This document shows, in pieces, positions 1-64,000 of a stretch of DNA of 64,000 nt; the first letter of the stretch is position 1, and the number at the start of each line of letters is the position of its first letter. The notes beneath the pieces are model-generated. The model saw only the letters and a program-made list of their open reading frames with translations. It was not told the DNA's origin and ran no database searches. The stretch covers positions 768,001-832,000 of the forward strand of contig CBDFLJ010000002.1 of NCBI GenBank assembly GCA_965248835.1. Reading direction: 5' to 3'. The DNA comes from Alphaproteobacteria bacterium. Its GTDB lineage: Bacteria; Pseudomonadota; Alphaproteobacteria; MPNO01. A program made the translations under genes and the position numbers.

Positions 1-218
1 GCTCGTCCTGGCACACTCTCGGGGCTGCGGCGCCATCGCCCGGATCCTCGAGCGCGCCGGCGCCGGGCCGTGAGCGGAAAGCCCGGCATGAACAATCGCG
101 ACGAGGATATTCCGGCCAAGCGCCTGGCCGTCGATCCGACCGCGACGCGCCGCGTCGACTGCGCCGGATAGGCGCTGTACGCTCGGCCCCGCACACGTCA
201 CAGGCACCGAAATCGACC

Positions 219-403
219 ATGGAAATCGGGTTCCTCTACCGGCCGTTCGACGCCGCGCTCAACCGCTGCTCGCCGCCCACGAGGCCGGTCTGAAACGCGT
301 CATGTTCACCGTCAGCGTCGCCTCGGACCCGGCCGGCACCGTCGAGCTGCTCGGTGAGCACGTCCTGCCGGCGTTCCGCGCCGCGACATCATACGGCGGC
401 TGA
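219..403 (+). pseudogene. Internally deleted LLM-class (luciferase-like) oxidoreductase remnant
   Basis: ATG219 MEIGFLY is joined out of frame to LLAAHEAGLKRVMF...TVELLGEHVLPAF, a typical LLM C-terminus; its TGA overlaps the next ATG. Confidence 0.5.
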
Positions 404-1008
404 TGGACGGCGCGGCCCACGACGCGGCGTTCGTTGCGCGTCTGCTGGACGTCATCGCGCACGACATCGTGCCCATGACCCGAACGGGTGTCGTCGCCGG
501 CAACAAGGTTTTCGGCGCGGCGATCTTGCGCAAGGCCGATCTGTCCGTGGTCATCGGCGAGACCAACAACGAGACCGAGAACCCGCTGTGGCACGGCGAG
601 GTGCACGCGCTCAAGCGGTTCTACGAGCTGCCGGCCGACGCGCGGCCGGCGACGCGCGAGTGTGTGTTCCTCGCGACCCACGAGCCGTGCTCGCTCTGCC
701 TGTCCGCGATCACCTGGACCGGGTTCGATCGGTTCTATTACCTGTTCGGCTATGTCGATACCGCCGAGACCTTCGACATCCCCCACGACCTGCGAATTCT
801 CGACCAGGTGTTCGGTGTTCGGAACGGCGCCTATGCGAGGGAAAACCGCTATTGGAAGAGCCATGCGATCGGTGAATTGATCGCGGCCCTGCCGGAGCCC
901 GACGGCAGGCTACTCGGCCGACGTATCGCGGCGTTGAACGAAACCTATCAAGACCTTTCCGAGGCCTATCAGGCGACGAAGAGCGGCTCCGATATCCCAC
1001 TGCCGTGA
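403..1008 (+). CDS. Zn-dependent nucleoside/nucleobase deaminase (CDA/TadA/guanine deaminase superfamily)
   Basis: HGE and EPCSLC zinc-binding motifs. Confidence 0.9.
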   Translation: MDGAAHDAAFVARLLDVIAHDIVPMTRTGVVAGNKVFGAAILRKADLSVVIGETNNETENPLWHGEVHALKRFYELPADARPATRECVFLATHEPCSLCLSAITWTGFDRFYYLFGYVDTAETFDIPHDLRILDQVFGVRNGAYARENRYWKSHAIGELIAALPEPDGRLLGRRIAALNETYQDLSEAYQATKSGSDIPLP

Positions 1009-1259
1009 CGGGGCCGTTAGCCGCCGTTCGGCCCGGTGACACCGGCTCCGCCGCGATCGGTTCGGAGCGCCGGCCGGCCGGCCGGCCGCGGCGGCGTTGG
1101 ACCGAGGTTTTGGGCATTCCCGCCCAAGCGTCGTCCGATCTGATTGAGGCCGCCTATCGGGAGCGTGCTCGCACACGGCACCCGAATTCCGGCGGCTCGC
1201 ACGAGGCAATGGCGGAGCTGAACGAAGCCGTTGGCCGAACAAGAAAGGCCGCGGCGTGA
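1005..1259 (+). CDS. Small J-domain (DnaJ-like) protein or fragment, phage-like
   Basis: WTEVLGI...IEAAYRERARTRHPNSGGSHEAMAELNEA; HPN replaces HPD. Confidence 0.6.
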   Translation: MTGPLAAVRPGDTGSAAIGSERRPAGRPRRRWTEVLGIPAQASSDLIEAAYRERARTRHPNSGGSHEAMAELNEAVGRTRKAAA

Positions 1260-1489
1260 GCACCTGCCCCCGGTGCAGCGAGGCGTTCGAGGCGATGAGA
1301 CGCGGCGGCGCCCCGAAGCGCTTCTGCTCGGCTGCGTGCAAGAACCAATGGAACTCCGCGGCCCGTGCGTTCGGCCGCGCGATGGAAACCCAAGGGGTGC
1401 TCAATCTATGGGCGTGGATCGAAGGCCGTCAGAAGGCCCCAAATCCACCGTGCACGCTGTTACAGCGCCCAAGTCGGCCTCGGGGGTAG
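1256..1489 (+). CDS. Small Zn-finger protein, phage-like
   Basis: CPRC...FCSAAC; GTGA overlap with the upstream ORF. Confidence 0.5.
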   Translation: MSTCPRCSEAFEAMRRGGAPKRFCSAACKNQWNSAARAFGRAMETQGVLNLWAWIEGRQKAPNPPCTLLQRPSRPRG

Positions 1490-1502
1490 CGAGGTAGCGG
1501 AA

Positions 1503-1600
1503 ATGCTCGAAGTAATCTCCCTCGGCGCTGGCGTGCAATCCACAACCCCGACCAGGGCGATCTCTGGCACGGCGTGTGCGAAGGGATGTGCGGGGTGTAG
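1503..1600 (+). pseudogene. Head-to-tail remnant of a phage-type PAPS-reductase-like (PP-loop) gene
   Basis: MLEVISLGAGVQST is joined out of frame to DQGDLWHGVCEGMCGV-stop. Confidence 0.6.
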
Positions 1601-1639
1601 CGCGCCGCCTCACTGGTGTGGATGGCAACGAGCCTTCCC

Positions 1640-1685
1640 TTGCATCTCTTGACATTGTAGAATAATATGTTACCTAATGCGTAAC
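1640..1685 (+). promoter_or_regulatory. Putative TA promoter and operator
   Basis: TTGCAT-17-TAATAT (also TTGACA at 1649); inverted repeat GTTAC-N7-GTAAC at 1669-1685. Confidence 0.45.
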
Positions 1686-1701
1686 GAAATCGTGCATTTT
1701 C

Positions 1702-2037
1702 ATGGACATTGCTTTTCGGACCCGCAAGCTTGAGAAGACCTTCAACTCGGACAACGCCCTCCAAAAGGCCTACGGGTCGAAGGTGGCCAGGACGATCGAG
1801 AATCGTCTGGCGGTCCTGAGTGCGGCCCGCAACCTTGCCTTGGTGCCGACGACGCCTCCGGATCGGCGGCATCAGCTTAGCGGAGATCGGGACGAGCAGT
1901 TCGCCGTTGACCTTGTCCACTCCCGGAGACTCGTTTTCGCACCCAATCATGAGCCATTTCCGCGTAGGGCCGATGGAGGGATCGATACGGAACAGGTGAC
2001 CGCCATCACAATCATCGACGTGATCGACTACCACTGA
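1702..2037 (+). CDS. higB: HigB/RelE-like toxin
   Basis: MDIAFRTRKLEK...HQLSGDRDEQFAVDL...VIDYH; toxin-first gene order. Confidence 0.85.
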   Translation: MDIAFRTRKLEKTFNSDNALQKAYGSKVARTIENRLAVLSAARNLALVPTTPPDRRHQLSGDRDEQFAVDLVHSRRLVFAPNHEPFPRRADGGIDTEQVTAITIIDVIDYH

Positions 2038-2048
2038 CGGAGAGAGAA

Positions 2049-3137
2049 ATGGCGACGGCAACCAACCAGTATGCGCCAGACTATGCGGTCCCGCCCGGGT
2101 GGGTGCTCGATGAACGCCTGGAGGCGCAGGACATCTCGCATGCCGAGTTCGCTCGGCGGTGCGGGCGTTCCCCGAAGCTGATCAGCGAGATCATCGCCGG
2201 CAAGGCACCCGTCGAGCCGCGGACGGCACTACAGTTCGAAAAGGTGCTGGGCGTGGATGCAAGCATTTGGCTCGGCATCGAGGCCGCGTACCGGCTTCAT
2301 TGGGCCAAGAAGGCCGAGGCGGCTGCGGCCACCGCCTCGGTTGAATGGCTGAAAGTCTTTGCTGTATCGGAACTCGTGAAACGCGGCTGTATGCAGCGGC
2401 CGAAATCGGATGCGGATGCGGTTTCCAAGTTGCTTGCATTCTTCGGTGTCGGCTCGGTCCAAGCCTGGACCGCAAAATACGCTCTGGCAAATGTGGCGTA
2501 TCGGCATTCCCCAAGCTTCAAGAGCGACGAGGTTGCCTTGGCGACGTGGCTCCGCCTTGGCGAGTTGGAAGCGGAGCTTCAGGAATGCGCCGACTACGAC
2601 GCGGGCGTGTTCAGGCGCGCGATGAGGGAAGTTCGAGGCTTGACCCGAGAGCCCGTCGACGAGGCCCTGGGGCGCGCCCGCCGGATCATGAACCGGGCCG
2701 GGGTTGCGCTGGCAGTGGTCAAGCCGCTGCCCAAGACCGCGCTGAGCGGTGCCGCCTGGTGGTTTTCGCCCCGCAAGGCCGTGATCCAGTTGAGCGCGCG
2801 CCACAAGTCGGACGACCATCTCTGGTTCAGCTTCTTCCACGAGGCGGCGCACCTTCTGCTTCACAGCAAGAAGTGCGTTTTCGTGGATGGAACCAATGAC
2901 GGGGGTGCCGATGTCGAGACTGAGGCGAACGATTGGGCCGCCAACGCCCTCGTCCCGCGCGCCGACTGGAAGCGATTCGCCGCCAGCTCGCCGCGAAGCA
3001 AGGTGGACGTCTGCGCCTTCGCCGACGAGCAGGGAATTGCGGCGGGTATCGTCGTCGGGATGCTCCAGCATGCCGGTCTCGTTCCCTGGACCCACCTCAA
3101 TGGCCTCAAGATTCGCTACCGATGGACCCGGGGTTGA
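2049..3137 (+). CDS. higA: HigA HTH fused to ImmA/IrrE Zn-metallopeptidase, antitoxin
   Basis: PPGWVL plus Xre HTH; FWFSFFHEAAH-type HExxH motif (LWFSFFHEAAH). Confidence 0.85.
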   Translation: MATATNQYAPDYAVPPGWVLDERLEAQDISHAEFARRCGRSPKLISEIIAGKAPVEPRTALQFEKVLGVDASIWLGIEAAYRLHWAKKAEAAAATASVEWLKVFAVSELVKRGCMQRPKSDADAVSKLLAFFGVGSVQAWTAKYALANVAYRHSPSFKSDEVALATWLRLGELEAELQECADYDAGVFRRAMREVRGLTREPVDEALGRARRIMNRAGVALAVVKPLPKTALSGAAWWFSPRKAVIQLSARHKSDDHLWFSFFHEAAHLLLHSKKCVFVDGTNDGGADVETEANDWAANALVPRADWKRFAASSPRSKVDVCAFADEQGIAAGIVVGMLQHAGLVPWTHLNGLKIRYRWTRG

Positions 3138-3464
3138 ACGCATAGATGCGGTTCCGAAGTTGACGGCGTTTCGCCACGCACGTTTGTGATTTCGTTATTG
3201 GAGCAAGCAAGGAATTGATCCAAGTTCTCTCAAAGCCGGCCGACCAGATCGACATCCACGACATCGAATCGTTGATAGAGGAGAAGGTTCCCGAGGGGGA
3301 ACAAATTGAGTTCAAGGAGACCCTTCCAGCGAAGGGCCAGGGGCCAGATCCGTGGATGAGCGACAAGAAGAAAATTGGCGATTTCGCCAAGAGGACCATC
3401 CTCGAAGAGACGATCGCGTTCGCCAATGCACATGGTGGCGCTCTGCTGTTGGGCATCGTGGAAT

Positions 3465-4577
3465 CTAGTGGATGGAATCTAACGCTTGATGCCCGCGTTT
3501 GACGGCGGAGATGATTTTGTCCGGGTCCGCGGTCCAGCGAAATGGCTTGGCCTCGCTGGCGTTATGCTCGGCAACGAAGCAGTTGATGGCGGCTTGAAGG
3601 TCAACGACGGAGTGGAAGACACCGCGTTTGAGCCGGCGCTTGGCGAGTTTTGCGAAGAAGCCTTCCACGGCGTTGAGCCAGGAACAGGAAGTCGGTGTGA
3701 AGTGAAAGGTCCAGCGCGGATGACGGTCGAGCCAGCGTCGGACCTTGGGGTGCTTGTGGACGGCGTCGTTGTCGAGAATGGCATGGATGACCGTGCCGGC
3801 GGGCGTTCCGGCCTCGACCGTGTTGAGGAAGCGGATGAATTCTTGATGGCGATGACGCTGCATGTTGCGGCCGATGACCGTGCCGTCGAGGACGTTCAGG
3901 GCGGCGAACAGCGTGGTCGTGCCATGCCGCTTGTAATCGTGGGTCATCGTTCCGGCGCGGCCCTTCTTTAGCGGCAGGCCGGGCTGCGTGCGATCGAGGG
4001 CCTGGATCTGGCTCTTTTCGTCGACACTGAGCACGATGGCATGGGCGGGCGGGTCGACATAGAGCCCGACAACGTCGCGCAGCTTGTCGGCGAAGTTGGC
4101 GTCTTTGGAGAGCTTGAACTGGCGCACCCGATGAGGCTGGAGCCCGTGGGCGCGCCAAATGCGTTGCACGGAAGAGACGGAAACGCCGAGCTTCCCGGCC
4201 ATCATGGCGGCCGTCCAGTGGGTCGCCTCGGCGGGCGGATCGGTCAGGGTCAGATCGACGATGCGCAAGGCGACACCGGGTTCGAGCGGCGGAATACGCG
4301 AAGGCCGGGTCTTGTCCCGCAGCAGGCCATCGACGCCCTCGGCCATGAACCGTTCCTGCCACCGCCAGACGCAAGGCTTCGACTTCCCGGTCCGGCGCAT
4401 GATCTCGACCGTCCCCGCGCCGGCAGCCGTGGCCAAAATGATCCCGGCCCGCCAGACATGCTTCTGCGGGCTGTTCCTGTCCGCCACGACCGCTTCCAGA
4501 CGAGCACGGTCGGCGACGCAAACCTCGAAGGTAATCCCTGTGCGCATGCCCGCAGACTCGCACATACGCTCGGACAA
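3465..4577 (-). CDS. IS630 transposase
   Basis: HTH; SVDEKSQIQ, THDYKRHGTTTLF, ILDN, SWLNAVE DDE motifs. Confidence 0.95.
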   Translation of the reverse strand: MSERMCESAGMRTGITFEVCVADRARLEAVVADRNSPQKHVWRAGIILATAAGAGTVEIMRRTGKSKPCVWRWQERFMAEGVDGLLRDKTRPSRIPPLEPGVALRIVDLTLTDPPAEATHWTAAMMAGKLGVSVSSVQRIWRAHGLQPHRVRQFKLSKDANFADKLRDVVGLYVDPPAHAIVLSVDEKSQIQALDRTQPGLPLKKGRAGTMTHDYKRHGTTTLFAALNVLDGTVIGRNMQRHRHQEFIRFLNTVEAGTPAGTVIHAILDNDAVHKHPKVRRWLDRHPRWTFHFTPTSCSWLNAVEGFFAKLAKRRLKRGVFHSVVDLQAAINCFVAEHNASEAKPFRWTADPDKIISAVKRGHQALDSIH

Positions 4578-4604
4578 GGGAATCGTCTGTTAGATTTTAT
4601 CCAC
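3468..4604 (-). mobile_element. IS630-family element
   Basis: Transposase ORF; imperfect terminal inverted repeats TGGATGGAATCTAA / TTAGATTTTATCCA; CTAG (TA duplication) on both sides. Confidence 0.95.
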
Positions 4605-6168
4605 TAGGTCAAGCCCGCCGGCAGCGACTGCAATCAAGCCAATCCCGCGATGCCACGATCTTGCCGAGAGCCTGAAGTTGGTGTTTCGTGATTGCGTCGA
4701 ACCACAGCTCCCTCAAATCGACATCTTCGGGGTAGAGAAGGCGAACGGAGCTGGTGTGGTCATCCTTCGCGTGGGGCGGTCAAGGCAGGCACCCCATCGC
4801 ATCACCAAATCGCTCGTTTGTCCCATTCGGCGTGCCGATCGTTGCGAGAAAATGACCATGCGCGAGATTCAGGACTTAACGCTCAATGTTGCGCGAGGGC
4901 TGGAGCGATTGAAGAGCGAACTTCGTTGGAGTTACGATCGCTTTCTGGGACAGCTCGAGCACCGCTCGTCGTTCGAGCGTTGGTACGGCCTTCGAATAAC
5001 CGCCGTGCCCGTGCTTGAAGATTTGCCGCTGGATCGGGTGTATCGCGGACGCACTATCATCCCAGACCTGGCGCAACCATCGCGGAAAGTATTCTGGGAG
5101 GCGCCCGGGCTTAGACAGGCACTGCAATGGGATGAATCTGTAGGTGCAAATCTTTGGCGACCGATAGTGCGTGGGGCGCGAACGGATTTCCCCCCTGACC
5201 CTGGTTCTCGTCGGGATTCCAGCTCCTACAGAGAGATTCACTGCGATGGTCTGTTGGAATGGGGATTTTTTTCAAAGCACAACGTAGAACTTAATCCGCA
5301 CCGGCCCATTGTCATGTTCGCGAACGTGGCTACATGGGCAGATCGCGTCAGACGCTACGCTAATGTGCCCGCTGCGGAATATGCCATTGAGGTCCACTTT
5401 CATGTCTTGGGAGATGCGGTAACAGTAAAGCGACCGCTCGCGCCTAAGGAAGAAGGAAAGCTCAGGCCCGATCGGAGCCTCTTCCCCAAGTACTCTCTGC
5501 GAGAGTCGGCCGACATCCCGGAATTGCTGGCCTTGTTTTGGCGCGATTTCTGGAATTTCCTTGGAGAGGATGTGGCTGACGAGGATCTGAGATTATCGAT
5601 CGAAAATTGGCCCGAAAGTGCCTCAGGCGAAGAAGACTAAAGTATGGTCGTTTGGCATCTATCTAACTTTGGTCGATCGATCGAGATGGGCCAGGAAACA
5701 TAGAGTGCCGCCTCCGCCTCTCCCCCCTTCACACTCGCCTCTCGAGCCTGCACCCGCCAGCCCAAGCCGGCCGCCGTTTACCCGCCGTGCACGGCGCAGG
5801 GAAGGCAATCCAAGGCCGGGGCTAAGGGAGCCTCCGCCTGCCAGTGCTGGGACCGTAGGGCGTTCTTACCGCGTCTTTCGCGCCAGCGTCGCGAGGCGGG
5901 CCGCCGCCGAGTTCGGATCGAGCCCTTCCGAGGTCTCATCCTCCTCCACGTTCTCGCCGACCTTGGGGGTGTCCCGCGGTGGCGCCAGCGCCTTCGGCGG
6001 CGGCGCGAGGGCCTTGATCTCCTTGATCGTGTAGGGCGCCACGGCCCGCGCGCCGCCCTGCCGGACGTGCGCTGGGTGTTGGCTCAGCAGGGCGAGTGCC
6101 GGGGGTCAATGCAGCCGCTTCGACCTTGCTCAGCCGTGTTCGAGCGGCGGGGCCGAGGATAGCCCACG

Positions 6169-6861
6169 ATGTGCGGCCGCTTCACGCAGATGTATACCTG
6201 GGAGCAGGTACGGGAATTTCTTGACCTGCTCGGCCCGGCGCAGAACCTCCGCCCCCGATACAACGTCGCGCCGTCACAGAACGTCGCCGTGGTCCGCGCG
6301 GGCGAGGACGGGCGGCGGCTCTCGATGCTCCGCTGGGGCCTGATTCCGGCCTGGGCGAAGGAGCCCTCGATCGGTTACAAGCTGATCAATGCGCGCGCAG
6401 AGACCGCGGCATCGAAGCCGTCATTCCGGGCGGCGTTCGCGTCTCGGCGCTGCGTCATCCCGGTGGATGGGTTCTACGAGTGGAAGAAGGAAGGCTCGAC
6501 CAAGCAGCCCTACCGCATCCACATGAAGGACGAAGGGCTTTTCGCCTTCGCCGGGTTGTGGGAACGCTGGAAAATCCGCGAGGGGTTGAAGCTGACGGGC
6601 AATCTGTCCGACCGGTGCCCGGGAGACGAGATCGAGACCTGCACGATCCTGACCACCGAGGCGAACGCGTTTCTTGCGCCGATCCACGGCCGGATGCCGG
6701 TCATCCTCGACCCGGACGCGATCGACCCCTGGCTCGGCGGGGAAACGGTGCAGCTTGGCCCATACCCGTCTGCCAAGATGGCCGCCCGTCCTGTCAGCAC
6801 CTGGGTCAACAGCCCGAAGAACGACGACCCGCTCTGCGTCGAGCCGGTCGGCGGGGTCTAG
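6169..6861 (+). CDS. SOS-response-associated peptidase (SRAP/YedK family)
   Basis: MCGRF N-terminus, YNVAPSQ, INARAET, GFYEW, IHGRMP. Confidence 0.95.
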   Translation: MCGRFTQMYTWEQVREFLDLLGPAQNLRPRYNVAPSQNVAVVRAGEDGRRLSMLRWGLIPAWAKEPSIGYKLINARAETAASKPSFRAAFASRRCVIPVDGFYEWKKEGSTKQPYRIHMKDEGLFAFAGLWERWKIREGLKLTGNLSDRCPGDEIETCTILTTEANAFLAPIHGRMPVILDPDAIDPWLGGETVQLGPYPSAKMAARPVSTWVNSPKNDDPLCVEPVGGV

Positions 6862-7510
6862 GGCCTTGGTCGTCGGAGCGCGTGCGATTATCATTTTGCT
6901 TCAGACCATGCTTGGCAAAGCACGCGTCTTTGCCAGCGCAGAAGGTGTCCGCAATGAAACCATGTCAATCGAGCTTGATCGCGATGGCGGTGGTCGCAGC
7001 CGTATGTGTGCCCGCAATGTCGGCGATGGCCCAGGGGCGCACCGGCAAAACCATTGGAGGGGTGACGACCATTCACACCGAGTGGCGACGCATCCCGACG
7101 TTTGAGCTTCAGATTAACATAGCCGACCTCCCGAGGGTGGCTGTGACAGACGCGCAAGCACGGCGCCGGAACAACCGTGCCTTTCAGCAACGGGCCAAGT
7201 TTGACGGACGTAGAAGTAGTATCTTCATTGAGCACTTCCCGAGTACCCTGCTCGATCTGAGTTCGACGCAATATTATAACGACCGCGCCAATACGAAAAA
7301 GAGGGCCGACAAGTATTTTTACGGCCATAAGCTCGAATACCAAGCGTCGGTCAAGATATACGCATATGGAGAGCTCGGGGGCTGGGCATATAAGGTGTTA
7401 AGTCGTGATACAAACCAGACCTGCATATTTGCATTTGCGGGGTTCCTCTGAGGTGGCTCCACCTTTTCGGACAGCCTGGCGGCCGGGCTAAGGTGTATTC
7501 CGGTTATCGA

Positions 7511-8461
7511 TCAGGCCGCCAGGATCCCTTTCATGCGATCTTCCTGTTGCTGCTGTTGCGCCTGTGGGGCTTGAACGCATGCGTTCAAGGGCAAGGCGCG
7601 GAGCGGCTTGTCCATCATATCCACGGGCGGGTCGCCGCGGTATGCCTCGGCCGGGGTTCGCCCGTCCAGCGCCGCGTGCGGCCTCTCGAGGTTGTAAAAG
7701 CGGACCCAATCACGGATCAGGCGCCGGGCGGCGTAGCCGTCGGCGATCTCGTGGAGATAGACCGCCTCGTATTTGAGCGAGCGCCACAGCCGCTCGATGA
7801 AGATGTTGTCCATGCACCGGCCCCTGCCATCCATCGAGACCCGGATGCCGGGCGCCTGCAGGCGCCCGGTGAAGGCGAAGCTGGTGAACTGGCTGCCTTG
7901 GTCGGTGTTGAATATCTCCGGCCTGCCGTATCGACCCAGGGCCTCGTCGAGCGTGTCTGTGCAGAAGCCCGCGTCCAGCGTGTTCGACAGCCGCCAGGCC
8001 AGGACGTACCGGCTCGCCCAGTCCATGATCGCCACGAGGTAAAGGAAGCCACGCTGCACCGGGATGTAGGTGATATCGGCGCACCAGACATGGTTCGGCC
8101 GCTCGATCGCCAGGCCCCGCAGCAGATATGGGTAAACCCGGTGCTCGGGGTGCGGCGCGCTGGTCCGCGGCGCCCGCCAGATCGCCTGAAGCCCCATCAG
8201 GCGCATCAGCCGTGCGGCCCGCCGGCGCCCGATACGCACGCCCTCGCGGCGCAGGTGAAGCACCATCCGGCGGGCGCCGTAAAACGGGTACTTCAGGAAC
8301 AGCTCGTCGATCCGCCGCATCAACGCCAGCGTCTCGACGCTCTCCCCCTTCGGCTCGTAGTAGAGCGAGGAGCGCGCGATCGACAGCAGGCGGCATTGCC
8401 GGCTCAGGCTCAGCGCCGGGTGATCACGCACCACCATCGCGCGCCGCTCCGTCCGGCTCAT
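7511..8461 (-). CDS. IS3 OrfB (rve integrase core)
   Basis: WCADITY, FNTDQGSQF, DNIFIERLWRSLKYE. Confidence 0.95.
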   Translation of the reverse strand: MSRTERRAMVVRDHPALSLSRQCRLLSIARSSLYYEPKGESVETLALMRRIDELFLKYPFYGARRMVLHLRREGVRIGRRRAARLMRLMGLQAIWRAPRTSAPHPEHRVYPYLLRGLAIERPNHVWCADITYIPVQRGFLYLVAIMDWASRYVLAWRLSNTLDAGFCTDTLDEALGRYGRPEIFNTDQGSQFTSFAFTGRLQAPGIRVSMDGRGRCMDNIFIERLWRSLKYEAVYLHEIADGYAARRLIRDWVRFYNLERPHAALDGRTPAEAYRGDPPVDMMDKPLRALPLNACVQAPQAQQQQQEDRMKGILAA

Positions 8462-8748
8462 CGACCGGACCCGCGCGATAAAAAATCCCGCTCCACGATC
8501 AGCTCCCCGATCTTGGCATGAAGATCGCGGACCTCGCTCTCATGGTCCCGAACCCGCCGCTCAGCGCCCTTCGAGAACACCTCGACCAGACCCTCCATCG
8601 CCTGGCGCTTCCAGGCACCGACCTGGTTCGGATGGACCTGATGCTGCGAGGCGATCTCCTGCAGCGTTCGATCCCCGCGAAGCGCCTCCAGCGCAACCTT
8701 CGCCTTCAGCTCTCCCGAAAATCGACGTCGCTTGCTGCTCATCTGCAT
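8458..8748 (-). CDS. IS3 OrfA (HTH)
   Basis: KAKVALEAL...VHPNQVGAWK; T6 run near the overlap with orfB. Confidence 0.9.
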   Translation of the reverse strand: MQMSSKRRRFSGELKAKVALEALRGDRTLQEIASQHQVHPNQVGAWKRQAMEGLVEVFSKGAERRVRDHESEVRDLHAKIGELIVERDFLSRGSGR

Positions 8749-8994
8749 TCCTCCGTTAGACGGGGGAATACACCTTAGCGACCTGTCCGAATTTCCGGGG
8801 CCACCTCACTCAGTGATGTTACGAAAAATAGAACTGTGGATGAACACTATGACACGGACGTCAGAGTCAGAGATTGCTCCGAAACACGCTCTATGGAGGA
8901 GGTAGTTTCCTTTTTCCGCCTCCTGAAGATCGTCCCGTCGGAATACAACCGTGCCAGGATGGGCGGCGATTAAGCCGTCGTAAACCCGTTGCTC

Positions 8995-9577
8995 CGCCGT
9001 GCGGGTGGTCGCGTTCTACAATCAGCGCGGCACGGCTGAGCAATGGATCAAGGAGAGCAAGAACGCGATCCGATGGACACGCCTATCGTGCCGCAGGTTC
9101 GACCACAATGCCGTTCGCCTCCAGCTTCCCGCGCCGGCCTACAACCTCGGCAACTTCATGCAAACTCTGGCATTACCCGAGGCGGTCGAGCAATGGTCGC
9201 TGACGACGCTGCGGGAGAACCTCATCAAGATCGGTGCGAAGATCGTCCGCCACGGCCGCTACGTCGTGTTCCAGATGGCCGAGGTCGCGATCCCGCGTGA
9301 GCTGTTCGCTGACATCCTGCGCCGTATCGACCGGCTCAGACCCAAGCCAGCTCCGGCATGAGCGACCGCACCCCGTTCCTTCGCGTCGCCGCCGACAGGA
9401 TCGGTGCGCCCGGATCGCCGGCAAAAAAGCCATTCCGCGCCACCAACGCCGCCAATTGGTCCTCAATCATCCGGATCGGCTCGAAGATGACCGTCATTCG
9501 AAGGCCGGTTGCACGTCGAGCGGTTTCGAGTCACGCTCAACGGGCTGGGACGGTTCCATACGGGGAATCCCGGATTA
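8995..9577 (+). mobile_element. IS1380-family 3' remnant (transposase C-terminus plus right end)
   Basis: FYNQRGTAEQWIKE...AYNLGNF...LIKIGAKIVRHGRYVVFQMAEV; end sequence GGGGAATCCCGG. Confidence 0.85.
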
Positions 9578-9589
9578 GGGCATGCCGAG

Positions 9590-10237
9590 ATGGATGAAAG
9601 CGAGTACCGGAAGATAAGGAGGAGATACAATATTGTGGGCTGCGTAGTTGTGTTGACCCCGTGTCTCCTATTAGCTTTATTCTTCAATTTTCACACTTGG
9701 ATCGCCGACCTGTCCGGCACATACAAGTTCATCTGTGTCGATTTCCATGACTCCAAAATACTATACTACGCGTTGCCCAAGTTGTCCAATCAATGCGGTT
9801 ATATATCGGTCGTCCGACAATTTGACATCGTTCCTCCTGTACACTGGGACCTTATTATCGCATTGGATTTGGCTATTCTTGCAGTGCCGTTTTTAACTTC
9901 CATATATTTCATCATCGATTACAAGGCTCAAAGGCTTGTTATGATACAACCTTACTTGCGGCGCGCCTCTGGAATCAAGTATTATCGTGTAAGGTTAACC
10001 GTTTACCTGCTAGTGGGCCTTTCCACATCTTGTTGGTTTGTATTATTTGCGCCAATCGAAGTTTCTATGCCAATCGAAGTTTCTACATCGAGCGATGGGC
10101 CTTTCCACATCTTGTTGGTTTGTATTATTTGCGCATCGAAGTTTCTACATCGAGCGGCATATTGGCAGATTTGGCAGATTATGGCCTTGGTGTTTTGTTC
10201 CCCTCGCTTACTGCTGCGCTTTTACCGCATTTTGTGA
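9590..10237 (+). CDS. AT-rich putative membrane protein with nested internal duplications
   Basis: Several hydrophobic segments; visibly lower GC than flanks; duplications at 10014-10180. Confidence 0.5.
   Translation: MDESEYRKIRRRYNIVGCVVVLTPCLLLALFFNFHTWIADLSGTYKFICVDFHDSKILYYALPKLSNQCGYISVVRQFDIVPPVHWDLIIALDLAILAVPFLTSIYFIIDYKAQRLVMIQPYLRRASGIKYYRVRLTVYLLVGLSTSCWFVLFAPIEVSMPIEVSTSSDGPFHILLVCIICASKFLHRAAYWQIWQIMALVFCSPRLLLRFYRIL
10014..10180. repeat. Nested tandem duplications (periods ~82, 18 and 9 bp)
   Basis: TGGGCCTTTCCACATCTTGTTGGTTTGTATTATTTGCGC at 10014 and 10096; ATCGAAGTTTCTA x3; TTGGCAGAT x2. Confidence 0.9.
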
Positions 10238-10329
10238 CGCTTGCAGTGTCGGTTGTGCCATTGTTGACCAATCGAGGAATTCGGCTTCAAAGCACGATGG
10301 ACGATGGTACGGGAAGGAGCTAGCCCGAT

Positions 10330-10492
10330 CTATCGGGGATTCCCCATATGGAACCTTCCCAGCCCGTTGAGCGTGACTCGAAACCGCTCGACGTACAACC
10401 CGCCTTCGAATGACGGCCATCTTCGCGCCGATCCGGATGATTGAGGATCAATTGGCGGCGTTGGTGGCGCGGAATGGCTTTTTTGCCGACGA
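10330..10492 (-). mobile_element. IS1380 right-end remnant, inverted copy of ~9415-9575
   Basis: Clear reverse-complement similarity over ~160 bp. Confidence 0.85.
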
Positions 10493-10744
10493 TCCCCACG
10501 ACCGACCGCCAGAGATCAAGAGCGGTCATGGTGTACCCCGCGATAGTGGTGGTACCGTCCTGGGCATGTCGGCACCCTCGAATGACGCTTGGCTCCCCCA
10601 GCGCAACCCCGGCTGCGGCGCCTATCTTGTGTGTGATGCCGATCCGGCGGTCGTGTTCCCGATCGTTTGCGACCCGTGCTGTCCTAGCGGTCGCTATCGG
10701 CTCTAAACCCTGACCCAGGGGTACGAGCCCCGCGCCCGCTCTAA

Positions 10745-11686
10745 GAGCCCTTCCGGAAAGTTCTTGAATCGGAAGAATCGTTTGTGATTCTGTGCTGGGC
10801 ATCCGGTTTACAGGAGGAAGCCCGATGTGGACTGCGGAACACCGCCGCGCGGCGGAGCGTCGCGGACTTCGCTATCCGAGTGATCTGACCGACGCCGAGT
10901 GGGCGCTGATCGCGCCAATGATCCCGCCTGCCAAGCGCGGCGGGCGCAAGCGCTCAGTCGACGTGCGCGAGGTTCTGAACGGCATCTTCACCGTGCTGTC
11001 CACGGGCTGCCAGTGGAATGCACTGCCCAAGGATCTGCCGCCGAAGTCGACGGTGTACGACTATTTCGATCTATGGGAGTGGGATGGCACGCTGGAGCGG
11101 ATCCATCATGAACTCTACGTCGCGGTGCGCGATGAGGAAGGACGCGAAGCCAGCCCGTCGGCCGCGGTCATCGACAGCCAGAGCGCCAAGGCGGCGCAAA
11201 AAGGGGGGCGTCGATCGACGATCAAGGCTTCGATGCGGGCAAGAAGGTCACCGGTCGCAAGCGGCACATCATGGTCGACACGCTCGGCCTGATGCTGGGC
11301 ATCGTGGTGCATTCCGGCGACGTTCAGGATCGCGACGGTGCCCACGAGCTCTTGCGCCGCACCCGGCGACGGTTCCCATTCATCGAGGTGATCTACGCCG
11401 ACGGCGGCTATCAGGGACCGAAGATGGCCGCGACTGTCGCCAAGACCGGGGGGTGGCGGCTCGAGATCGTCAAGCGCAACGACGTGCCCCGCTTCGAGGT
11501 GCTGCCAAAGCGTTGGATTGTCGAACGCACCTTCGCCTGGATCAGCCGCAACAGGCGCCTCGCTCGCGACTTCGAACGTCACGTTCGATCCGTCGTCGCC
11601 TTCATCCGACTCGCCATGATCCGCATCATGCTGCGCAGACTCGCCGCAACCCACTCACCATAGATTCAAACTTTCCGGATCGGCTC
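10745..11686 (+). mobile_element. IS5-family element (IS1031-like), copy 1
   Basis: Ends GAGCCCTTCCGGAAAG / CTTTCCGGATCGGCTC; TAA duplication; split transposase (YPSDLTDAEW, IDSQS, RWIVERTFAW) with an A-run/G-run frameshift site at ~11200. Confidence 0.95.
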
Positions 11687-11925
11687 TAAGACGTATCTAT
11701 AGGGCCGCGCGGGAAGCTGTGCGGTCTGGCAGGCGGCCGCCGTGAGGACTTGATCCCGCACAACTGCAGGTGCTCCACGATCTGAGCCGCAATATGGCGG
11801 AACGGGTTGTGGTCTCCTGGAAGGCGCTTGCGCGGCCAGCTCGGCGCCACTTTGTTCAAGGCCATCTCAACGTCGGACACGATCTTTTGCTTTGAGACAG
11901 GCCGGTTGTCGTCGTTCGTGCTCAT
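11686..11925 (-). CDS. Small hypothetical protein
   Basis: 79-aa ORF starting MSTNDDNRPVSKQ; its stop abuts the IS5 end. Confidence 0.4.
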   Translation of the reverse strand: MSTNDDNRPVSKQKIVSDVEMALNKVAPSWPRKRLPGDHNPFRHIAAQIVEHLQLCGIKSSRRPPARPHSFPRGPIDTS

Positions 11926-12073
11926 GGCCCAAGCGTATATCGGGACCAAAAAAACAGAACAAGGTGGGCGAAATCCGAGAACGTCGGTAGGCTCGCGGCC
12001 ATGTTTGTCGGCTTCCAGGGCCGATCGTGCTAGCCTCTTGACAACGCGGACGGGCGATCCGGGGAAGCGCAAG

Positions 12074-12819
12074 GTGAGAGCACTCGCAACACTATCGACG
12101 GCCCTTGTCGTAATGCTGGACTGGTCCGCCGCCGGTGCCGAGGACAATAAAATAGAGCCGTTCGGACCCGAGTGGTCCATCACCGAGAACCAGCCCTGCC
12201 AGGTGTGGAACGGCGACAGCAGGTTGGAAGAACCATACAGCTGGTCCGGTCGATGCGTCGACGGCAAGGTCTCGGGCGAGGGGCGACTGAGCGCTGCCGC
12301 GGGTCGGTACATCTACGAAGGCGACATGCGGGTCGGCAAGTTTCACGGCTTTGGGATCCTTACCGCACTCATCGGCTTCCGCTACGAGGGCGAGTTTCGC
12401 GATGGCAAGATGCACGGCCACGGCATCGCATCCATCCCAATGGCAACCGCTACGAGGGCGGGTTTCGCGACAACAAGATCCACGGCAGCGGGACGCTCAT
12501 CACAGCCACGGGCCACCGTTACGAAGGCGAGACGCGCGACGACAGGATCCACGGCCGCGGGACTCTCATTGCGGCCGACGGCAGCCGCTACGAGGGCGAG
12601 TGGCGCGACAACAAGGTCAATGGTCGCGGGACTCTAACGTGGGCCAATGGCAACCGATACGAAGGCGCGTGGCAGGACGGCAAGCCGCACGGCTGGGGGA
12701 TCTATGCCAGAACCGACGGCGAGGTTTACGAGGGCAATTGGTCCAACGGTTGCTTTGAGGGGAGAGATGGCCGGCGGGCATTTGTCAAAACGACCGCAGC
12801 GGCCTGCGGCTTCAAATAG
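12074..12819 (+). pseudogene. Secreted MORN-repeat protein, frameshifted at ~12435
   Basis: Signal-like N-terminus; ~7 repeats of YEGxWRDxKxHGxG split over two frames. Confidence 0.85.
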
Positions 12820-12855
12820 CCATATGGGCGAACCAGCGTTCGATAGAGGTCAGCC

Positions 12856-13548
12856 ATGTGCGGGCGCTTCACGCAGATGTATAGCTGGGAGCAGGTACGG
12901 GAATTCCTCGACCTGCTCGGTCCGCCGTAGAACCTCCAACCCCGATACAACGTCGCGCCGTCACAGAACGTCGCCGCGGTCCGCGCGGGCGAGGACGGGC
13001 GGCGGCTCTCGATGATCCGCTGGGGCCTGATTCCGGCCTGGGCGAAGGAGACCTCGATCGGTTACAAGCTGATCAATGCGCGCGCAGAAACCGCGGCATC
13101 GAAGCCGTCATTCCGTGCCGCGTTCAAATCTCGCCGCTGCGTCATCCCGGTGGACGGGTTCTACGAGTGGAAGAAGGAAGGCTCGACCAAGCACCCCTAC
13201 CGCATCCACATGAAGGACGAAGGGCTTTTCGCCTTCGCCGGGTTGTGGGAACGCTGGAAAGTCCGCTAGGGGTTGAAGCTGACAGGCAATCTATCCGACC
13301 GGCGCCCGGGAGACGAGATCGAGACCTGCACGATCCTGACCACCGAGGCGAACGCGTTTCTTGCGCCGATCCACGGCCGGATGCCGGTCATCCTCGACCC
13401 GGACGCGATCGACCCCTGGCTCGGCGGGGAAACGGTGCCGCTGGGCCCGTACCCCTCGGCCAAGATGGCCGCCCATCCGGTCAGCACTCTGGTCAACAGC
13501 CCGAAGAACGACGAGCCGCGGTGCGTGGAAGCGATTGGCGGCGGCTGA
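12856..13548 (+). pseudogene. Second SRAP/YedK copy with two in-frame TAG codons
   Basis: Same 693-nt length as 6169-6861 and highly similar; TAG at 12928 (CAG in copy 1) and 13267 (GAG in copy 1). Confidence 0.95.
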
Positions 13549-13584
13549 CCCGCCCGACACCCGTTGTCCCGTCGTGCACGACGC

Positions 13585-13790
13585 AGGAGCGCCCAAGTCA
13601 CCTCGGGCGCAGGTGGGTAGTGCTTGCGCGCGGCCAGCGTGAAGAACGGATCGTAGGCCCCCGGCACCCCGGCGGCAGCGCAGCGGTAGTCGCCCGCGCG
13701 CGCCTGCGCTGCGGTCGTAGCGGCGGCCAGGACGGCGGTCAGGACGGCGGCGAGGACCGCGGCGACCGCAAGATCCCGGAGGATCACAAC
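13585..13790 (-). pseudogene. Possible N-terminal remnant of a phage lytic transglycosylase/endolysin
   Basis: Signal-like segment, then YDPFFTLAARKHYP...WALL, truncated; follows holin-like genes. Confidence 0.35.
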
Positions 13791-14149
13791 CACACCCCCC
13801 AGACCGTCACGATGAAGATGATCGCGCAGATGCGGATGGTCGCGTTCAGATTCACGCGGTTTGCCGCCTGGACCTCTTCCGCCGTCACCTTGCCGCCGTC
13901 CTTGAGCCGGCCGTAGACGGCTTCGACGATGTCCCAGTTCGGCGCGATCACCCACGGCGCGAATTTCAGGATCGCACCGATGATGGCAAGCCCGAGCGCC
14001 GCCCCGAACACGACATAGAGCGCTTTGCTGGCGAGCACCCCGGCCGATGGCAGTTGCGCGCCGAGATCGATGACGTTGGCCGTCTGCGCCTCGGCCGAGG
14101 CGCCGCCGGCGCAAACCATCAGAACGGCAATGCACAGGATTCCAATCAT
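13784..14149 (-). CDS. Phage-like membrane protein (3 hydrophobic segments)
   Basis: Hydrophobic ORF translationally adjacent to neighbours in a lysis-like module. Confidence 0.55.
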   Translation of the reverse strand: MIGILCIAVLMVCAGGASAEAQTANVIDLGAQLPSAGVLASKALYVVFGAALGLAIIGAILKFAPWVIAPNWDIVEAVYGRLKDGGKVTAEEVQAANRVNLNATIRICAIIFIVTVWGVWL

Positions 14150-14161
14150 CGTAACCCCCGA

Positions 14162-14521
14162 CTACGGTTTGCGCGCTTCCTCGAACCGGCCTTCGAGGCG
14201 GGCCATTTCCTTCGACAGCCCGTTGAGCCGCTCATGCAGCTTGGCCCGGTCGGCCTTCGCTTCGAGCGCCTGGGTGGTGATGACATCGGCCAGCTGATTG
14301 CCCAGGCGGTCGACCGAGTCGCGGATCTCGGCGTGCTCGGTGGTGCATTGCGCACGGTGCTCGCCGCGCCACGACTGCAGCGCCGCGATGTCCTTTTCGG
14401 TCGCCGTGCGAAACGCCGTCGTGTCCTTGATCGATGTCGACAGCCGCATCCACAGCGTCGACAGCCCGACCAGGATGCCGATCAGCCCGGCGATGGAGAT
14501 ATGGCCCAGCGTGATTTCCAT
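14162..14521 (-). CDS. Phage holin/XhlA-like protein (N-terminal TM plus coiled coil)
   Basis: TM ISIAGLIGILVGL followed by a heptad-rich region; position after tail gene. Confidence 0.55.
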   Translation of the reverse strand: MEITLGHISIAGLIGILVGLSTLWMRLSTSIKDTTAFRTATEKDIAALQSWRGEHRAQCTTEHAEIRDSVDRLGNQLADVITTQALEAKADRAKLHERLNGLSKEMARLEGRFEEARKP

Positions 14522-14558
14522 CGATCAGGCGGCCGCGCCGGTTATGGCGGGCTCGGGA

Positions 14559-15755
14559 TCAAGAAGCGAGGTCATTGTCGTACACCACAACGTTATGGGC
14601 GCCGCCCCCTCTTGAGATAAAAGAGGTCGTGGTCTTGTTGACGACCCAGTGGTTCTGTTCTGCCTCCACCGTAAGTTGAACGACGTAGTTCGCGTTCGGC
14701 CGCGCGGTCGTGAATGTCCAAAGTTTCCCGAGGGAGTGTGCGACGACGGACGCAAAGCCATAATTGGCGGTAAAGACATTTCCCGTTGTGCAATGTCCAA
14801 ATGCGACCGGAAGAATGCGGCGCACGTCTTCCTCGAGCGCGGCGTAGGGGATGTCGTTAAGCTGATCGACGGGGACATGGGCGTTATCGTCGAGGCTCGC
14901 CAAGCCGTTGGCGGTACCGCGCGGCAGGCGGCCGATGCCCACCGTCCCGGCCGTGATCTTGTCGGCGTTGAGGCCCGGGATCTTGTCGGCGGCGAGCGTG
15001 CCCTCGGTGATCTTGTCGGCATTGAGGCCGGGGATCGTGTCGGGCGGGAAGGTGCCGTTGTCCTCGAGCGCGGCCAGGTCGCCGGCGGCGGTGCCGACGT
15101 TGCGCCGGACGGCCAAGCCGAGGGGCAAGCCGACAACGAAAAACTTCGAGCCGGTGTAGAGAACGGTGACGAAATCGTTGTCGTGGAAAACGCCCGCCCC
15201 GGCCCGGGTTGCGCCCTGCATGTAGACGTCCTTGGCGCCCAGCCCGGAGACATTGATCGTCACATCGGCCGTGCTCGCGGCCTCGACCTGGAACGTGAAC
15301 CGCTGGCCGCCCGCGTAGGCCGCGATCGCCGGCGACAGGGCGAGGGTGATCGCGTCCGCCGTGCCGCCGACACCGCTGGCGGGAACGATCTCGGGCCGGC
15401 CGTCCTGGATCTGTCCGAGCGCGGCGTATTGGTCGCGGGCCTCGGCGTCGCCAACGCCGGTGTGCTTGCGGCCGCCCATCGGCAGATCGGCCGAGGGCCG
15501 GTTCTGGCCGTCGCGCGTCAGGCAGTTCTCCAGACCGGTCGCGAGGTCTTCGTCATGGGTGTCCGAGACCGCCTCGAGGCGGCTGGCGATGCGCCGGTGG
15601 TGGCCGGCGGGCGCGTAGCTCGGAAGCGTCGCCTCAGTGTAGGCGATCAGGTCGTGGCGCGCCTTGCGGCGCTGCATCTCGGTCAGCAGCGCCGTCAGCT
15701 CGCGCAAGTCCGAGCTGTCGGGCGAGCCGCCTTGCGCGGTCTTTGAGGGAGTCAT
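14559..15755 (-). CDS. In-frame chimera: terminase large subunit N-terminus fused to a tail-fibre-like protein
   Basis: ARHDLIAYT...HHRRIASRLEAV, then DLATGLENCLTRDGQ...LPMGG and IPGLNADKIT repeats; junction ~15565. Confidence 0.7.
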   Translation of the reverse strand: MTPSKTAQGGSPDSSDLRELTALLTEMQRRKARHDLIAYTEATLPSYAPAGHHRRIASRLEAVSDTHDEDLATGLENCLTRDGQNRPSADLPMGGRKHTGVGDAEARDQYAALGQIQDGRPEIVPASGVGGTADAITLALSPAIAAYAGGQRFTFQVEAASTADVTINVSGLGAKDVYMQGATRAGAGVFHDNDFVTVLYTGSKFFVVGLPLGLAVRRNVGTAAGDLAALEDNGTFPPDTIPGLNADKITEGTLAADKIPGLNADKITAGTVGIGRLPRGTANGLASLDDNAHVPVDQLNDIPYAALEEDVRRILPVAFGHCTTGNVFTANYGFASVVAHSLGKLWTFTTARPNANYVVQLTVEAEQNHWVVNKTTTSFISRGGGAHNVVVYDNDLAS

Positions 15756-16113
15756 CGTCGAGGTCTCGGAACTCTCCGGGTGCGCCGACCTCGCGGCGCT
15801 CTATCAGCATGCCGAGATGCTTGGCAAGCGTCGTCCATGCCGCAACCCGCGCACCGTGGCTCGACCCTTCGCCGGTCCTGCGGGCCTCGGCGAGCAGCCC
15901 GGCGACCACGTCGTTCGCCGTAAGCGCCAGGTCCCTGGCGCGTGCGCTCATCAGCCGATCGATCTCGGCGGCCACCGCTTCATGGCGCAACAGCCGCCAG
16001 CCGGTCCGTCCCGCCGACCGCGCACTATACCCGGCGCGCACCGCCGCCCGGGTCGCGTTGAGGTCAACGATATACGCGGCGGCAAACCGCCGCTGTCGCG
16101 CGGTCATGGTCAT
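15634..16113 (-). CDS. terS: Phage terminase small subunit
   Basis: TARQRRFAAAYIVDLNATRAAVRAGYS...LAKHLGM. Confidence 0.9.
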   Translation of the reverse strand: MTMTARQRRFAAAYIVDLNATRAAVRAGYSARSAGRTGWRLLRHEAVAAEIDRLMSARARDLALTANDVVAGLLAEARRTGEGSSHGARVAAWTTLAKHLGMLIERREVGAPGEFRDLDDDSLKDRARRLARQLGLARADGAADRDAAPQGAPRPDRLH

Positions 16114-16213
16114 CGAACAAGCCTTGCAAGGCGATCGTGTCGTTCGTCAATATGTTTCCGCCGCCGAGCCGGCGGACGCTTGCGGCGCGTAACGCTGCGC
16201 GCTACAGTGAGGC

Positions 16214-16486
16214 ATGAAGATCAGGCACAGGGGACTGCGGGCGTTGCACGAACGCGACGATGCCGCGCGGCTGCCTGCCGGTCTGGTGGCACGGCTCCGG
16301 CGCATCCTGTTCCGGCTGCAAGAGGCGGCGCATCCGGGCAGCGCCGACGCGCCCGGCTTCCGGCTGCATCCCCTGAAGGGCGACCGCGCGGGCCAGTGGA
16401 GCGTTCGCGTCTCCGGCAACTGGCGTGTGGTGTTCCGCTTCGAGGACGGCGAGGCTGTGGACGTGGACCTGATCGACTATCACTGA
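16214..16486 (+). CDS. higB: HigB toxin
   Basis: RHRGLR...PGFRLHPLKGDRAGQWSVRVSGNWRVVFRF...LIDYH. Confidence 0.92.
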   Translation: MKIRHRGLRALHERDDAARLPAGLVARLRRILFRLQEAAHPGSADAPGFRLHPLKGDRAGQWSVRVSGNWRVVFRFEDGEAVDVDLIDYH

Positions 16487-16505
16487 CCGAAGGGGAGCGC
16501 TGACC

Positions 16506-16820
16506 ATGAACGACATTGCAAACGACCGCGTTGGCCCGATGCAGAACCCGCCCCACCTGGGCGAACTGATCCGCGAGAGCATGGACGAAATGGGCTGGAA
16601 CGTGACCGAGACGGCGGCGCGCCTCGGCTGCGAGCGCGGAACGCTGTCGCGGCTGCTGAACGGCAAGGCGGGCGTGTCCGCGAACATGGCGCTGGCGTTG
16701 GAGGACATCGGCTGGGGCACCGCCGAGCACTGGATGCGGATGCAGGCGAGCTACGAGCTTGCGCAGGCGCGCCGGGACCGCGCCGCCGCCGACCGGCGCG
16801 CGGGCGCATTGCACGCATGA
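16506..16820 (+). CDS. higA: HigA antitoxin
   Basis: MQNPPHLGELIRE plus HTH; WMRMQASYEL. Confidence 0.92.
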   Translation: MNDIANDRVGPMQNPPHLGELIRESMDEMGWNVTETAARLGCERGTLSRLLNGKAGVSANMALALEDIGWGTAEHWMRMQASYELAQARRDRAAADRRAGALHA

Positions 16821-16914
16821 TCCGGTTTCGGGGATGCGCTGCGGGGGCGGGGACCGTCCCGGATGCCGTCGTTCGTCTGTCCGTGCCGCTTGCGGCCAAC
16901 GGCAAGCTGTCCCT

Positions 16915-17075
16915 CGCTCGGCGGCTATCAGGTGTTCAAGAAATGGCTCTCCCACCGTAAAAGCGATATCCTCGGACGTGCGCTCAAGCCCGAAGACATC
17001 CGGCATTTCGCCGATACGGCGCGGCGGATTTTCGGGATATTGGGCATGTCAGGAGCAAGGATGACGAATAAATGA
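16915..17075 (+). pseudogene. C-terminal remnant of a type ISP-like restriction-modification enzyme
   Basis: LGGYQVFKKWLSHR...LGRALKPEDIRHFADTARRI. Confidence 0.65.
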
Positions 17076-18061
17076 GCAGCAACACGACTTGCCCGATTTG
17101 GGGTACGCCAGCCACCCTAGCTTTAGAGAAATACGGACGATATGTGGATTCGCCGCGTGCGGGCGGCAGGTACTTTATTTCCGGATTGGCAGAAGTCGTT
17201 CTAGGAAATTGCGATGATCGTGTGAAGGTGCGGCTTACGACTTGGTTAGTCGAACAGCGTCGACTCGGGATCTCGTGTCCAGAAATTGATACAGAAACGA
17301 TTAACGACGCGGAACAGCAGAGAGATACGGACGTTTCCGATCGCGCCGATGGCATTCTCAGATATCTGGCGACAAGATCGGAAATTCTGGGAACAAGGAT
17401 TGCCTATCGCATCTTGGTCAAATTGTCCGACGAGATACAACTGGACGATCTCTATAAGTCCTATTTTGAGATTCTTTCACATTCCGGCTGTGTTGGTTAT
17501 GATGATTTTCTTTTCCTTCTGAACTATCTGCAAAAGTGCGGTTTGATTGAATGCAGCGGCACCACTAATCCAATACAGAAATGTGCTTTGACTGTGGATG
17601 GTTACGCGAGACTGGCCGAACTGGAAAAAACCTATACGGCTTCTCCAAGAGCTTTCGTCGCGATGTGGTTTGATCCTTCCATGGACGAAGCCTGGAAACA
17701 TGGATTTGATCCAGCGATCCGCAACGCGGGGTACCAGCCGGTGCGGATCGATCAGCAGCAGCATTTGAACAAGATCGACGATGAGATCATCGCCGAAATA
17801 CGCAGAGCTCGCTTTGTTGTGGCGGATTTCACGCAAGGCGACAAGGGAGCGCGCGGCGGCGTCTACTATGAAGCGGGGTTTGCGCATGGCCTCGCTATCC
17901 CGGTCATATTTACGTGTCAGAAGGATTCGCTTGATAATATTCATTTTGATACACGTCAATACAACCACATCGTGTGGACTGAACCGGAGGAACTGCGGAG
18001 CAGTTTGACAAGCCGTATCGCTGCCGTGATCGGAGATGGACCGAACAAGCCTCCAGACTAA
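17072..18061 (+). CDS. Protein with C-terminal nucleoside 2-deoxyribosyltransferase/TIR-like domain
   Basis: AFVAMWF, IDDEIIAEIRRARFVVADFT, GGVYYEAGFA, HFDTRQYNHIVW; lower GC. Confidence 0.8.
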   Translation: MSSNTTCPIWGTPATLALEKYGRYVDSPRAGGRYFISGLAEVVLGNCDDRVKVRLTTWLVEQRRLGISCPEIDTETINDAEQQRDTDVSDRADGILRYLATRSEILGTRIAYRILVKLSDEIQLDDLYKSYFEILSHSGCVGYDDFLFLLNYLQKCGLIECSGTTNPIQKCALTVDGYARLAELEKTYTASPRAFVAMWFDPSMDEAWKHGFDPAIRNAGYQPVRIDQQQHLNKIDDEIIAEIRRARFVVADFTQGDKGARGGVYYEAGFAHGLAIPVIFTCQKDSLDNIHFDTRQYNHIVWTEPEELRSSLTSRIAAVIGDGPNKPPD

Positions 18062-18080
18062 CAACAAAACAAACTTCGAC

Positions 18081-18590
18081 TCATGTGGCCGCGTCCGCCA
18101 TCGTCTCCGCGGTGACGCTTCCGACCCTCTCCGCAACCTCGACAAGATATGTGTCGGCAAGATGAGCGTATCCGGCTGTCGTTCGATGCCGCCGGTGCCC
18201 GAGCAGCTTGCCGACCAGCGGCAGGTTTTCGCCCGACATGACGGTGTGACTGGCGGCGGTGTGCCGAAGGTCATGCAGGCGCAGCCTGCCGAGCTTCGCG
18301 TCCGCGCAGACAGTGCGCCAACAATCCGTCAGTATCCATATGCCCCGGCCTTCGGCATGCCGTGGAAACAGATGCGCCTCCGGGTTGCGGGGACCGGGCA
18401 GCGCTTCGATCAGCGCCAGCGCGGCCTCGCCGAGCGGCACCGCGCGGGCCGGTCTTGGAGTCGGGCAGGTTGATCGCGTCGCCGCCGATGTCGCGCCAGC
18501 GCAGATTGAGCACTTCGCTCCGGCGACATCCCGTCAGCGCCAACAGCCGGATGGCGGCGACGGCCTGGGAGGGCTCTACGTGGAAATGCC
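18081..18590 (-). pseudogene. Tyrosine recombinase C-terminal remnant, frameshifted
   Basis: LLALTGCRRSEV, LHDLRHT, LLGHRRHRTTAGYAH; 5' part missing. Confidence 0.9.
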
Positions 18591-18634
18591 GGCGAAGATC
18601 TCCTATGGTCAAACGGGATGGAGGATGAACGACC

Positions 18635-18976
18635 ATGACTGTCTTCGACCAGCGCGGCCAGACGGTTGGCTGGCAATACAACGCGGCGGGCAACATCAAT
18701 TTTGGAGCGGTGTCAAATCGCGCCGCGTTTCACGACGAGCTCCGGAAACTGGAGGCGGAGGTGGCTTCCGCCATATCCGCCAAGGCGATCGAAGGCGAGA
18801 TTGCTGTCGATGTCGAACATGCCATGAAGAAGGCAGTGATACAGGCGGAGAAGCCGGAGCCGGAGAAGTCTGCACTGGTCGAGTACCTGACCAGGGCCAA
18901 GGATCTGGTCGCCGGCGTATCGGGGTTGGCCGGCGCCTTCTCGGCGGCGATCAAACAGGTTCAATCACTCTTCTGA
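18635..18976 (+). CDS. Small helical protein with N-terminal Q/N/G-rich motif; candidate NLR effector
   Basis: GGAGG RBS; FDQRGQTVGWQYNAAGNINFG, then a helical domain with an amphipathic C-terminal helix. Confidence 0.8.
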   Translation: MTVFDQRGQTVGWQYNAAGNINFGAVSNRAAFHDELRKLEAEVASAISAKAIEGEIAVDVEHAMKKAVIQAEKPEPEKSALVEYLTRAKDLVAGVSGLAGAFSAAIKQVQSLF

Positions 18977-18988
18977 GGGTCCGACATC

Positions 18989-20821
18989 GTGTCCGCTATC
19001 GATCAGAAGGGGCAACAGGTCGGCGTCCAGGTCAACATCGCCAATCTCGGTGTTTCCTCCGGTGCCAAGCCGTTGCACCGCCCCCGCCGAGCGGCGCACT
19101 TCACGGGACGTGAGGAGGAGCTGGCGCGTCTGCTGGATGCGTTGGCGCCCGGTCGGGCGGTGACGGTTCACGCACCCGGCGGCATGGGCAAGACGGCGCT
19201 CGTGGCCGAGCTGGTTGCCCGTTACGCGCCGGGTGAGGAGCCGCCGGAGGCGTTTCCCGACGGCGTCGTGTTCTACAGCTTCTACGGTCAGCCGGAGGCG
19301 GACCGGGCTCTGGAGTTCATTGCGCGCGCTTTCGGGTTGGAGCCCAAACCGAGCGCGGACGATGCGGCGCGTCTCGCGCTCTCGGGTGCGCGGGCGATGG
19401 TGGTGCTCGACGGGGCGGAGGAGGCGGGTGACCTCGGCCGGGTGCTTGCGTGCGCGGGTGATGGTTGTTGTGTGGTGGTGACGACGCGTCGTCGTGCGGA
19501 TGCGCCGGACGATGCCCACTGTCACGAGCTTCATCCGTTGCCCGAGCACGATGCCGTGGCGCTGTTGCGGGAGTGGTCGGCGGCGCAGGTTGATGACCAG
19601 GCGGCGGCGGAGCGTATCGTTGCGCTGGTTGGTCGGCTGCCGCTGGCGGTGCGGTTGGTGGGTCGTTACCTGGCGCAGACCGGCGAGTCGGCAACGGCCT
19701 ATCTACATTGGCTGGAGACGACGCCGCTGGAAGCGCTGGCGCCGGGCGAGGGCGCTCTTCACCGTGAAGACAGCGTGCCGCATCTGCTGGAGCGTAGCCT
19801 GGGGCAGGTGAGCGAGTCCGCCCGCCAGATACTGTCGGTGGTGGGGCGCGTGGCGTTGGCGGACTTCGACGCTTCGATGCCCGTCGAGGTGCTCGAATAC
19901 GACGAAGGTGAGCGTCGGCGTGCGTATCGGGAGCTGGCCGGTTACGGGCTGCTGCTGAGGGCGGACGAGCGCTATGCGGTCAGTCATGCGTTGATACACA
20001 CATATGCGCGCGAGCGGCTGGCAGTCATGCCGGCGCGGATGGCCCGACTCATCGCGCACTACGAGGCGGTGGTCCTACGGGAAAGCGCCGAAGGAGCGGA
20101 AGGGCACGCGCGCCTGGCCGCCGAGCACCCGCACCTGATGCATCTCATCGGCGACGGAGTGTCGCGTAAGGAATGGGAGACGGTGCAGCGTCTGGTGCGG
20201 GCGGCGGCCGGCTACCTGGACCTCTCCGGACGCTGGGCGGATCAGGAGGTCGCGCTGGATGCGGGTGTAACGGCTGCGAGGGCGCGCGCGGACCGCGGGG
20301 CGGAGGGGGCTTTCCTCGACAGACTGGGCAATGCCTACACGGAGCTTGGCCAGGTCGAGCGCGCCATCGAGCACTACGAGCAGGCGCTGGTCATTCAGCG
20401 CGAGATAGGCGACCGGGGCGGGGAAGGAAGCGTCCTCGGCGACCTGGGCAATGCCTACACGGAGCTTGGCCAGGTCGAGTGCGCCATCGAGCACCACGAG
20501 CAGGCGCTGGTCATCGCGCGCGCGATGGGCGATCGGCGCGGGGAAGGGGCCACCCTTGGCAACCTGGGCCTTGCCTACGCGGAGCTTGGCCAGGTCGAGC
20601 GCGCCATCGAGCACTACGATAAGGCGCTGGTCATTCACCGCGAGATAGGCGACCGGCGCGGGGAAGGGACCGTCCTCGGCAGCCTGGGCAGCGCCTACGC
20701 GAAAATTGGGGAAGTGGCGCAGGCGCGCGCGTGTTGGGAGCAAGCGCTGGTTATCTTCAAGGACATCAATTCGCCTGACGTTGAACGCGTCACGCGCTGG
20801 CTCGCCGGCCTGGATTCGTAA
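18989..20821 (+). CDS. NLR-like STAND NTPase (NB-ARC plus TPR)
   Basis: FTGREEEL, Walker A APGGMGKT, Walker B VVLDGAE, VVTTR, GRLPLA, SHALIH; 40-aa TPR repeats. Confidence 0.92.
   Translation: MSAIDQKGQQVGVQVNIANLGVSSGAKPLHRPRRAAHFTGREEELARLLDALAPGRAVTVHAPGGMGKTALVAELVARYAPGEEPPEAFPDGVVFYSFYGQPEADRALEFIARAFGLEPKPSADDAARLALSGARAMVVLDGAEEAGDLGRVLACAGDGCCVVVTTRRRADAPDDAHCHELHPLPEHDAVALLREWSAAQVDDQAAAERIVALVGRLPLAVRLVGRYLAQTGESATAYLHWLETTPLEALAPGEGALHREDSVPHLLERSLGQVSESARQILSVVGRVALADFDASMPVEVLEYDEGERRRAYRELAGYGLLLRADERYAVSHALIHTYARERLAVMPARMARLIAHYEAVVLRESAEGAEGHARLAAEHPHLMHLIGDGVSRKEWETVQRLVRAAAGYLDLSGRWADQEVALDAGVTAARARADRGAEGAFLDRLGNAYTELGQVERAIEHYEQALVIQREIGDRGGEGSVLGDLGNAYTELGQVECAIEHHEQALVIARAMGDRRGEGATLGNLGLAYAELGQVERAIEHYDKALVIHREIGDRRGEGTVLGSLGSAYAKIGEVAQARACWEQALVIFKDINSPDVERVTRWLAGLDS
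20324..20720 (+). repeat. 120-bp tandem repeats encoding TPRs
   Basis: CTGGGCAATGCCTACACGGAGCTTGGCCAGGTCGAG-like units at 20324, 20444, 20564; diverged unit at 20684. Confidence 0.9.
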
Positions 20822-20941
20822 GCCGAGCGAAGCGCGGCGGCGCGGCGCCGGCGCCCGAGCAGGCGCCCGGCGGTGGGCAGGCCTCACCGTTCATCACGCT
20901 CCGGGACGCCGAGACGGGCCGGCGGTCCCGGTCGGCACCTT

Positions 20942-21090
20942 GATTGCATCGCAATCGCTGCTCAGGTCGGGGTTTCCGGCCATCGGAGCGCACGATGATC
21001 GCGAGCATCACGATCCGCAATCTCGACGACGACGTGAAGACCCGGCTGCGCACCCGCGTGGCGGGGTGCCGGCGTTCGAGGTCATCACAC
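20942..21090 (+). pseudogene. fitA-like antitoxin 5' remnant with operator-like palindrome
   Basis: GATTGC-ATC-GCAATC, then ASITIRNLDDDVKTRLR; the following bases resemble a PIN C-terminus (GCGxEVI). Confidence 0.65.
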
Positions 21091-21168
21091 CGACCCCCGG
21101 CGAGCAATACCGGCCAGCGGCCGGCCGCGACCGCGAAAAGCGTGCGGCCGGCCTCGCGATATGCGGCC
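21088..21168 (+). repeat. ~80-bp dispersed direct repeat, copy 1
   Basis: Core GCCGCGACCGCGAAAAGCGTGCG also present at 38692-38773. Confidence 0.8.
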
Positions 21169-21198
21169 GGGAGAGCCGGTGCTGGCGCCTGAACCGTC

Positions 21199-22203
21199 CT
21201 ACATCGCGCTTTCGGGTACCTTGACGCCGGCTTCCTTGTAGTAGCGCAACGCGCCCGGGTGCAGCTTCATGTTCATCTGCCTGAACGCGTTGCCCAGGTT
21301 GATGGCATCCTTGGCCCAGGACGCGACGGCGTGCATCTCGTCGATGTGTTCCCAGAAGGTCTTGGTCATCTTGTAGATGACCGCGTCCGGAATCCCCTTT
21401 CTGGTGACCAGGCCGACCCAGGCGGCGATCGTCTGCACCGGCTTTTCATTGGCCTGGTTCGGGCCGTAGATATCGGCTGCGAACTGGCCGCGCGTGCGGC
21501 CCGGAAGCGACATGACCTTCTTCATCGCCGGCAACTCCCAGTCCGCGTCGGCCGCCCCGATGAAGCGGATCTTGTTGGTCAGCGCCACTTGAACGAAGTT
21601 CGAGGCGGGCGGATTGCCGGACGCCACCAGAACGTCGATCTGGCGGTCCTGGAAGGCCTGCATGGCGGGCGAGAAGCCGAGTTTGATGACCTCGTAGTCC
21701 TTGCCCGGCTCCAGACCGCTGATCGCCCTGACGAAGCCGCCGGCGACGATGCGCTGGACCGCAGCCGGGGGACCCAGGAACACGCGCTTGCCCTTGAGGT
21801 CGGCCATCTTCCTGATGCCCGAATCCTCGTAGACGCCGAACTGGTAGAAACCGATGCGGTAGTTGAACACCGCACGCAAATTGCCGGCGAGTTGCTTGGC
21901 GTTCTTGACCTTGGCAAACATGGCGCGTGCGTTGGACATCAGATAGTGGACCGACGGGGCCCCCATCAGGAAGTCGGTCTTGCCGCGTGCCGCATCGAGG
22001 GCGTGACGAGGCGCCGCGCCGGTGGCGTTGATCTGTATCTCGATGTCCGGATTGTATTTCTGGACCAGCTTCGCGAACGTCGTGTTGATGGTGAACGGCG
22101 TCGGCAGGCTGATCGTCGACATCCGATAGAATTCCTTGGCCTCGACGCCGCCGGCAAGCCCGGCTGCCAGCCCCGCGACCGCAAGTGTCATGAGCGCCTT
22201 CAT
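21199..22203 (-). CDS. TAXI-family TRAP solute receptor
   Basis: Signal peptide; DLKGKRVFLG, LHPGALRYYKE. Confidence 0.92.
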   Translation of the reverse strand: MKALMTLAVAGLAAGLAGGVEAKEFYRMSTISLPTPFTINTTFAKLVQKYNPDIEIQINATGAAPRHALDAARGKTDFLMGAPSVHYLMSNARAMFAKVKNAKQLAGNLRAVFNYRIGFYQFGVYEDSGIRKMADLKGKRVFLGPPAAVQRIVAGGFVRAISGLEPGKDYEVIKLGFSPAMQAFQDRQIDVLVASGNPPASNFVQVALTNKIRFIGAADADWELPAMKKVMSLPGRTRGQFAADIYGPNQANEKPVQTIAAWVGLVTRKGIPDAVIYKMTKTFWEHIDEMHAVASWAKDAINLGNAFRQMNMKLHPGALRYYKEAGVKVPESAM

Positions 22204-22268
22204 GGGGATCGTCCCTCCGTTCGATCGGTGCGCGATCATCGCCGATGCGCCGGCCGCGACCGCGCGGT

Positions 22269-24170
22269 TCACTGTTCGGTTTCCGCCGAAACGTTAGCAT
22301 ACCGCGCCCGCCTGGCATCGATAAACAGCAGCAGGAACGACAGGGCGACCGCGGCGACCTGGATTTCGGCCGCGCTGAGCAGCGTTCCCAGCCCCAGGAT
22401 CAGCCGTGCCGCCCGGGACCAGTAGGGCAGCAACGCCCGATCGACGCCGCCGAGGGCCGTGGTCATCAGCCAGATCGCCAGCGCCAGCCGCGCCACCACC
22501 CAGAGAAAAGCTACGGTCTCGAATTCGACGACCAGGGAAAGAGACGGGTTGTAGACGAAGACGAAGGGGACGATGAAGCCGACGAACGAGAGCTTGAGCG
22601 CCTGCACGGCCGTCGTCATCGGATTGGAGCCGGCGATCGGCGCGGCCGCATAGGCGGCGATGGCGACCGGCGGGGTGATCGCCGACAACACGCCGTAATA
22701 GAGCACGAACAGGTGAACCAGGATCTTGGGAACGCCGAGATTTTCGATCGCCTGGCCCATGATCAGCACGATGATCAGATAGGCCGGGATGGTCGGCAGA
22801 CCCATGCCGAGGATCATGCTGGCGAGCGCGACCAGAAACATGGCGAAGAACAGATCGGTCCCGGCGAAGGCCAGGATCATGTTGGAGAACCTGATGCCGA
22901 GCCCGGTCAGGTTCATCACGCCGACGATGATGCCGATGGCGGCAACCGCGACCATTATCCGGCCGCACTGCTCGCCCCCTCTGGCCAGCGCCGTGAGATA
23001 CACCTGCGGCTTCCTGCGGACCTCCGGGTTCATCGCGCCCAGCGCCGCGCCGACGACGGTCGCCCACAACCCGGCCATCGCCGGGGAGCGCCCGGTCACC
23101 AGCACGCCGATGATCACCAGGATCGGAATGACGAACATCAGCGACATCCACCAGTCCCTGCGCGACACTTTTTCGCGCCGCGACCGGGGTATGGCCTCGA
23201 TGCCGTTGCGTGCGGCTTCCACCCACACCGCGACGAACAGGCTGCCGTAGTAGAACAGCGCCGGCATCAGGGCGGCGCCGATGATCACGACATAGGGGAT
23301 GCCGGTGACGTCGGCCATCACGAAGGCCACCGCGCCCATGACCGGCGGCATGAACTGCCCGCCGGAAGACGCCGCCGCCTCGACTCCGCCGGCGAAGGAA
23401 TTGCTGAAGCCGCGCTCCTTGATCATCGGGATCGTGAACACGCCGGTGCCCACCACGTTGGCGGAAACGCTGCCGGAAATGGTCCCGAAGAACCCGCTGG
23501 CGGCGATCGCCGCATGGGCGGGGCCTCCCCGCAGACCGCCGGTGAGGCTCACCGCGATGCGCAGCAGGACCGCGCCCGCCCCGGTCGCCTCGAGCACCGC
23601 GCCGAAGACGATGAAGATGAAAATCAGCGATATGACGGTGATGACGATGAAGCCGAAGACGCCGTCGAAGGAATACCAGACGGTGCGCATCACCTGTTCG
23701 AGATCGTAGCCGGCATGGGCGAAGATCCACGGCAGGTCTTCGCCGAACAGGGCATAGGCGATGCACAGCAGCGACAGCACGGCGAGCGGCCAGCCGAAGG
23801 CGCGCCGGGTCAACTCGAGCACCGCAAGCAGCCCGCCTGCACCGACCACGATATCGTCGCGCAGAAAATCGTAGAGACCGCTCTCCAGCTCATCATAGAC
23901 CGAGGCGAACCAGTACAGCGACAGCGCCATCAGAGAGATCAGCGCCCCGTCGATCGCCAGACACGCGAACCGGACCAGCCCTGCGGGCCTCCCGCCGACG
24001 ACCCGGACCAGCGGGACCGCGAGGGTAACGAGAATGACCGAGGCGCCGACCGTGATCGAGCGCTGGTAGATCTCGTCGATCACGCCGAACGCCGCGGTGT
24101 AGATCGCCATCAGGGCAATGCCGAATGCGATCGCCTTGATCAGCCAGCCCGAAACGTCGATGCGCAACAA
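22269..24170 (-). CDS. TRAP fused 4TM/12TM permease
   Basis: GGPAHAA, ANVVGTG, ASSGGQFMPPVMGAVAF, ILGMGLPT, ITPPVA. Confidence 0.95.
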   Translation of the reverse strand: MLRIDVSGWLIKAIAFGIALMAIYTAAFGVIDEIYQRSITVGASVILVTLAVPLVRVVGGRPAGLVRFACLAIDGALISLMALSLYWFASVYDELESGLYDFLRDDIVVGAGGLLAVLELTRRAFGWPLAVLSLLCIAYALFGEDLPWIFAHAGYDLEQVMRTVWYSFDGVFGFIVITVISLIFIFIVFGAVLEATGAGAVLLRIAVSLTGGLRGGPAHAAIAASGFFGTISGSVSANVVGTGVFTIPMIKERGFSNSFAGGVEAAASSGGQFMPPVMGAVAFVMADVTGIPYVVIIGAALMPALFYYGSLFVAVWVEAARNGIEAIPRSRREKVSRRDWWMSLMFVIPILVIIGVLVTGRSPAMAGLWATVVGAALGAMNPEVRRKPQVYLTALARGGEQCGRIMVAVAAIGIIVGVMNLTGLGIRFSNMILAFAGTDLFFAMFLVALASMILGMGLPTIPAYLIIVLIMGQAIENLGVPKILVHLFVLYYGVLSAITPPVAIAAYAAAPIAGSNPMTTAVQALKLSFVGFIVPFVFVYNPSLSLVVEFETVAFLWVVARLALAIWLMTTALGGVDRALLPYWSRAARLILGLGTLLSAAEIQVAAVALSFLLLFIDARRARYANVSAETEQ

Positions 24171-24649
24171 ACCGCTTCCTTCCAGACCGCCCCGCCAGAC
24201 CGTCCCGCCAGACCGCCGGTTCGAGCGTTCGGCGCGCCGCCGCGGTTCCGACCAGGACGGTTGCCGTCGAAGGCGTGCCCGTATTCCGGAACCGGTGCCG
24301 TGTCGTAGCGTTCATCGTAGTTTACAACCGGATGAACCTCACCATCGCCTTTCCGTCGGTCGAACGCGTCGTCGACGAGGATCAATCGGCCGGCCGCGCC
24401 GTTTCCATTCAAAAAACGGCAACATCCGCGGCCCTGCAAGGAAGATCGAGCGTGTTCGGCGGCTGGGTGGCCGGGTGCGGTATGCTGCCCGGGGGCTCGG
24501 GAGGATGGGTCGTGATGCCGGTTGACACCGCGCCTGGGCGTCCGTGTAGTTGGTTATTGACTGATTGATAAGGGCGCCCGGCAAGGTAGTCCCAGCAAGG
24601 CAGGTATGGCTTACGGCGAAATCGAGTCACCCGGCACGGGACCGAGGGC

Positions 24650-25843
24650 ATGAGTGCCGCGCTTCGCATGGTTCACGGCGTGACCCACCACGAACCGGCG
24701 CGCGCTCGCCCCGGCTACACCCTGTTCGCCCCGATGTACGGCCGCAACGTGTGGCTCATCGACATGTGGGGCGCCATCGTCCAGCGTTGGCAGACGGAAA
24801 ACCAGCCGGGCAACTACGGCGAGCTCCTGCCCAACGGCAATCTGCTGTTCGCCGGGCGCACCGTGCCGCCCGCGATCCCCGAGTTCGCCGGCAATGGCGG
24901 GCAGATCGTCGAGCTGGACTGGGACGGCCGCACGGTCTGGGAGTACCGGGACCCCTGGCTGAGCCACTGTTTCGCACCGCTGCTTAACGGCAATTTGCTG
25001 GTGGCCAAATGGCGGGCGGTGCCGCGAGAGATTGCCGCCCGGGTCCGCGGCGGCCAGCCCGGCACCGAGCTTCGCGGCGATATGTACGGTGAGGCGGTCC
25101 AGGAGATCGACCGGAACGGCGCGGTCGTCTGGGAGTGGCTTACTTTCGAGCACCTGGATCCGGAACGCGACGCCATCGGCCCTTTCCATCCCCGCGACCG
25201 GTGGACCAATCTCAACGCGCTCACCGAAATGCCGGACGGGCGCATCCTGGTGAGCTTCCGCTGCATCGACACCATCGCCATCGTCGACAGGCGGACCGGC
25301 AACATCGATTGGCGCTGGGGGCCGGGCGAGATCGCCGGCCAGCATCACCCCACGTGGCTGGAGAACGGCAACATCCTGGTCTTCGACAACGGCGCACACA
25401 GGGCATACACGACGATCGACTTCTCCCGGGTTCTGGAGGTCGATCCGCGCACCGGCACGATCGCGTGGGAATACAAGGACAACCCGGTCTACGACTTCAA
25501 CAGCTTCATCTGCTCCGGCGCCCAGCGCCTGGACAACGGCAACACGCTGATCTGCGAATGCACCAAGGGCCGCCTATTCGAGGTGACCCGGGAGGGGGAT
25601 CTGGTGTGGGAGTTCGCGAGTCCGTTCTATTACGAGCACCCGATCTTCGGGTCCAACAACATGGTCTTCCGCTGCACCCGCTACGACCAAGGCCATCCGG
25701 GCATTGCCGGGGCGGATTTGGACCCGGGGCGCTACGCGGACCTGAACGCCCTGATGCCCCGGCGGTTCGTGCGCAGCCCGCGCAGCAACCAGGCGCTGGC
25801 TGCCAGCTATGCGCCGGGCGATCTGGTTCGCGGCGGGCACTAG
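24650..25843 (+). CDS. Arylsulfotransferase (ASST) family beta-propeller protein
   Basis: LLPNGNLL, QHHPTWLENGNILVFDNG, SGAQRLDNGNTLICE. Confidence 0.85.
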   Translation: MSAALRMVHGVTHHEPARARPGYTLFAPMYGRNVWLIDMWGAIVQRWQTENQPGNYGELLPNGNLLFAGRTVPPAIPEFAGNGGQIVELDWDGRTVWEYRDPWLSHCFAPLLNGNLLVAKWRAVPREIAARVRGGQPGTELRGDMYGEAVQEIDRNGAVVWEWLTFEHLDPERDAIGPFHPRDRWTNLNALTEMPDGRILVSFRCIDTIAIVDRRTGNIDWRWGPGEIAGQHHPTWLENGNILVFDNGAHRAYTTIDFSRVLEVDPRTGTIAWEYKDNPVYDFNSFICSGAQRLDNGNTLICECTKGRLFEVTREGDLVWEFASPFYYEHPIFGSNNMVFRCTRYDQGHPGIAGADLDPGRYADLNALMPRRFVRSPRSNQALAASYAPGDLVRGGH

Positions 25844-25960
25844 CCGAACCGGTTCAGGGGCCGGCGGCGGCGCGCTGCCGCAAGACAATAAAGTGAAGAT
25901 GACGCGGCCGAAGAAGCTCCTATCGGCCGCGGCCGCGGTGCCGCCGCCGGGCGTCCTCGC

Positions 25961-26050
25961 CGGCGCCGAGAGACGCTGGTCTCGGATATTGAGACGATGC
26001 TGCGCGCCGCCTTCGAGGATCGCGTGCTGCCGTTCGGCAGCGCCGCCGCA
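25961..26050 (+). pseudogene. Internal fragment of a FitB/VapC PIN toxin
   Basis: RRRETLVSDIETMLRAAFEDRVLPFGSAAA. Confidence 0.55.
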
Positions 26051-26347
26051 GTCGTGCAATGCGTCTCCCCACCGCAGACCATGGCCCATTACGCCCGCCT
26101 CGCCGCCGACCCGGCCGGACAGGCGGCGGCGGATGTGCCGGCCGGCATTGAAGCGGCCTTGGGATCGGTGGATCTGTAAACCGTGTCTGATCCACTCCTC
26201 GTCAATGTTACAGGCGCGGCGGGCGCGGGCGCGGCCGGCGAAGAGGACAGCTTGACCGCAAGCGGACGCGCATGGATGATGCATAACGACATTATCGACG
26301 CCGAAAACACCAGTAGCCTGGCGTCGTGTCGAACAGTTGCGTGCAGA

Positions 26348-29300
26348 ATGACGGATTCCGTGAGATCTTTCCCACGACTGGCAATCATCGGCGCAGTCCT
26401 CGCCGCCGCGGCGCTGCTGCTCGGCTTTTCCGCGCCGGCGCACGCGCAGGTGCTCGTTAGCAACACGGGCCAAACCACTCACGGCCATACAGCATGTGTC
26501 TGAGAGCCGATCCGGAAAGTTTGAATCTATGGTGAGTGTGTTGCGGCGAGTCTGCGCAGCATGATGCGGATCATGGCGAGTCGGATGAAGGCGACGACGG
26601 ATCGAACGTGACGTTCGAAGTCGCGAGCGAGGCGCCTGTTGCGGCTGATCCAGGCGAAGGTGCGTTCGACAATCCAACGCTTTGGCAGCACCTCGAAGCG
26701 GGGCACGTCGTTGCGCTTGACGATCTCGAGCCGCCACCCCCCGGTCTTGGCGACAGTCGCGGCCATCTTCGGTCCCTGATAGCCGCCGTCGGCGTAGATC
26801 ACCTCGATGAATGGGAACCGTCGCCGGGTGCGGCGCAAGAGCTCGTGGGCACCGTCGCGATCCTGAACGTCGCCGGAATGCACCACGATGCCCAGCATCA
26901 GGCCGAGCGTGTCGACCATGATGTGCCGCTTGCGACCGGTGACCTTCTTGCCCGCATCGAAGCCTTGATCGTCGATCGACGCCCCCCTTTTTGCGCCGCC
27001 TTGGCGCTCTGGCTGTCGATGACCGCGGCCGACGGGCTGGCTTCGCGTCCTTCCTCATCGCGCACCGCGACGTAGAGTTCATGATGGATCCGCTCCAGCG
27101 TGCCATCCCACTCCCATAGATCGAAATAGTCGTACACCGTCGACTTCGGCGGCAGATCCTTGGGCAGTGCATTCCACTGGCAGCCCGTGGACAGCACGTA
27201 GAAGATGCCGTTCAGAACCTCGCGCACGTCGACTGAGCGCTTGCGCCCGCCGCGCTTGGCAGGCGGGATCATTGGCGCGATCAGCGCCCACTCGGCGTCG
27301 GTCAGATCACTCGGATAGCGAAGTCCGCGACGTTCCGCCGCGCGGCGGTGTTCCGCAGTCCACATCGGGCTTCCTCCTGTAAACCGGATGCCCAGCACAG
27401 AATCACAAACGATTCTTCCGATTCAAGAACTTTCCGGAAGGGCTCTTAGGTTCTGAACCAATAATAGAACTAGACTGTGCTCAGGGGTTCACCACGGGCC
27501 AGAATACGCGGGGCTACGACCTATCAAGTATCCAGTTGGACACGCAGGGGGCTCCGGGTAGTGGAACCCTGACGGTCACGGTGAGAGCCGCCACCGGATC
27601 GGGTCGCCCGCGCAACGCGGTCTTATACACCTTGACCAACCCGTCCAACGTGGGGACGGGACTCCAGACATTCACCGCCCCTGGCGGAGCCCGTCTGAAT
27701 CGAGACACCCAATACTTCGTGCACATGACGTTTGACGGTAGCGGAACCAGACCTCGTTGGAACCTGACGGCTAACGACGACGAAGATTCCGGCAAGGCCA
27801 TAGAGTGGAGCATCGGCGATCACCGCTACACGCGCCGGTCTGACGGAACCGGGGGCTGGGAGGGTGATGGCGGTGTGTACTCGGGTTCGATACAAATCAG
27901 GGTCCAGGGGAACACCTTGGCCCCGGCGGCCCCGAACCTCTCGGCCGCGCCGGGTGAAACCCAGGTGGCGCTGACCTGGGACGATCCGGCCAACAACACG
28001 ATCACCAAGTACCAGTATCGCTGGAAAACAGGCGACGACGCCTACGGCAACTGGACCGACATCGACGGCAGTGATGCGAGCACCGACAGCTACACCGTGA
28101 CCGGCCTCACCAGCGGCACCGCGTACACGTTTGCGGTGCGTGCGAAGAATGTTGGCGGCAACGGCGCAGCAGCCACCGTGACCACCGCGACGCTTCCGGC
28201 CGCCCCGAACCTCTCGGCCGCGTCGGATGAAACCGACGAGGTGACGCTGACCTGGAGCGATCCGGGCAACAACACGATCACCAGATACCAGGTCCGCTCG
28301 AAGGTGAGTGACTGCGACGACTGCACCTACACTGCGTGGGCGAACATCGCCGTCACCGACCCCGATGCGCCCCCCACCGGATACACCGTGACCGGCCTCA
28401 CCAGCAGCACCGCGTACACGTTTGCGGTGCGTGCGAAGAATGTTGGCGGCAACGGCGCAGCAGCCACCGAGACCGCCGCGACGCTTCCGGCCGCCCCGAC
28501 GAGCCTCTTGCCCGTGCCGGGTGACGGCGCGGTCACGCTGTCCTGGTCCAATCCGGGCGGCGACACGATCGCCAGATACCAGGTCCGCTCGAAGGTGACG
28601 GACAGCACCTACACTGCGTGGACGGACATCGACGGCAGCGGTGCGGACACCACCGAACACACCGTGACCGGCCTGACCAACGGCACCGAGTACACGTTCG
28701 AGTTGCGCGCGAGGAACATTTCCGGTCCCGGCCGGGCATCCACCGCGACCGCGACGCCGCGTGCGCCACCGGACGCCCCGGAGGGCCTCTCGGCCGCGCC
28801 GGGTGACGGCCAAGCCACGCTGTCCTGGATCAATCCGGGCGACAACACAATCCGGAAGTACCAGGTCAGCACCGACGGCGGCGGGAACTTCACCGACATC
28901 AGCGGCAGCAGTCGGACCACCACCACACACACCGTGACCGACCTGAGCAACGGCACCCAATACACGTTGGCGCTGCGCGCGGCGAACGCTTACGGAAACG
29001 GCGATCCGGCCAACGCCCCTGCTATTCCCCTGTGGCCCGCCCCGGCGAACCTCTCGGTCACGCAGGGTGAAGACCGCAAGGCCACTCTGACCTGGGACGA
29101 TCCGGCTGACATCACGATCGCCAAATACCAGGTGAGCACCGACGGCGGCGTTAACTACACTAACATCATCGGCAGCAGTGCGGCCACCACCACACACGAG
29201 GTGACCGGCCTGACCAACGGCACCGCATACACGTTGGCGCTGCGCGCAGCTAACGATTTAGCTGGCGGTACGGCCGCCGCCATTACCGCCACGCCACTGT

Positions 29301-32300
29301 GGCCCGCGCCGACCAAGCTGGCGGCGGAGCCGGGCGACGGCCAAGCCATATTGCAGTGGGATACGGGCAACGCCTTGATCACCGATTATCGGATCCACTG
29401 GCAGGCCACCAGCAGCGGCGCGACGCCTGAGATCTTGGACGTCCCGGCCGGATCGGGGAACACGACGACCACCACCATTTCCACCTTGACCAACGGCACC
29501 GAATACACCTTCACGGTGCGGGCGGTGGATACGTCCGGCAGCACCGCCGTGATCACCGGCCTGCCCTCCAGCAAGATCGCCACGCCGGCGCCGGTGCCGG
29601 ACCCCCCGGCGAATCTCTCGCCCACGGCGCGTAGCCAGGAGGTTGCGCTCACCTGGACCGATCCGGACGACGACACGATCATCAAATACCAGGTCAGCAC
29701 CAACGGCGGCACGAACTTCATCGATATCGAGGGCAGCAGCGCGGCCACCACCACCACCACCGTGACCGGCCTGACCAACGGCACCGCGTACACGTTGGCG
29801 GTGCGCGCGGTGAACGGTGCCGGTCCCGGCGCGGCGCCCCGCGTGACCGCCACGCCCCTGTGGCCCGCGCCGGTCGTGACGGCGGCGGCGGACAGCGGCC
29901 GGGTCGTGCTGCAGTGGGACACGGGCGACCCCGGGATCGCCCGTTATGCGGTCCGGACGACGCTCACCGGCACCAACACTCAGGTTTCGGATAATGCGCA
30001 CGAGTCCGGATCGGGGAATAAGACGACCGTATCCGTTGGCGGGTTGACCGACGGCACCAACTACACCTTCACGGTGCGGGCGGCGTCGGGAACCTTCACC
30101 AATTTCCAGATCACCGGTGCGGCATCTACCGCGACCGCCACACCGGCGGTGGCTCTGCCCGCCGCGCCGACGGACCTCACGCCCACGGCGGGTGACGGCG
30201 AGGTTCTGCTTACCTGGGACGATCCGAAAAACCCCACGATCACCAAGTACCAGGTCAGCACCGACGCCGGCAGCGGCACGAAATTCACCGACATCGAGGG
30301 CAGCAATGCGGCCACCACCGCATACACCGTGACCGGCCTAACCAACGGCATCCAGTACACGTTTAAGCTGCGCGCGGTGAACGCTTCCGGTGACGGCCCG
30401 TGGGCCACCGTGACCGCCACGCCGATCGCGGTACCGACCGCCCCGGCGAACTTCGCGGCCACGCGGGGCAGCGACGGGGGCGAGGTGGCGCTGACCTGGG
30501 ACGATCCGGGCAACGTCCCGATCACCGGGTACCAATACCGGCAGAAGAGGGGCAACCGCGCTTTCGGCGACTGGACCGACATCGACGGCAGCGGTGCGAC
30601 CACCGTCTCACACACCGTGACCGGCCTGAGCAACGGCAGGCAGCACACGGTCGAGCTGCGGGCGGTGAACGCTTCCGGGGAGGGCGCGGCGTCCAGCGAT
30701 ACTGCCACGCCGCTGTGGCCCGCGCCGACCTTCCTGACGGTTACGCCGGACCACACCCGGGTTCATCTGGAGTGGACGGGCGTCCCCGGGGCGAAAGACT
30801 ATATTATCACAACCATAGGCCCCGGTTATGCAACTTCTTCGGTCATCGGCTTAAGCGAACCGACGTCGACGCTTGACGATACCATTAGTATCGATAATCC
30901 GTTGACCAACGGCGACGAATACACCTTCACCGTGTGGTCGACGGACGCTAGCGGCAGCATCCAAACCAGCGTGAAGGCCAGCGTGAAAGCCATACCGGTG
31001 GCGCCGCCGCTGCCAGACGCCCCGACGATTTCCTCGGCCACGCCGGGCGACAGCCGGGTCGTGCTGAAATGGGACGATCCGGGCAACATCACGATCACCA
31101 AGTACCAGGTCCGCTGGAAGGTGAAGGACAGCAACGACAGCACCTACACCCCCTGGGCGGACATCACCAGCCCCAACCCCTTTGCGACGCCCCCCACGCC
31201 CCCCACCACATACACCGCGACCGGCCTGACCAACGGCACGACCTACACGTTTGAGGTGCGCGCGGGGAACGGTACCGGTGAGGGCCCGGCGTCCACGGTG
31301 GACGCCAAGCCGATTGCGATCCCGGACGCCCCGGAGAACCTCTCGGCCGCGCCGGGCGACGGCCGGGTGGCGCTGTCCTGGGAGAAGCCGAGCAACGATG
31401 CAACCATCGGCAACTATAACTATGAAGTCAGCACCGACGGCGGCGACAACTACAGCGCGATCCCCGACAGCGACAAGGAGACCACCGCACACACGGTCAT
31501 GGGCCTGACCAACGGCACCGAGCACATGTTTGCCGTGCGTGCAGAAAACGATGCGGGTAAAGGCCTCGCAGCCACCGTGAACGCCAGGCCGATTGCGGTG
31601 CCGGCCGCCCCGACGGCGCTCTCGGCCACGGCGGGCGCCACCGAGGTTGCGCTGACCTGGGACGATCCGGAATAACGACACAATCACCGGGTACCAGGTC
31701 AGCACCGACGGCGGCGAGACGTTCGCCGATATCGACGACACCGACATCAGCGAAAACGATACGGACAACACTCTCGCCTACACCGTGACCGGCCTGACCA
31801 ACGGCACCGAGTACACGTTTGCAAGGTGCGCGCGGTGAACGCTTCCGGTGTGGGCGCGGCGTCTACCGTGACCGCCCCGACGCTGCCGGCCGCCCCGACG
31901 GGCCTCACGGCCGAGCGGGGTGACGGCGGGGGCGAGGTGGCGCTGACCTGGGACGATCCGAATAACGACACGATCAGCGGGTACCAGGTCAGCACCGACG
32001 GCGGCACGACCTTCATCGATATCGAGAGCAGCGGTGCGGCCACCACCACCCACACCGTGACCGTCCTGAGCGACGGCACCGGTACCCGCCTGACCAACGG
32101 CACCGAATACACGTTCGAGCTGCGGGCGGTGAATCTGTCCGGTGCCGGCGCGGCGTCCCCCGAAACCGCCACGCCGCTCTGGCCCGCGCCGACCGGTCTG
32201 GTGGCGGCGCCGGGCGAGGGCCAGGTCATGCTGACGTGGGACAGGGGCGACCCCGGGATCGCCCGTTATAAGGTCAGCACCTACTACACGCCCATCAACT

Positions 32301-35300
32301 CCGTGGACCCGCTCTTGGAAACGTTTCTCTCGCCCGGCTCGGGGGATCAGACGACCCTGCTCATTCCCGGCTTGACCAATCGCACCGACTACACCTTCAC
32401 GGTGCAGGCGGTGGATACGTCCGGGGACGACACCGTGATCACCGGCAGAGCGGGCAGCGTGGACGCCACGCCGGTGCCGGTGCCGGCCGCCCCGGCGAAC
32501 CTCGCGGCCATGCCGGCTAACGGGCAGGCTGTGCTGACCTGGGACGATCCGAACGACAGCAGCATCACCAAGTATCAGTACCGGCAGAGGGTGAGCGGCG
32601 CCGATTTCGGCGACTGGAGCGACATCGGCGGCAGCAGTGCGACCACCACCACCTACACCGTGACCGGCCTGACTAACGGCAGCCCGTACGGGTTTGAGCT
32701 GCGCGCGGTGAACGCTTCCGGTGACGGCAAAGCCTCCAGCGTGGGGACCACACCGATTGCGGTGCCGGACGCCCCGACGATTTCCTCGGCCACGCCGGGT
32801 GACGGCCAGGTGGTGCTTGCATGGAACGATCCGAGCGACAGATCGATCACCAAGTACCAGGTCCGCTCGAAGGTGAGGAACAGCGACGACAATACCTACA
32901 CTGACTGGGCGAACATCCCCGTAACCGACCCCAATGCGCCCCCCACCGGATACATCGTGACCGGCCTGACCAACGGCACCGAGTACACCTTTGCGGTGCG
33001 CGCGGTAAACGATCCCGGTAACGGCCCGGCATCCACCGTGACCGCCAGGCCGCTTGCGCCGCCGGCCGCCCCGGAGATTTCCTCGGTCGGGCCGGGTTAC
33101 CGCCAGGTCGAGCTTGAGTGGGCCGATCCGAACGACAGCACCATCACCGGCTACCAGGTCAGCATCAACGGTGACGATAACTTCACCGACATCCCCAACA
33201 GCGCCCATCGCCAGACCAATGCCACCGGATACACCGTTCCCGGCCTGAAAAACGGCACCGAGTACACGTTGGCAGTGCGCGCGATGAACGATGCCGGCGA
33301 GGGCGACGCATCCGCCGCGAACGCCACGCCGTTCAACAACCCCCCCACGGGTTCCAGCAAAGAGGTGTCCACGTACGATAACGAATCGTACCGCTTTACG
33401 ATGAAAGACTTCGCCTATTCGGACGACGAAGTGGACACGCTGCACCACGCGAAGATAGCCTCGCCGCCCTTGGATGACGAGGGGAATGACCGGGGGACGC
33501 TGTCGCTTAACGGCGCGGCCATCACCAGCGACACCCTACCCCGGCAGGTGACGCCGGCCGACCTTGAAGCGGGCAACCTCCTCTACACTCCGCCGGAGAA
33601 CGCGCACGGCGATCCTTTCGCGACGTTCGGGTTCAAGGTCAGTGACGGCGAGAGCGACAGCGTGGCGTACGCCATGGCCATTAACGTGGTGCGGGTGTAT
33701 TCGGTGCGCTTCGGCGCCGCGGCCTATGCGGTCGAAGAGGGCGGCGATCCGGTAAGGGTGACGGTGACGCTGAGCAAGCAAGCGGCCGACGCGCTGGAGA
33801 TCCCGATCACGGTGGGCCCGCGGGGCCGGACCGTGGCGGCCGACTATACGGTTACGGTTACGGATCCGGATGTCTTGGATCCTGCGACCGGGACCGTCAC
33901 GCTCAAATTCGAGGAGATGGGCGACACCACCAGGAGCTTCACCATCGAGGCCACGGGACAGGCCAAACAAGACGACAATTTCCATGACGTGAGGGTGGCG
34001 CTGGGCTTCGGTGACCTGCCCACGGACGTGGCGAAAGGCGCGCCGGCCGCGGCCACGCTGACCATCATCGACGCTGAAGGCGCCGTGGTCCAGGCGCGCT
34101 TCGGGCGACTCAACGCCGAGATCCTCTCCAAACACGCGCTGACCATCGCCGATGTCACCAACCGGGCGATCGGCGCGCGCATGGACGATCCGTGCGGCAA
34201 GCGGGCGGCCGCCTACACGCTGGCCGGGGGATCGACGCTGCATGACACGCTGCGATCCAACGCGCCGGCGATCGAGGACGGTACGCTCACCCTCGACGAC
34301 GTGCTGGCTGGCTCGTCCTTCCGGCTGCCGCTCGCGGCGGTGAACGACGGCATGGCACCCGGCGCCGGCGGGCCGGTGGTGTGGGGCCGGGGCGAGCGGC
34401 AGGTGCTGGAGAGCACGGAGTCCGCCTTCGCCTGGGACGGCACGGTGCTGACCGGCCAGTTCGGCATCGACGGCTGCCTGCGCGACGATCTCCTGACCGG
34501 GCTCGCGCTGTCGCGCTCGATCGGCGAATTCGACTATAGCGACGGTACCGGATCGTCGCCGGTGCGCGGCGACTATCAGAGCCGGATGACCAGCGTTCAT
34601 CCCTATCTGGGCTGGACCTCGCCACAGGGTCTCGGTCTCTGGGCGACGGTGGGCTATGGGTGGGGCGATATCGAGATCGAGGACGCGCAGGTGCGCGATG
34701 GCGACCCCGACTACCCGGTAAGGCGCAGCGACACGACGCTCAAGACGGCGGCGGCGGGCGCGAGCGGTCCCTTGATGACCAATGAGTCGCCGATCGCGGG
34801 CGGCACGACGACGCTCATGCTCAAGGGCGAGGCCTCGTGGGCGCAGGTCGAGGTCGAGGGCGAGGGCGACGACGGCCTGATCGCGCAGCAGACGGTGAAC
34901 GCCAACCGTCTGCGGCTGGCGCTGGAGGGCAGCCACGAGCAGGCGCTGGCCTCGGGCTCCTCGCTGACGCCGTCCCTGGAGCTGGGTCTGCGTCATGACG
35001 GCGGCGACGGGATCACCGGCACCGGCATCGAGATCGGCGGAAGCTTGCGCTATCGCGACCCGGCCACGGGCCTTACGATCGAGGGCAACGGCCGGGTCCT
35101 GACGGGACAAGACGAATTCCGGGAATGGGGTCTTGGCGGCTCGGTCCGCCTCCACCCGGGCGCCGAAGGGCGGGGACTGTCGTTCAGCCTGGTGCCCACC
35201 TGGGGCGAGACATCGAGCGGGGTCGCGCGTCTGTGGGATCAGGACGTCGCCGAACTGGCGAGCGATGATACGGCGGCCAATGACAACGTTCCGCAGATGC

Positions 35301-35530
35301 GGCTGGACAGCGAGCTTGGTTATGGCTTCGGCGCGCTCGGCGGGCACGGGCTGCTGACGCCCTATGGCGGGTTCTCGCTGGCGGGCGAAGGGTCACAACG
35401 CTACCGGATCGGCGGCCGCTTCGAGATCGGGTCATCGCTCAACCTCAGCCTCGAGGGCGAGCGCCGTGAGCCGGCCAACGACGCTGCCGCGGAGCACGGC
35501 GTCATGCTGCGCATGCAGGCAAGCTGGTAG
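26348..35530 (+). pseudogene. Giant FN3-repeat autotransporter adhesin (~2,740 aa reconstructed), IS-interrupted with two indels
   Basis: Signal peptide AHA-QVLVSNTGQ resumes in frame at 27446; 19 FN3 repeats; cadherin-like and Calx-beta-like domains; beta-barrel ending in W; indels at ~31670 and ~31822. Confidence 0.88.
26504..27445 (-). mobile_element. IS5-family element, copy 2
   Basis: Near-identical reverse complement of 10745-11686; flanks TGA / TTA. Confidence 0.95.
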
Positions 35531-35732
35531 GGCCAAGGCTGTCGCCGGTTGCGGTCGCGCGGCGCGGGGCCGGCCGTTGCGGTTCGCGTTTTCCGAACGG
35601 CCGGGCTAGCAGTTTGCAGTACCCCGGCTGCGCCCGGCGCGTGCGTGGAACGGGGTCCGGGCGCCGTTTCCGTCGAGGCGGCGGAAACGGCGGTCAAGGA
35701 CTTTGCAACCCGCTGAAATCAGAGATCATGGC

Positions 35733-36731
35733 TCAGAGCACGCTCAAACGGCGGATCGTGAACCCCTGTGCCTCTAACATGCGCACGAGCCCCTGATGGC
35801 CCGGCAGTTGCAGCGCGCCAACGGCGATAACGATATTGCGCGACGCGCGGGTCCGGTCGAGGATCTTTGCCCGCCATCCGCTATTGCGTCTTGCGATTAG
35901 AAACTCGTGCACCTCGCGAAACAATGTCGCCACCGCCTCGGCGTCGCCGATAAGTGACGCAGCACGACTTCGGGAGATCTCCCACATCACCATGGGCTCC
36001 TCATCAATCCACGTGCCGACGGCCGTCGCGACCAAGTCATCGTCTGCAATACCGCCCGCTGCGAGGGACATTCGCAGCATGTCGAGTTGCTTTTCTTCCG
36101 GGGCATCCACGAAAAAGGCGAGAGCCTGCTCCAAGTCTTCATCCAACATTTCAACCGCGACGCCGGCATTGCGGGCGAGGGCTTCGATGCGCTTGTCGAG
36201 TGGTGTGGCACCGGACGCTCGGGCGGCCAGCTCGCACGGTGGCATCTCCAGCATCGTGGCTACAAACCATGGACGCATCCTGTCGGCCGCCTCAGGCGGT
36301 ATACCGAGTTTGGAAAGTGATTTGCTCAATGCTTCCCACTCCCCCGCCGTCAGGCGGCTTCTCAGACCGGGTCCGTCGAGATAGAGCATGATTGACGGGT
36401 TCGCAGCCAAGTGCTGCTGCAGTCCCTTCTCGCCCTCCTCCGTCGCCTCCATGAGAACCACGTCTGCCGTACGGATGCGGACCGCGATCTCCTCGGGGAC
36501 GGAAACGGCCGGGTCGGAGAAGGCAAGAATGCCGAACAGCGTCAGCCGTACATCGCCGCGCACCGCCTCGAAGGCAACGCCTTCACGGAAGGGAACATCT
36601 GCGATGCTGGCGCGGATCTCCTGCATCGATGCCGCCGGGATGGAATCGCGCTGATCCTTGCCCAGACAAGCGGCAGAAGCGAAAGAGGGGGTGGTGAGAA
36701 AAGCGAGAACGAGGACGGCGAAGCAGCGCAT
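35733..36731 (-). CDS. TraB/GumN family exported protein
   Basis: Signal peptide; RMRPWFV, LIARRN, IAVGALQLPG. Confidence 0.85.
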   Translation of the reverse strand: MRCFAVLVLAFLTTPSFASAACLGKDQRDSIPAASMQEIRASIADVPFREGVAFEAVRGDVRLTLFGILAFSDPAVSVPEEIAVRIRTADVVLMEATEEGEKGLQQHLAANPSIMLYLDGPGLRSRLTAGEWEALSKSLSKLGIPPEAADRMRPWFVATMLEMPPCELAARASGATPLDKRIEALARNAGVAVEMLDEDLEQALAFFVDAPEEKQLDMLRMSLAAGGIADDDLVATAVGTWIDEEPMVMWEISRSRAASLIGDAEAVATLFREVHEFLIARRNSGWRAKILDRTRASRNIVIAVGALQLPGHQGLVRMLEAQGFTIRRLSVL

Positions 36732-37224
36732 GAGCGGATCCTTTTGTGGAAGCATGACCTGTTCCCGATTTCAGTGACGGTTTCGAGCTTGGCCCATTCC
36801 GGCCTTTCGGTCCTGGTGAGCGGCGAGCGGCTTGCGGCTCTTCAACGGCGACGGCGGATCGCCATGCCGAGGCGCGATCGTCTACGGTGCGGCCGGCCCG
36901 CAGCCGAGCGCGCCGTGCGGCATGATTGTGTGATAATGCCCGTTCCATGATTTTTTCGGCACCCCGGTCTCCGTCGTGGAATGGACGATCTTGCCGAAAC
37001 CGGAAGGGTCGGAAAGTGGGGAAGACCACAAGGATCGCCGATACGCGTGGACGTGGCTTCGGATCGGCATGTCTGCCTCAGCTTAGCATCACGCGGCCCG
37101 CTGGGCGAGGTCAAGCCGGGACGGGAACCGGTGCTCCGCTTGTCTGTCGCCAGCTGCCATGGGACTCTACCGGCGGTCGGAAATCACCAAGCGCGGTGGG
37201 CGCCCACGGTGTATGGGAATCCGG

Positions 37225-38535
37225 ATGAGGACGAAAACGGTCAGTGCCTTCGCCTTGGTGATCTGCCTGCTGGCTCCGCTCGACTCGGCGGACGCGGCCG
37301 ATGCGGCGCAATGGCGAGCGTGCCGGATTTCTCCCGACTACGCCTGCGTGATCTCGCTATCCGCCGCCGCCGCCGATGAGATCACGGAGTCCACTGAGCG
37401 TGCCGAATCTTGGGCTTCGATCGCCGCGGTGCAGGCAAGCGCCGGCGAATTCGACAAAGCGCTCGCCTCTGCTCGGCGATCCGGCTTGGTCTTTACGCAT
37501 TCGTTGGCGCTCCGCGACATCGCAGAGGCGCTTGCGAAGGCGGGGGAGACCCGCAGAGCCCTCGCTGCCGCCGACGGAATCGAGCATGCCAGGATCCGCG
37601 GCATGGCGTTCGTCAGGATTGCATCGGCCCAGGCAGCAGCCGGGGATGTCGACCAAGCGCTTGCTACTGCTCGCGGCATCGAAACGGTCTATCACCGCGC
37701 GCTGGCATTCACCGAGATTGCATCAATTCAGGGCGTCGATGCCGGGCGGGCCAGGGAGGCGATCACTCGGCCGCTCGACATCGTCGAAGCCGTCAAAAGC
37801 GTCAGCGCACGCGCCACGCTATTGACAAAGATCGCCTCGGCCCAGGCGAAGATCGGAAACACCGAGCGCGCAACGGAGACCTTCGCGCGCGCCGTCGCGG
37901 CCATTCGGGGGAAAGGCGGCAGCACGGAGTCCTGGATTCTTTTCGAGGTGGCCTCGGCCCAGGCGGAGGCCGGAGATGTGGCGGGGGCGCTCGTGACGGT
38001 CGGCAAGATCGAAAGAGCGCGCCACCGGGCCCAGGCGCTCGCCGCGATTGCCTCGGTACAAGCGAAGGCTGGAGATCACGTGCGGGCCGGGAAGACGATC
38101 GTCCAGGCCAAAGCTGCGGCCCGGACGATCTCAAACGGCTACTCTCGTGCTGCGGCCTTCGCCGCGATTGCCTCGGTGCAAACCAAGGCAGGAGATCGCG
38201 CGCGGGCCGGGCAGACAATCGCCCAGGCCAAAGCCGCTGCCCGGACGAACTCGATGGCTTCTCACCATGCCGCGGCATTGTTCAAGATCGCATCGGTGCA
38301 AGCGACGACAGGAGATATCGAGGGTGCCGTTTTCACTGCCGGCGAGATCGATCGAGCCGACTTCCGGGTCGGAGCACTTGCCGTGGTCGCCTCGGCGCGA
38401 GCGAAAATCGGAGATAGCGAGCGGGCGAGGGAGACAATCGGTCGGGCTCTCGAAACCGCCGAGGCGATCACGCGGCCCTTTGTCCGCACCCAAGCGCTTC
38501 TCACGATCGCGCGCGCGTTTGTCGAAGCGAAATAG
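37225..38535 (+). CDS. Secreted TPR-like helical repeat protein
   Basis: Signal peptide; repeated IASxQAxAGD units. Confidence 0.8.
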   Translation: MRTKTVSAFALVICLLAPLDSADAADAAQWRACRISPDYACVISLSAAAADEITESTERAESWASIAAVQASAGEFDKALASARRSGLVFTHSLALRDIAEALAKAGETRRALAAADGIEHARIRGMAFVRIASAQAAAGDVDQALATARGIETVYHRALAFTEIASIQGVDAGRAREAITRPLDIVEAVKSVSARATLLTKIASAQAKIGNTERATETFARAVAAIRGKGGSTESWILFEVASAQAEAGDVAGALVTVGKIERARHRAQALAAIASVQAKAGDHVRAGKTIVQAKAAARTISNGYSRAAAFAAIASVQTKAGDRARAGQTIAQAKAAARTNSMASHHAAALFKIASVQATTGDIEGAVFTAGEIDRADFRVGALAVVASARAKIGDSERARETIGRALETAEAITRPFVRTQALLTIARAFVEAK

Positions 38536-38691
38536 CAAGAACCTTCTCGTCTGCATCGCCGCGTCTGAGGTCCATGGTCAACGGGGCGGCGAAGTCGCGC
38601 GTGCCATCGTGCATGGCGGCCGAAAGTCTGCATTGCGCGCGGGGCGCGCCGCCGGGCGCGGGCCGCCGCTTGACGGCCGGCCGCGCCGAAG

Positions 38692-38773
38692 CACCGGCCC
38701 CCGGTGAGAAATACGGGCCAGCGTCCCTGCCGCGACCGCGAAAAGCGTGCGCCCGGCCTCACGATATGCGGTC
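38692..38773 (+). repeat. ~80-bp dispersed direct repeat, copy 2
   Basis: Similar to 21088-21168. Confidence 0.8.
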
Positions 38774-39010
38774 GGTCGATGGAAGAGGAAGCGCGGCTGA
38801 TCCTGCGCGATGCCGTCGGACGCAGACCGAGTTCCGAAAACTTCGCGCGCATCATCCGCACGCATTTCGGTCCGTCAAACGGTGTGGAACTGGAATTGCC
38901 GCCGCGCGAGGCCGGACGCGAACCGCCCTCCTTCGATTGAGGCGGCGGCGATGATCCTGCTGGATACCAACGTCGTGTCCGAACTAATGCGCAGGTCGAG
39001 ATCGTCGGGC
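38770..39010 (+). pseudogene. fitA 3' half plus fitB 5' stub
   Basis: GRSMEEEARLILRDAV...GVELELPPRE-stop, then MILLDTNVVSELMR (38951), truncated. Confidence 0.8.
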
Positions 39011-39014
39011 CGCC

Positions 39015-40259
39015 TCAGCGGGCGACGGCCCTGGCGCCGTAGATGCTGACCACGCCTAGGAGAAGGGCCAGCGCCGACACCCAGAGGACCGTCTCCGGCA
39101 TGTCGAACCCGGTTAACCCACGGGAGCCCCAAAGGGCCAGCGCCCCGCCGATCGACCCACCGGTGGTCACGAAGCCGAACACGGCTCCGATCCTGCCCGA
39201 AGGACAGATCTTGAGAACCAGGAGATCGATCGACGGGCTCGCGAGGGCAGCCAGGAGCCCGCCGAGCCCGATCCACACCCAGATGGGCACGGGGAGGATA
39301 TCGAGCGCTCCGATGCCGAGCAGGATCGCGGATGCAACCAGGCAGATCGCGACCAGCTTTTCCCGGTTTTTGACCTTGTCGGCCATCACGCCCCCCGCGA
39401 GTGGGGTCAATATCAGGAAGAGTAAGCCCAATACCAGGGAGAGTAGGTCCAATATCCGCAGGCCCGGCCAGGCGCCGACAAAGATCGCCCGGAGACCGTC
39501 CATTAACTCTTCGGACTCCTTGACGAGCTCATGCCCACCGATGCCGGAAAAACCCAGAAAAGTCATTGCCAGAAGGAACAGCAACACCGGCGAAGACGCG
39601 ATCGCGGCTATCGCCGTCCGGGAATCGATGCGTGTCCTCTCAGGGTTCCGGGGTTCCCATGGCTGGTGGAGGGTGTTATCGCGAAAGGCGTCACGAAAGC
39701 GCATTGCCACCGCCGCGAACATGATCCCGACCAAACCAACGATGGAGAATGCTATTCGCCAATTCGTAAGCAGGAACAATGACAACATTGCCCAAGGGGC
39801 GGCTATCATGCCGACCGAAGCGAACAGGTCTCTTATGCCGAACGCGCGCCCCCGGCGTTCGGCGCCTATACAGGTGGCGAGGACCACATAGCCCGCCGAC
39901 CAAACGGCACCATGGCCCAGCCCGCAGAGCAAACCGAATCCCATCAAGGGCCAGTAGCCGGGAAACACCGGCGTCAGCGTCAGCGCAGCAGCAGGGAGCG
40001 CGACCCCTGCCACGACGACCGGGCCGGCGCCGATCCGGTCCGCCAGGATCCCGGCGGGAAACAGGGCCGCGCCGGCAGCGATCGCATTGACCGTGGCGAA
40101 GACGGCGAGACCGCTCGAGCTTACGCCGAGCTCCATGACGATCGGAATATACGAGAACGCTAACGCAGCCAGGTATAAATGTGCAAAGACGTGGCTGAGC
40201 GCGACCAGTCCGATAGTCTTCAATTCGGCGCGCGGCAGGGCAAAGGCGTCGGCTATCAC
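39015..40259 (-). CDS. MFS transporter
   Basis: ~12 hydrophobic segments; GILADRIG motif A. Confidence 0.9.
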   Translation of the reverse strand: MIADAFALPRAELKTIGLVALSHVFAHLYLAALAFSYIPIVMELGVSSSGLAVFATVNAIAAGAALFPAGILADRIGAGPVVVAGVALPAAALTLTPVFPGYWPLMGFGLLCGLGHGAVWSAGYVVLATCIGAERRGRAFGIRDLFASVGMIAAPWAMLSLFLLTNWRIAFSIVGLVGIMFAAVAMRFRDAFRDNTLHQPWEPRNPERTRIDSRTAIAAIASSPVLLFLLAMTFLGFSGIGGHELVKESEELMDGLRAIFVGAWPGLRILDLLSLVLGLLFLILTPLAGGVMADKVKNREKLVAICLVASAILLGIGALDILPVPIWVWIGLGGLLAALASPSIDLLVLKICPSGRIGAVFGFVTTGGSIGGALALWGSRGLTGFDMPETVLWVSALALLLGVVSIYGARAVAR

Positions 40260-40322
40260 GACGGCGTTCGTTCCGACCTTTTGTCAGCGCGGGCGCCAAG
40301 CCTGCTCGGCCAAAGATCTACT

Positions 40323-40396
40323 TTGACCCGGGATTTCCCATGTGGCGCCCTTCAGCCAAGTCGAGCGTGGCTCGAAACCGCTCGAAGGGCAAGCCC
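40323..40396 (-). mobile_element. Third IS1380-like right-end remnant
   Basis: GGGATTTCCCATGTGG...GAGCGTGGCTCGAAACCGCTCGA resembles 10336-10392. Confidence 0.6.
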
Positions 40397-40479
40397 GATG
40401 GGTTCTGCCACCATGATCATGCCCGACACCGCGAAATCGAGAGTCAAAGGGACATGGCGGCATTCGATATCGCCGGTCG

Positions 40480-41396
40480 AACGCGCCGACGCACCGGATC
40501 TGCGGAACATCGTCGGCCGCGGCTGGATATTCGTCATTCCGATCTTTCTTCTCGTCTGGACCCTGGTGGTGGAGCACTGGCAGCCCGGCCGTTCGGCGAT
40601 GCTGGCCGTCGGAGCGACCCTGGCGGTGTCGGTCTTCAATCGCTTCACCCGGCCGAGCCTCTACAAGATCTGGGTCGCCGTCAGGGAAACCGGGCAGACG
40701 GTGCTCGAGCTGGTCATCGTCACCGCACTCGCCGGGATGATCATCGGGGCGATCCAGATCTCGACCCTGGGATTCAACTTCTCGCTGCTGCTCACCCAGG
40801 CGGCGGGCGAAAGCGGCCTGCTTCTGCCGCTCATGACGGCGGTGGTCTGCATCATCCTGGGCATGGGCATGCCTTCGGGGGTGATCTATCTGATGCTGGC
40901 CCTGCTGATCGCACCGGCCTTGGTCGAAACCGGGATTCCGAAACTGGCCTCGCATCTGTTCATTTTCTATTTCGGCATGCTGTCGATGATCACCCCGCCG
41001 ATCTGCATCGCCGTGTTCGCCGCCTGTGCGGTTGCCGGCACCAATTTCTGGCAAACCGGATGGGCCGCCGTCCGCCTCGGCATCGCCGCCTATGTGGTGC
41101 CGTTCGTTTTCGTGTACCAGCCGGCGCTGATCTTCGACGGCACGCCCGAGGAGATCGTGATCGTCGGCATCAAGACCGCAATCGGCGTCTGCGTGCTCGC
41201 CGTCGGCATGGCCGGCTACATGTTTGCCCCTCTGTCCGTCCCCGCGCAGGCGGTGACCGCGCTGTGCGGGGCCGCGATCATGGTCTGCCCGTTCGAGCAT
41301 CCGGCCGCATGGCCGGTGATCGGCGGCGCGGCGGCGGTGGTGCTGGCGACCGCCTGGGCGCAGAAACGACGGGGCCGGGAAGTGCAAGCCGGATGA
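40480..41396 (+). pseudogene. 5'-truncated TRAP fused permease (C-terminal half)
   Basis: ILGMGMPS, HLFIFYFGMLSMITPP, VPFVFVYQPAL; N-terminal half absent. Confidence 0.8.
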
Positions 41397-41497
41397 CGGC
41401 ACGCCGGGAAACGGACCGTCCGCCTTGTGGATAGCGGGTGCGACAGCCTGTAGCATGCCGGTCGGGTTCGCGAACCGAGGCGACATTGGAGGCATAG

Positions 41498-42217
41498 ATG
41501 GCGACCTACGTACTGGTTCACGGCGCGTGGCATACCGGCGCGTTGCTGGAGCCGACCGCGGTGCCGATCCGGGCGGCGGGCCATAAGGTTCATACGCCGA
41601 CCCTGGCCGGCAACCGGCCCGGCGACCGCAAGGACACCGGGCTCGAGGAGGCGATCCGATCGCTCGTCGATTACTTCGAAGCCAACGACCTGTCGGATGC
41701 GGTCCTGCTCGGCCACAGCTATGGCGGGATGGTGATCACCGGCGTTGCCGACAGGATACCGCAGCGAATCCGCCGCCTGGTCTATTGGAACGCATTCGTG
41801 CCCAATGACGGCGAGGCGCTGCAGGACATGGTGCCGCCGCACTATGTCGAAATGTTCGCGGCACTGGAGCAGGAAGACGGTTCGGTGACGCTGCCGTTCG
41901 AGATCTGGCGCGAAGCCTTCATCAACGATGCCGATGCGGAACTCGCCCGGGCGGCTTACGACCAGCTCAACCCGCATCCGAACAAGACCTTCGGCGATCC
42001 CATCGCGCTCAAGACGAACCCCGCCGCGATGCAGATCCCGAAATCCTACCTCTACTGCACCGAGGACACGTCGCTGCCGCAAAGCCTGCCCTGGCATCCG
42101 CGGCTGTCGGAAAAGCTCGGGCTGTTCCGCCTCGTGCAGTGTCCGGGCAGCCACGAGCTGTGCTTCACCAATCCCAACCTGCTGGCCGAGAAAATCATGA
42201 AAGCCGGCCGGGACTGA
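41498..42217 (+). CDS. Alpha/beta hydrolase (esterase)
   Basis: VLVHGAWH, GHSYGG, GSHE; GGAGG RBS. Confidence 0.92.
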   Translation: MATYVLVHGAWHTGALLEPTAVPIRAAGHKVHTPTLAGNRPGDRKDTGLEEAIRSLVDYFEANDLSDAVLLGHSYGGMVITGVADRIPQRIRRLVYWNAFVPNDGEALQDMVPPHYVEMFAALEQEDGSVTLPFEIWREAFINDADAELARAAYDQLNPHPNKTFGDPIALKTNPAAMQIPKSYLYCTEDTSLPQSLPWHPRLSEKLGLFRLVQCPGSHELCFTNPNLLAEKIMKAGRD

Positions 42218-42254
42218 GGTCGGGCGCGGCGGCCGCGCGCGCCGCCGCCGGACG

Positions 42255-42473
42255 CTATCGCGCGTGCAGCGACACGAAGCCGCGGCGGAACAGGGTCCGC
42301 AGCGCGTCCTCGGCGGCCTCCGGCAGCACGCCCGGCAGCGCGTCGCGGAGCACCGACAGGTTCCTGGCGTCGGTCATCAATTCCTCGATCTCGCGGCCGA
42401 TCATCGCCTCGATCGACGGCTCGGGCGCGGCCGCGCCCTGATCGTCCTGCGGCAGATCGTCGTCATCCGGCAT
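42255..42473 (-). CDS. Small acidic hypothetical protein
   Basis: 72-aa ORF with GAGGA RBS. Confidence 0.4.
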   Translation of the reverse strand: MPDDDDLPQDDQGAAAPEPSIEAMIGREIEELMTDARNLSVLRDALPGVLPEAAEDALRTLFRRGFVSLHAR

Positions 42474-42522
42474 GTCGTGTCCTCGTCCTGATCTCGTGCG
42501 GCCGCGGCCGGGCGCTTGTGGG

Positions 42523-42711
42523 CTATCGGCGGTCGTCCCCGCGGCGGATCGCCTTGACGCCGCCGAGCTCGCGGACGACCTGTGCGACGGCTCTTTTGGG
42601 CCGGCCGACGCTCTCGGCGGTTTGCGCGATCGACAGCCCCTCGCGGACGCGCTTGCGCACGCGCGCGCGGATCCGGTCGTCGATCGGCGGGTAGCGGTGC
42701 GGGTCAGCCAT
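42523..42711 (-). CDS. Small HTH protein
   Basis: REGLSIAQTAESVGRPKRAVAQVVR. Confidence 0.5.
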   Translation of the reverse strand: MADPHRYPPIDDRIRARVRKRVREGLSIAQTAESVGRPKRAVAQVVRELGGVKAIRRGDDRR

Positions 42712-43189
42712 CGGCGGTCGCAGACATCCTGTGTCGGCTCCTCTGCTGTTCGCGGGAAGGGTCTCGGCGGCGCCGGTCCTGTTGCCGCCGCCGGCTGCGC
42801 AGGATTTCACCGGACGACGAAGCGCCGCTTGCCCACGTGTCGCTTGGGAGCCGCTCGGGGCTGCGCACGGCTCGGGCGATCGTCCTGACGGCAGGCAATC
42901 AAAAACCCGCCGCGGTGATCCCGGGCGGGTCTGATCTGGTCGCACTTGTGGCGCGTCGCGAATCGCCTTACGCCGCATATGAACCGCTTGTCAAGAAGGA
43001 CCGCGCGCAGCGCCGGCCGGCGTCGTGCCGATCCCGGACGATCGCCCCGCGCGCCAGCAGGACGCCCAGCGGGTACTCGGCTCGTTGGTCGCCGATGCCG
43101 CGTGCGTCCCATAGTGGCGCTCGAAACCCGCGCCGGCATTCGGGCGTGCCGCGATCGGGCCTGCGGCGCACCGGCGGGATGCCGCGCGG

Positions 43190-43345
43190 CCGGAACAGGT
43201 CGATAAAGCCCGAGCGATTTTCCAGCTTCGCTTCATGCTCCGCGCCCGCGCGGCGGTGCGGCGTCGAACGCCGAACGCCGCGAAGAAATCGCCGTCGAAG
43301 CTCTGCGTGTCGCTCTTCTCGCTTGCCGCGTCCCCGCGGTCGCTG
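43190..43345 (-). pseudogene. N-terminal remnant of an MmeI/YeeA-like restriction-modification enzyme
   Basis: EKSDTQSF..DFFAAFGVRRR and KLENRSGFIDLF across a frameshift. Confidence 0.6.
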
Positions 43346-43439
43346 GAAGCGGCAAGCGCAGATCCGCGGCGGGCATCGGGACGGCTGATCCCGCGTACCG
43401 CGCCGGCCGGGCGCGATACGCCGATCGAGGCGGTCCGAG

Positions 43440-43820
43440 GTGAAGCCGGACCGGCTCGCCCTGGTCGATAGCAAGATGGGGCGGAGGCGCGTCCTGCTCG
43501 GTGAACCGGCAAGGACATTGCTCGACCGTCCGTCGGCGCCGGCCTCCGGCGGATGGGTGTTTCCCGGCGCACGCGCCGGCGAGCCGTTAGGCAAGAATGC
43601 GCTCTATCACTTCCGGATCAAGGCGCGTGACCACGCCGGTATCCTCGCCGATCCGCGGCTTCACGATCTGAGGCATTCTCGCGCCTTCCATGCGGTCATG
43701 CAGGGAGAAGGCCTGCACATGACAGGACGCCTGCTCGGGCACCGGCGCGGCACCACCAGTAACCGCTGCACCCATCTCGATGACGCCACGCCAAGCGCCG
43801 CCGAACGAATTGGAAATCCC
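43440..43820 (+). pseudogene. Degenerate tyrosine recombinase C-terminal remnant
   Basis: DSKMG, WVFPG, LHDLRHS, LLGHRRGTTSNRCTH (catalytic Tyr lost). Confidence 0.8.
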
Positions 43821-44017
43821 ATCGCGACTGCACCGGGCCAACCGATCGAGTTGTATGGTGAATTGCGGATCAACGCGTAAGCTTCCGTTTCTAAAGGTAC
43901 TCGCGAAATATCCGAGCACGTGTGATCAAAAACGGTCGTATTGGATAGCCGCCATAACTCCGTTCAGAACCACGTCTCGGAGTCCGGCGGTCGCTGCGAA
44001 TCCACCGCCATAAGCTG

Positions 44018-44413
44018 CTAGGCGTCGCCGAGGACCGCGATCCCCTGGATCTCTACCATCATGTCCGGGTGGGCCAATCCGGCGCAGGTAATCAGCGCGC
44101 TGCCCGGATAGTCGCCGCTCGGGAAGAACTCCTTCCGGATGTCGGTGAAGGTCTTGGAATGGCGGGCATCGAGGATGAACACCGTCATCGTGACCATGTC
44201 CTGCAGCGTCGCGCCGGCGCGCGCAAGCGTCGCCTCGAGCATACGGAACGACGCCCGTGTCTGGGCGGCGAAGTCGCCCGCAAGCGAGTCGCCGTTCTCG
44301 TCCACCCATGCGCCGTGACCTGCGGCCCAGACTGTCTGCCCGCCGGAAGTCTTGACGCAAGGTGAGAAGGAGTAGCCCGACTGCCAATCGCCCTTGAAGT
44401 ACTCGCGCGCCAT
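44018..44413 (-). CDS. RidA/YjgF/UK114 family protein
   Basis: GDFAAQTR, AGATLQDMV, LAHPDMMVEIQGIAV. Confidence 0.9.
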   Translation of the reverse strand: MAREYFKGDWQSGYSFSPCVKTSGGQTVWAAGHGAWVDENGDSLAGDFAAQTRASFRMLEATLARAGATLQDMVTMTVFILDARHSKTFTDIRKEFFPSGDYPGSALITCAGLAHPDMMVEIQGIAVLGDA

Positions 44414-44654
44414 TTCCGTTCTCCCGGCTCGGTTGTTTTAACGAGGTCGCTTTCAATATTGATTTTCCATGTGCAGCCCGCCGGCCCATCGAGCGTGACA
44501 CGGAGCGGTTCGAGCTGCAACCCATCGGCGTCTGCCGGCCGGCTGCGAGCGGATCCGATTGATCGAGGCCCATGATCCGGGCGCACCGATCCTGTCGGCG
44601 GCGGGGGAGCGAGCTGTCGAGAAGAACCGCGCGCCGGCTTGGACCTGGCCGTCG

Positions 44655-45020
44655 TCAGCAGCCGTCGTGTTCGCCCGCGCCGACATGGCGAGGCATATCC
44701 ATCGAATCATGCAGCAGGCGAAGCACGTCGATCGTGGGCGGATCCGCCGGATCGCCAACCCGGTACAACACCAGGTGCCGGGCTTTTCGTCCTCCGCGCG
44801 CCGCATGCAGAGTCATGAGTCCTTCCGCAATTCCATCGCGTTTCCGCGACCCGGCAACTTGAGGTCCTGCCGCCAGCGCTTCGATGGCGCGCGTCAGGGT
44901 CTGTGCATAGACGCGCGCCTGCGCTTCCCCGAACTGCTCCGACGTCCAGCGGAGAATGTTCCGGAAATCGTCTTCGGCCGCGGCTGCCAGACGGACCCGC
45001 CAACGGCCGCGGCCGGTCAT
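44655..45020 (-). CDS. parE: ParE/RelE toxin
   Basis: VRLAAAAEDDF...FGEAQARVY...VLRLLHDSMD. Confidence 0.88.
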   Translation of the reverse strand: MTGRGRWRVRLAAAAEDDFRNILRWTSEQFGEAQARVYAQTLTRAIEALAAGPQVAGSRKRDGIAEGLMTLHAARGGRKARHLVLYRVGDPADPPTIDVLRLLHDSMDMPRHVGAGEHDGC

Positions 45021-45322
45021 TACCCGCTGTCGGGGTTCGACGAGGAATTGCCAAGCGCTTCGGCCGCCAGAGAGGAAAGATGATCCTGTAATGAATCCGC
45101 CGCATCAAACGCGCGGAAACGCCCTGCCGCGATGTCGGCAATGCCCGCTTCCGCGGCCTCGCGCATTATCTTGAGGCGGAATTCGTCCTCCATCTCCTGC
45201 CGCTCGACCAGCCTGAGACCCTCGCGCATCACTTCGCTGGCATTCTGGTAGCGGCCCGATGTCACCAACTTGGCGACCAGGGCGGCCTGATGATCGGTGA
45301 GGACGACGTTGCGCGTCGGCAT
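45020..45322 (-). CDS. parD: ParD antitoxin
   Basis: MPTRNVVLT...SGRYQNASEVMREGLR; upstream palindrome TGGCATATTATGCCA. Confidence 0.9.
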   Translation of the reverse strand: MPTRNVVLTDHQAALVAKLVTSGRYQNASEVMREGLRLVERQEMEDEFRLKIMREAAEAGIADIAAGRFRAFDAADSLQDHLSSLAAEALGNSSSNPDSG

Positions 45323-45514
45323 GATCGAAGCTCCCTGGCAGGCGATCATGGCATATTATGCCAATGATATGCCCCTTGCAAGCCGACGGACGCCGGGGTC
45401 GGGCGACGCCCGTCAAGGCTCCGGAAATGCGAGCCTGCCATGTTCCCACAAGGCGTGTCGCGGCCATTGTCCGGTGGCGACCGCGCGCAAAGGTCATCGC
45501 CGTTGCGCCCCGCC

Positions 45515-45965
45515 GCGACAGCGCCACGTTCGCGGACGGGCCGGCCCTGCCGTTCAGCAGACGCGGCGGCGTGCCCCGCTCGCAATGCAGACGGGCCGCC
45601 GTCTCGGTGACGTTCCAGCCGACCTCTTCCATGCTCTCGTGGATCAGTTCGCCCAGATGCGGCGGGTTCGGCATGGCGCCGACACGTTCGCTGCTGCTCT
45701 CGTTCATGGCTCGGCGCTCCCTTACGATCGGTGATCGTCGATCAGGTCCACATCCACGGCCGCGCCGTCCTCGAAGCGGAACACCACGCGTCCGTTGCCC
45801 GATACGCGCACGCCCCACCGGCCCGCCCGGTGTCCCTTCAGCGGATGCGGACGGAAGCCGGGTGCGTCCGCGCTACCCGGATGCGCCGGAGCCGCGCCTG
45901 CCGAGCGGGGCAGCCGGGCGGCGTCGCCGCCGAATCGCGCGCTGGCGCTGCGCGTCGCTCAAACA
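45515..45965 (-). pseudogene. Decayed paralogue of the higBA operon at 16214-16820
   Basis: NPPHLGELIHESMEEVGWNVTETAARL truncated; higB part carries a 28-nt deletion. Confidence 0.85.
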
Positions 45966-45974
45966 TCACGCCGC

Positions 45975-46215
45975 GAATTCCGGCTTCGGGTGATCAGCGC
46001 GGGTTCGGCCAGGCGGGGCAGGGGGCGCGTGCGCCTCGGCAGGCGCCGAAGCCGATGGTTGCGTGGCCGGCTCGCTCGGCCCTTGCACCGAAGGATATTT
46101 CGTCGCCGTCTTCGAGCCAGATCCGCTCCTCGCCGCCGATGGTGAGCGTGTCGCGCCCCTTCCGCTCGATGCCCCCCCGCAACGCGGCGAGCTCGGCGCC
46201 GCGCGCCGCTGCGAC
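45975..46215 (-). pseudogene. Duplicated 3' end of the fumarylacetoacetase gene
   Basis: Near-identical to ~50030-50225 including downstream bases. Confidence 0.85.
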
Positions 46216-46283
46216 TTCGCAAGCAACCGCGTGGAGCGCGGCCGAGCGATCGCGATCTTCAATCAGGTCCTGTCTCCAGCGGA

Positions 46284-46733
46284 TCATCGCGGCGTATCGG
46301 TCCAGGGGTCGACGAATTCAACGCCCGTGTTGCGGAACTCGCTCACGTTCCGGGTGACGATCGTGAGATGGCGACAAGCCGCCGTCGCCGCGAGAAAAGC
46401 GTCCGGCAGGTGGTCGTCGAGCGGCTCGCCCCGTCGCCGCTTCTGTTCCATGATGCGGGCGCACGCACGGGCATCTGCCAGGGTCCAATCGACGATCCGG
46501 TCCTCGAACAGATCGTCGAGCAGGTCTTGAAACCGCCCCGTCAAGTCATCCCGGCGCCGTCCAGGATCGAGGCGGCCGATGCCGTCGAGAATTTCCCACA
46601 CGGTGACAGCGGCGACACCGATCCCCTCGGCGGCGATCGAATCGAGAAAAGCGGCAACAGGCGGATCCGGGTTGGGCCGCATCATCTCCGAGACGACGTT
46701 CGCATCAAGCAGCCAGGCGATTGGCGCGGTCAC
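46284..46733 (-). CDS. vapC: VapC/FitB PIN toxin
   Basis: LLDANVVSE, DAFLAATA, TRNVSEF...VDPW; GTG overlaps the antitoxin stop. Confidence 0.9.
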   Translation of the reverse strand: MTAPIAWLLDANVVSEMMRPNPDPPVAAFLDSIAAEGIGVAAVTVWEILDGIGRLDPGRRRDDLTGRFQDLLDDLFEDRIVDWTLADARACARIMEQKRRRGEPLDDHLPDAFLAATAACRHLTIVTRNVSEFRNTGVEFVDPWTDTPR

Positions 46734-46987
46734 GTCTCGTTCTCGTCGACGAATTCGACGGGCCTGTAGCCGTAGCGCCCGAGCGGCGGCAGTTCGACAC
46801 CGTGCTCGGGTCCGAAATGCCGCTCGAAGGCCTCCGACGGCTTTGGCCGGCGCTCGGTCTTGACCCGCTTCTCGCGAATGAGGCGACGGACGAACTCTTC
46901 CATCGAAACGCCGACGTGACGCGCCTCGCGCTTGAGCCACGACTTGTCTGCGGGATCGATATCGCGGACGGTGATGGTCGAGCTCAT
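46730..46987 (-). CDS. FitA-like RHH antitoxin
   Basis: TITVRDID...VSMEEFVR; two GCTAGC palindromes upstream (~47038-47057). Confidence 0.85.
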   Translation of the reverse strand: MSSTITVRDIDPADKSWLKREARHVGVSMEEFVRRLIREKRVKTERRPKPSEAFERHFGPEHGVELPPLGRYGYRPVEFVDENET

Positions 46988-47104
46988 CGCGGCAGCCTCC
47001 TTGTCGGGCGGTGTGTCGATCGACCGGCCTGCCGCAAGCTAGCAAAACATGCTAGCAAATACAAGGTAAGGAAAACCGTTCATGTCGGCGCGGATGCCTT
47101 GGCC

Positions 47105-47260
47105 CGGGCGCGCCGCGGCTGGCGGCGTTTCGGCAAGGGCAATCATCCCGTGGGGTTGAGCTTCGGCGACGGCTTCGCCTATGCGCTCGCCGACACGATG
47201 GGCGTGCCGCTGCTGTTCAAGGGCGGGGACTTCGCCCGCACCGATATCGCGGCGGGATGA
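47105..47260 (+). pseudogene. vapC 3' fragment, paralogue of 57615-57768
   Basis: WRRFGKGNHPVGLSFGDGFAYALA...LLFKGGDF. Confidence 0.85.
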
Positions 47261-47633
47261 GCGGGCGCATGCGCCGGCAAGGCGCGGCTTTACGGACCTC
47301 CGGTGCCGTCACCTCCTGCTAAATAACCGGCTCGCCCGCCAGCACCTGTATGCGGGCCAAGCACGGGATAAGCACACCGGAGGGTCACTGTCTCAGTAGT
47401 CGCTTGGCCGATTGAGTTCGCCAACCAAAGTTTCGATCGGCAGTATTTTTGATCGGCGGTCGAGCGCGGTCTGCAGCCGCTTCAAGCTGACGTCAACGAA
47501 CTCCTCGAGAGTCTTCAACCACCTATCGGATCCGATCGTATCGTAGTCGTCGCGATCGTCACCACTCCGAAAGTTCATGGCGTCAAACTGGTATCGCAGG
47601 TCGACGGGCGCGACAGAGCACTTGTTCAGCGCC

Positions 47634-47951
47634 TCAGAGAAGCGTGCTTCGAGCGCGACGCCCCGGAATGCCGGGTCGGGTCGGCAGATGGCGGATTGCC
47701 GCGCCGGTTTCCCTATCGGCCCGGACCAGGTCGTACTGAGCCTGAAGGTTGAGCCAGAACAGGGGCTCGACGCTGAACCAATGGCCGAAGCGCAGCGCCG
47801 TGTCGCCGGTGACCGAACGCTTGCCGGCGATGATCTGGCTCACGCGGTTCGGGGGCACGGCGATCTGGCGCGCGAATTCCGTCGGGGTGATCCCCAACTC
47901 TTCCAGTTCGCCCTTCAAGGCCTCGCCGGGATGCACGGCTCTCATGAACAT
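47634..47951 (-). CDS. higA: HigA antitoxin
   Basis: AVHPGEAL, HTH, FWLNLQAQYDL. Confidence 0.9.
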   Translation of the reverse strand: MFMRAVHPGEALKGELEELGITPTEFARQIAVPPNRVSQIIAGKRSVTGDTALRFGHWFSVEPLFWLNLQAQYDLVRADRETGAAIRHLPTRPGIPGRRARSTLL

Positions 47952-47966
47952 GTGGGTCTCCCCTCT

Positions 47967-48240
47967 TCATCCGTGGTCGTCCACAATCTCGACATTGTCC
48001 GGTCCCGCCTGCCCCTCCGGCCACTCGAAACACAGCCTCCATTGCCGATTGATGCGAATGGAGTACTGGCCCGCCCTGTCGCCCGTTAGCGCTTCGAGAC
48101 GGTTTCCCGGCAAGGACCGCAGGGTATCGAGCGAAGGCGCGGCGTTCAGGATCGCCAGCCGCCGCGCGGCCTGGCTCTCGAAGCCCCGGAACGGCCTGAC
48201 GGATCGTCCTTCCGCGAACGCTCGTGAATGCCGGGCATGA
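47967..48240 (-). pseudogene. higB: HigB toxin with no clear start codon
   Basis: PGNRLEALTGDRAGQYSIRINRQWRLCFEW; degenerate N-terminus. Confidence 0.7.
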
Positions 48241-48439
48241 CGATGTACGTCAAGGATACATTCTCTATGCCCTCCGTGTCCGTTTGAGCGCCTCGGCCGG
48301 TCAAATCTTGACCGGGCCGCACGCCCTGTCGGGTCTGTCCGTCGACACGGGCTGTGTCGAGCCGCCCGACGCCGTCGCGGCGGGTTTGCCGGCCAGCCGA
48401 CCGAAGACGCCACCCCGGACAGGCTTGCTTGGACCGGAC

Positions 48440-48760
48440 AATGCGGGCCGTGCGATGACCGCTGCCACCTGCGCGGCGGCATCCCGCAAGGCGGCATCGT
48501 CGAGATGGGCATAGATCGCGGTGGTGGCGCGGCGCCGGTGTCCGAGCAGCCGCCCGACGGTGGCCAGCCCGACACCGTTCATCATGCCCTGAGCGGCGAA
48601 GCTGTGCCGCAGGTCATGAATACACATGCCGTTGAGGCCGGCTTCGGTCCGCAACCGTGCCCAGAGAGTATAGAGCCGCGATGACGTAAGGTCGCCGGGG
48701 AACACCCGGTCGTCCTCCTCGCGCCTGGGTAGCGACGCGAGGCAGCCCTCGACGGCCGCG
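48440..48760 (-). pseudogene. Tyrosine recombinase C-terminal remnant
   Basis: IHDLRHSFA...LLGHRRRATTAIYAHLDD. Confidence 0.85.
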
Positions 48761-48848
48761 CCGGCTTTCCAAGCTCGTCCGCTTCGCTTAACCTGACGTT
48801 CACTCTGGGAAGCATTGGAGGATTCGGCCGATGTCGTGGAGATGTGGT

Positions 48849-49565
48849 GTGAAGATTTTCGCGGGCGCGCTCGCGCTCTGCCTCGCGGTCCCGGTGGGGG
48901 CGCAGGCGGGGGAGCCGGGCAACGGCTGGTACGTCTCGGGTAATGTCGGCGCGGCATTTGCCGGGGCGTGGGATCACGAGTCCACGGTCGAGACGTTCGT
49001 TCGCCCACCGGACGAATACCGACGCTCGCTGGAGAAGGGTAAGCTCAAGACCGATAACGGTTTTGGGCTGAGCGCGGCTGTGGGCTACGGCCGGAAGAAC
49101 GTCCGGATCGAGGGCGAACTATCCTGGCTGCGGCTTGGCGTTGATTCGCTCGATTTCGACGGCACGGACGATTCGGATGAGGATACCGTCGACGAATGGG
49201 GTGGACGTGCGTCGATCCTCGGCCTGATGGCCAATGGTTACTACGATATCGATACGGGCACCAAGTGGGTTCCGTATATCGGCGGCGGCTTGGGGGCGGC
49301 GCGGTCGAATCTGAAGCTTAGCTTCACGTCGCGGGATCTGGCGACGGAGACCATGGAGACCGGCAGCGACAAAGATGCGGATTGGGTGCTGGCCTATCAA
49401 ATCGGCGCGGGCGTCGCCTACCCGGTGAGTGATTCCGTGATGGTGCAGCTTGGCTACCGGTTCTTCGGCACGAGCAAGGCGAAGTTCAAGTGGGAAGATG
49501 ACTTCATCACGAAGACCAAGTTGCAGTCCCACAAGATCGAGATCGGCGTTCGCTACCGGTTCTAG
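48849..49565 (+). CDS. Outer-membrane beta-barrel protein (OmpA-like/Msp4 type)
   Basis: Signal peptide; GWYVSG, MANGYYD, PYIGGGLG, AYQIGAG; terminal YRF. Confidence 0.9.
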   Translation: MKIFAGALALCLAVPVGAQAGEPGNGWYVSGNVGAAFAGAWDHESTVETFVRPPDEYRRSLEKGKLKTDNGFGLSAAVGYGRKNVRIEGELSWLRLGVDSLDFDGTDDSDEDTVDEWGGRASILGLMANGYYDIDTGTKWVPYIGGGLGAARSNLKLSFTSRDLATETMETGSDKDADWVLAYQIGAGVAYPVSDSVMVQLGYRFFGTSKAKFKWEDDFITKTKLQSHKIEIGVRYRF

Positions 49566-49744
49566 CCGCCGGCTTCGGACCCGTCTATAGGCCGGCGTCC
49601 CGTCTCGATTGCGGCGCCGGCCGCCTCAGCGCCCCGAGGGCTCCGGCAAAACGACGACGCTAGGTGACAACGGGGCGCCGGCTCATCACGAGCGCGGTTG
49701 AATTCAGCCCGGTGTCGCCGTTTTGTTCCATCGCGTGAGCGATG

Positions 49745-49930
49745 AGGTACCCGATTTTCCGCCGCCTCGACGAGGTGCACGTCTGCAATGTGCGCGTACC
49801 CCGCCGTGCAGCGGTGGCGCCGGTGTCCGAGCAGCTTGCCGACCAGGGGCAAATTTTCGCCCGACATCACGGCCTGGCTCGCATCGGTGCGGCGGAGGTC
49901 ATGCGGGTGCAGCCTGCCGCGCTTCACCTC
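49745..49930 (-). pseudogene. Tyrosine recombinase C-terminal remnant, same type as 18081-18590
   Basis: HDLRR...VMSGENLPLVGKLLGHRRHRCTAGYAH. Confidence 0.85.
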
Positions 49931-50052
49931 GCGCAGCATCGCTTCCATGTAGGCCGGCGTTACCGCGCGTGCCGAGCGGGACAGCGGGTCGATCGTCCCG
50001 GCGGCGATGTCGCGCCGGCACCCGGATCGCCGCGAACTTCGGCTTCGGGTGA

Positions 50053-51360
50053 TCAGCGCGGGTCCGGCCAGGCGGGGCAGGGGGCGAGTGCGCCTTGGCA
50101 GGCGCCGAAGCCGATGGTTGCGTGGCCGGACCGCTCGGCCCTTGCAGCGAAGGATATTTCGTCGCCGTCTTCGAGCCAGATCCGCTCCTCGCCGCCGATG
50201 GTGAGCGTGTCGCGGCCTTTCCGGTTGATCTCCGCAAGACAGGCGCGCGCGTCCTCGGACGCGCCCGAGACGGTGCCGCTGCCCAACAGATCGCCGGGCC
50301 GGAGCGCGCAGCCGTTGCTCGCGTGATGGCAGAGCATCTGCGCCGGCGTCCAGTAGCTGTCGCGGAAATTCGTCTTCACCACGGCCTGCGCCGGGACGTT
50401 CCGGCGGCGCATCGCCGCGGTCGACCAGTCGGCGAACATCGCGATATCGAGACCGCCGCCCGCCTGATCCGCGGCGCCGGTCAGATGCTCCGGCGGCGCC
50501 TTTCCGGCGGCGCGTTCGCGGGCCGGCGCGGCGAACGGAGCGAGCGCCTCGGCGGTCACCACCCAGGGCGAGATCGAGGTCATCAGGCTCTTGCCGAGGA
50601 ACGGGCCGAGCGGCTGGGATTCGAAGAACTGGATGCCGCGCGCCGACCAGTCGTTCAACAGGCAGTAGCCGAACACGTGCGCGCGCGCCGCGCCGATCGC
50701 GATCGGTGCGCCGATCGGGTTTCCCGGCCCGACGAAGATGCCGAGCTCCAGTTCGAAATCCTGCGCCGGCTCCGGGCCGAAGACGACCGCGCCGTCTGGG
50801 CCGGTGAATTGACCGCGCGGGCGGATGACAGGCGTGCCGCTGACCCGGACCGTCGTTGCGCGGCTGTGATAGGCGATCGGCACATGATCGAACGCCGGCG
50901 GCGGTTCGCCGGTCGGCGACATGCGCAGCATGTGATCGTGCGAGGTCAGGAAGTCGGTGAAGCTGCCGATTTCCGCCGGCAGCGCCATCGCCGCGCCGGC
51001 CATCGCGACTAGGCAGGGCTCGGCGTCGGCGCGGGCGGGATGGCCTTCGCTCAGGATCGCGCACGCCGCCGCCCGAAGGGTGGACGCGGCCTCGTTGCCG
51101 AGCGCCATGATCGGGTTGAGCGCCGGGCCCATCGCGGCGCGCGCGGCGTCTTGCGCATCGCCGCGGAACAGGCCGGCGCCGACGGCGGCGGCGAGGTCGA
51201 GGATCCGGTCGCCGATCGCGATCCCGCCGCGCGCCCCGCCGCGCGCGTCCGCGAAGACGCCGAGCGGCAGGTTCTGGATCGGGAAATCGTTGCCCTTCCG
51301 GTTGGCCGATGCCACCCAGCTCTTGCGGCCGGGGTCGTGGGTATCGTTGAGCGTCACCAT
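50053..51360 (-). CDS. fahA: Fumarylacetoacetase family protein
   Basis: DFPIQNLPLG, DFELELG, LLNDWSAR, PLGPFLGKS, GDLLGSGTVSG. Confidence 0.9.
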   Translation of the reverse strand: MVTLNDTHDPGRKSWVASANRKGNDFPIQNLPLGVFADARGGARGGIAIGDRILDLAAAVGAGLFRGDAQDAARAAMGPALNPIMALGNEAASTLRAAACAILSEGHPARADAEPCLVAMAGAAMALPAEIGSFTDFLTSHDHMLRMSPTGEPPPAFDHVPIAYHSRATTVRVSGTPVIRPRGQFTGPDGAVVFGPEPAQDFELELGIFVGPGNPIGAPIAIGAARAHVFGYCLLNDWSARGIQFFESQPLGPFLGKSLMTSISPWVVTAEALAPFAAPARERAAGKAPPEHLTGAADQAGGGLDIAMFADWSTAAMRRRNVPAQAVVKTNFRDSYWTPAQMLCHHASNGCALRPGDLLGSGTVSGASEDARACLAEINRKGRDTLTIGGEERIWLEDGDEISFAARAERSGHATIGFGACQGALAPCPAWPDPR

Positions 51361-51369
51361 GATGCCTCC

Positions 51370-52080
51370 CTAAAGCCGGCCTTCGCGCCGGTCGAAGAAA
51401 TAGCGGCCGGCCGCGCCGATGACCTCGATCCGGTCGAATTCGCCGGTCTCGCCGGCGAATTCGCAATAGCATGAAAACACGTTCGTCACGATGCGCTCGC
51501 GGTCGATTCAATCGGCGAAAGCGCCGAGGTCGATGTCGCGGCCCGCCGCCTCCCAGCCCATGCCGGCATCGTAGCGCTTGCGGGACTCGGTCTCGACGAA
51601 CAGGAGATAGTCCTTGAGGCCGCGGATCCCCCGCTTGTCGGTTATCGGGCCGTGGCCGGGGACCACGATATCCACATCCCAGCCCAGCATCAGGTCGCAG
51701 GCGTCGATCCAGTTGCCGATCGGTCCGCTCCAGATCACCGGGTGGCCGCCGATGAACACGATGTCGCCCGCGAAGACGACCCTGTCGTCGGGCACATGAA
51801 CGACGACGTCGCCTTTGGTGTGGGCCGGGCCGACCTCGATGAAACGCACTTCCTTCGCGCCCACATGGATGGTCTGTTCGCCGGAGAAGGTCCGACTCGG
51901 CAGTGTCTGGATGAAGCCCTCGGCGGAGAACCTTGTCCACATGACCTCGTTGAAGAACCGGCCGGCGTCGCCGAAATTCCGCCAGTCGAAGCGGATATGC
52001 CCGCGCGGGTCCTTCGGCCCGTCGGCGAATTCCCGCATCTCCTGGAGGCACGCGTCGGACGAGACGATCACCGCGCCGTC
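51370..52080 (-). pseudogene. 5'-truncated MBL-fold (cyclase-like) hydrolase with internal TGA at 51508
   Basis: AHTKGD, FAGD, VPGHG present; HxHxDH missing; frame continues past the stop to TAG at 51370. Confidence 0.75.
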
Positions 52081-52515
52081 TCCGGGTCGGTGTAGGCGCC
52101 GAGGACGGCCATCGGTGTCGGCAGGCTGACCTGGAAGCGGACATGGTCCGGCAGATAGCCCGCTTTCTTCGCGTCCAGGAAATCGAGATAGGACGCCCGC
52201 GCCTCAGCCATCGAGGAATTCGGCGAACTTGGGAAAGCGTATGTCCTGCGGCGCCGCACCGTCGGCCAGCGTGAGCCGGGCGAAGCCGGTCTCGACCGGC
52301 GAAGTCCGGTCCTCGGCGAGCGCAAGGAAGGTGCAGCTGCGCAGCAGCGGGTATTGCCAGCTGATCCACAGCCGGCGTCCGCCCGGCTCGCCGTCGGGGA
52401 CGCGCTCGAGATACGGCCCCAACAACGCCCCCGCCGTCGCCAGCACCTCTTCCGCCGTGTCCAGCCCGACGCTGCCCACCAGGTGCACATGCGTCACATT
52501 CGGTTTGCCGGCCAT
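52081..52515 (-). pseudogene. 3'-truncated, frameshifted cobalamin-independent methionine-synthase-like gene
   Basis: VHLVGSVGL...RVPDGEPG.R..WI and RFQVSLPTP; runs directly into the MBL remnant. Confidence 0.7.
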
Positions 52516-52778
52516 GGCATTCGCTCCGTTCACTCACGCCGTCGCGCCGCAAGCGGCCATGGTTGTCAACGCCGGCGCGCGCTCGGCCCGCGCGCTCGGC
52601 CCTGCCCGGACCGGGACGCCGGCTTGACACGCACGCGCCGCCGCCGGAGATTGGCGGTGACGGAGCTCGATCGCGGTGGGCGCAGGTCCGCCGTCCGGCC
52701 TGTGTCCCGGCCTGTGTCCCGGCGGCGTCACGGCCTGTGTCCCGGTGGCGTCCCGACACGGAACAGGAGGATCCGAGA

Positions 52779-53411
52779 ATGAAGCGGCATGCAGCATATG
52801 CGGTCTCGGCGGCGGTCGTGCTCGCGTTGGCGACGGCGCTGGTCGGCCAGGCCCATGCCGCCTGCGGCAGCGGCCAGAGAGTAAGCCACCGGGATGCGGA
52901 ATGCCTGCGCGCCAAGTGGGACAACAACACATTGCCGACCCCGAACACCGTCGAAGCCCAGAACCTGTGCTCGGACTACGGGACGGTCGTCGCGAAGATC
53001 GACTCGAAGGGTCGTCCGGATGACACATGGTCTTTGACCGACGGCGAGACGAGAAAAAGCGCACGCCTTTACAGGACCGATTGGGTCTACTGCTGCAGGG
53101 ATCTGAGCGACCTCTGCAACAAGTCGGACATCGTCAACGCCGATTCGTGCCTTGACCAGTTCCTGGCCAGCCCCGCGAGTGAAACATGCAGCAGAACACA
53201 TGCCCGCGTCGCCGGCAGCGATGAGTGCATGATCGTGACGGAGTGCAAGCCCTTCAAGCCCATCGCGGGGGCCCCACCGCCGGAAAGCATAATAACAAGC
53301 ATAACCGCGAGCTGGTCGGACACCGCAAATATCCATAACTGTGGGGGCCTCCTGCGCGTTGGCGCGTGTCTCCGACCCGGAGTTGGCGGCCTGCCGTCGC
53401 TGCCGGACTGA
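52779..53411 (+). CDS. Secreted cysteine-rich protein
   Basis: AGGAGG RBS; signal peptide ending AHA; 12 Cys in the mature part. Confidence 0.75.
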   Translation: MKRHAAYAVSAAVVLALATALVGQAHAACGSGQRVSHRDAECLRAKWDNNTLPTPNTVEAQNLCSDYGTVVAKIDSKGRPDDTWSLTDGETRKSARLYRTDWVYCCRDLSDLCNKSDIVNADSCLDQFLASPASETCSRTHARVAGSDECMIVTECKPFKPIAGAPPPESIITSITASWSDTANIHNCGGLLRVGACLRPGVGGLPSLPD

Positions 53412-53561
53412 CGCCCCGCTTCCCCACGAACCCGAGCCGATTCCGGAGAGGGAAAGCGCTCGATCGAAACGGGATATAGCGCGTCAATCGGCGTGAGACA
53501 GCCGGCGGCGATGCCGGCGTCGCTTCGCCTCGCGGGACGCCTTCGCGGCGGCGGTTGCCGG

Positions 53562-54050
53562 CTAGGGCCAATCGACAGTCATGGTTTGGTTGAGCCGTCT
53601 TATGTGATTCACGGGTCTCCGGCGTTTCTGCTGGAGGTTTGATGATGGTCAAGCGCTACGCGCTTTCGGACTTGCAATGGTCCATCATCGCGGCGGGTCT
53701 GCCCGGCAAGCCGGGCGCCCCCGGACGAAGCGGGGCGGACAACCGTCAGTTCGTCAACGGCGTGATGTGCGTTCTGCGCCCGGGCGCGCGCCGGCACCAC
53801 CCGCCCGCGCGCTATGGCATGTGGAAGACGGTGCGCAAGCGCTTCACCCGCCGGGCAAAGGCCGGCGATATCGCATGCTCGACAACGCTGGTGCGTGCAC
53901 CGGGCCGTGTCCCCATAAGGTGATGCCGGTCGGGCTCAAGCGGCTCCGGCGCATCGCAACCCGATACGAAAAGCGCGCCGCCGACGTCCTCGCCATGATC
54001 AAGATCGCAACCGTCAGGATCCGGCTGCGTGCTTATGAGTTCGCGTCCTG
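53562..54050 (+). mobile_element. Internally deleted, degenerate IS5 (IS427-like) element
   Basis: RYALSDLQW...DNRQFVNGV joined to LKRLRRIATRYEK; end CTTATGAGTTCGCGTCCT. Confidence 0.7.
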
Positions 54051-54653
54051 GAACGGTTTGGCGACGATTTCCCGCCCCATCATCCTGGCGAAGGTTTCGC
54101 GCCGCGCCGTATAGGGTTGGAAGCCCGGCATGGCGCGCGCCATCGCTTCGGTCTCGGTGAAGATCTCGTCGTCGGTCTTCGACAGATCGAACGGCTCGAA
54201 AAACGGCTGGTCGACGAACCACGGCGAATCGACGAAAAACTCCACCGTGTTGCCTTCCGGGTCGTGGCCATAGACGCTCCACGAGATGCAATGGTTCCCG
54301 AGCAAAAGCTTGTCTTCGCCGACCTCGTTCTTCAGCCGGTTATACATGATGCGGAGGTCGTCGAGCGCCTCCAGCCTGAACGACACCTGGTTGACCGGCC
54401 CGCCGAAAATCGCCTTGCGCTTGTTCTCGCCGAGCTCGTCCGGCTCGCCGGTGCACAGGACGAGCTGGTGGTGCTCGAGCGGGTCCATGCTCAGGAAGCT
54501 GAGGTTGAGCCCGACGGCCTTGCCCCGGTCGGTGACCGTGAAGCCGATCACCCGCGTATAGAAGTCTTCCATCTTTTCGAGATCGCGGACATTCATGCCG
54601 AAATGGCTGAATTGAATTCTCGGATCCCGCTTGGGCGCTTTGACCTCCGGCAT
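54033..54653 (-). CDS. VOC/glyoxalase family protein
   Basis: FSHFGMNVRDL...FYTRVIGF, EHHQLVL, DPEGNTVEF. Confidence 0.88.
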   Translation of the reverse strand: MPEVKAPKRDPRIQFSHFGMNVRDLEKMEDFYTRVIGFTVTDRGKAVGLNLSFLSMDPLEHHQLVLCTGEPDELGENKRKAIFGGPVNQVSFRLEALDDLRIMYNRLKNEVGEDKLLLGNHCISWSVYGHDPEGNTVEFFVDSPWFVDQPFFEPFDLSKTDDEIFTETEAMARAMPGFQPYTARRETFARMMGREIVAKPFQDANS

Positions 54654-54900
54654 GATCGTCCTCCCGATTGTCCTCCCGATCGTCCTCCCGGTGCCGGCTG
54701 CGGCGCCAACGAGGGCGTCGGACGCCGGCAGGGGTTTGTCGGTCCAGGCCGGGATGCCCCATGCGGCGCTTCCCGGCAGCGCGAGCGTGACTCCAAACCG
54801 TCCGAGAGACAAGTCGCCGGACTGTTGCCGGGCCGGGCCCCCATGGCGGCCGGGGCCGCATCCCGCCGCAGGCGGGCAGGGTGCGGGCCTCGAGATCCTC

Positions 54901-54979
54901 GCGCACGGTCTGCGCCCCGCAGGCTTCCGGCGCGTATCAGCGCTCGAAAAGCGGCGGCATCGGATGCCGGCGGCATGGA
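54901..54979 (+). repeat. Dispersed repeat, copy A (partial)
   Basis: GCGCACGGTCT...GCGTATCAGCGCTCGAAAAGC...GGCGGCATGGA. Confidence 0.85.
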
Positions 54980-55068
54980 GCGAGAAGAGCGCAAATGGTA
55001 GAAGCGGCGCCCGAGAGCAACGGTAGGGTCGCGTCCCCGCCGCTGCCACCGCCAGTGAGGGCCGACTG

Positions 55069-56574
<1,506 letters not shown>

Positions 56575-56637
56575 CGAGTTCCGCGTGGCGCACGGTGAGC
56601 TCGACTCGGTTGGCAGGGGAAGCTGCCGGCGGCCAAG

Positions 56638-56863
56638 GAGCTGGCGCACGGTCTTGCGCCCCGAAGACTTCCGGCGCGTATCAGCGCTCGAAAAGCAGCG
56701 GCATCGGATGTCGGCGGCATGGACGACGGCGCCGACCGCGGCCCGCAGGCTCGCGGCGCATCGCGCATCGGTTCGCGCGTCACCAGGAAGTCCGCTCGCC
56801 GCCAGGAGCCGGCGAGCCGGGATGCAGGGGAAGGCCGAAGGGCGGCGGGCGCGGGTCGGCGTT
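56638..56863 (+). repeat. Dispersed repeat, copy B (~225 bp)
   Basis: Direct repeat of 57767-57985 and 54901-54979. Confidence 0.9.
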
Positions 56864-57113
56864 TCGGGCACGTTGCGGGATGTGGCGTGGGTCGTCAGGC
56901 CGATCGACGCGCGGGCGCCTCAGCCGAACCGACCAATGACCTGCCGCAAGCGGCAGGTTTCAAACTGAGACACGATTCCGGTGCGGGTGTTCTCACCCGG
57001 CATTTCCCGGCCATTGCCGATCGGCGGCCGCAGCCGCAAACGTCATCGCCGTTGCTCCCGGCCGCGACAGCGCTTAGGGTAGACATCTCCTGATCCTTCT
57101 ACCGGAACGCGCG

Positions 57114-57371
57114 ATGGGCCTGAACATCAAGAATGAGGCGACCTGCCGGCTGGCCGGCGAGCTGGCGCGGCTGACCGGCGAGACCATGACCGGCGCGATC
57201 ACCGTCGCGCTGCGCGAACGGCTGGAGCGTGAGAAGCGCCGGCGCGGCGCGGATGCCTTGGCCCGGGAGCTTCACGCCATCGGAGAGCGTTGCGCCAAGC
57301 TTATGGGACCCGGGCCGTCGGCCGTGGAGCACGGCGACATGCTCTACGACGAGCGTGGCTTGCCCAAGTGA
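57114..57371 (+). CDS. vapB: VapB antitoxin (Rv0623-like)
   Basis: MGLNIKN...LARLTGETMTGAI...LYDERGLP. Confidence 0.9.
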   Translation: MGLNIKNEATCRLAGELARLTGETMTGAITVALRERLEREKRRRGADALARELHAIGERCAKLMGPGPSAVEHGDMLYDERGLPK

Positions 57372-57381
57372 TCGTCGACAC

Positions 57382-57768
57382 GTGATTATCGATACGTCGG
57401 CCGTCCTGGCCATCCTGCTCGGCGAGCCCGACGCGGGGCGTTATGAAGACGCGATAGCGGCGGCTTGGCCCCGCCGCATGTCGGCGGTCGGGCTGCTCGA
57501 GGCGGCGATGGTTGTCGAAAGCCGGGGCGGCGCCGCGGCGGGACATGAGCTCGATGTGCTGTTGGAGAAGGCGGCGGTCGAACTGGTGCCGGTCACCTCC
57601 GAACAGGCCATCGCCGCGCGCCGCGCCTGGCGGCGTTTCGGCAAGGGCAATCATCCGGCGGGGTTGAACTTCGGCGACTGCTTCGCCTATGCGCTCGCCG
57701 ACACGATGGGCGAGCCGCTGCTGTTCAAGGGCGGGGACTTCACTCGCACCGATATCGCGGCGGCCTGA
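57382..57768 (+). CDS. vapC: VapC PIN toxin
   Basis: IIDTSAVLAIL, LNFGDCFAYA, LLFKGGDF. Confidence 0.92.
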   Translation: MIIDTSAVLAILLGEPDAGRYEDAIAAAWPRRMSAVGLLEAAMVVESRGGAAAGHELDVLLEKAAVELVPVTSEQAIAARRAWRRFGKGNHPAGLNFGDCFAYALADTMGEPLLFKGGDFTRTDIAAA

Positions 57769-57985
57769 GCTGGCGCACGGTCTTGCGCCCCGAAGGCTTC
57801 CGGTGCGTATCAGCGCTCGAAAAGCAGCGGCATCGGATATCGGCGGCATCGACAACGGCGCCGACCGGCAGCAAGCCGGCGGGCGGCGCATCGCGCATCC
57901 GTTCGCGCGTCACCAGAATGTCCGCTCGCCGCCGGGAGCCGGGATGCAGGGTAAGGCCGAAGGGCGGCGGGCGCGGGTCGGCGTT
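57767..57985 (+). repeat. Dispersed repeat, copy C (~220 bp)
   Basis: Direct repeat of 56638-56863. Confidence 0.9.
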
Positions 57986-58000
57986 GCCTGGGGCGTTGTT

Positions 58001-58029
58001 TTGCATTAGTGTGATGCGATTGACATCAC
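58001..58029 (+). promoter_or_regulatory. Putative TA operator
   Basis: GTGATG-N7-CATCAC palindrome just upstream of the RHH gene. Confidence 0.5.
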
Positions 58030-58046
58030 CAGACATCGGCATTGCC

Positions 58047-58268
58047 ATGAGCCAGATCACCGCGCGCTTGCCCGATTCGGTCGTCGCCGCGCTGGATGCG
58101 GCCGCGCGCCGGCTGAAGCGCAGCCGGGCGGAGATCGTCCGCCAGGCGGTCGAGCGTTACCTCGAAGATTTCGACGATCTGTCGGTGGCGGTCGAGCGGC
58201 TGCGCGATCCGAACGATCCGGTGCTGGACTGGGATCAGGTCAGGCGTGAGCTTCTCGATACGGATTAA
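58047..58268 (+). CDS. CopG/RHH antitoxin
   Basis: QITARLP...RSRAEIVRQAVERYLED. Confidence 0.88.
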   Translation: MSQITARLPDSVVAALDAAARRLKRSRAEIVRQAVERYLEDFDDLSVAVERLRDPNDPVLDWDQVRRELLDTD

Positions 58269-58512
58269 GGGCAGCGCGGCCAAGGAGCTGGGGCGTATCG
58301 CGAAGCCGGACCGGGTGCGGATCGTCGCGGCGATCGACCGGCTGGCGGCGAACCCCTTTGCGGGCAGTGCGTTGAAGGGCGAACAGCGGGGCCTGCGGCG
58401 GCTGCGCGTCGGCGATTACCGGATACTGCACGAAGTCCAAGACGACTTGCTGGTCGTTCTGGTCGTTCGTGTCGCCCATCGCCGGGAGGCGTATCGCGGC
58501 CGGGCGGTATGA
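58246..58512 (+). CDS. relE: RelE toxin
   Basis: AAKEL...LKG...RRLRVGDYRIL...VAHRREAY. Confidence 0.9.
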   Translation: MSFSIRIKGSAAKELGRIAKPDRVRIVAAIDRLAANPFAGSALKGEQRGLRRLRVGDYRILHEVQDDLLVVLVVRVAHRREAYRGRAV

Positions 58513-58740
58513 CCGTTCGCGCGTAACACTCTTCCATTCGAGCCCTGGCAGCGAATCGTCCGGTGGAACCGGTGGTTTCGGAAATCTGGATATCGGGATT
58601 TGCGCTGCTATGTTGGTGGGGAAGAGTCGTAAGCACCCAGGCGGCGGTGAAAGGAGCGGCGAGAGGCCCCGATAGCAGGGGTGAGCGGTCTTCGAATATG
58701 AAACGCCCGCGGGACCGCGAGGCGAGAGGGGGCACGAACG

Positions 58741-59988
58741 GTGAAACGTGCGAACAACATCAACCCCGCCATTCTGGTGTGGGCGCGCGAGACGGCCGGC
58801 CTGGAACTGGAAGAGGCCGCGGACCGCCTCGACTTCATCAAGCCGAAGGCCGCGGAAAGCGCGGCCGAGCGCCTGCTGGCTTTCGAGCGCGGAGAGCGCG
58901 TGCCAACCCGCAATCAGCTCGTGACATTCGCGTCGGTCTACCGGCGCCCGCTGCTGGCCTTCTACATGAAGCAACCGCCGGCGAAAGGGGATCGGGGCGA
59001 GGACTTTCGCCAGACCGCCGGCAGGGTCTCGCGGCGCGATAACGCGCTTCTGGACGCGCTTCTGCGCGACATCCGCGCGCGGCAGGAAATGCTCAGAAGC
59101 CTGCTCGAGGATGACGAGGAGACCGGCGAGCTAGCGTTCGTCGGTTCGGCGGCTATCGATCAGGAAGCAGAGGCCGTTGCCGCATCGATCGCGGCGACGC
59201 TCGCGTTCGATCACCAGAAGCGCGCGGCGCGGCGCGGCGACGCCGATGCGCTGTTCAGGACCCTCCGGGGCCAAGTCGAGGCGGCCGGTGTCTTCGTCCT
59301 TCTCATCGGCGATCTGGGCTCCCACCACACCGCGCTCGGCGCCGAGGTGTTCCGCGGCTTTGCGATCTCGGACCGCATTGCGCCCTTCGTGGTGATCAAT
59401 GACCAGGACGCTCGGCCTGCGCGGTCCTTCACACTCGTGCACGAGCTGGCCCATATCTGGCTCGACAGGTCCGGCGTGAGCGGCGGACCGTCCCCGGATA
59501 CCCCGCGATCGGATGAGGATCGGATCGAGCGGTTCTGCAACGATGTCGCCGGCGCATTCCTGCTGCCCGCCAGCGCACTGCGCACACGGCCGGCCGGGCT
59601 GGAGGCCGGGGACAAGGAGAGTGCTGCCGCCGCGATCAGCGCCCTGGCAGACGACTGGTCGGTCAGTGAACCGATGGCGGCCTACCGGCTGAGCCGTACC
59701 GGTTGGATCGAGACCGCGGTCTATCGAGAGCTGATGGCGGACTACGCCGCACGATGGCAGCGCCAGCGCGAGCAGAACCGTGACAGCGAGGGCGCTCCCA
59801 ACCCCCATGTCGTCAGACGCAGCAAGCTCGGAAATGCGCTTCTCGATGTCGTGCGGCGCACCCTGCGAGACAATGCGCTCACCCACACCAAGGCCGCCAA
59901 GCTTCTCGGCGTAAAGCCCGGCGCAGTCGAACCGCTGCTCCGCGGCTACGAACCAAACCGGGGCTCGATGATCCAGGGCGCAGGGTAG
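58741..59988 (+). CDS. Xre-HTH plus ImmA/IrrE metallopeptidase
   Basis: INPAILVWARE, FRGFAI, FTLVHELAH, ERFCN. Confidence 0.9.
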   Translation: MKRANNINPAILVWARETAGLELEEAADRLDFIKPKAAESAAERLLAFERGERVPTRNQLVTFASVYRRPLLAFYMKQPPAKGDRGEDFRQTAGRVSRRDNALLDALLRDIRARQEMLRSLLEDDEETGELAFVGSAAIDQEAEAVAASIAATLAFDHQKRAARRGDADALFRTLRGQVEAAGVFVLLIGDLGSHHTALGAEVFRGFAISDRIAPFVVINDQDARPARSFTLVHELAHIWLDRSGVSGGPSPDTPRSDEDRIERFCNDVAGAFLLPASALRTRPAGLEAGDKESAAAAISALADDWSVSEPMAAYRLSRTGWIETAVYRELMADYAARWQRQREQNRDSEGAPNPHVVRRSKLGNALLDVVRRTLRDNALTHTKAAKLLGVKPGAVEPLLRGYEPNRGSMIQGAG

Positions 59989-60099
59989 AGCCCTGGCGTG
60001 CTTTATCTGGTCGACGCCAACGTCCTGATTCGCGCGCACGAAGACTATTACCCGCTCGATTGCGTCCCACAGTTCTGGGAGTGGCTGAAGCAGCAAGCC

Positions 60100-60469
60100 C
60101 TGGCGCGAAAGTCTACACGGATGAGCACAGCGGCTACCAAGGGCTCCCGAACCATGAGACGGTCAAGCATAGCGTGGGGGAGTACGTGGACGGCATGGCT
60201 CACACCAACGGCATTACCGGCCGCCGGCCCCGGAATCCTTTTGGAGCATGCTCAAGCGCGGGTACAGAGGTACGTACCACCGCATGAGTGCCAAGCACCT
60301 TCAGCGGTACGTCAACGAGTTTGCAGGGCGGTACAATGTCCGTTCAATGGACACCCTGGACCAGATGGCGGACGTAGCGCGCGGGTTTGTCGGAAAGCGG
60401 CTGCGTTACGCTGACCTGATAGCCGCTCGGGACGTCGTCGTGCCGCAGGCTGGCAGCGACGTATTCTGA
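60100..60469 (+). mobile_element. IS1595-family transposase 3' remnant
   Basis: VYTDE, HETVKHS, HTNGI[17-nt insertion]ESFWSMLKRG, HLQRYVNEF. Confidence 0.85.
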
Positions 60470-60942
60470 TGCGAGCCGATGGATTAGAGAATAATATACG
60501 GCCCAACTTGACACACAAGCAGCGTTGGGTATAATGACCTTACATCAAAACAGGTTGTGAATGGTATGGGCTATTCCCCACACTTTCAAGGATAAGGCCC
60601 TGTTATCTCAAAGAGATTTCGATTCGTCCCGAAACATCGGCTATCACTCCTGGACCAGATGGCGGACGTAGCGCGCGGGTTTGTCGGAAAGCGGCTGCGT
60701 TACGCTGACCTGATAGCCGTTCGGGGCGTCGTCGTGCCGCAGGCTGGCAGCGACGTATTCTGATGCGAGCCGATGGATTAGAGAATAATATACGGCCCAA
60801 CTTGACACACAAGCAGCGTTGGGTATAATGACCTTACATCAAAACAGGTTGTGAATGGTATGGGCTATTCCCCACACTCTCAAGGATAAGGCCGTGTTAT
60901 CTCAAAGAGATTTCGATTCGTCCCGAAACATCGGCTATCACT
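60355..60942. repeat. 294-bp tandem duplication
   Basis: Units 60355-60648 and 60649-60942 differ by a few substitutions. Confidence 0.95.
60802..60829 (+). promoter_or_regulatory. Consensus sigma70 promoter for fic (second copy at 60508-60535)
   Basis: TTGACA-16-TATAAT overlapped by a CCCAAC...GTTGGG inverted repeat. Confidence 0.7.
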
Positions 60943-62024
60943 ATGGGGCGTTTCCCCCGAAGGATCTCGACTACAGCGGCATTGTTACGCCGCTAACCGA
61001 GGCTGCAGCGGCAGTCGCCCGTTATGAGCAGATGCTCAAGGGCATACACAATACCCGCCTTTTCCTGACGCCCCTCGAACGCCAGGAGGCAATATCGTCT
61101 TCACGTATGGAGGGTACGATCTCCACGCTTGATGAACTGCTAATGTACGAGGCCAATCTTGAGGAAGATGAAACCCATCCCTCTGCCCGGCAGGACACCC
61201 TTGAAGTACACGCTTATCGACTAGCAGTGAGCCGTGCCGAACGCATGATAAATGACGGTGCTGAGTTATCTCCAGACCTACTACGTGCGTGCCACAAAGC
61301 ACTTCTCGGATTTACGCGCGGACGTGAGAAGTCTCCAGGAAACTTCAAAACGGATCAGAACTACTTAGTGGATATGCTTAGTCGGAAGATTTTATTCACT
61401 CCAATTTCTCCTGCTCATTTGGAATACGGGCTTGATGATTTGTTCTCATTTATTAGAGACAGCGATGTGCACCCACTGATTAAGACCGCGATAGCTCATG
61501 TAGAATTCGAATCTCTGCACCCCTTTAACGATGGAAATGGACGAATTGGTCGTATTTTTATAACGTTGATGCTTTGGAAGTTAGGACAAATTTCGCACCC
61601 GTATTTCTATATCAGTGGGTATTTGGAAAAAAGGAAAAACGACTATATAGACTGTATGCGTGCTGTATCTGCCAAACAAGACTGGACGTCATGGTGTATT
61701 TTCTTTCTTGAAGCAGTGCGCGGTCAAGCGGAAATGAACCTTATAAAGTCGGAAGAGATAAGAGAGTTGTACGAAGATATGAAAGAAATATTTCGAGTCA
61801 ATTTGTCGTCTCAGTGGTCCATTAACGCCCTAGATTTCATTTTTGCGAACCCTGTGTTTCGTAACAACGGGTTCACCAGCCGTAGTGGCATTCCCAAGCA
61901 AACCGCCAACCGCTTTACCCGGGTTCTTCTGGAAGCTGAACTACTTACTACCATCCGACCGCCGTCTGGCCGCCGTCCCGGTCTCTACGCTTTTGAACCG
62001 CTTCTCCAGATTGTTCGCGTGTAA
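60855..62024 (+). CDS. fic: Fic family protein with N-terminal inhibitory motif and C-terminal HTH
   Basis: HPFNDGNGRIGR; SSRMEG inhibitory motif; AT-rich. Confidence 0.93.
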   Translation: MVWAIPHTLKDKAVLSQRDFDSSRNIGYHYGAFPPKDLDYSGIVTPLTEAAAAVARYEQMLKGIHNTRLFLTPLERQEAISSSRMEGTISTLDELLMYEANLEEDETHPSARQDTLEVHAYRLAVSRAERMINDGAELSPDLLRACHKALLGFTRGREKSPGNFKTDQNYLVDMLSRKILFTPISPAHLEYGLDDLFSFIRDSDVHPLIKTAIAHVEFESLHPFNDGNGRIGRIFITLMLWKLGQISHPYFYISGYLEKRKNDYIDCMRAVSAKQDWTSWCIFFLEAVRGQAEMNLIKSEEIRELYEDMKEIFRVNLSSQWSINALDFIFANPVFRNNGFTSRSGIPKQTANRFTRVLLEAELLTTIRPPSGRRPGLYAFEPLLQIVRV

Positions 62025-62714
62025 TTTTTTTCTGTCGTTGGTTCACATGAGCCGGGAAATCAAGCAGGCGCTGATCCTCGAAGAAGAAGCGGACACCGAT
62101 GTGGTCGATCGGGTGCTGAGGGAGGGCTACGGCGAAAACCTGACCGACAGCGAACTGGAACAGATCGGGCAGGATGCATTCCTGATCGCCTATGCGCTCG
62201 CGGCAGAGGACCGGGTGGTGGTGACCAAGGAGACCCGCAGGCCGCGCGCGCAGCGGGCCAACCGGAAAATCCCTGATGTGTGCGATACCTCGGCAGTGCA
62301 CCCGATGTCAGACTTCGAACTCTACCGGACATTGAGATTTACGACAGCGGACCGGTGATGCGGCTCTGGATCGGAGACAGCGCCTTGGTTGCCCGCTGTT
62401 CGAATGGGACGAAGCCAGGACCGGGAAGCGCCGGAACGCGCTGCCGAACGGGGGCGAACGGTGCGGGAAGCGGGCAACCGGGATCGCGAAGCCGGCGCCG
62501 ACGCGCTACAGGCCCGATCGGGACGGGGCGGTATGCGTGATGGAGGGCGACCGCGTCCCTGTCGAGCCCGCCGCGCCGGTGCGGCCCGGGAACCTTCAGC
62601 CGCCCTCCGCCCGGCCCTCGCCGTGCCTGCCGGTGGTGCGGCGGTGGGTTGTGTCCTGCCTTGATGCCGGGCCGTTCGGCTTGCGCCTTGGTGTCCTCCG
62701 GGGCCGCCGCCGCG

Positions 62715-62870
62715 TTCATCAACTCGTCGATCCTGTCCGCGGCGCGCCCGATATCGACATCATACCGGTGAATGCCGCTCGGACGGCCCGTCACGCTGGT
62801 GCGGGACGGGAACACCCAGCCGTCCGGGTCGCCGCCGGCCGCCCGGCGGCGCTGGAAGATCCCGGCCGGT
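62715..62870 (-). pseudogene. Possible internally deleted tyrosine recombinase remnant
   Basis: GWVFPSRTSVTG joined to AADRIDELM. Confidence 0.35.
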
Positions 62871-62961
62871 TGCCGCGTGATGGGTCGCTCCAGGCTGCGC
62901 CATTGCCGCCCCCTCGACTGCGGGTTAATGTGACCACACTGGTTCTTTTCCGGAGGTCGTC

Positions 62962-63204
62962 ATGCGAAAGGTCCCGCTGCGCGATGCCAAGGCCACGCTC
63001 TCGTCCCTGGTCGAAGCGGCCGCGCATGGCGAGGCGGCGGTTATCACCCGCCATGGCAAGCCGAGGGCGGTTATCCTCGGGATCGAAGAGTGGAACCGGC
63101 TTCGTGATGTGCCGTCCTTTGGCCGGTTGCTGCTTTGCGCGCCGCTTGCGGACGAAGATCTGCCGCCGCGGGATCCGAGCCCGTTGCGGGATGCCGGGCT
63201 ATAG
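62962..63204 (+). CDS. Phd/YefM antitoxin
   Basis: DAKATLSSLVE...VITRHGKPRAVI. Confidence 0.92.
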   Translation: MRKVPLRDAKATLSSLVEAAAHGEAAVITRHGKPRAVILGIEEWNRLRDVPSFGRLLLCAPLADEDLPPRDPSPLRDAGL

Positions 63205-63213
63205 GAAATCCGC

Positions 63214-63648
63214 GTGTATCTGGTGGACACGAATGTGCTGTCGGAGGGGAGTCCCGGCCGACCCCGACGATTTTCTGCTCTGATCGATTGGATGGACGCG
63301 CATTCGGACGAAGTCTTTCTGTCGGCGGTCACCGTCGCCGAGATCTGCGACGGGATCGCCAAGGCGCAAAGGACGGGGCGGCGTTCCAAGGCCGGCGGCC
63401 TCGCGGAATGGCTCGAAGTCGTGTTGCATCTCTACGCTGCGCGCGTGCTGCCGTTCGACGTTCCCGCGGCGCGTATGGCGGGGGCGCTCATGGACCAGGC
63501 GCGCGCGGCCGGTCGATCGCCCGGCTTCGCCGATGTCGCGATCGCGGCGACGGCCGGCAGCCGGGGCCTCACGGTTCTGACGCGCAATCTGCGTCACTTC
63601 GCGCCTCTGGGCGTCGACGCCATCGACCCCTTCGAGGCGCTGCCATGA
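63214..63648 (+). CDS. vapC: VapC PIN toxin
   Basis: YLVDTNVLSE, DVAIAATA, TRNLRHF...IDPF. Confidence 0.92.
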   Translation: MYLVDTNVLSEGSPGRPRRFSALIDWMDAHSDEVFLSAVTVAEICDGIAKAQRTGRRSKAGGLAEWLEVVLHLYAARVLPFDVPAARMAGALMDQARAAGRSPGFADVAIAATAGSRGLTVLTRNLRHFAPLGVDAIDPFEALP

Positions 63649-63832
63649 GCGCGCCGGGCGTCGAGATCCGCACCGCCCGGCGGTCGATGCCGAAGGGGGT
63701 TCGGTCGCGGGGCTCGCTTGCGCGGTAGGCAGGATTGCTTATGAGCCGGGTGGCTTCATGCTAAAGTGCCGCTGAACAACGCCCGGCCTCAGATCGGCGA
63801 TCGGTTGAGCGCGGCTGGCAAAGTTGGTCGTC

Positions 63833-64000
63833 ATGGCGGTTATCAAACAGATCGGCATCCTGGTTCTGCTCGCCGGCCTCGCGGCAGGCGGTTACCTCGG
63901 CTGGCAGCAATTCTTCGGCAATCGGGCCGACGCGCGGCAGGATGCCGGCGCAGCGCCCAAGAAGCGCTCGGTCATCGTCGAAACCGAAGCGGCGGAATTC
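63833..64000 (+). CDS. N-terminus of a probable RND periplasmic adaptor subunit (runs off the window)
   Basis: Single TM anchor LLAGLAAGGYLGW, then a linker and V.VET. Confidence 0.5.
   Translation, partial: MAVIKQIGILVLLAGLAAGGYLGWQQFFGNRADARQDAGAAPKKRSVIVETEAAEF

Follow-up and report, generated by a model that had tools for sequence, protein, structure and literature searches.

Organization of the gene pair and its surroundings

The window analysed here is a stretch of 64,000 nucleotides from an alphaproteobacterial assembly (GCA_965248835.1, contig CBDFLJ010000002.1, positions 768,001 to 832,000). It harbors two co-oriented genes, one coding for a small protein and the other for an NLR-type STAND protein, and their features are collected in Table 1. 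The stop codon of the first gene and the start codon of the second are separated by a spacer of 12 nt, as recovered from the ORF list and the sequence, in agreement with the coordinates and gap given in an earlier note on this DNA. A GGAGGA sequence lies 9 nt 5' of the ATG of the small-protein gene. The same note placed the pair among toxin-antitoxin, restriction-modification and integrase remnants; the domain scan recovered a HigB/HigA neighbour and an integrase fragment, and no restriction-modification gene among the 28 window ORFs scanned.

Using blastn we compared positions 12001-27000 of the window with L001, the nearest of the related loci (numbered with the prefix L), and obtained one main match of 92.8% identity with unmatched flanks. 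The pair can be regarded as one unit because this homology spans just the two genes. The small protein was present in none of the 60 relatives searched, and tblastn of its sequence found nothing similar in collections of plasmids and phages. This sporadic occurrence and the end of the L001 homology at the cassette borders suggest that the pair is a mobile unit. Four public sequencing runs contain this DNA, all from one study and none of them an RNA run.

Table 1. Features of the gene pair and its neighbours (positions in the window).
Feature	Position	Strand	Details
HigB/HigA	16214-16820		toxin-antitoxin neighbour; domain scan
Integrase fragment	18081-18440	-	119 aa; domain scan
Cassette extent common to L001	18608..20814	+	blastn
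Small-protein gene	18635..18976	+	ATG start; 113 aa; proposed effector (motif and four-helix bundle)
Small-protein motif	18644..18709	+	residues 4-25; consensus F-D-Q-R-G-Q-x-V-x-Y-Q-Y-N-A-A-G-x-I-N-F-G-A-V
Predicted four-helix bundle	18719..18973	+	residues 29-113; helices 29-48, 55-72, 78-91, 98-112; AlphaFold2
Hydrophobic, glycine-containing helix 4	18914..18973	+	residues 94-113; C-terminal
NLR-type STAND gene (NB-ARC-TPR)	18989..20821	+	GTG start; 610 aa; proposed sensor
NLR motif	18998..19054	+	residues 4-22; partner consensus M-x-x-[FYI]-[DN]-Q-x-x-Q-x-V-x-x-Q-x-N
NB-ARC NTPase	19133..19720	+	residues 49-244; PF00931, E 4.2e-8
Walker A GGMGKT	19178-19195	+	residues 64-69; intact
TPR region	20249..20788	+	residues ~421-600; Pfam TPR families at ~440-600, TPR_1 E 7.6e-25

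The NB-ARC-TPR protein

The larger protein has the architecture of an NB-ARC-TPR STAND protein, an NB-ARC domain with an intact Walker A motif followed by C-terminal repeats. The Pfam scan found no effector domain in it: the NTPase begins at residue 49 after some 30-45 residues, and no further domain was matched, as the earlier note had anticipated. Tandem Repeats Finder located 3.2 tandem units of 120 nt within the TPR region (20313-20698, 84% matches). When compared with the L001 protein, the TPR region keeps 141 of its 189 residues, and its codons show 48 non-synonymous and 10 synonymous differences, whereas residues 31-420 retain 358 identities out of 390 (32 non-synonymous and 24 synonymous differences). 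Such an excess of amino-acid change in the repeats is what would be expected of an immune sensor.

A motif shared by the two N-termini

Residues 5-18 of the two proteins are identical at 9 of 14 positions and lie equally far from the start, in accordance with what had been noticed earlier. The best ungapped 14-mer between the first 45 residues of the small protein and the whole NLR begins at residue 5 in both, and its score was equalled by 0 of 300 shuffles. A motif profile built from the small-protein homologues alone was searched against the 76,062 six-frame ORF segments (≥30 aa) of the 4.89-Mb genome; the adjoining NLR ranked second, behind the small protein itself, with a match that is weak in itself (11.3 bits and E 0.83, against E 3.2 for the following match).

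No other stretch of the small-protein family is as conserved as the motif, in which F4, Q6, Q9, V11 and Q14 are invariant among 49 sequences, and an alignment of partner N-termini (n=24) has Q9, Q14 and N16 invariant. Its composition in the small proteins is 16% Q, 15% N and 12% G, with 0.9% L, 1.3% K and no P, and in the partners 23% Q, 16% N and 12% V, with 0.3% L, 0.3% P and 5% K. Such richness in Q, N, G, V and I and scarcity of K, P and L is the composition described for BASS motifs by Dyrka et al. (10.1101/2020.01.06.895854). The Pfam HET-s, HeLo, RHIM and fungal sigma models were absent from the small protein (E≤0.1) and from the 23 matches of the NLR.

In the AlphaFold2 model of the small protein the motif has a mean pLDDT of 48 at residues 1-10 and 62 at residues 11-20. 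In the model of a homologue fused to an AbiTii domain, pLDDT falls below 50 at residues 204-224, between two confident domains, and the family-invariant residues span positions 217-234. The motif thus appears to be highly conserved yet unstructured according to the models, both in the stand-alone protein and in the AbiTii fusion. A complex prediction from the small-protein alignment and the partner N-termini gave an ipSAE of 0.00 in two runs without controls, a value that is uninformative either way.

The small protein is predicted to fold as a four-helix bundle

The remainder of the small protein was modelled as a four-helix bundle with a mean pLDDT of 83.9 and a pTM of 0.74 (49-row alignment). 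Its last helix (the C-terminal helix quoted in the earlier note corresponds to residues 91-113) has a mean Kyte-Doolittle value of +1.06, while the means of helices 1-3 lie between -0.45 and -0.48; 37% of the residues of helix 1 (mean -0.45) are charged. The most hydrophobic 19-residue window falls within the last 35 residues in 49 out of 49 family members, and G97 is kept in at least 90% of the family sequences. The hydrophobicity of helix 4 is moderate (median best 19-residue window 1.43, range 0.92-2.09), and in the predicted model this helix is packed inside the bundle; for these two reasons we regard its insertion into a membrane as a conjecture.

The small protein matched no Pfam (E≤0.1) or NCBIfam family. 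A Foldseek search of the bundle had no PDB match at E≤0.001, and VIA-align against 48,161 chains retrieved generic four-helix bundles alone, with a best Z of 11.3, below the value of about 13 that is common for helical bundles. There were no HeLo, MLKL or Bell-like chains among the fold-search matches listed. A sequence profile search of the PDB retrieved designed helical bundles alone (E≥0.007), and the ESM Atlas returned the family's own unnamed clusters (112, 77 and 52 members) together with leads to DUF4404 and DUF5955 at 0.91. The fold searches are non-specific and neither identify nor exclude any named fold for the bundle.

Related loci and their partner genes

A co-oriented gene with the motif lies downstream in 24 of the 39 related loci with the full module, starting between -22 and +90 nt, and in 23 of these 24 partner genes the motif stands exactly 4 residues after the start codon; the 15 loci without an adjoining motif gene are mostly fused forms. 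According to their record titles, the related loci belong to Pseudomonadota, Chloroflexota, Cyanobacteriota, Acidobacteriota, Nitrospirota, Planctomycetota, Desulfobacterota and Bacteroidota, with one Asgard MAG. The partners are NB-ARC+TPR proteins in the window, L001 and L028, a NACHT+HEAT protein in L003, a NACHT+FGE-sulfatase protein in L025 (2.8 kb upstream) and an EAD10+motif+STAND protein in L029. They are TPR-only proteins in L016 and in additional forms of ~170 aa, and carry an SH3_3 C-terminus in L010 and a weak VWA match in L019. No recognisable effector domain was found in the partner proteins scanned for domains. The linkage of homologues to NLR or STAND genes, which the earlier note had proposed as a check, is partial: an adjoining motif gene is frequent, but its product is sometimes a TPR-only, SH3 or VWA protein.

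The ~170-aa TPR, SH3 and VWA partners have no NTPase that could drive oligomerisation, and this counts against an oligomerisation-driven model of activation.

These partners fit more easily with simple binding, in which the shared motif would be a non-amyloid docking peptide whose stoichiometric pairing with the other motif or with a globular surface (for instance by beta-strand augmentation) holds the small protein on the sensor until activation releases or re-positions it, with no self-propagating cross-beta assembly. Adjacent genes with a short shared motif are equally expected from docking, and AlphaFold2 places two very short strands, of low confidence, at residues 4-5 and 9-10 of the small protein. 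Nonetheless, partners of unrelated architecture have the motif alone in common, which indicates a contact between motif and motif, and the Q/N/G-rich, L/K/P-poor make-up resembles that of known amyloid signalling motifs. The invariance of a motif that is predicted to be disordered in two contexts also argues against docking, and we consider this explanation unlikely.

The module family and its fusions

The small protein has 18 close homologues, and its helical part retrieves 674 cluster representatives at E≤0.001 (clusters at 50% identity). The module ends no more than 7 residues from the C-terminus in 53/53 longer homologues and no more than 8 residues from it in 140/141 distant representatives, and in every fused form the motif is N-terminal to the helical domain. 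The domains fused at the N-terminus include AbiTii (26/53), CHAT, caspase, cNMP-binding and DUF2513, and in the 53 fused proteins the motif stands at an internal position, 100-390 residues away from the N-terminus. AbiTii proteins of other bacteria carry HEPN RNase effectors at the same C-terminal position, as far as described by Anantharaman et al. (PMC3710099). The motif and bundle together appear to be the constant part of these loci and to sit in the slot of an effector.

The helical domain is not wholly unrecorded, since it matches the candidate PDC-M14B of PADLOC, whose PDC systems are untested candidates. PDC-M14B is represented in PADLOC-DB v2.0.0 by three models without description (PDLC04449, PDLC04451 and PDLC04448), and the first of them matches 44 of the 49 small-protein family members, with a best E of 2.8e-7. 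The small protein of the window aligns to it at E 7.8e-4, its residues 14-112 covering positions 162-261 of the 267 in the profile. PDC-M14A had no match at E≤0.01 in the NLR of the window or in the motif partners of L004, L010 and L011. We found no literature on PDC-M14, and a broader search for phage-defence candidates gave unrelated papers among those listed.

Caspase fusions occur in L020 and L029 and a CHAT fusion in P0030; these domains are themselves effectors, and an adaptor role of the module fits the fusions as well as an effector role does.

The small protein could accordingly be an adaptor or regulator instead of an executioner, acting as a buffer or cap that would prevent spontaneous assembly of the sensor motif or as a bridge to an effector encoded elsewhere. 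Besides the fusions to bona fide effector domains, this would agree with the lack of a match between the bundle and any enzymatic or pore-forming family, and with a third conserved gene, coding for a predicted membrane protein of ~250 aa, which follows the small TPR partner in many cyanobacterial, acidobacterial and Bacteroidota loci. In the window, L001 and most loci, by contrast, no further conserved gene adjoins the pair, so that no other candidate effector is visible. The module also occupies the C-terminal slot held by HEPN effectors in other AbiTii proteins, and the position of a free, hydrophobic C-terminal helix is kept throughout the longer homologues and in all but one of the distant representatives. 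On this evidence we judge an adaptor role to be improbable.

Motif co-variation and motif swapping

We also compared the motifs within pairs. For 23 immediately adjacent pairs, 469 of 20,000 re-pairings reached the observed similarity when all 24 columns were used and 351 when the variable columns were used; for 15 pairs without near-duplicates the corresponding counts were 1,502 and 1,165 of 20,000. A wider set of 29 and 20 pairs (2-3 and 12-19 of 20,000) was superseded, as it included the paralogous pair L038 and non-adjacent pairs. Co-variation within pairs thus seems modest, the related loci not being independent of each other. The clearest example is provided by L016 and L024 of Nitrospirota, in which the second half of the motif is deviant in the same way on both partners.

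In L043 a homologue of the bundle (PDC-M14B, E 1.3e-8) carries a different motif, which is identical at 9 of 14 positions to residues 420-433 of a protein of 443 aa whose gene lies immediately upstream (0 of 300 shuffles reached the score). It would appear that motifs can be swapped, the bundle of L043 being paired by another motif that is C-terminal on its neighbour.

These observations bear on the simplest explanation of the resemblance, namely a chance or compositional match, or an N-terminal targeting or export signal without a signalling role. The weakness of the match within this genome alone is compatible with chance, and the equal distance of both motifs from the start codon recalls sorting signals. 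Chance is opposed by the recurrence of the motif beside the module across phyla and by the shuffles. The internal position in the fused proteins and the C-terminal copy in L043 rule out an N-terminal signal peptide, and both forms of this explanation, which we consider extremely improbable, were rejected.

Proposed mechanism

The reading that we prefer is a mobile two-gene cassette of immune type, in which an NLR sensor and a small effector are coupled by the shared motif in the manner of BASS/Bell systems, with inverted topology; we give it a probability of roughly 0.55. The roles of sensor and effector and a function in defence are those that we infer for the two proteins. Binding of a ligand by the fast-evolving TPR repeats would lead to oligomerisation of the NLR, and its N-terminal motifs, brought together, could form an ordered template, most likely cross-beta (amyloid-like). 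This template would recruit the corresponding motif of the small protein and convert it, and the conversion may destabilise the four-helix bundle and free its hydrophobic, glycine-containing C-terminal helix. The freed helix would then act on the membrane, and the cell would be killed or arrested. The resulting layout would be that of the Bell/BASS-NLR and HET-S/NWD2 pairs, reversed end to end.

A broader reading is offered more tentatively, as less likely than not: the motif and bundle may constitute a widespread and as yet undescribed plug-in death executioner, present in at least 674 clusters from bacteria to an Asgard archaeon, which would be templated in a prion-like manner at its N-terminus and would have the free C-terminal helix as its working end, a mirror of HeLo/Bell/MLKL-type effectors. 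The motif would be exchangeable and the sensors diverse (NLRs, NTPase-free TPR, SH3 and VWA proteins, AbiTii and cNMP-binding domains), with templating from either end of the sensor, as L043 suggests. If this holds, prokaryotic amyloid-type signalling would be tied neither to NLRs nor to multicellular lineages.

Fungi offer established cases of amyloid-type signalling from an immune sensor to a death effector encoded by a separate gene. To our knowledge, the bacterial cases comprise few motifs, always C-terminal on the effector, and come mostly from filamentous Actinobacteria and Cyanobacteria. The cassette would add a new effector fold of opposite polarity, non-NLR sensors and hosts far outside the multicellular lineages. 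It would also add a new motif family, unless the motif, compared here with BASS by composition and position, falls within one of the BASS1-11 profiles. Several hundred clusters of 'hypothetical proteins', as well as the PADLOC candidate PDC-M14B, would acquire a function, and a compact two-gene system of 2.2 kb permits a direct test of the templating idea.

Comparison with known systems

The accessible parts of the BASS, PCFG and deep-learning papers and of a 2026 review place effector-side motifs at C-termini. We found no description of an N-terminal one in those parts of the amyloid-signalling literature, and the 'other BASS' pairs of their supplements may include this motif or effector; the accessible parts of Aravind-group papers held no relevant passage on amyloid motifs.

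The likeness to PDC-M14B is limited to the last ~100 of the 267 model positions. AbiTii-HEPN proteins, as far as described by Anantharaman et al. (2013, PMC3710099), share with 26 of the 53 longer relatives an N-terminal AbiTii domain followed by a C-terminal module; here the motif and four-helix bundle replace the HEPN RNase, and the protein of the window lacks AbiTii. In the HET-S/NWD2 system of Podospora anserina, as summarized in 10.1101/2024.11.07.622273, an NLR with a templating motif at its N-terminus activates a helical pore-former encoded by the adjacent gene, the scheme proposed here; that system is fungal, and its effector HET-S combines a HeLo domain, whose membrane helix is N-terminal, with a prion domain of two repeats at the C-terminus.

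The Bab/Agp system of E. coli ECOR25 consists of a 109-aa helical effector and a TPR protein that share an amyloid motif and provide abortive-infection defence (Ibarlosa et al., 10.1101/2024.11.07.622273). In both systems the gene of a small helical effector, here a proposed one, adjoins that of a TPR sensor, and the shared motif (BASS11 in Bab/Agp) stands at the N-terminus of the sensor, although Agp is not an NLR. The activation proposed for Bab also resembles the one suggested here: the protein would unfold in part and release a hydrophobic helix that contains glycine. As described in that source, Bab carries the motif at its C-terminus and has helix 1 as the hydrophobic one, unlike the present protein, and Agp has GreA/B-C and PIN domains. 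We saw no sequence or fold match to Bab, and a likeness could escape the fold searches, which are generic. Bab/Agp is experimentally proven, whereas the present pair is known from its sequence and predicted structure.

The Bell/BASS-NLR pairs of filamentous bacteria, as described by Dyrka et al. (10.1101/2020.01.06.895854), resemble the present one in several respects: the two genes stand side by side in the same orientation, separated by a very short spacer, and encode a small helical protein (~100-140 aa) and an NB-ARC or NACHT protein that has TPR or other repeats and no effector domain. Common to both are also internally repetitive TPRs and a Q/N/G-rich motif at the NLR N-terminus that is copied on the small protein. 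Unlike in those pairs, the partners here include proteins without an NTPase, and the hosts include Pseudomonadota, Nitrospirota, Acidobacteriota, Planctomycetota, Desulfobacterota and an Asgard MAG. The effector motif is N-terminal here and C-terminal in Bell pairs, and the predicted fold, on which the comparison is made in place of sequence homology, contains four helices and ends with the hydrophobic one, whereas Bell comprises some five and begins with it. The mirror image of the Bell layout that the earlier note had envisaged fits these proteins, in which the module is C-terminal (53/53 and 140/141 proteins), the motif precedes the bundle and the hydrophobic helix comes last.

A gene pair with a shared N-terminal motif

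The 113-aa product (the small protein, proposed effector) and the 610-aa NB-ARC-TPR product (the NLR, proposed sensor) are encoded by co-oriented genes separated by 12 nt, as the earlier note described and the ORF coordinates confirm; a GGAGGA box lies 9 nt 5' of the small-protein ATG. The motif identity reported at residues 5-18 of both proteins (9/14) was also recovered. When the first 45 residues of the small protein were scanned against the whole NLR, the best 14-mer started at residue 5 of both, and its score was reached by none of 300 shuffles. In a genome-wide control, a motif profile built from small-protein homologues only was compared with every six-frame ORF segment of the genome (76,062 segments, 4.89 Mb), and the NLR ranked directly below the small protein itself, with a weak match (11.3 bits, E 0.83). 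That the match is due to chance, or marks a sorting signal, is very improbable. Pfam places NB-ARC at residues 49-244 of the NLR (E 4.2e-8) and TPRs at about residues 440-600, with no domain found ahead of the NTPase, in agreement with the proposal that the NLR lacks an effector domain of its own. The small protein matched no Pfam or NCBIfam family.

Coordinates of the features discussed, in the window and in related loci (L numbers)
Sequence	Position	Strand	Feature	Remarks
Window	403-1008, 2049-3137, 3215-3502	+	Further conflict-type genes at window start: cytidine/MafB19-like deaminase; HTH + IrrE/M78 peptidase protein; short Schlafen/AlbA_2 fragment	IS630- and IS3-type transposases interspersed
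Window	6169-6861	+	Intact SRAP copy, 230 aa	6 kb from split copy
Window	10741-11692, 26498-27449		Inverted IS copies, 952 nt, 99% complementary	IS4/IS5-family (DUF4096 + DDE_Tnp_1 ORFs)
Window	13012-13548	+	Two ORFs (85 + 91 aa) of a split SRAP (SOS-response associated peptidase) gene	Profile positions 58-139 and 141-214
Window	17072-18061	+	TIR-like protein, 329 aa	Just upstream of integrase fragment
Window	18635-18976	+	Small protein, 113 aa	ORF listing
Window	18989-20821	+	NLR, 610 aa	GTG start; ORF listing
Window	27923-28995		Tandem array of four 270-294-nt units, 60-93% identical	Inside minus-strand ORFs; look like repeated protein domains
L004	6394-7682		Example of three-gene form
L019	5450-9544		Motif heads four successive genes (172, 116, 174, 328 aa)	Followed by 546-aa VWA protein
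L038	57-4351		Stand-alone module, AbiTii-module fusion, 937-aa protein with DNA methylase domain	Asgard, Promethearchaeota MAG; contig only 4.9 kb, archaeal assignment to be taken with care
L043	1474-3206	-	Alphaproteobacterial pair with a second motif

Recurrence of the pairing and nature of the partners

Eighteen close homologues of the small protein (105-131 aa) are best conserved in their N-terminal 25 residues. Forty loci came from scanning prokaryotes at one genome per species; their records label them as Alphaproteobacteria, Chloroflexota, many Cyanobacteria, Acidobacteriota, Nitrospirota, Planctomycetota, Desulfobacterota, Bacteroidota and one Asgard MAG (short contig). Among the 39 loci with the full module (motif plus predicted helical bundle), window included, 24 have a co-oriented motif-bearing gene whose start lies -22 to +90 nt downstream; in 23 of these 24 partners the motif sits at the same place, exactly four residues past the start codon. 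The other 15 loci are mostly fused forms, or have the motif gene farther off on the same strand (L025, L033, L002). The proposed check on motif co-variation within pairs gave a modest signal that shifts with the pairs counted.

Partners combine NB-ARC with TPR (window, its nearest relative L001, and L028), NACHT with HEAT (L003) or with FGE-sulfatase (L025), or EAD10 and motif with a STAND NTPase (L029); others are a 439-aa TPR-only protein (L016), a protein of about 519 aa with a C-terminal SH3_3 (L010), a weak VWA protein (L019) and, at nine loci in three phyla, a TPR protein of about 170 aa with a conserved predicted membrane protein encoded after it. This last, three-gene form (L004-L007, L009, L018, L027, L031, L036) occurs in Cyanobacteria and in two MAGs, one acidobacterial and one from Bacteroidota; its third protein, of approximately 250 aa, has a basic N-terminus, a hydrophobic stretch and no Pfam family, and the cyanobacterial loci carry a conserved 150-170-aa gene divergently upstream.

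An alignment of 24 partner N-termini shows the motif as their sole common feature, and no recognised effector domain was found in the partners. Motif-motif assembly is the simplest account of this sharing, in which a short, invariant, disordered, Q/N/G-rich motif alone is common to a constant small protein and variable sensor-like neighbours. Small protein and partner would assemble via their shared motifs, the partner presumably acting as sensor and the small protein as effector; further putative steps would be templating, adoption of an amyloid structure and attack on the membrane. The same sharing could reflect plain docking via the motif, which we consider unlikely.

Mobility, divergence and neighbourhood

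DNA similarity to L001 is limited to positions 18608-20814 of the window (92.8% identity), and a search of 60 relatives, of which 2 belong to the same genus, 17 to the family and 41 to the order, did not find the small protein in any. Between window and L001, the NLR TPR region, built of 3.2 tandem 120-nt units, retains 141/189 identical residues (48 non-synonymous vs 10 synonymous codon differences), and residues 31-420 retain 358/390 (32 vs 24).

The cassette is surrounded by a jumble of mobile and defence-type genes: a phage small terminase, HigBA and a fragment of an integrase are neighbours, and transposases of the IS630, IS3 and IS5 types occur nearby with SRAP genes. The suggested setting of TA, RM and integrase remnants held for HigBA and the integrase fragment, but no RM gene was seen among the window ORFs scanned. 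Between the inverted IS copies lie 14.8 kb, in a layout that resembles a composite transposon: the cassette is found there along with HigBA, the TIR-like gene and phage remnants, and so are genes for a TRAP-type transporter and an arylsulfotransferase-like protein. The TIR-like protein matches the PADLOC 'TIR effector' model in its C-terminal part (E 1.3e-9) and, weakly and below cut-off, Pfam Nuc_deoxyrib_tr (E 1.3e-4), and is possibly a separate defence gene. The pair is a real, conserved and mobile cassette with putative sensor and effector roles.

The small protein and its module

AlphaFold2 (49 sequences) predicts a confident four-helix bundle (mean pLDDT 83.9, pTM 0.74; helices 29-48, 55-72, 78-91 and 98-112), with the motif at low confidence; fold and PDB searches returned generic bundles only. 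Only helix 4 is hydrophobic (mean Kyte-Doolittle +1.06 vs about -0.45 for the others), and the most hydrophobic 19-residue window lies within the last 35 residues in all 49 family sequences (median 1.43). A role of the small protein as adaptor or regulator seems somewhat less probable even than plain docking.

The module also ends larger proteins: in all 53 found it stops at most 7 residues from the C-terminus, behind AbiTii (26/53), CHAT, cNMP-binding, DUF2513, an unnamed family of about 234 aa and others, with a caspase domain N-terminal to it in L020 and L029. A model of an AbiTii fusion, built with 26 sequences, shows both domains with confidence; the intervening motif, with pLDDT below 50, contains most invariant residues of the family alignment. 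Since AbiTii domains elsewhere are described with C-terminal HEPN RNase effectors (PMC3710099; PMC13064643), the module occupies an effector slot. A bundle-only profile retrieved 674 cluster representatives at E<=0.001 (353 at E<=1e-10). Of the 150 listed, 9 were already in the collection; among the remaining 141, the bundle lies at most 8 residues from the C-terminus in 140; 84 carry the strict-form motif, 49 motif variants or clearly different Q/N/G-rich stretches, and 8 are N-terminally truncated.

PDC-M14B, the component B model of PADLOC phage-defence candidate PDC-M14, aligns with 44 of 49 family members through roughly its final 100 positions (best E 2.8e-7); a literature search for PDC-M14 found no description or paper. 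In 400 further genomes of the phylum the PDC-M14B model gave one match, a 128-aa bundle protein (L043) with a different, alanine/glycine-rich N-terminal motif. A C-terminal copy of this motif occurs in the 443-aa product of the gene directly upstream (residues 420-433, 9/14 identical, score reached by 0/300 shuffles), a protein with no Pfam or PADLOC family. The bundle therefore seems to take exchangeable motifs, and the partner copy can be C-terminal. The model also matches the control genome of Methanosarcina acetivorans; Methanosarcina is singled out for Bell domains and NLRs by Dyrka et al. (10.1101/2020.01.06.895854).

Comparison with known systems

We give the full mechanistic statement, a motif-templated sensor/effector cassette, a probability of roughly 0.55. 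The nearest precedent for the putative motif-motif assembly is amyloid signalling, as in Bell/BASS-NLR pairs and Bab/Agp (10.1101/2020.01.06.895854; 10.1101/2024.11.07.622273), and the motif may already be catalogued among BASS profiles. In the published descriptions of amyloid signalling that we draw on, these two included, the effector-side motif is C-terminal. Bell and HeLo, known effectors of this kind, have the motif C-terminal and the hydrophobic helix first, whereas the small protein has its motif N-terminal and its hydrophobic helix last, with an always free C-terminus, which fits the mirror-image layout put forward in the earlier note. The cassette is best seen as an amyloid-type (BASS-like) signalling variant whose effector, reversed in polarity, belongs to a family not yet described.
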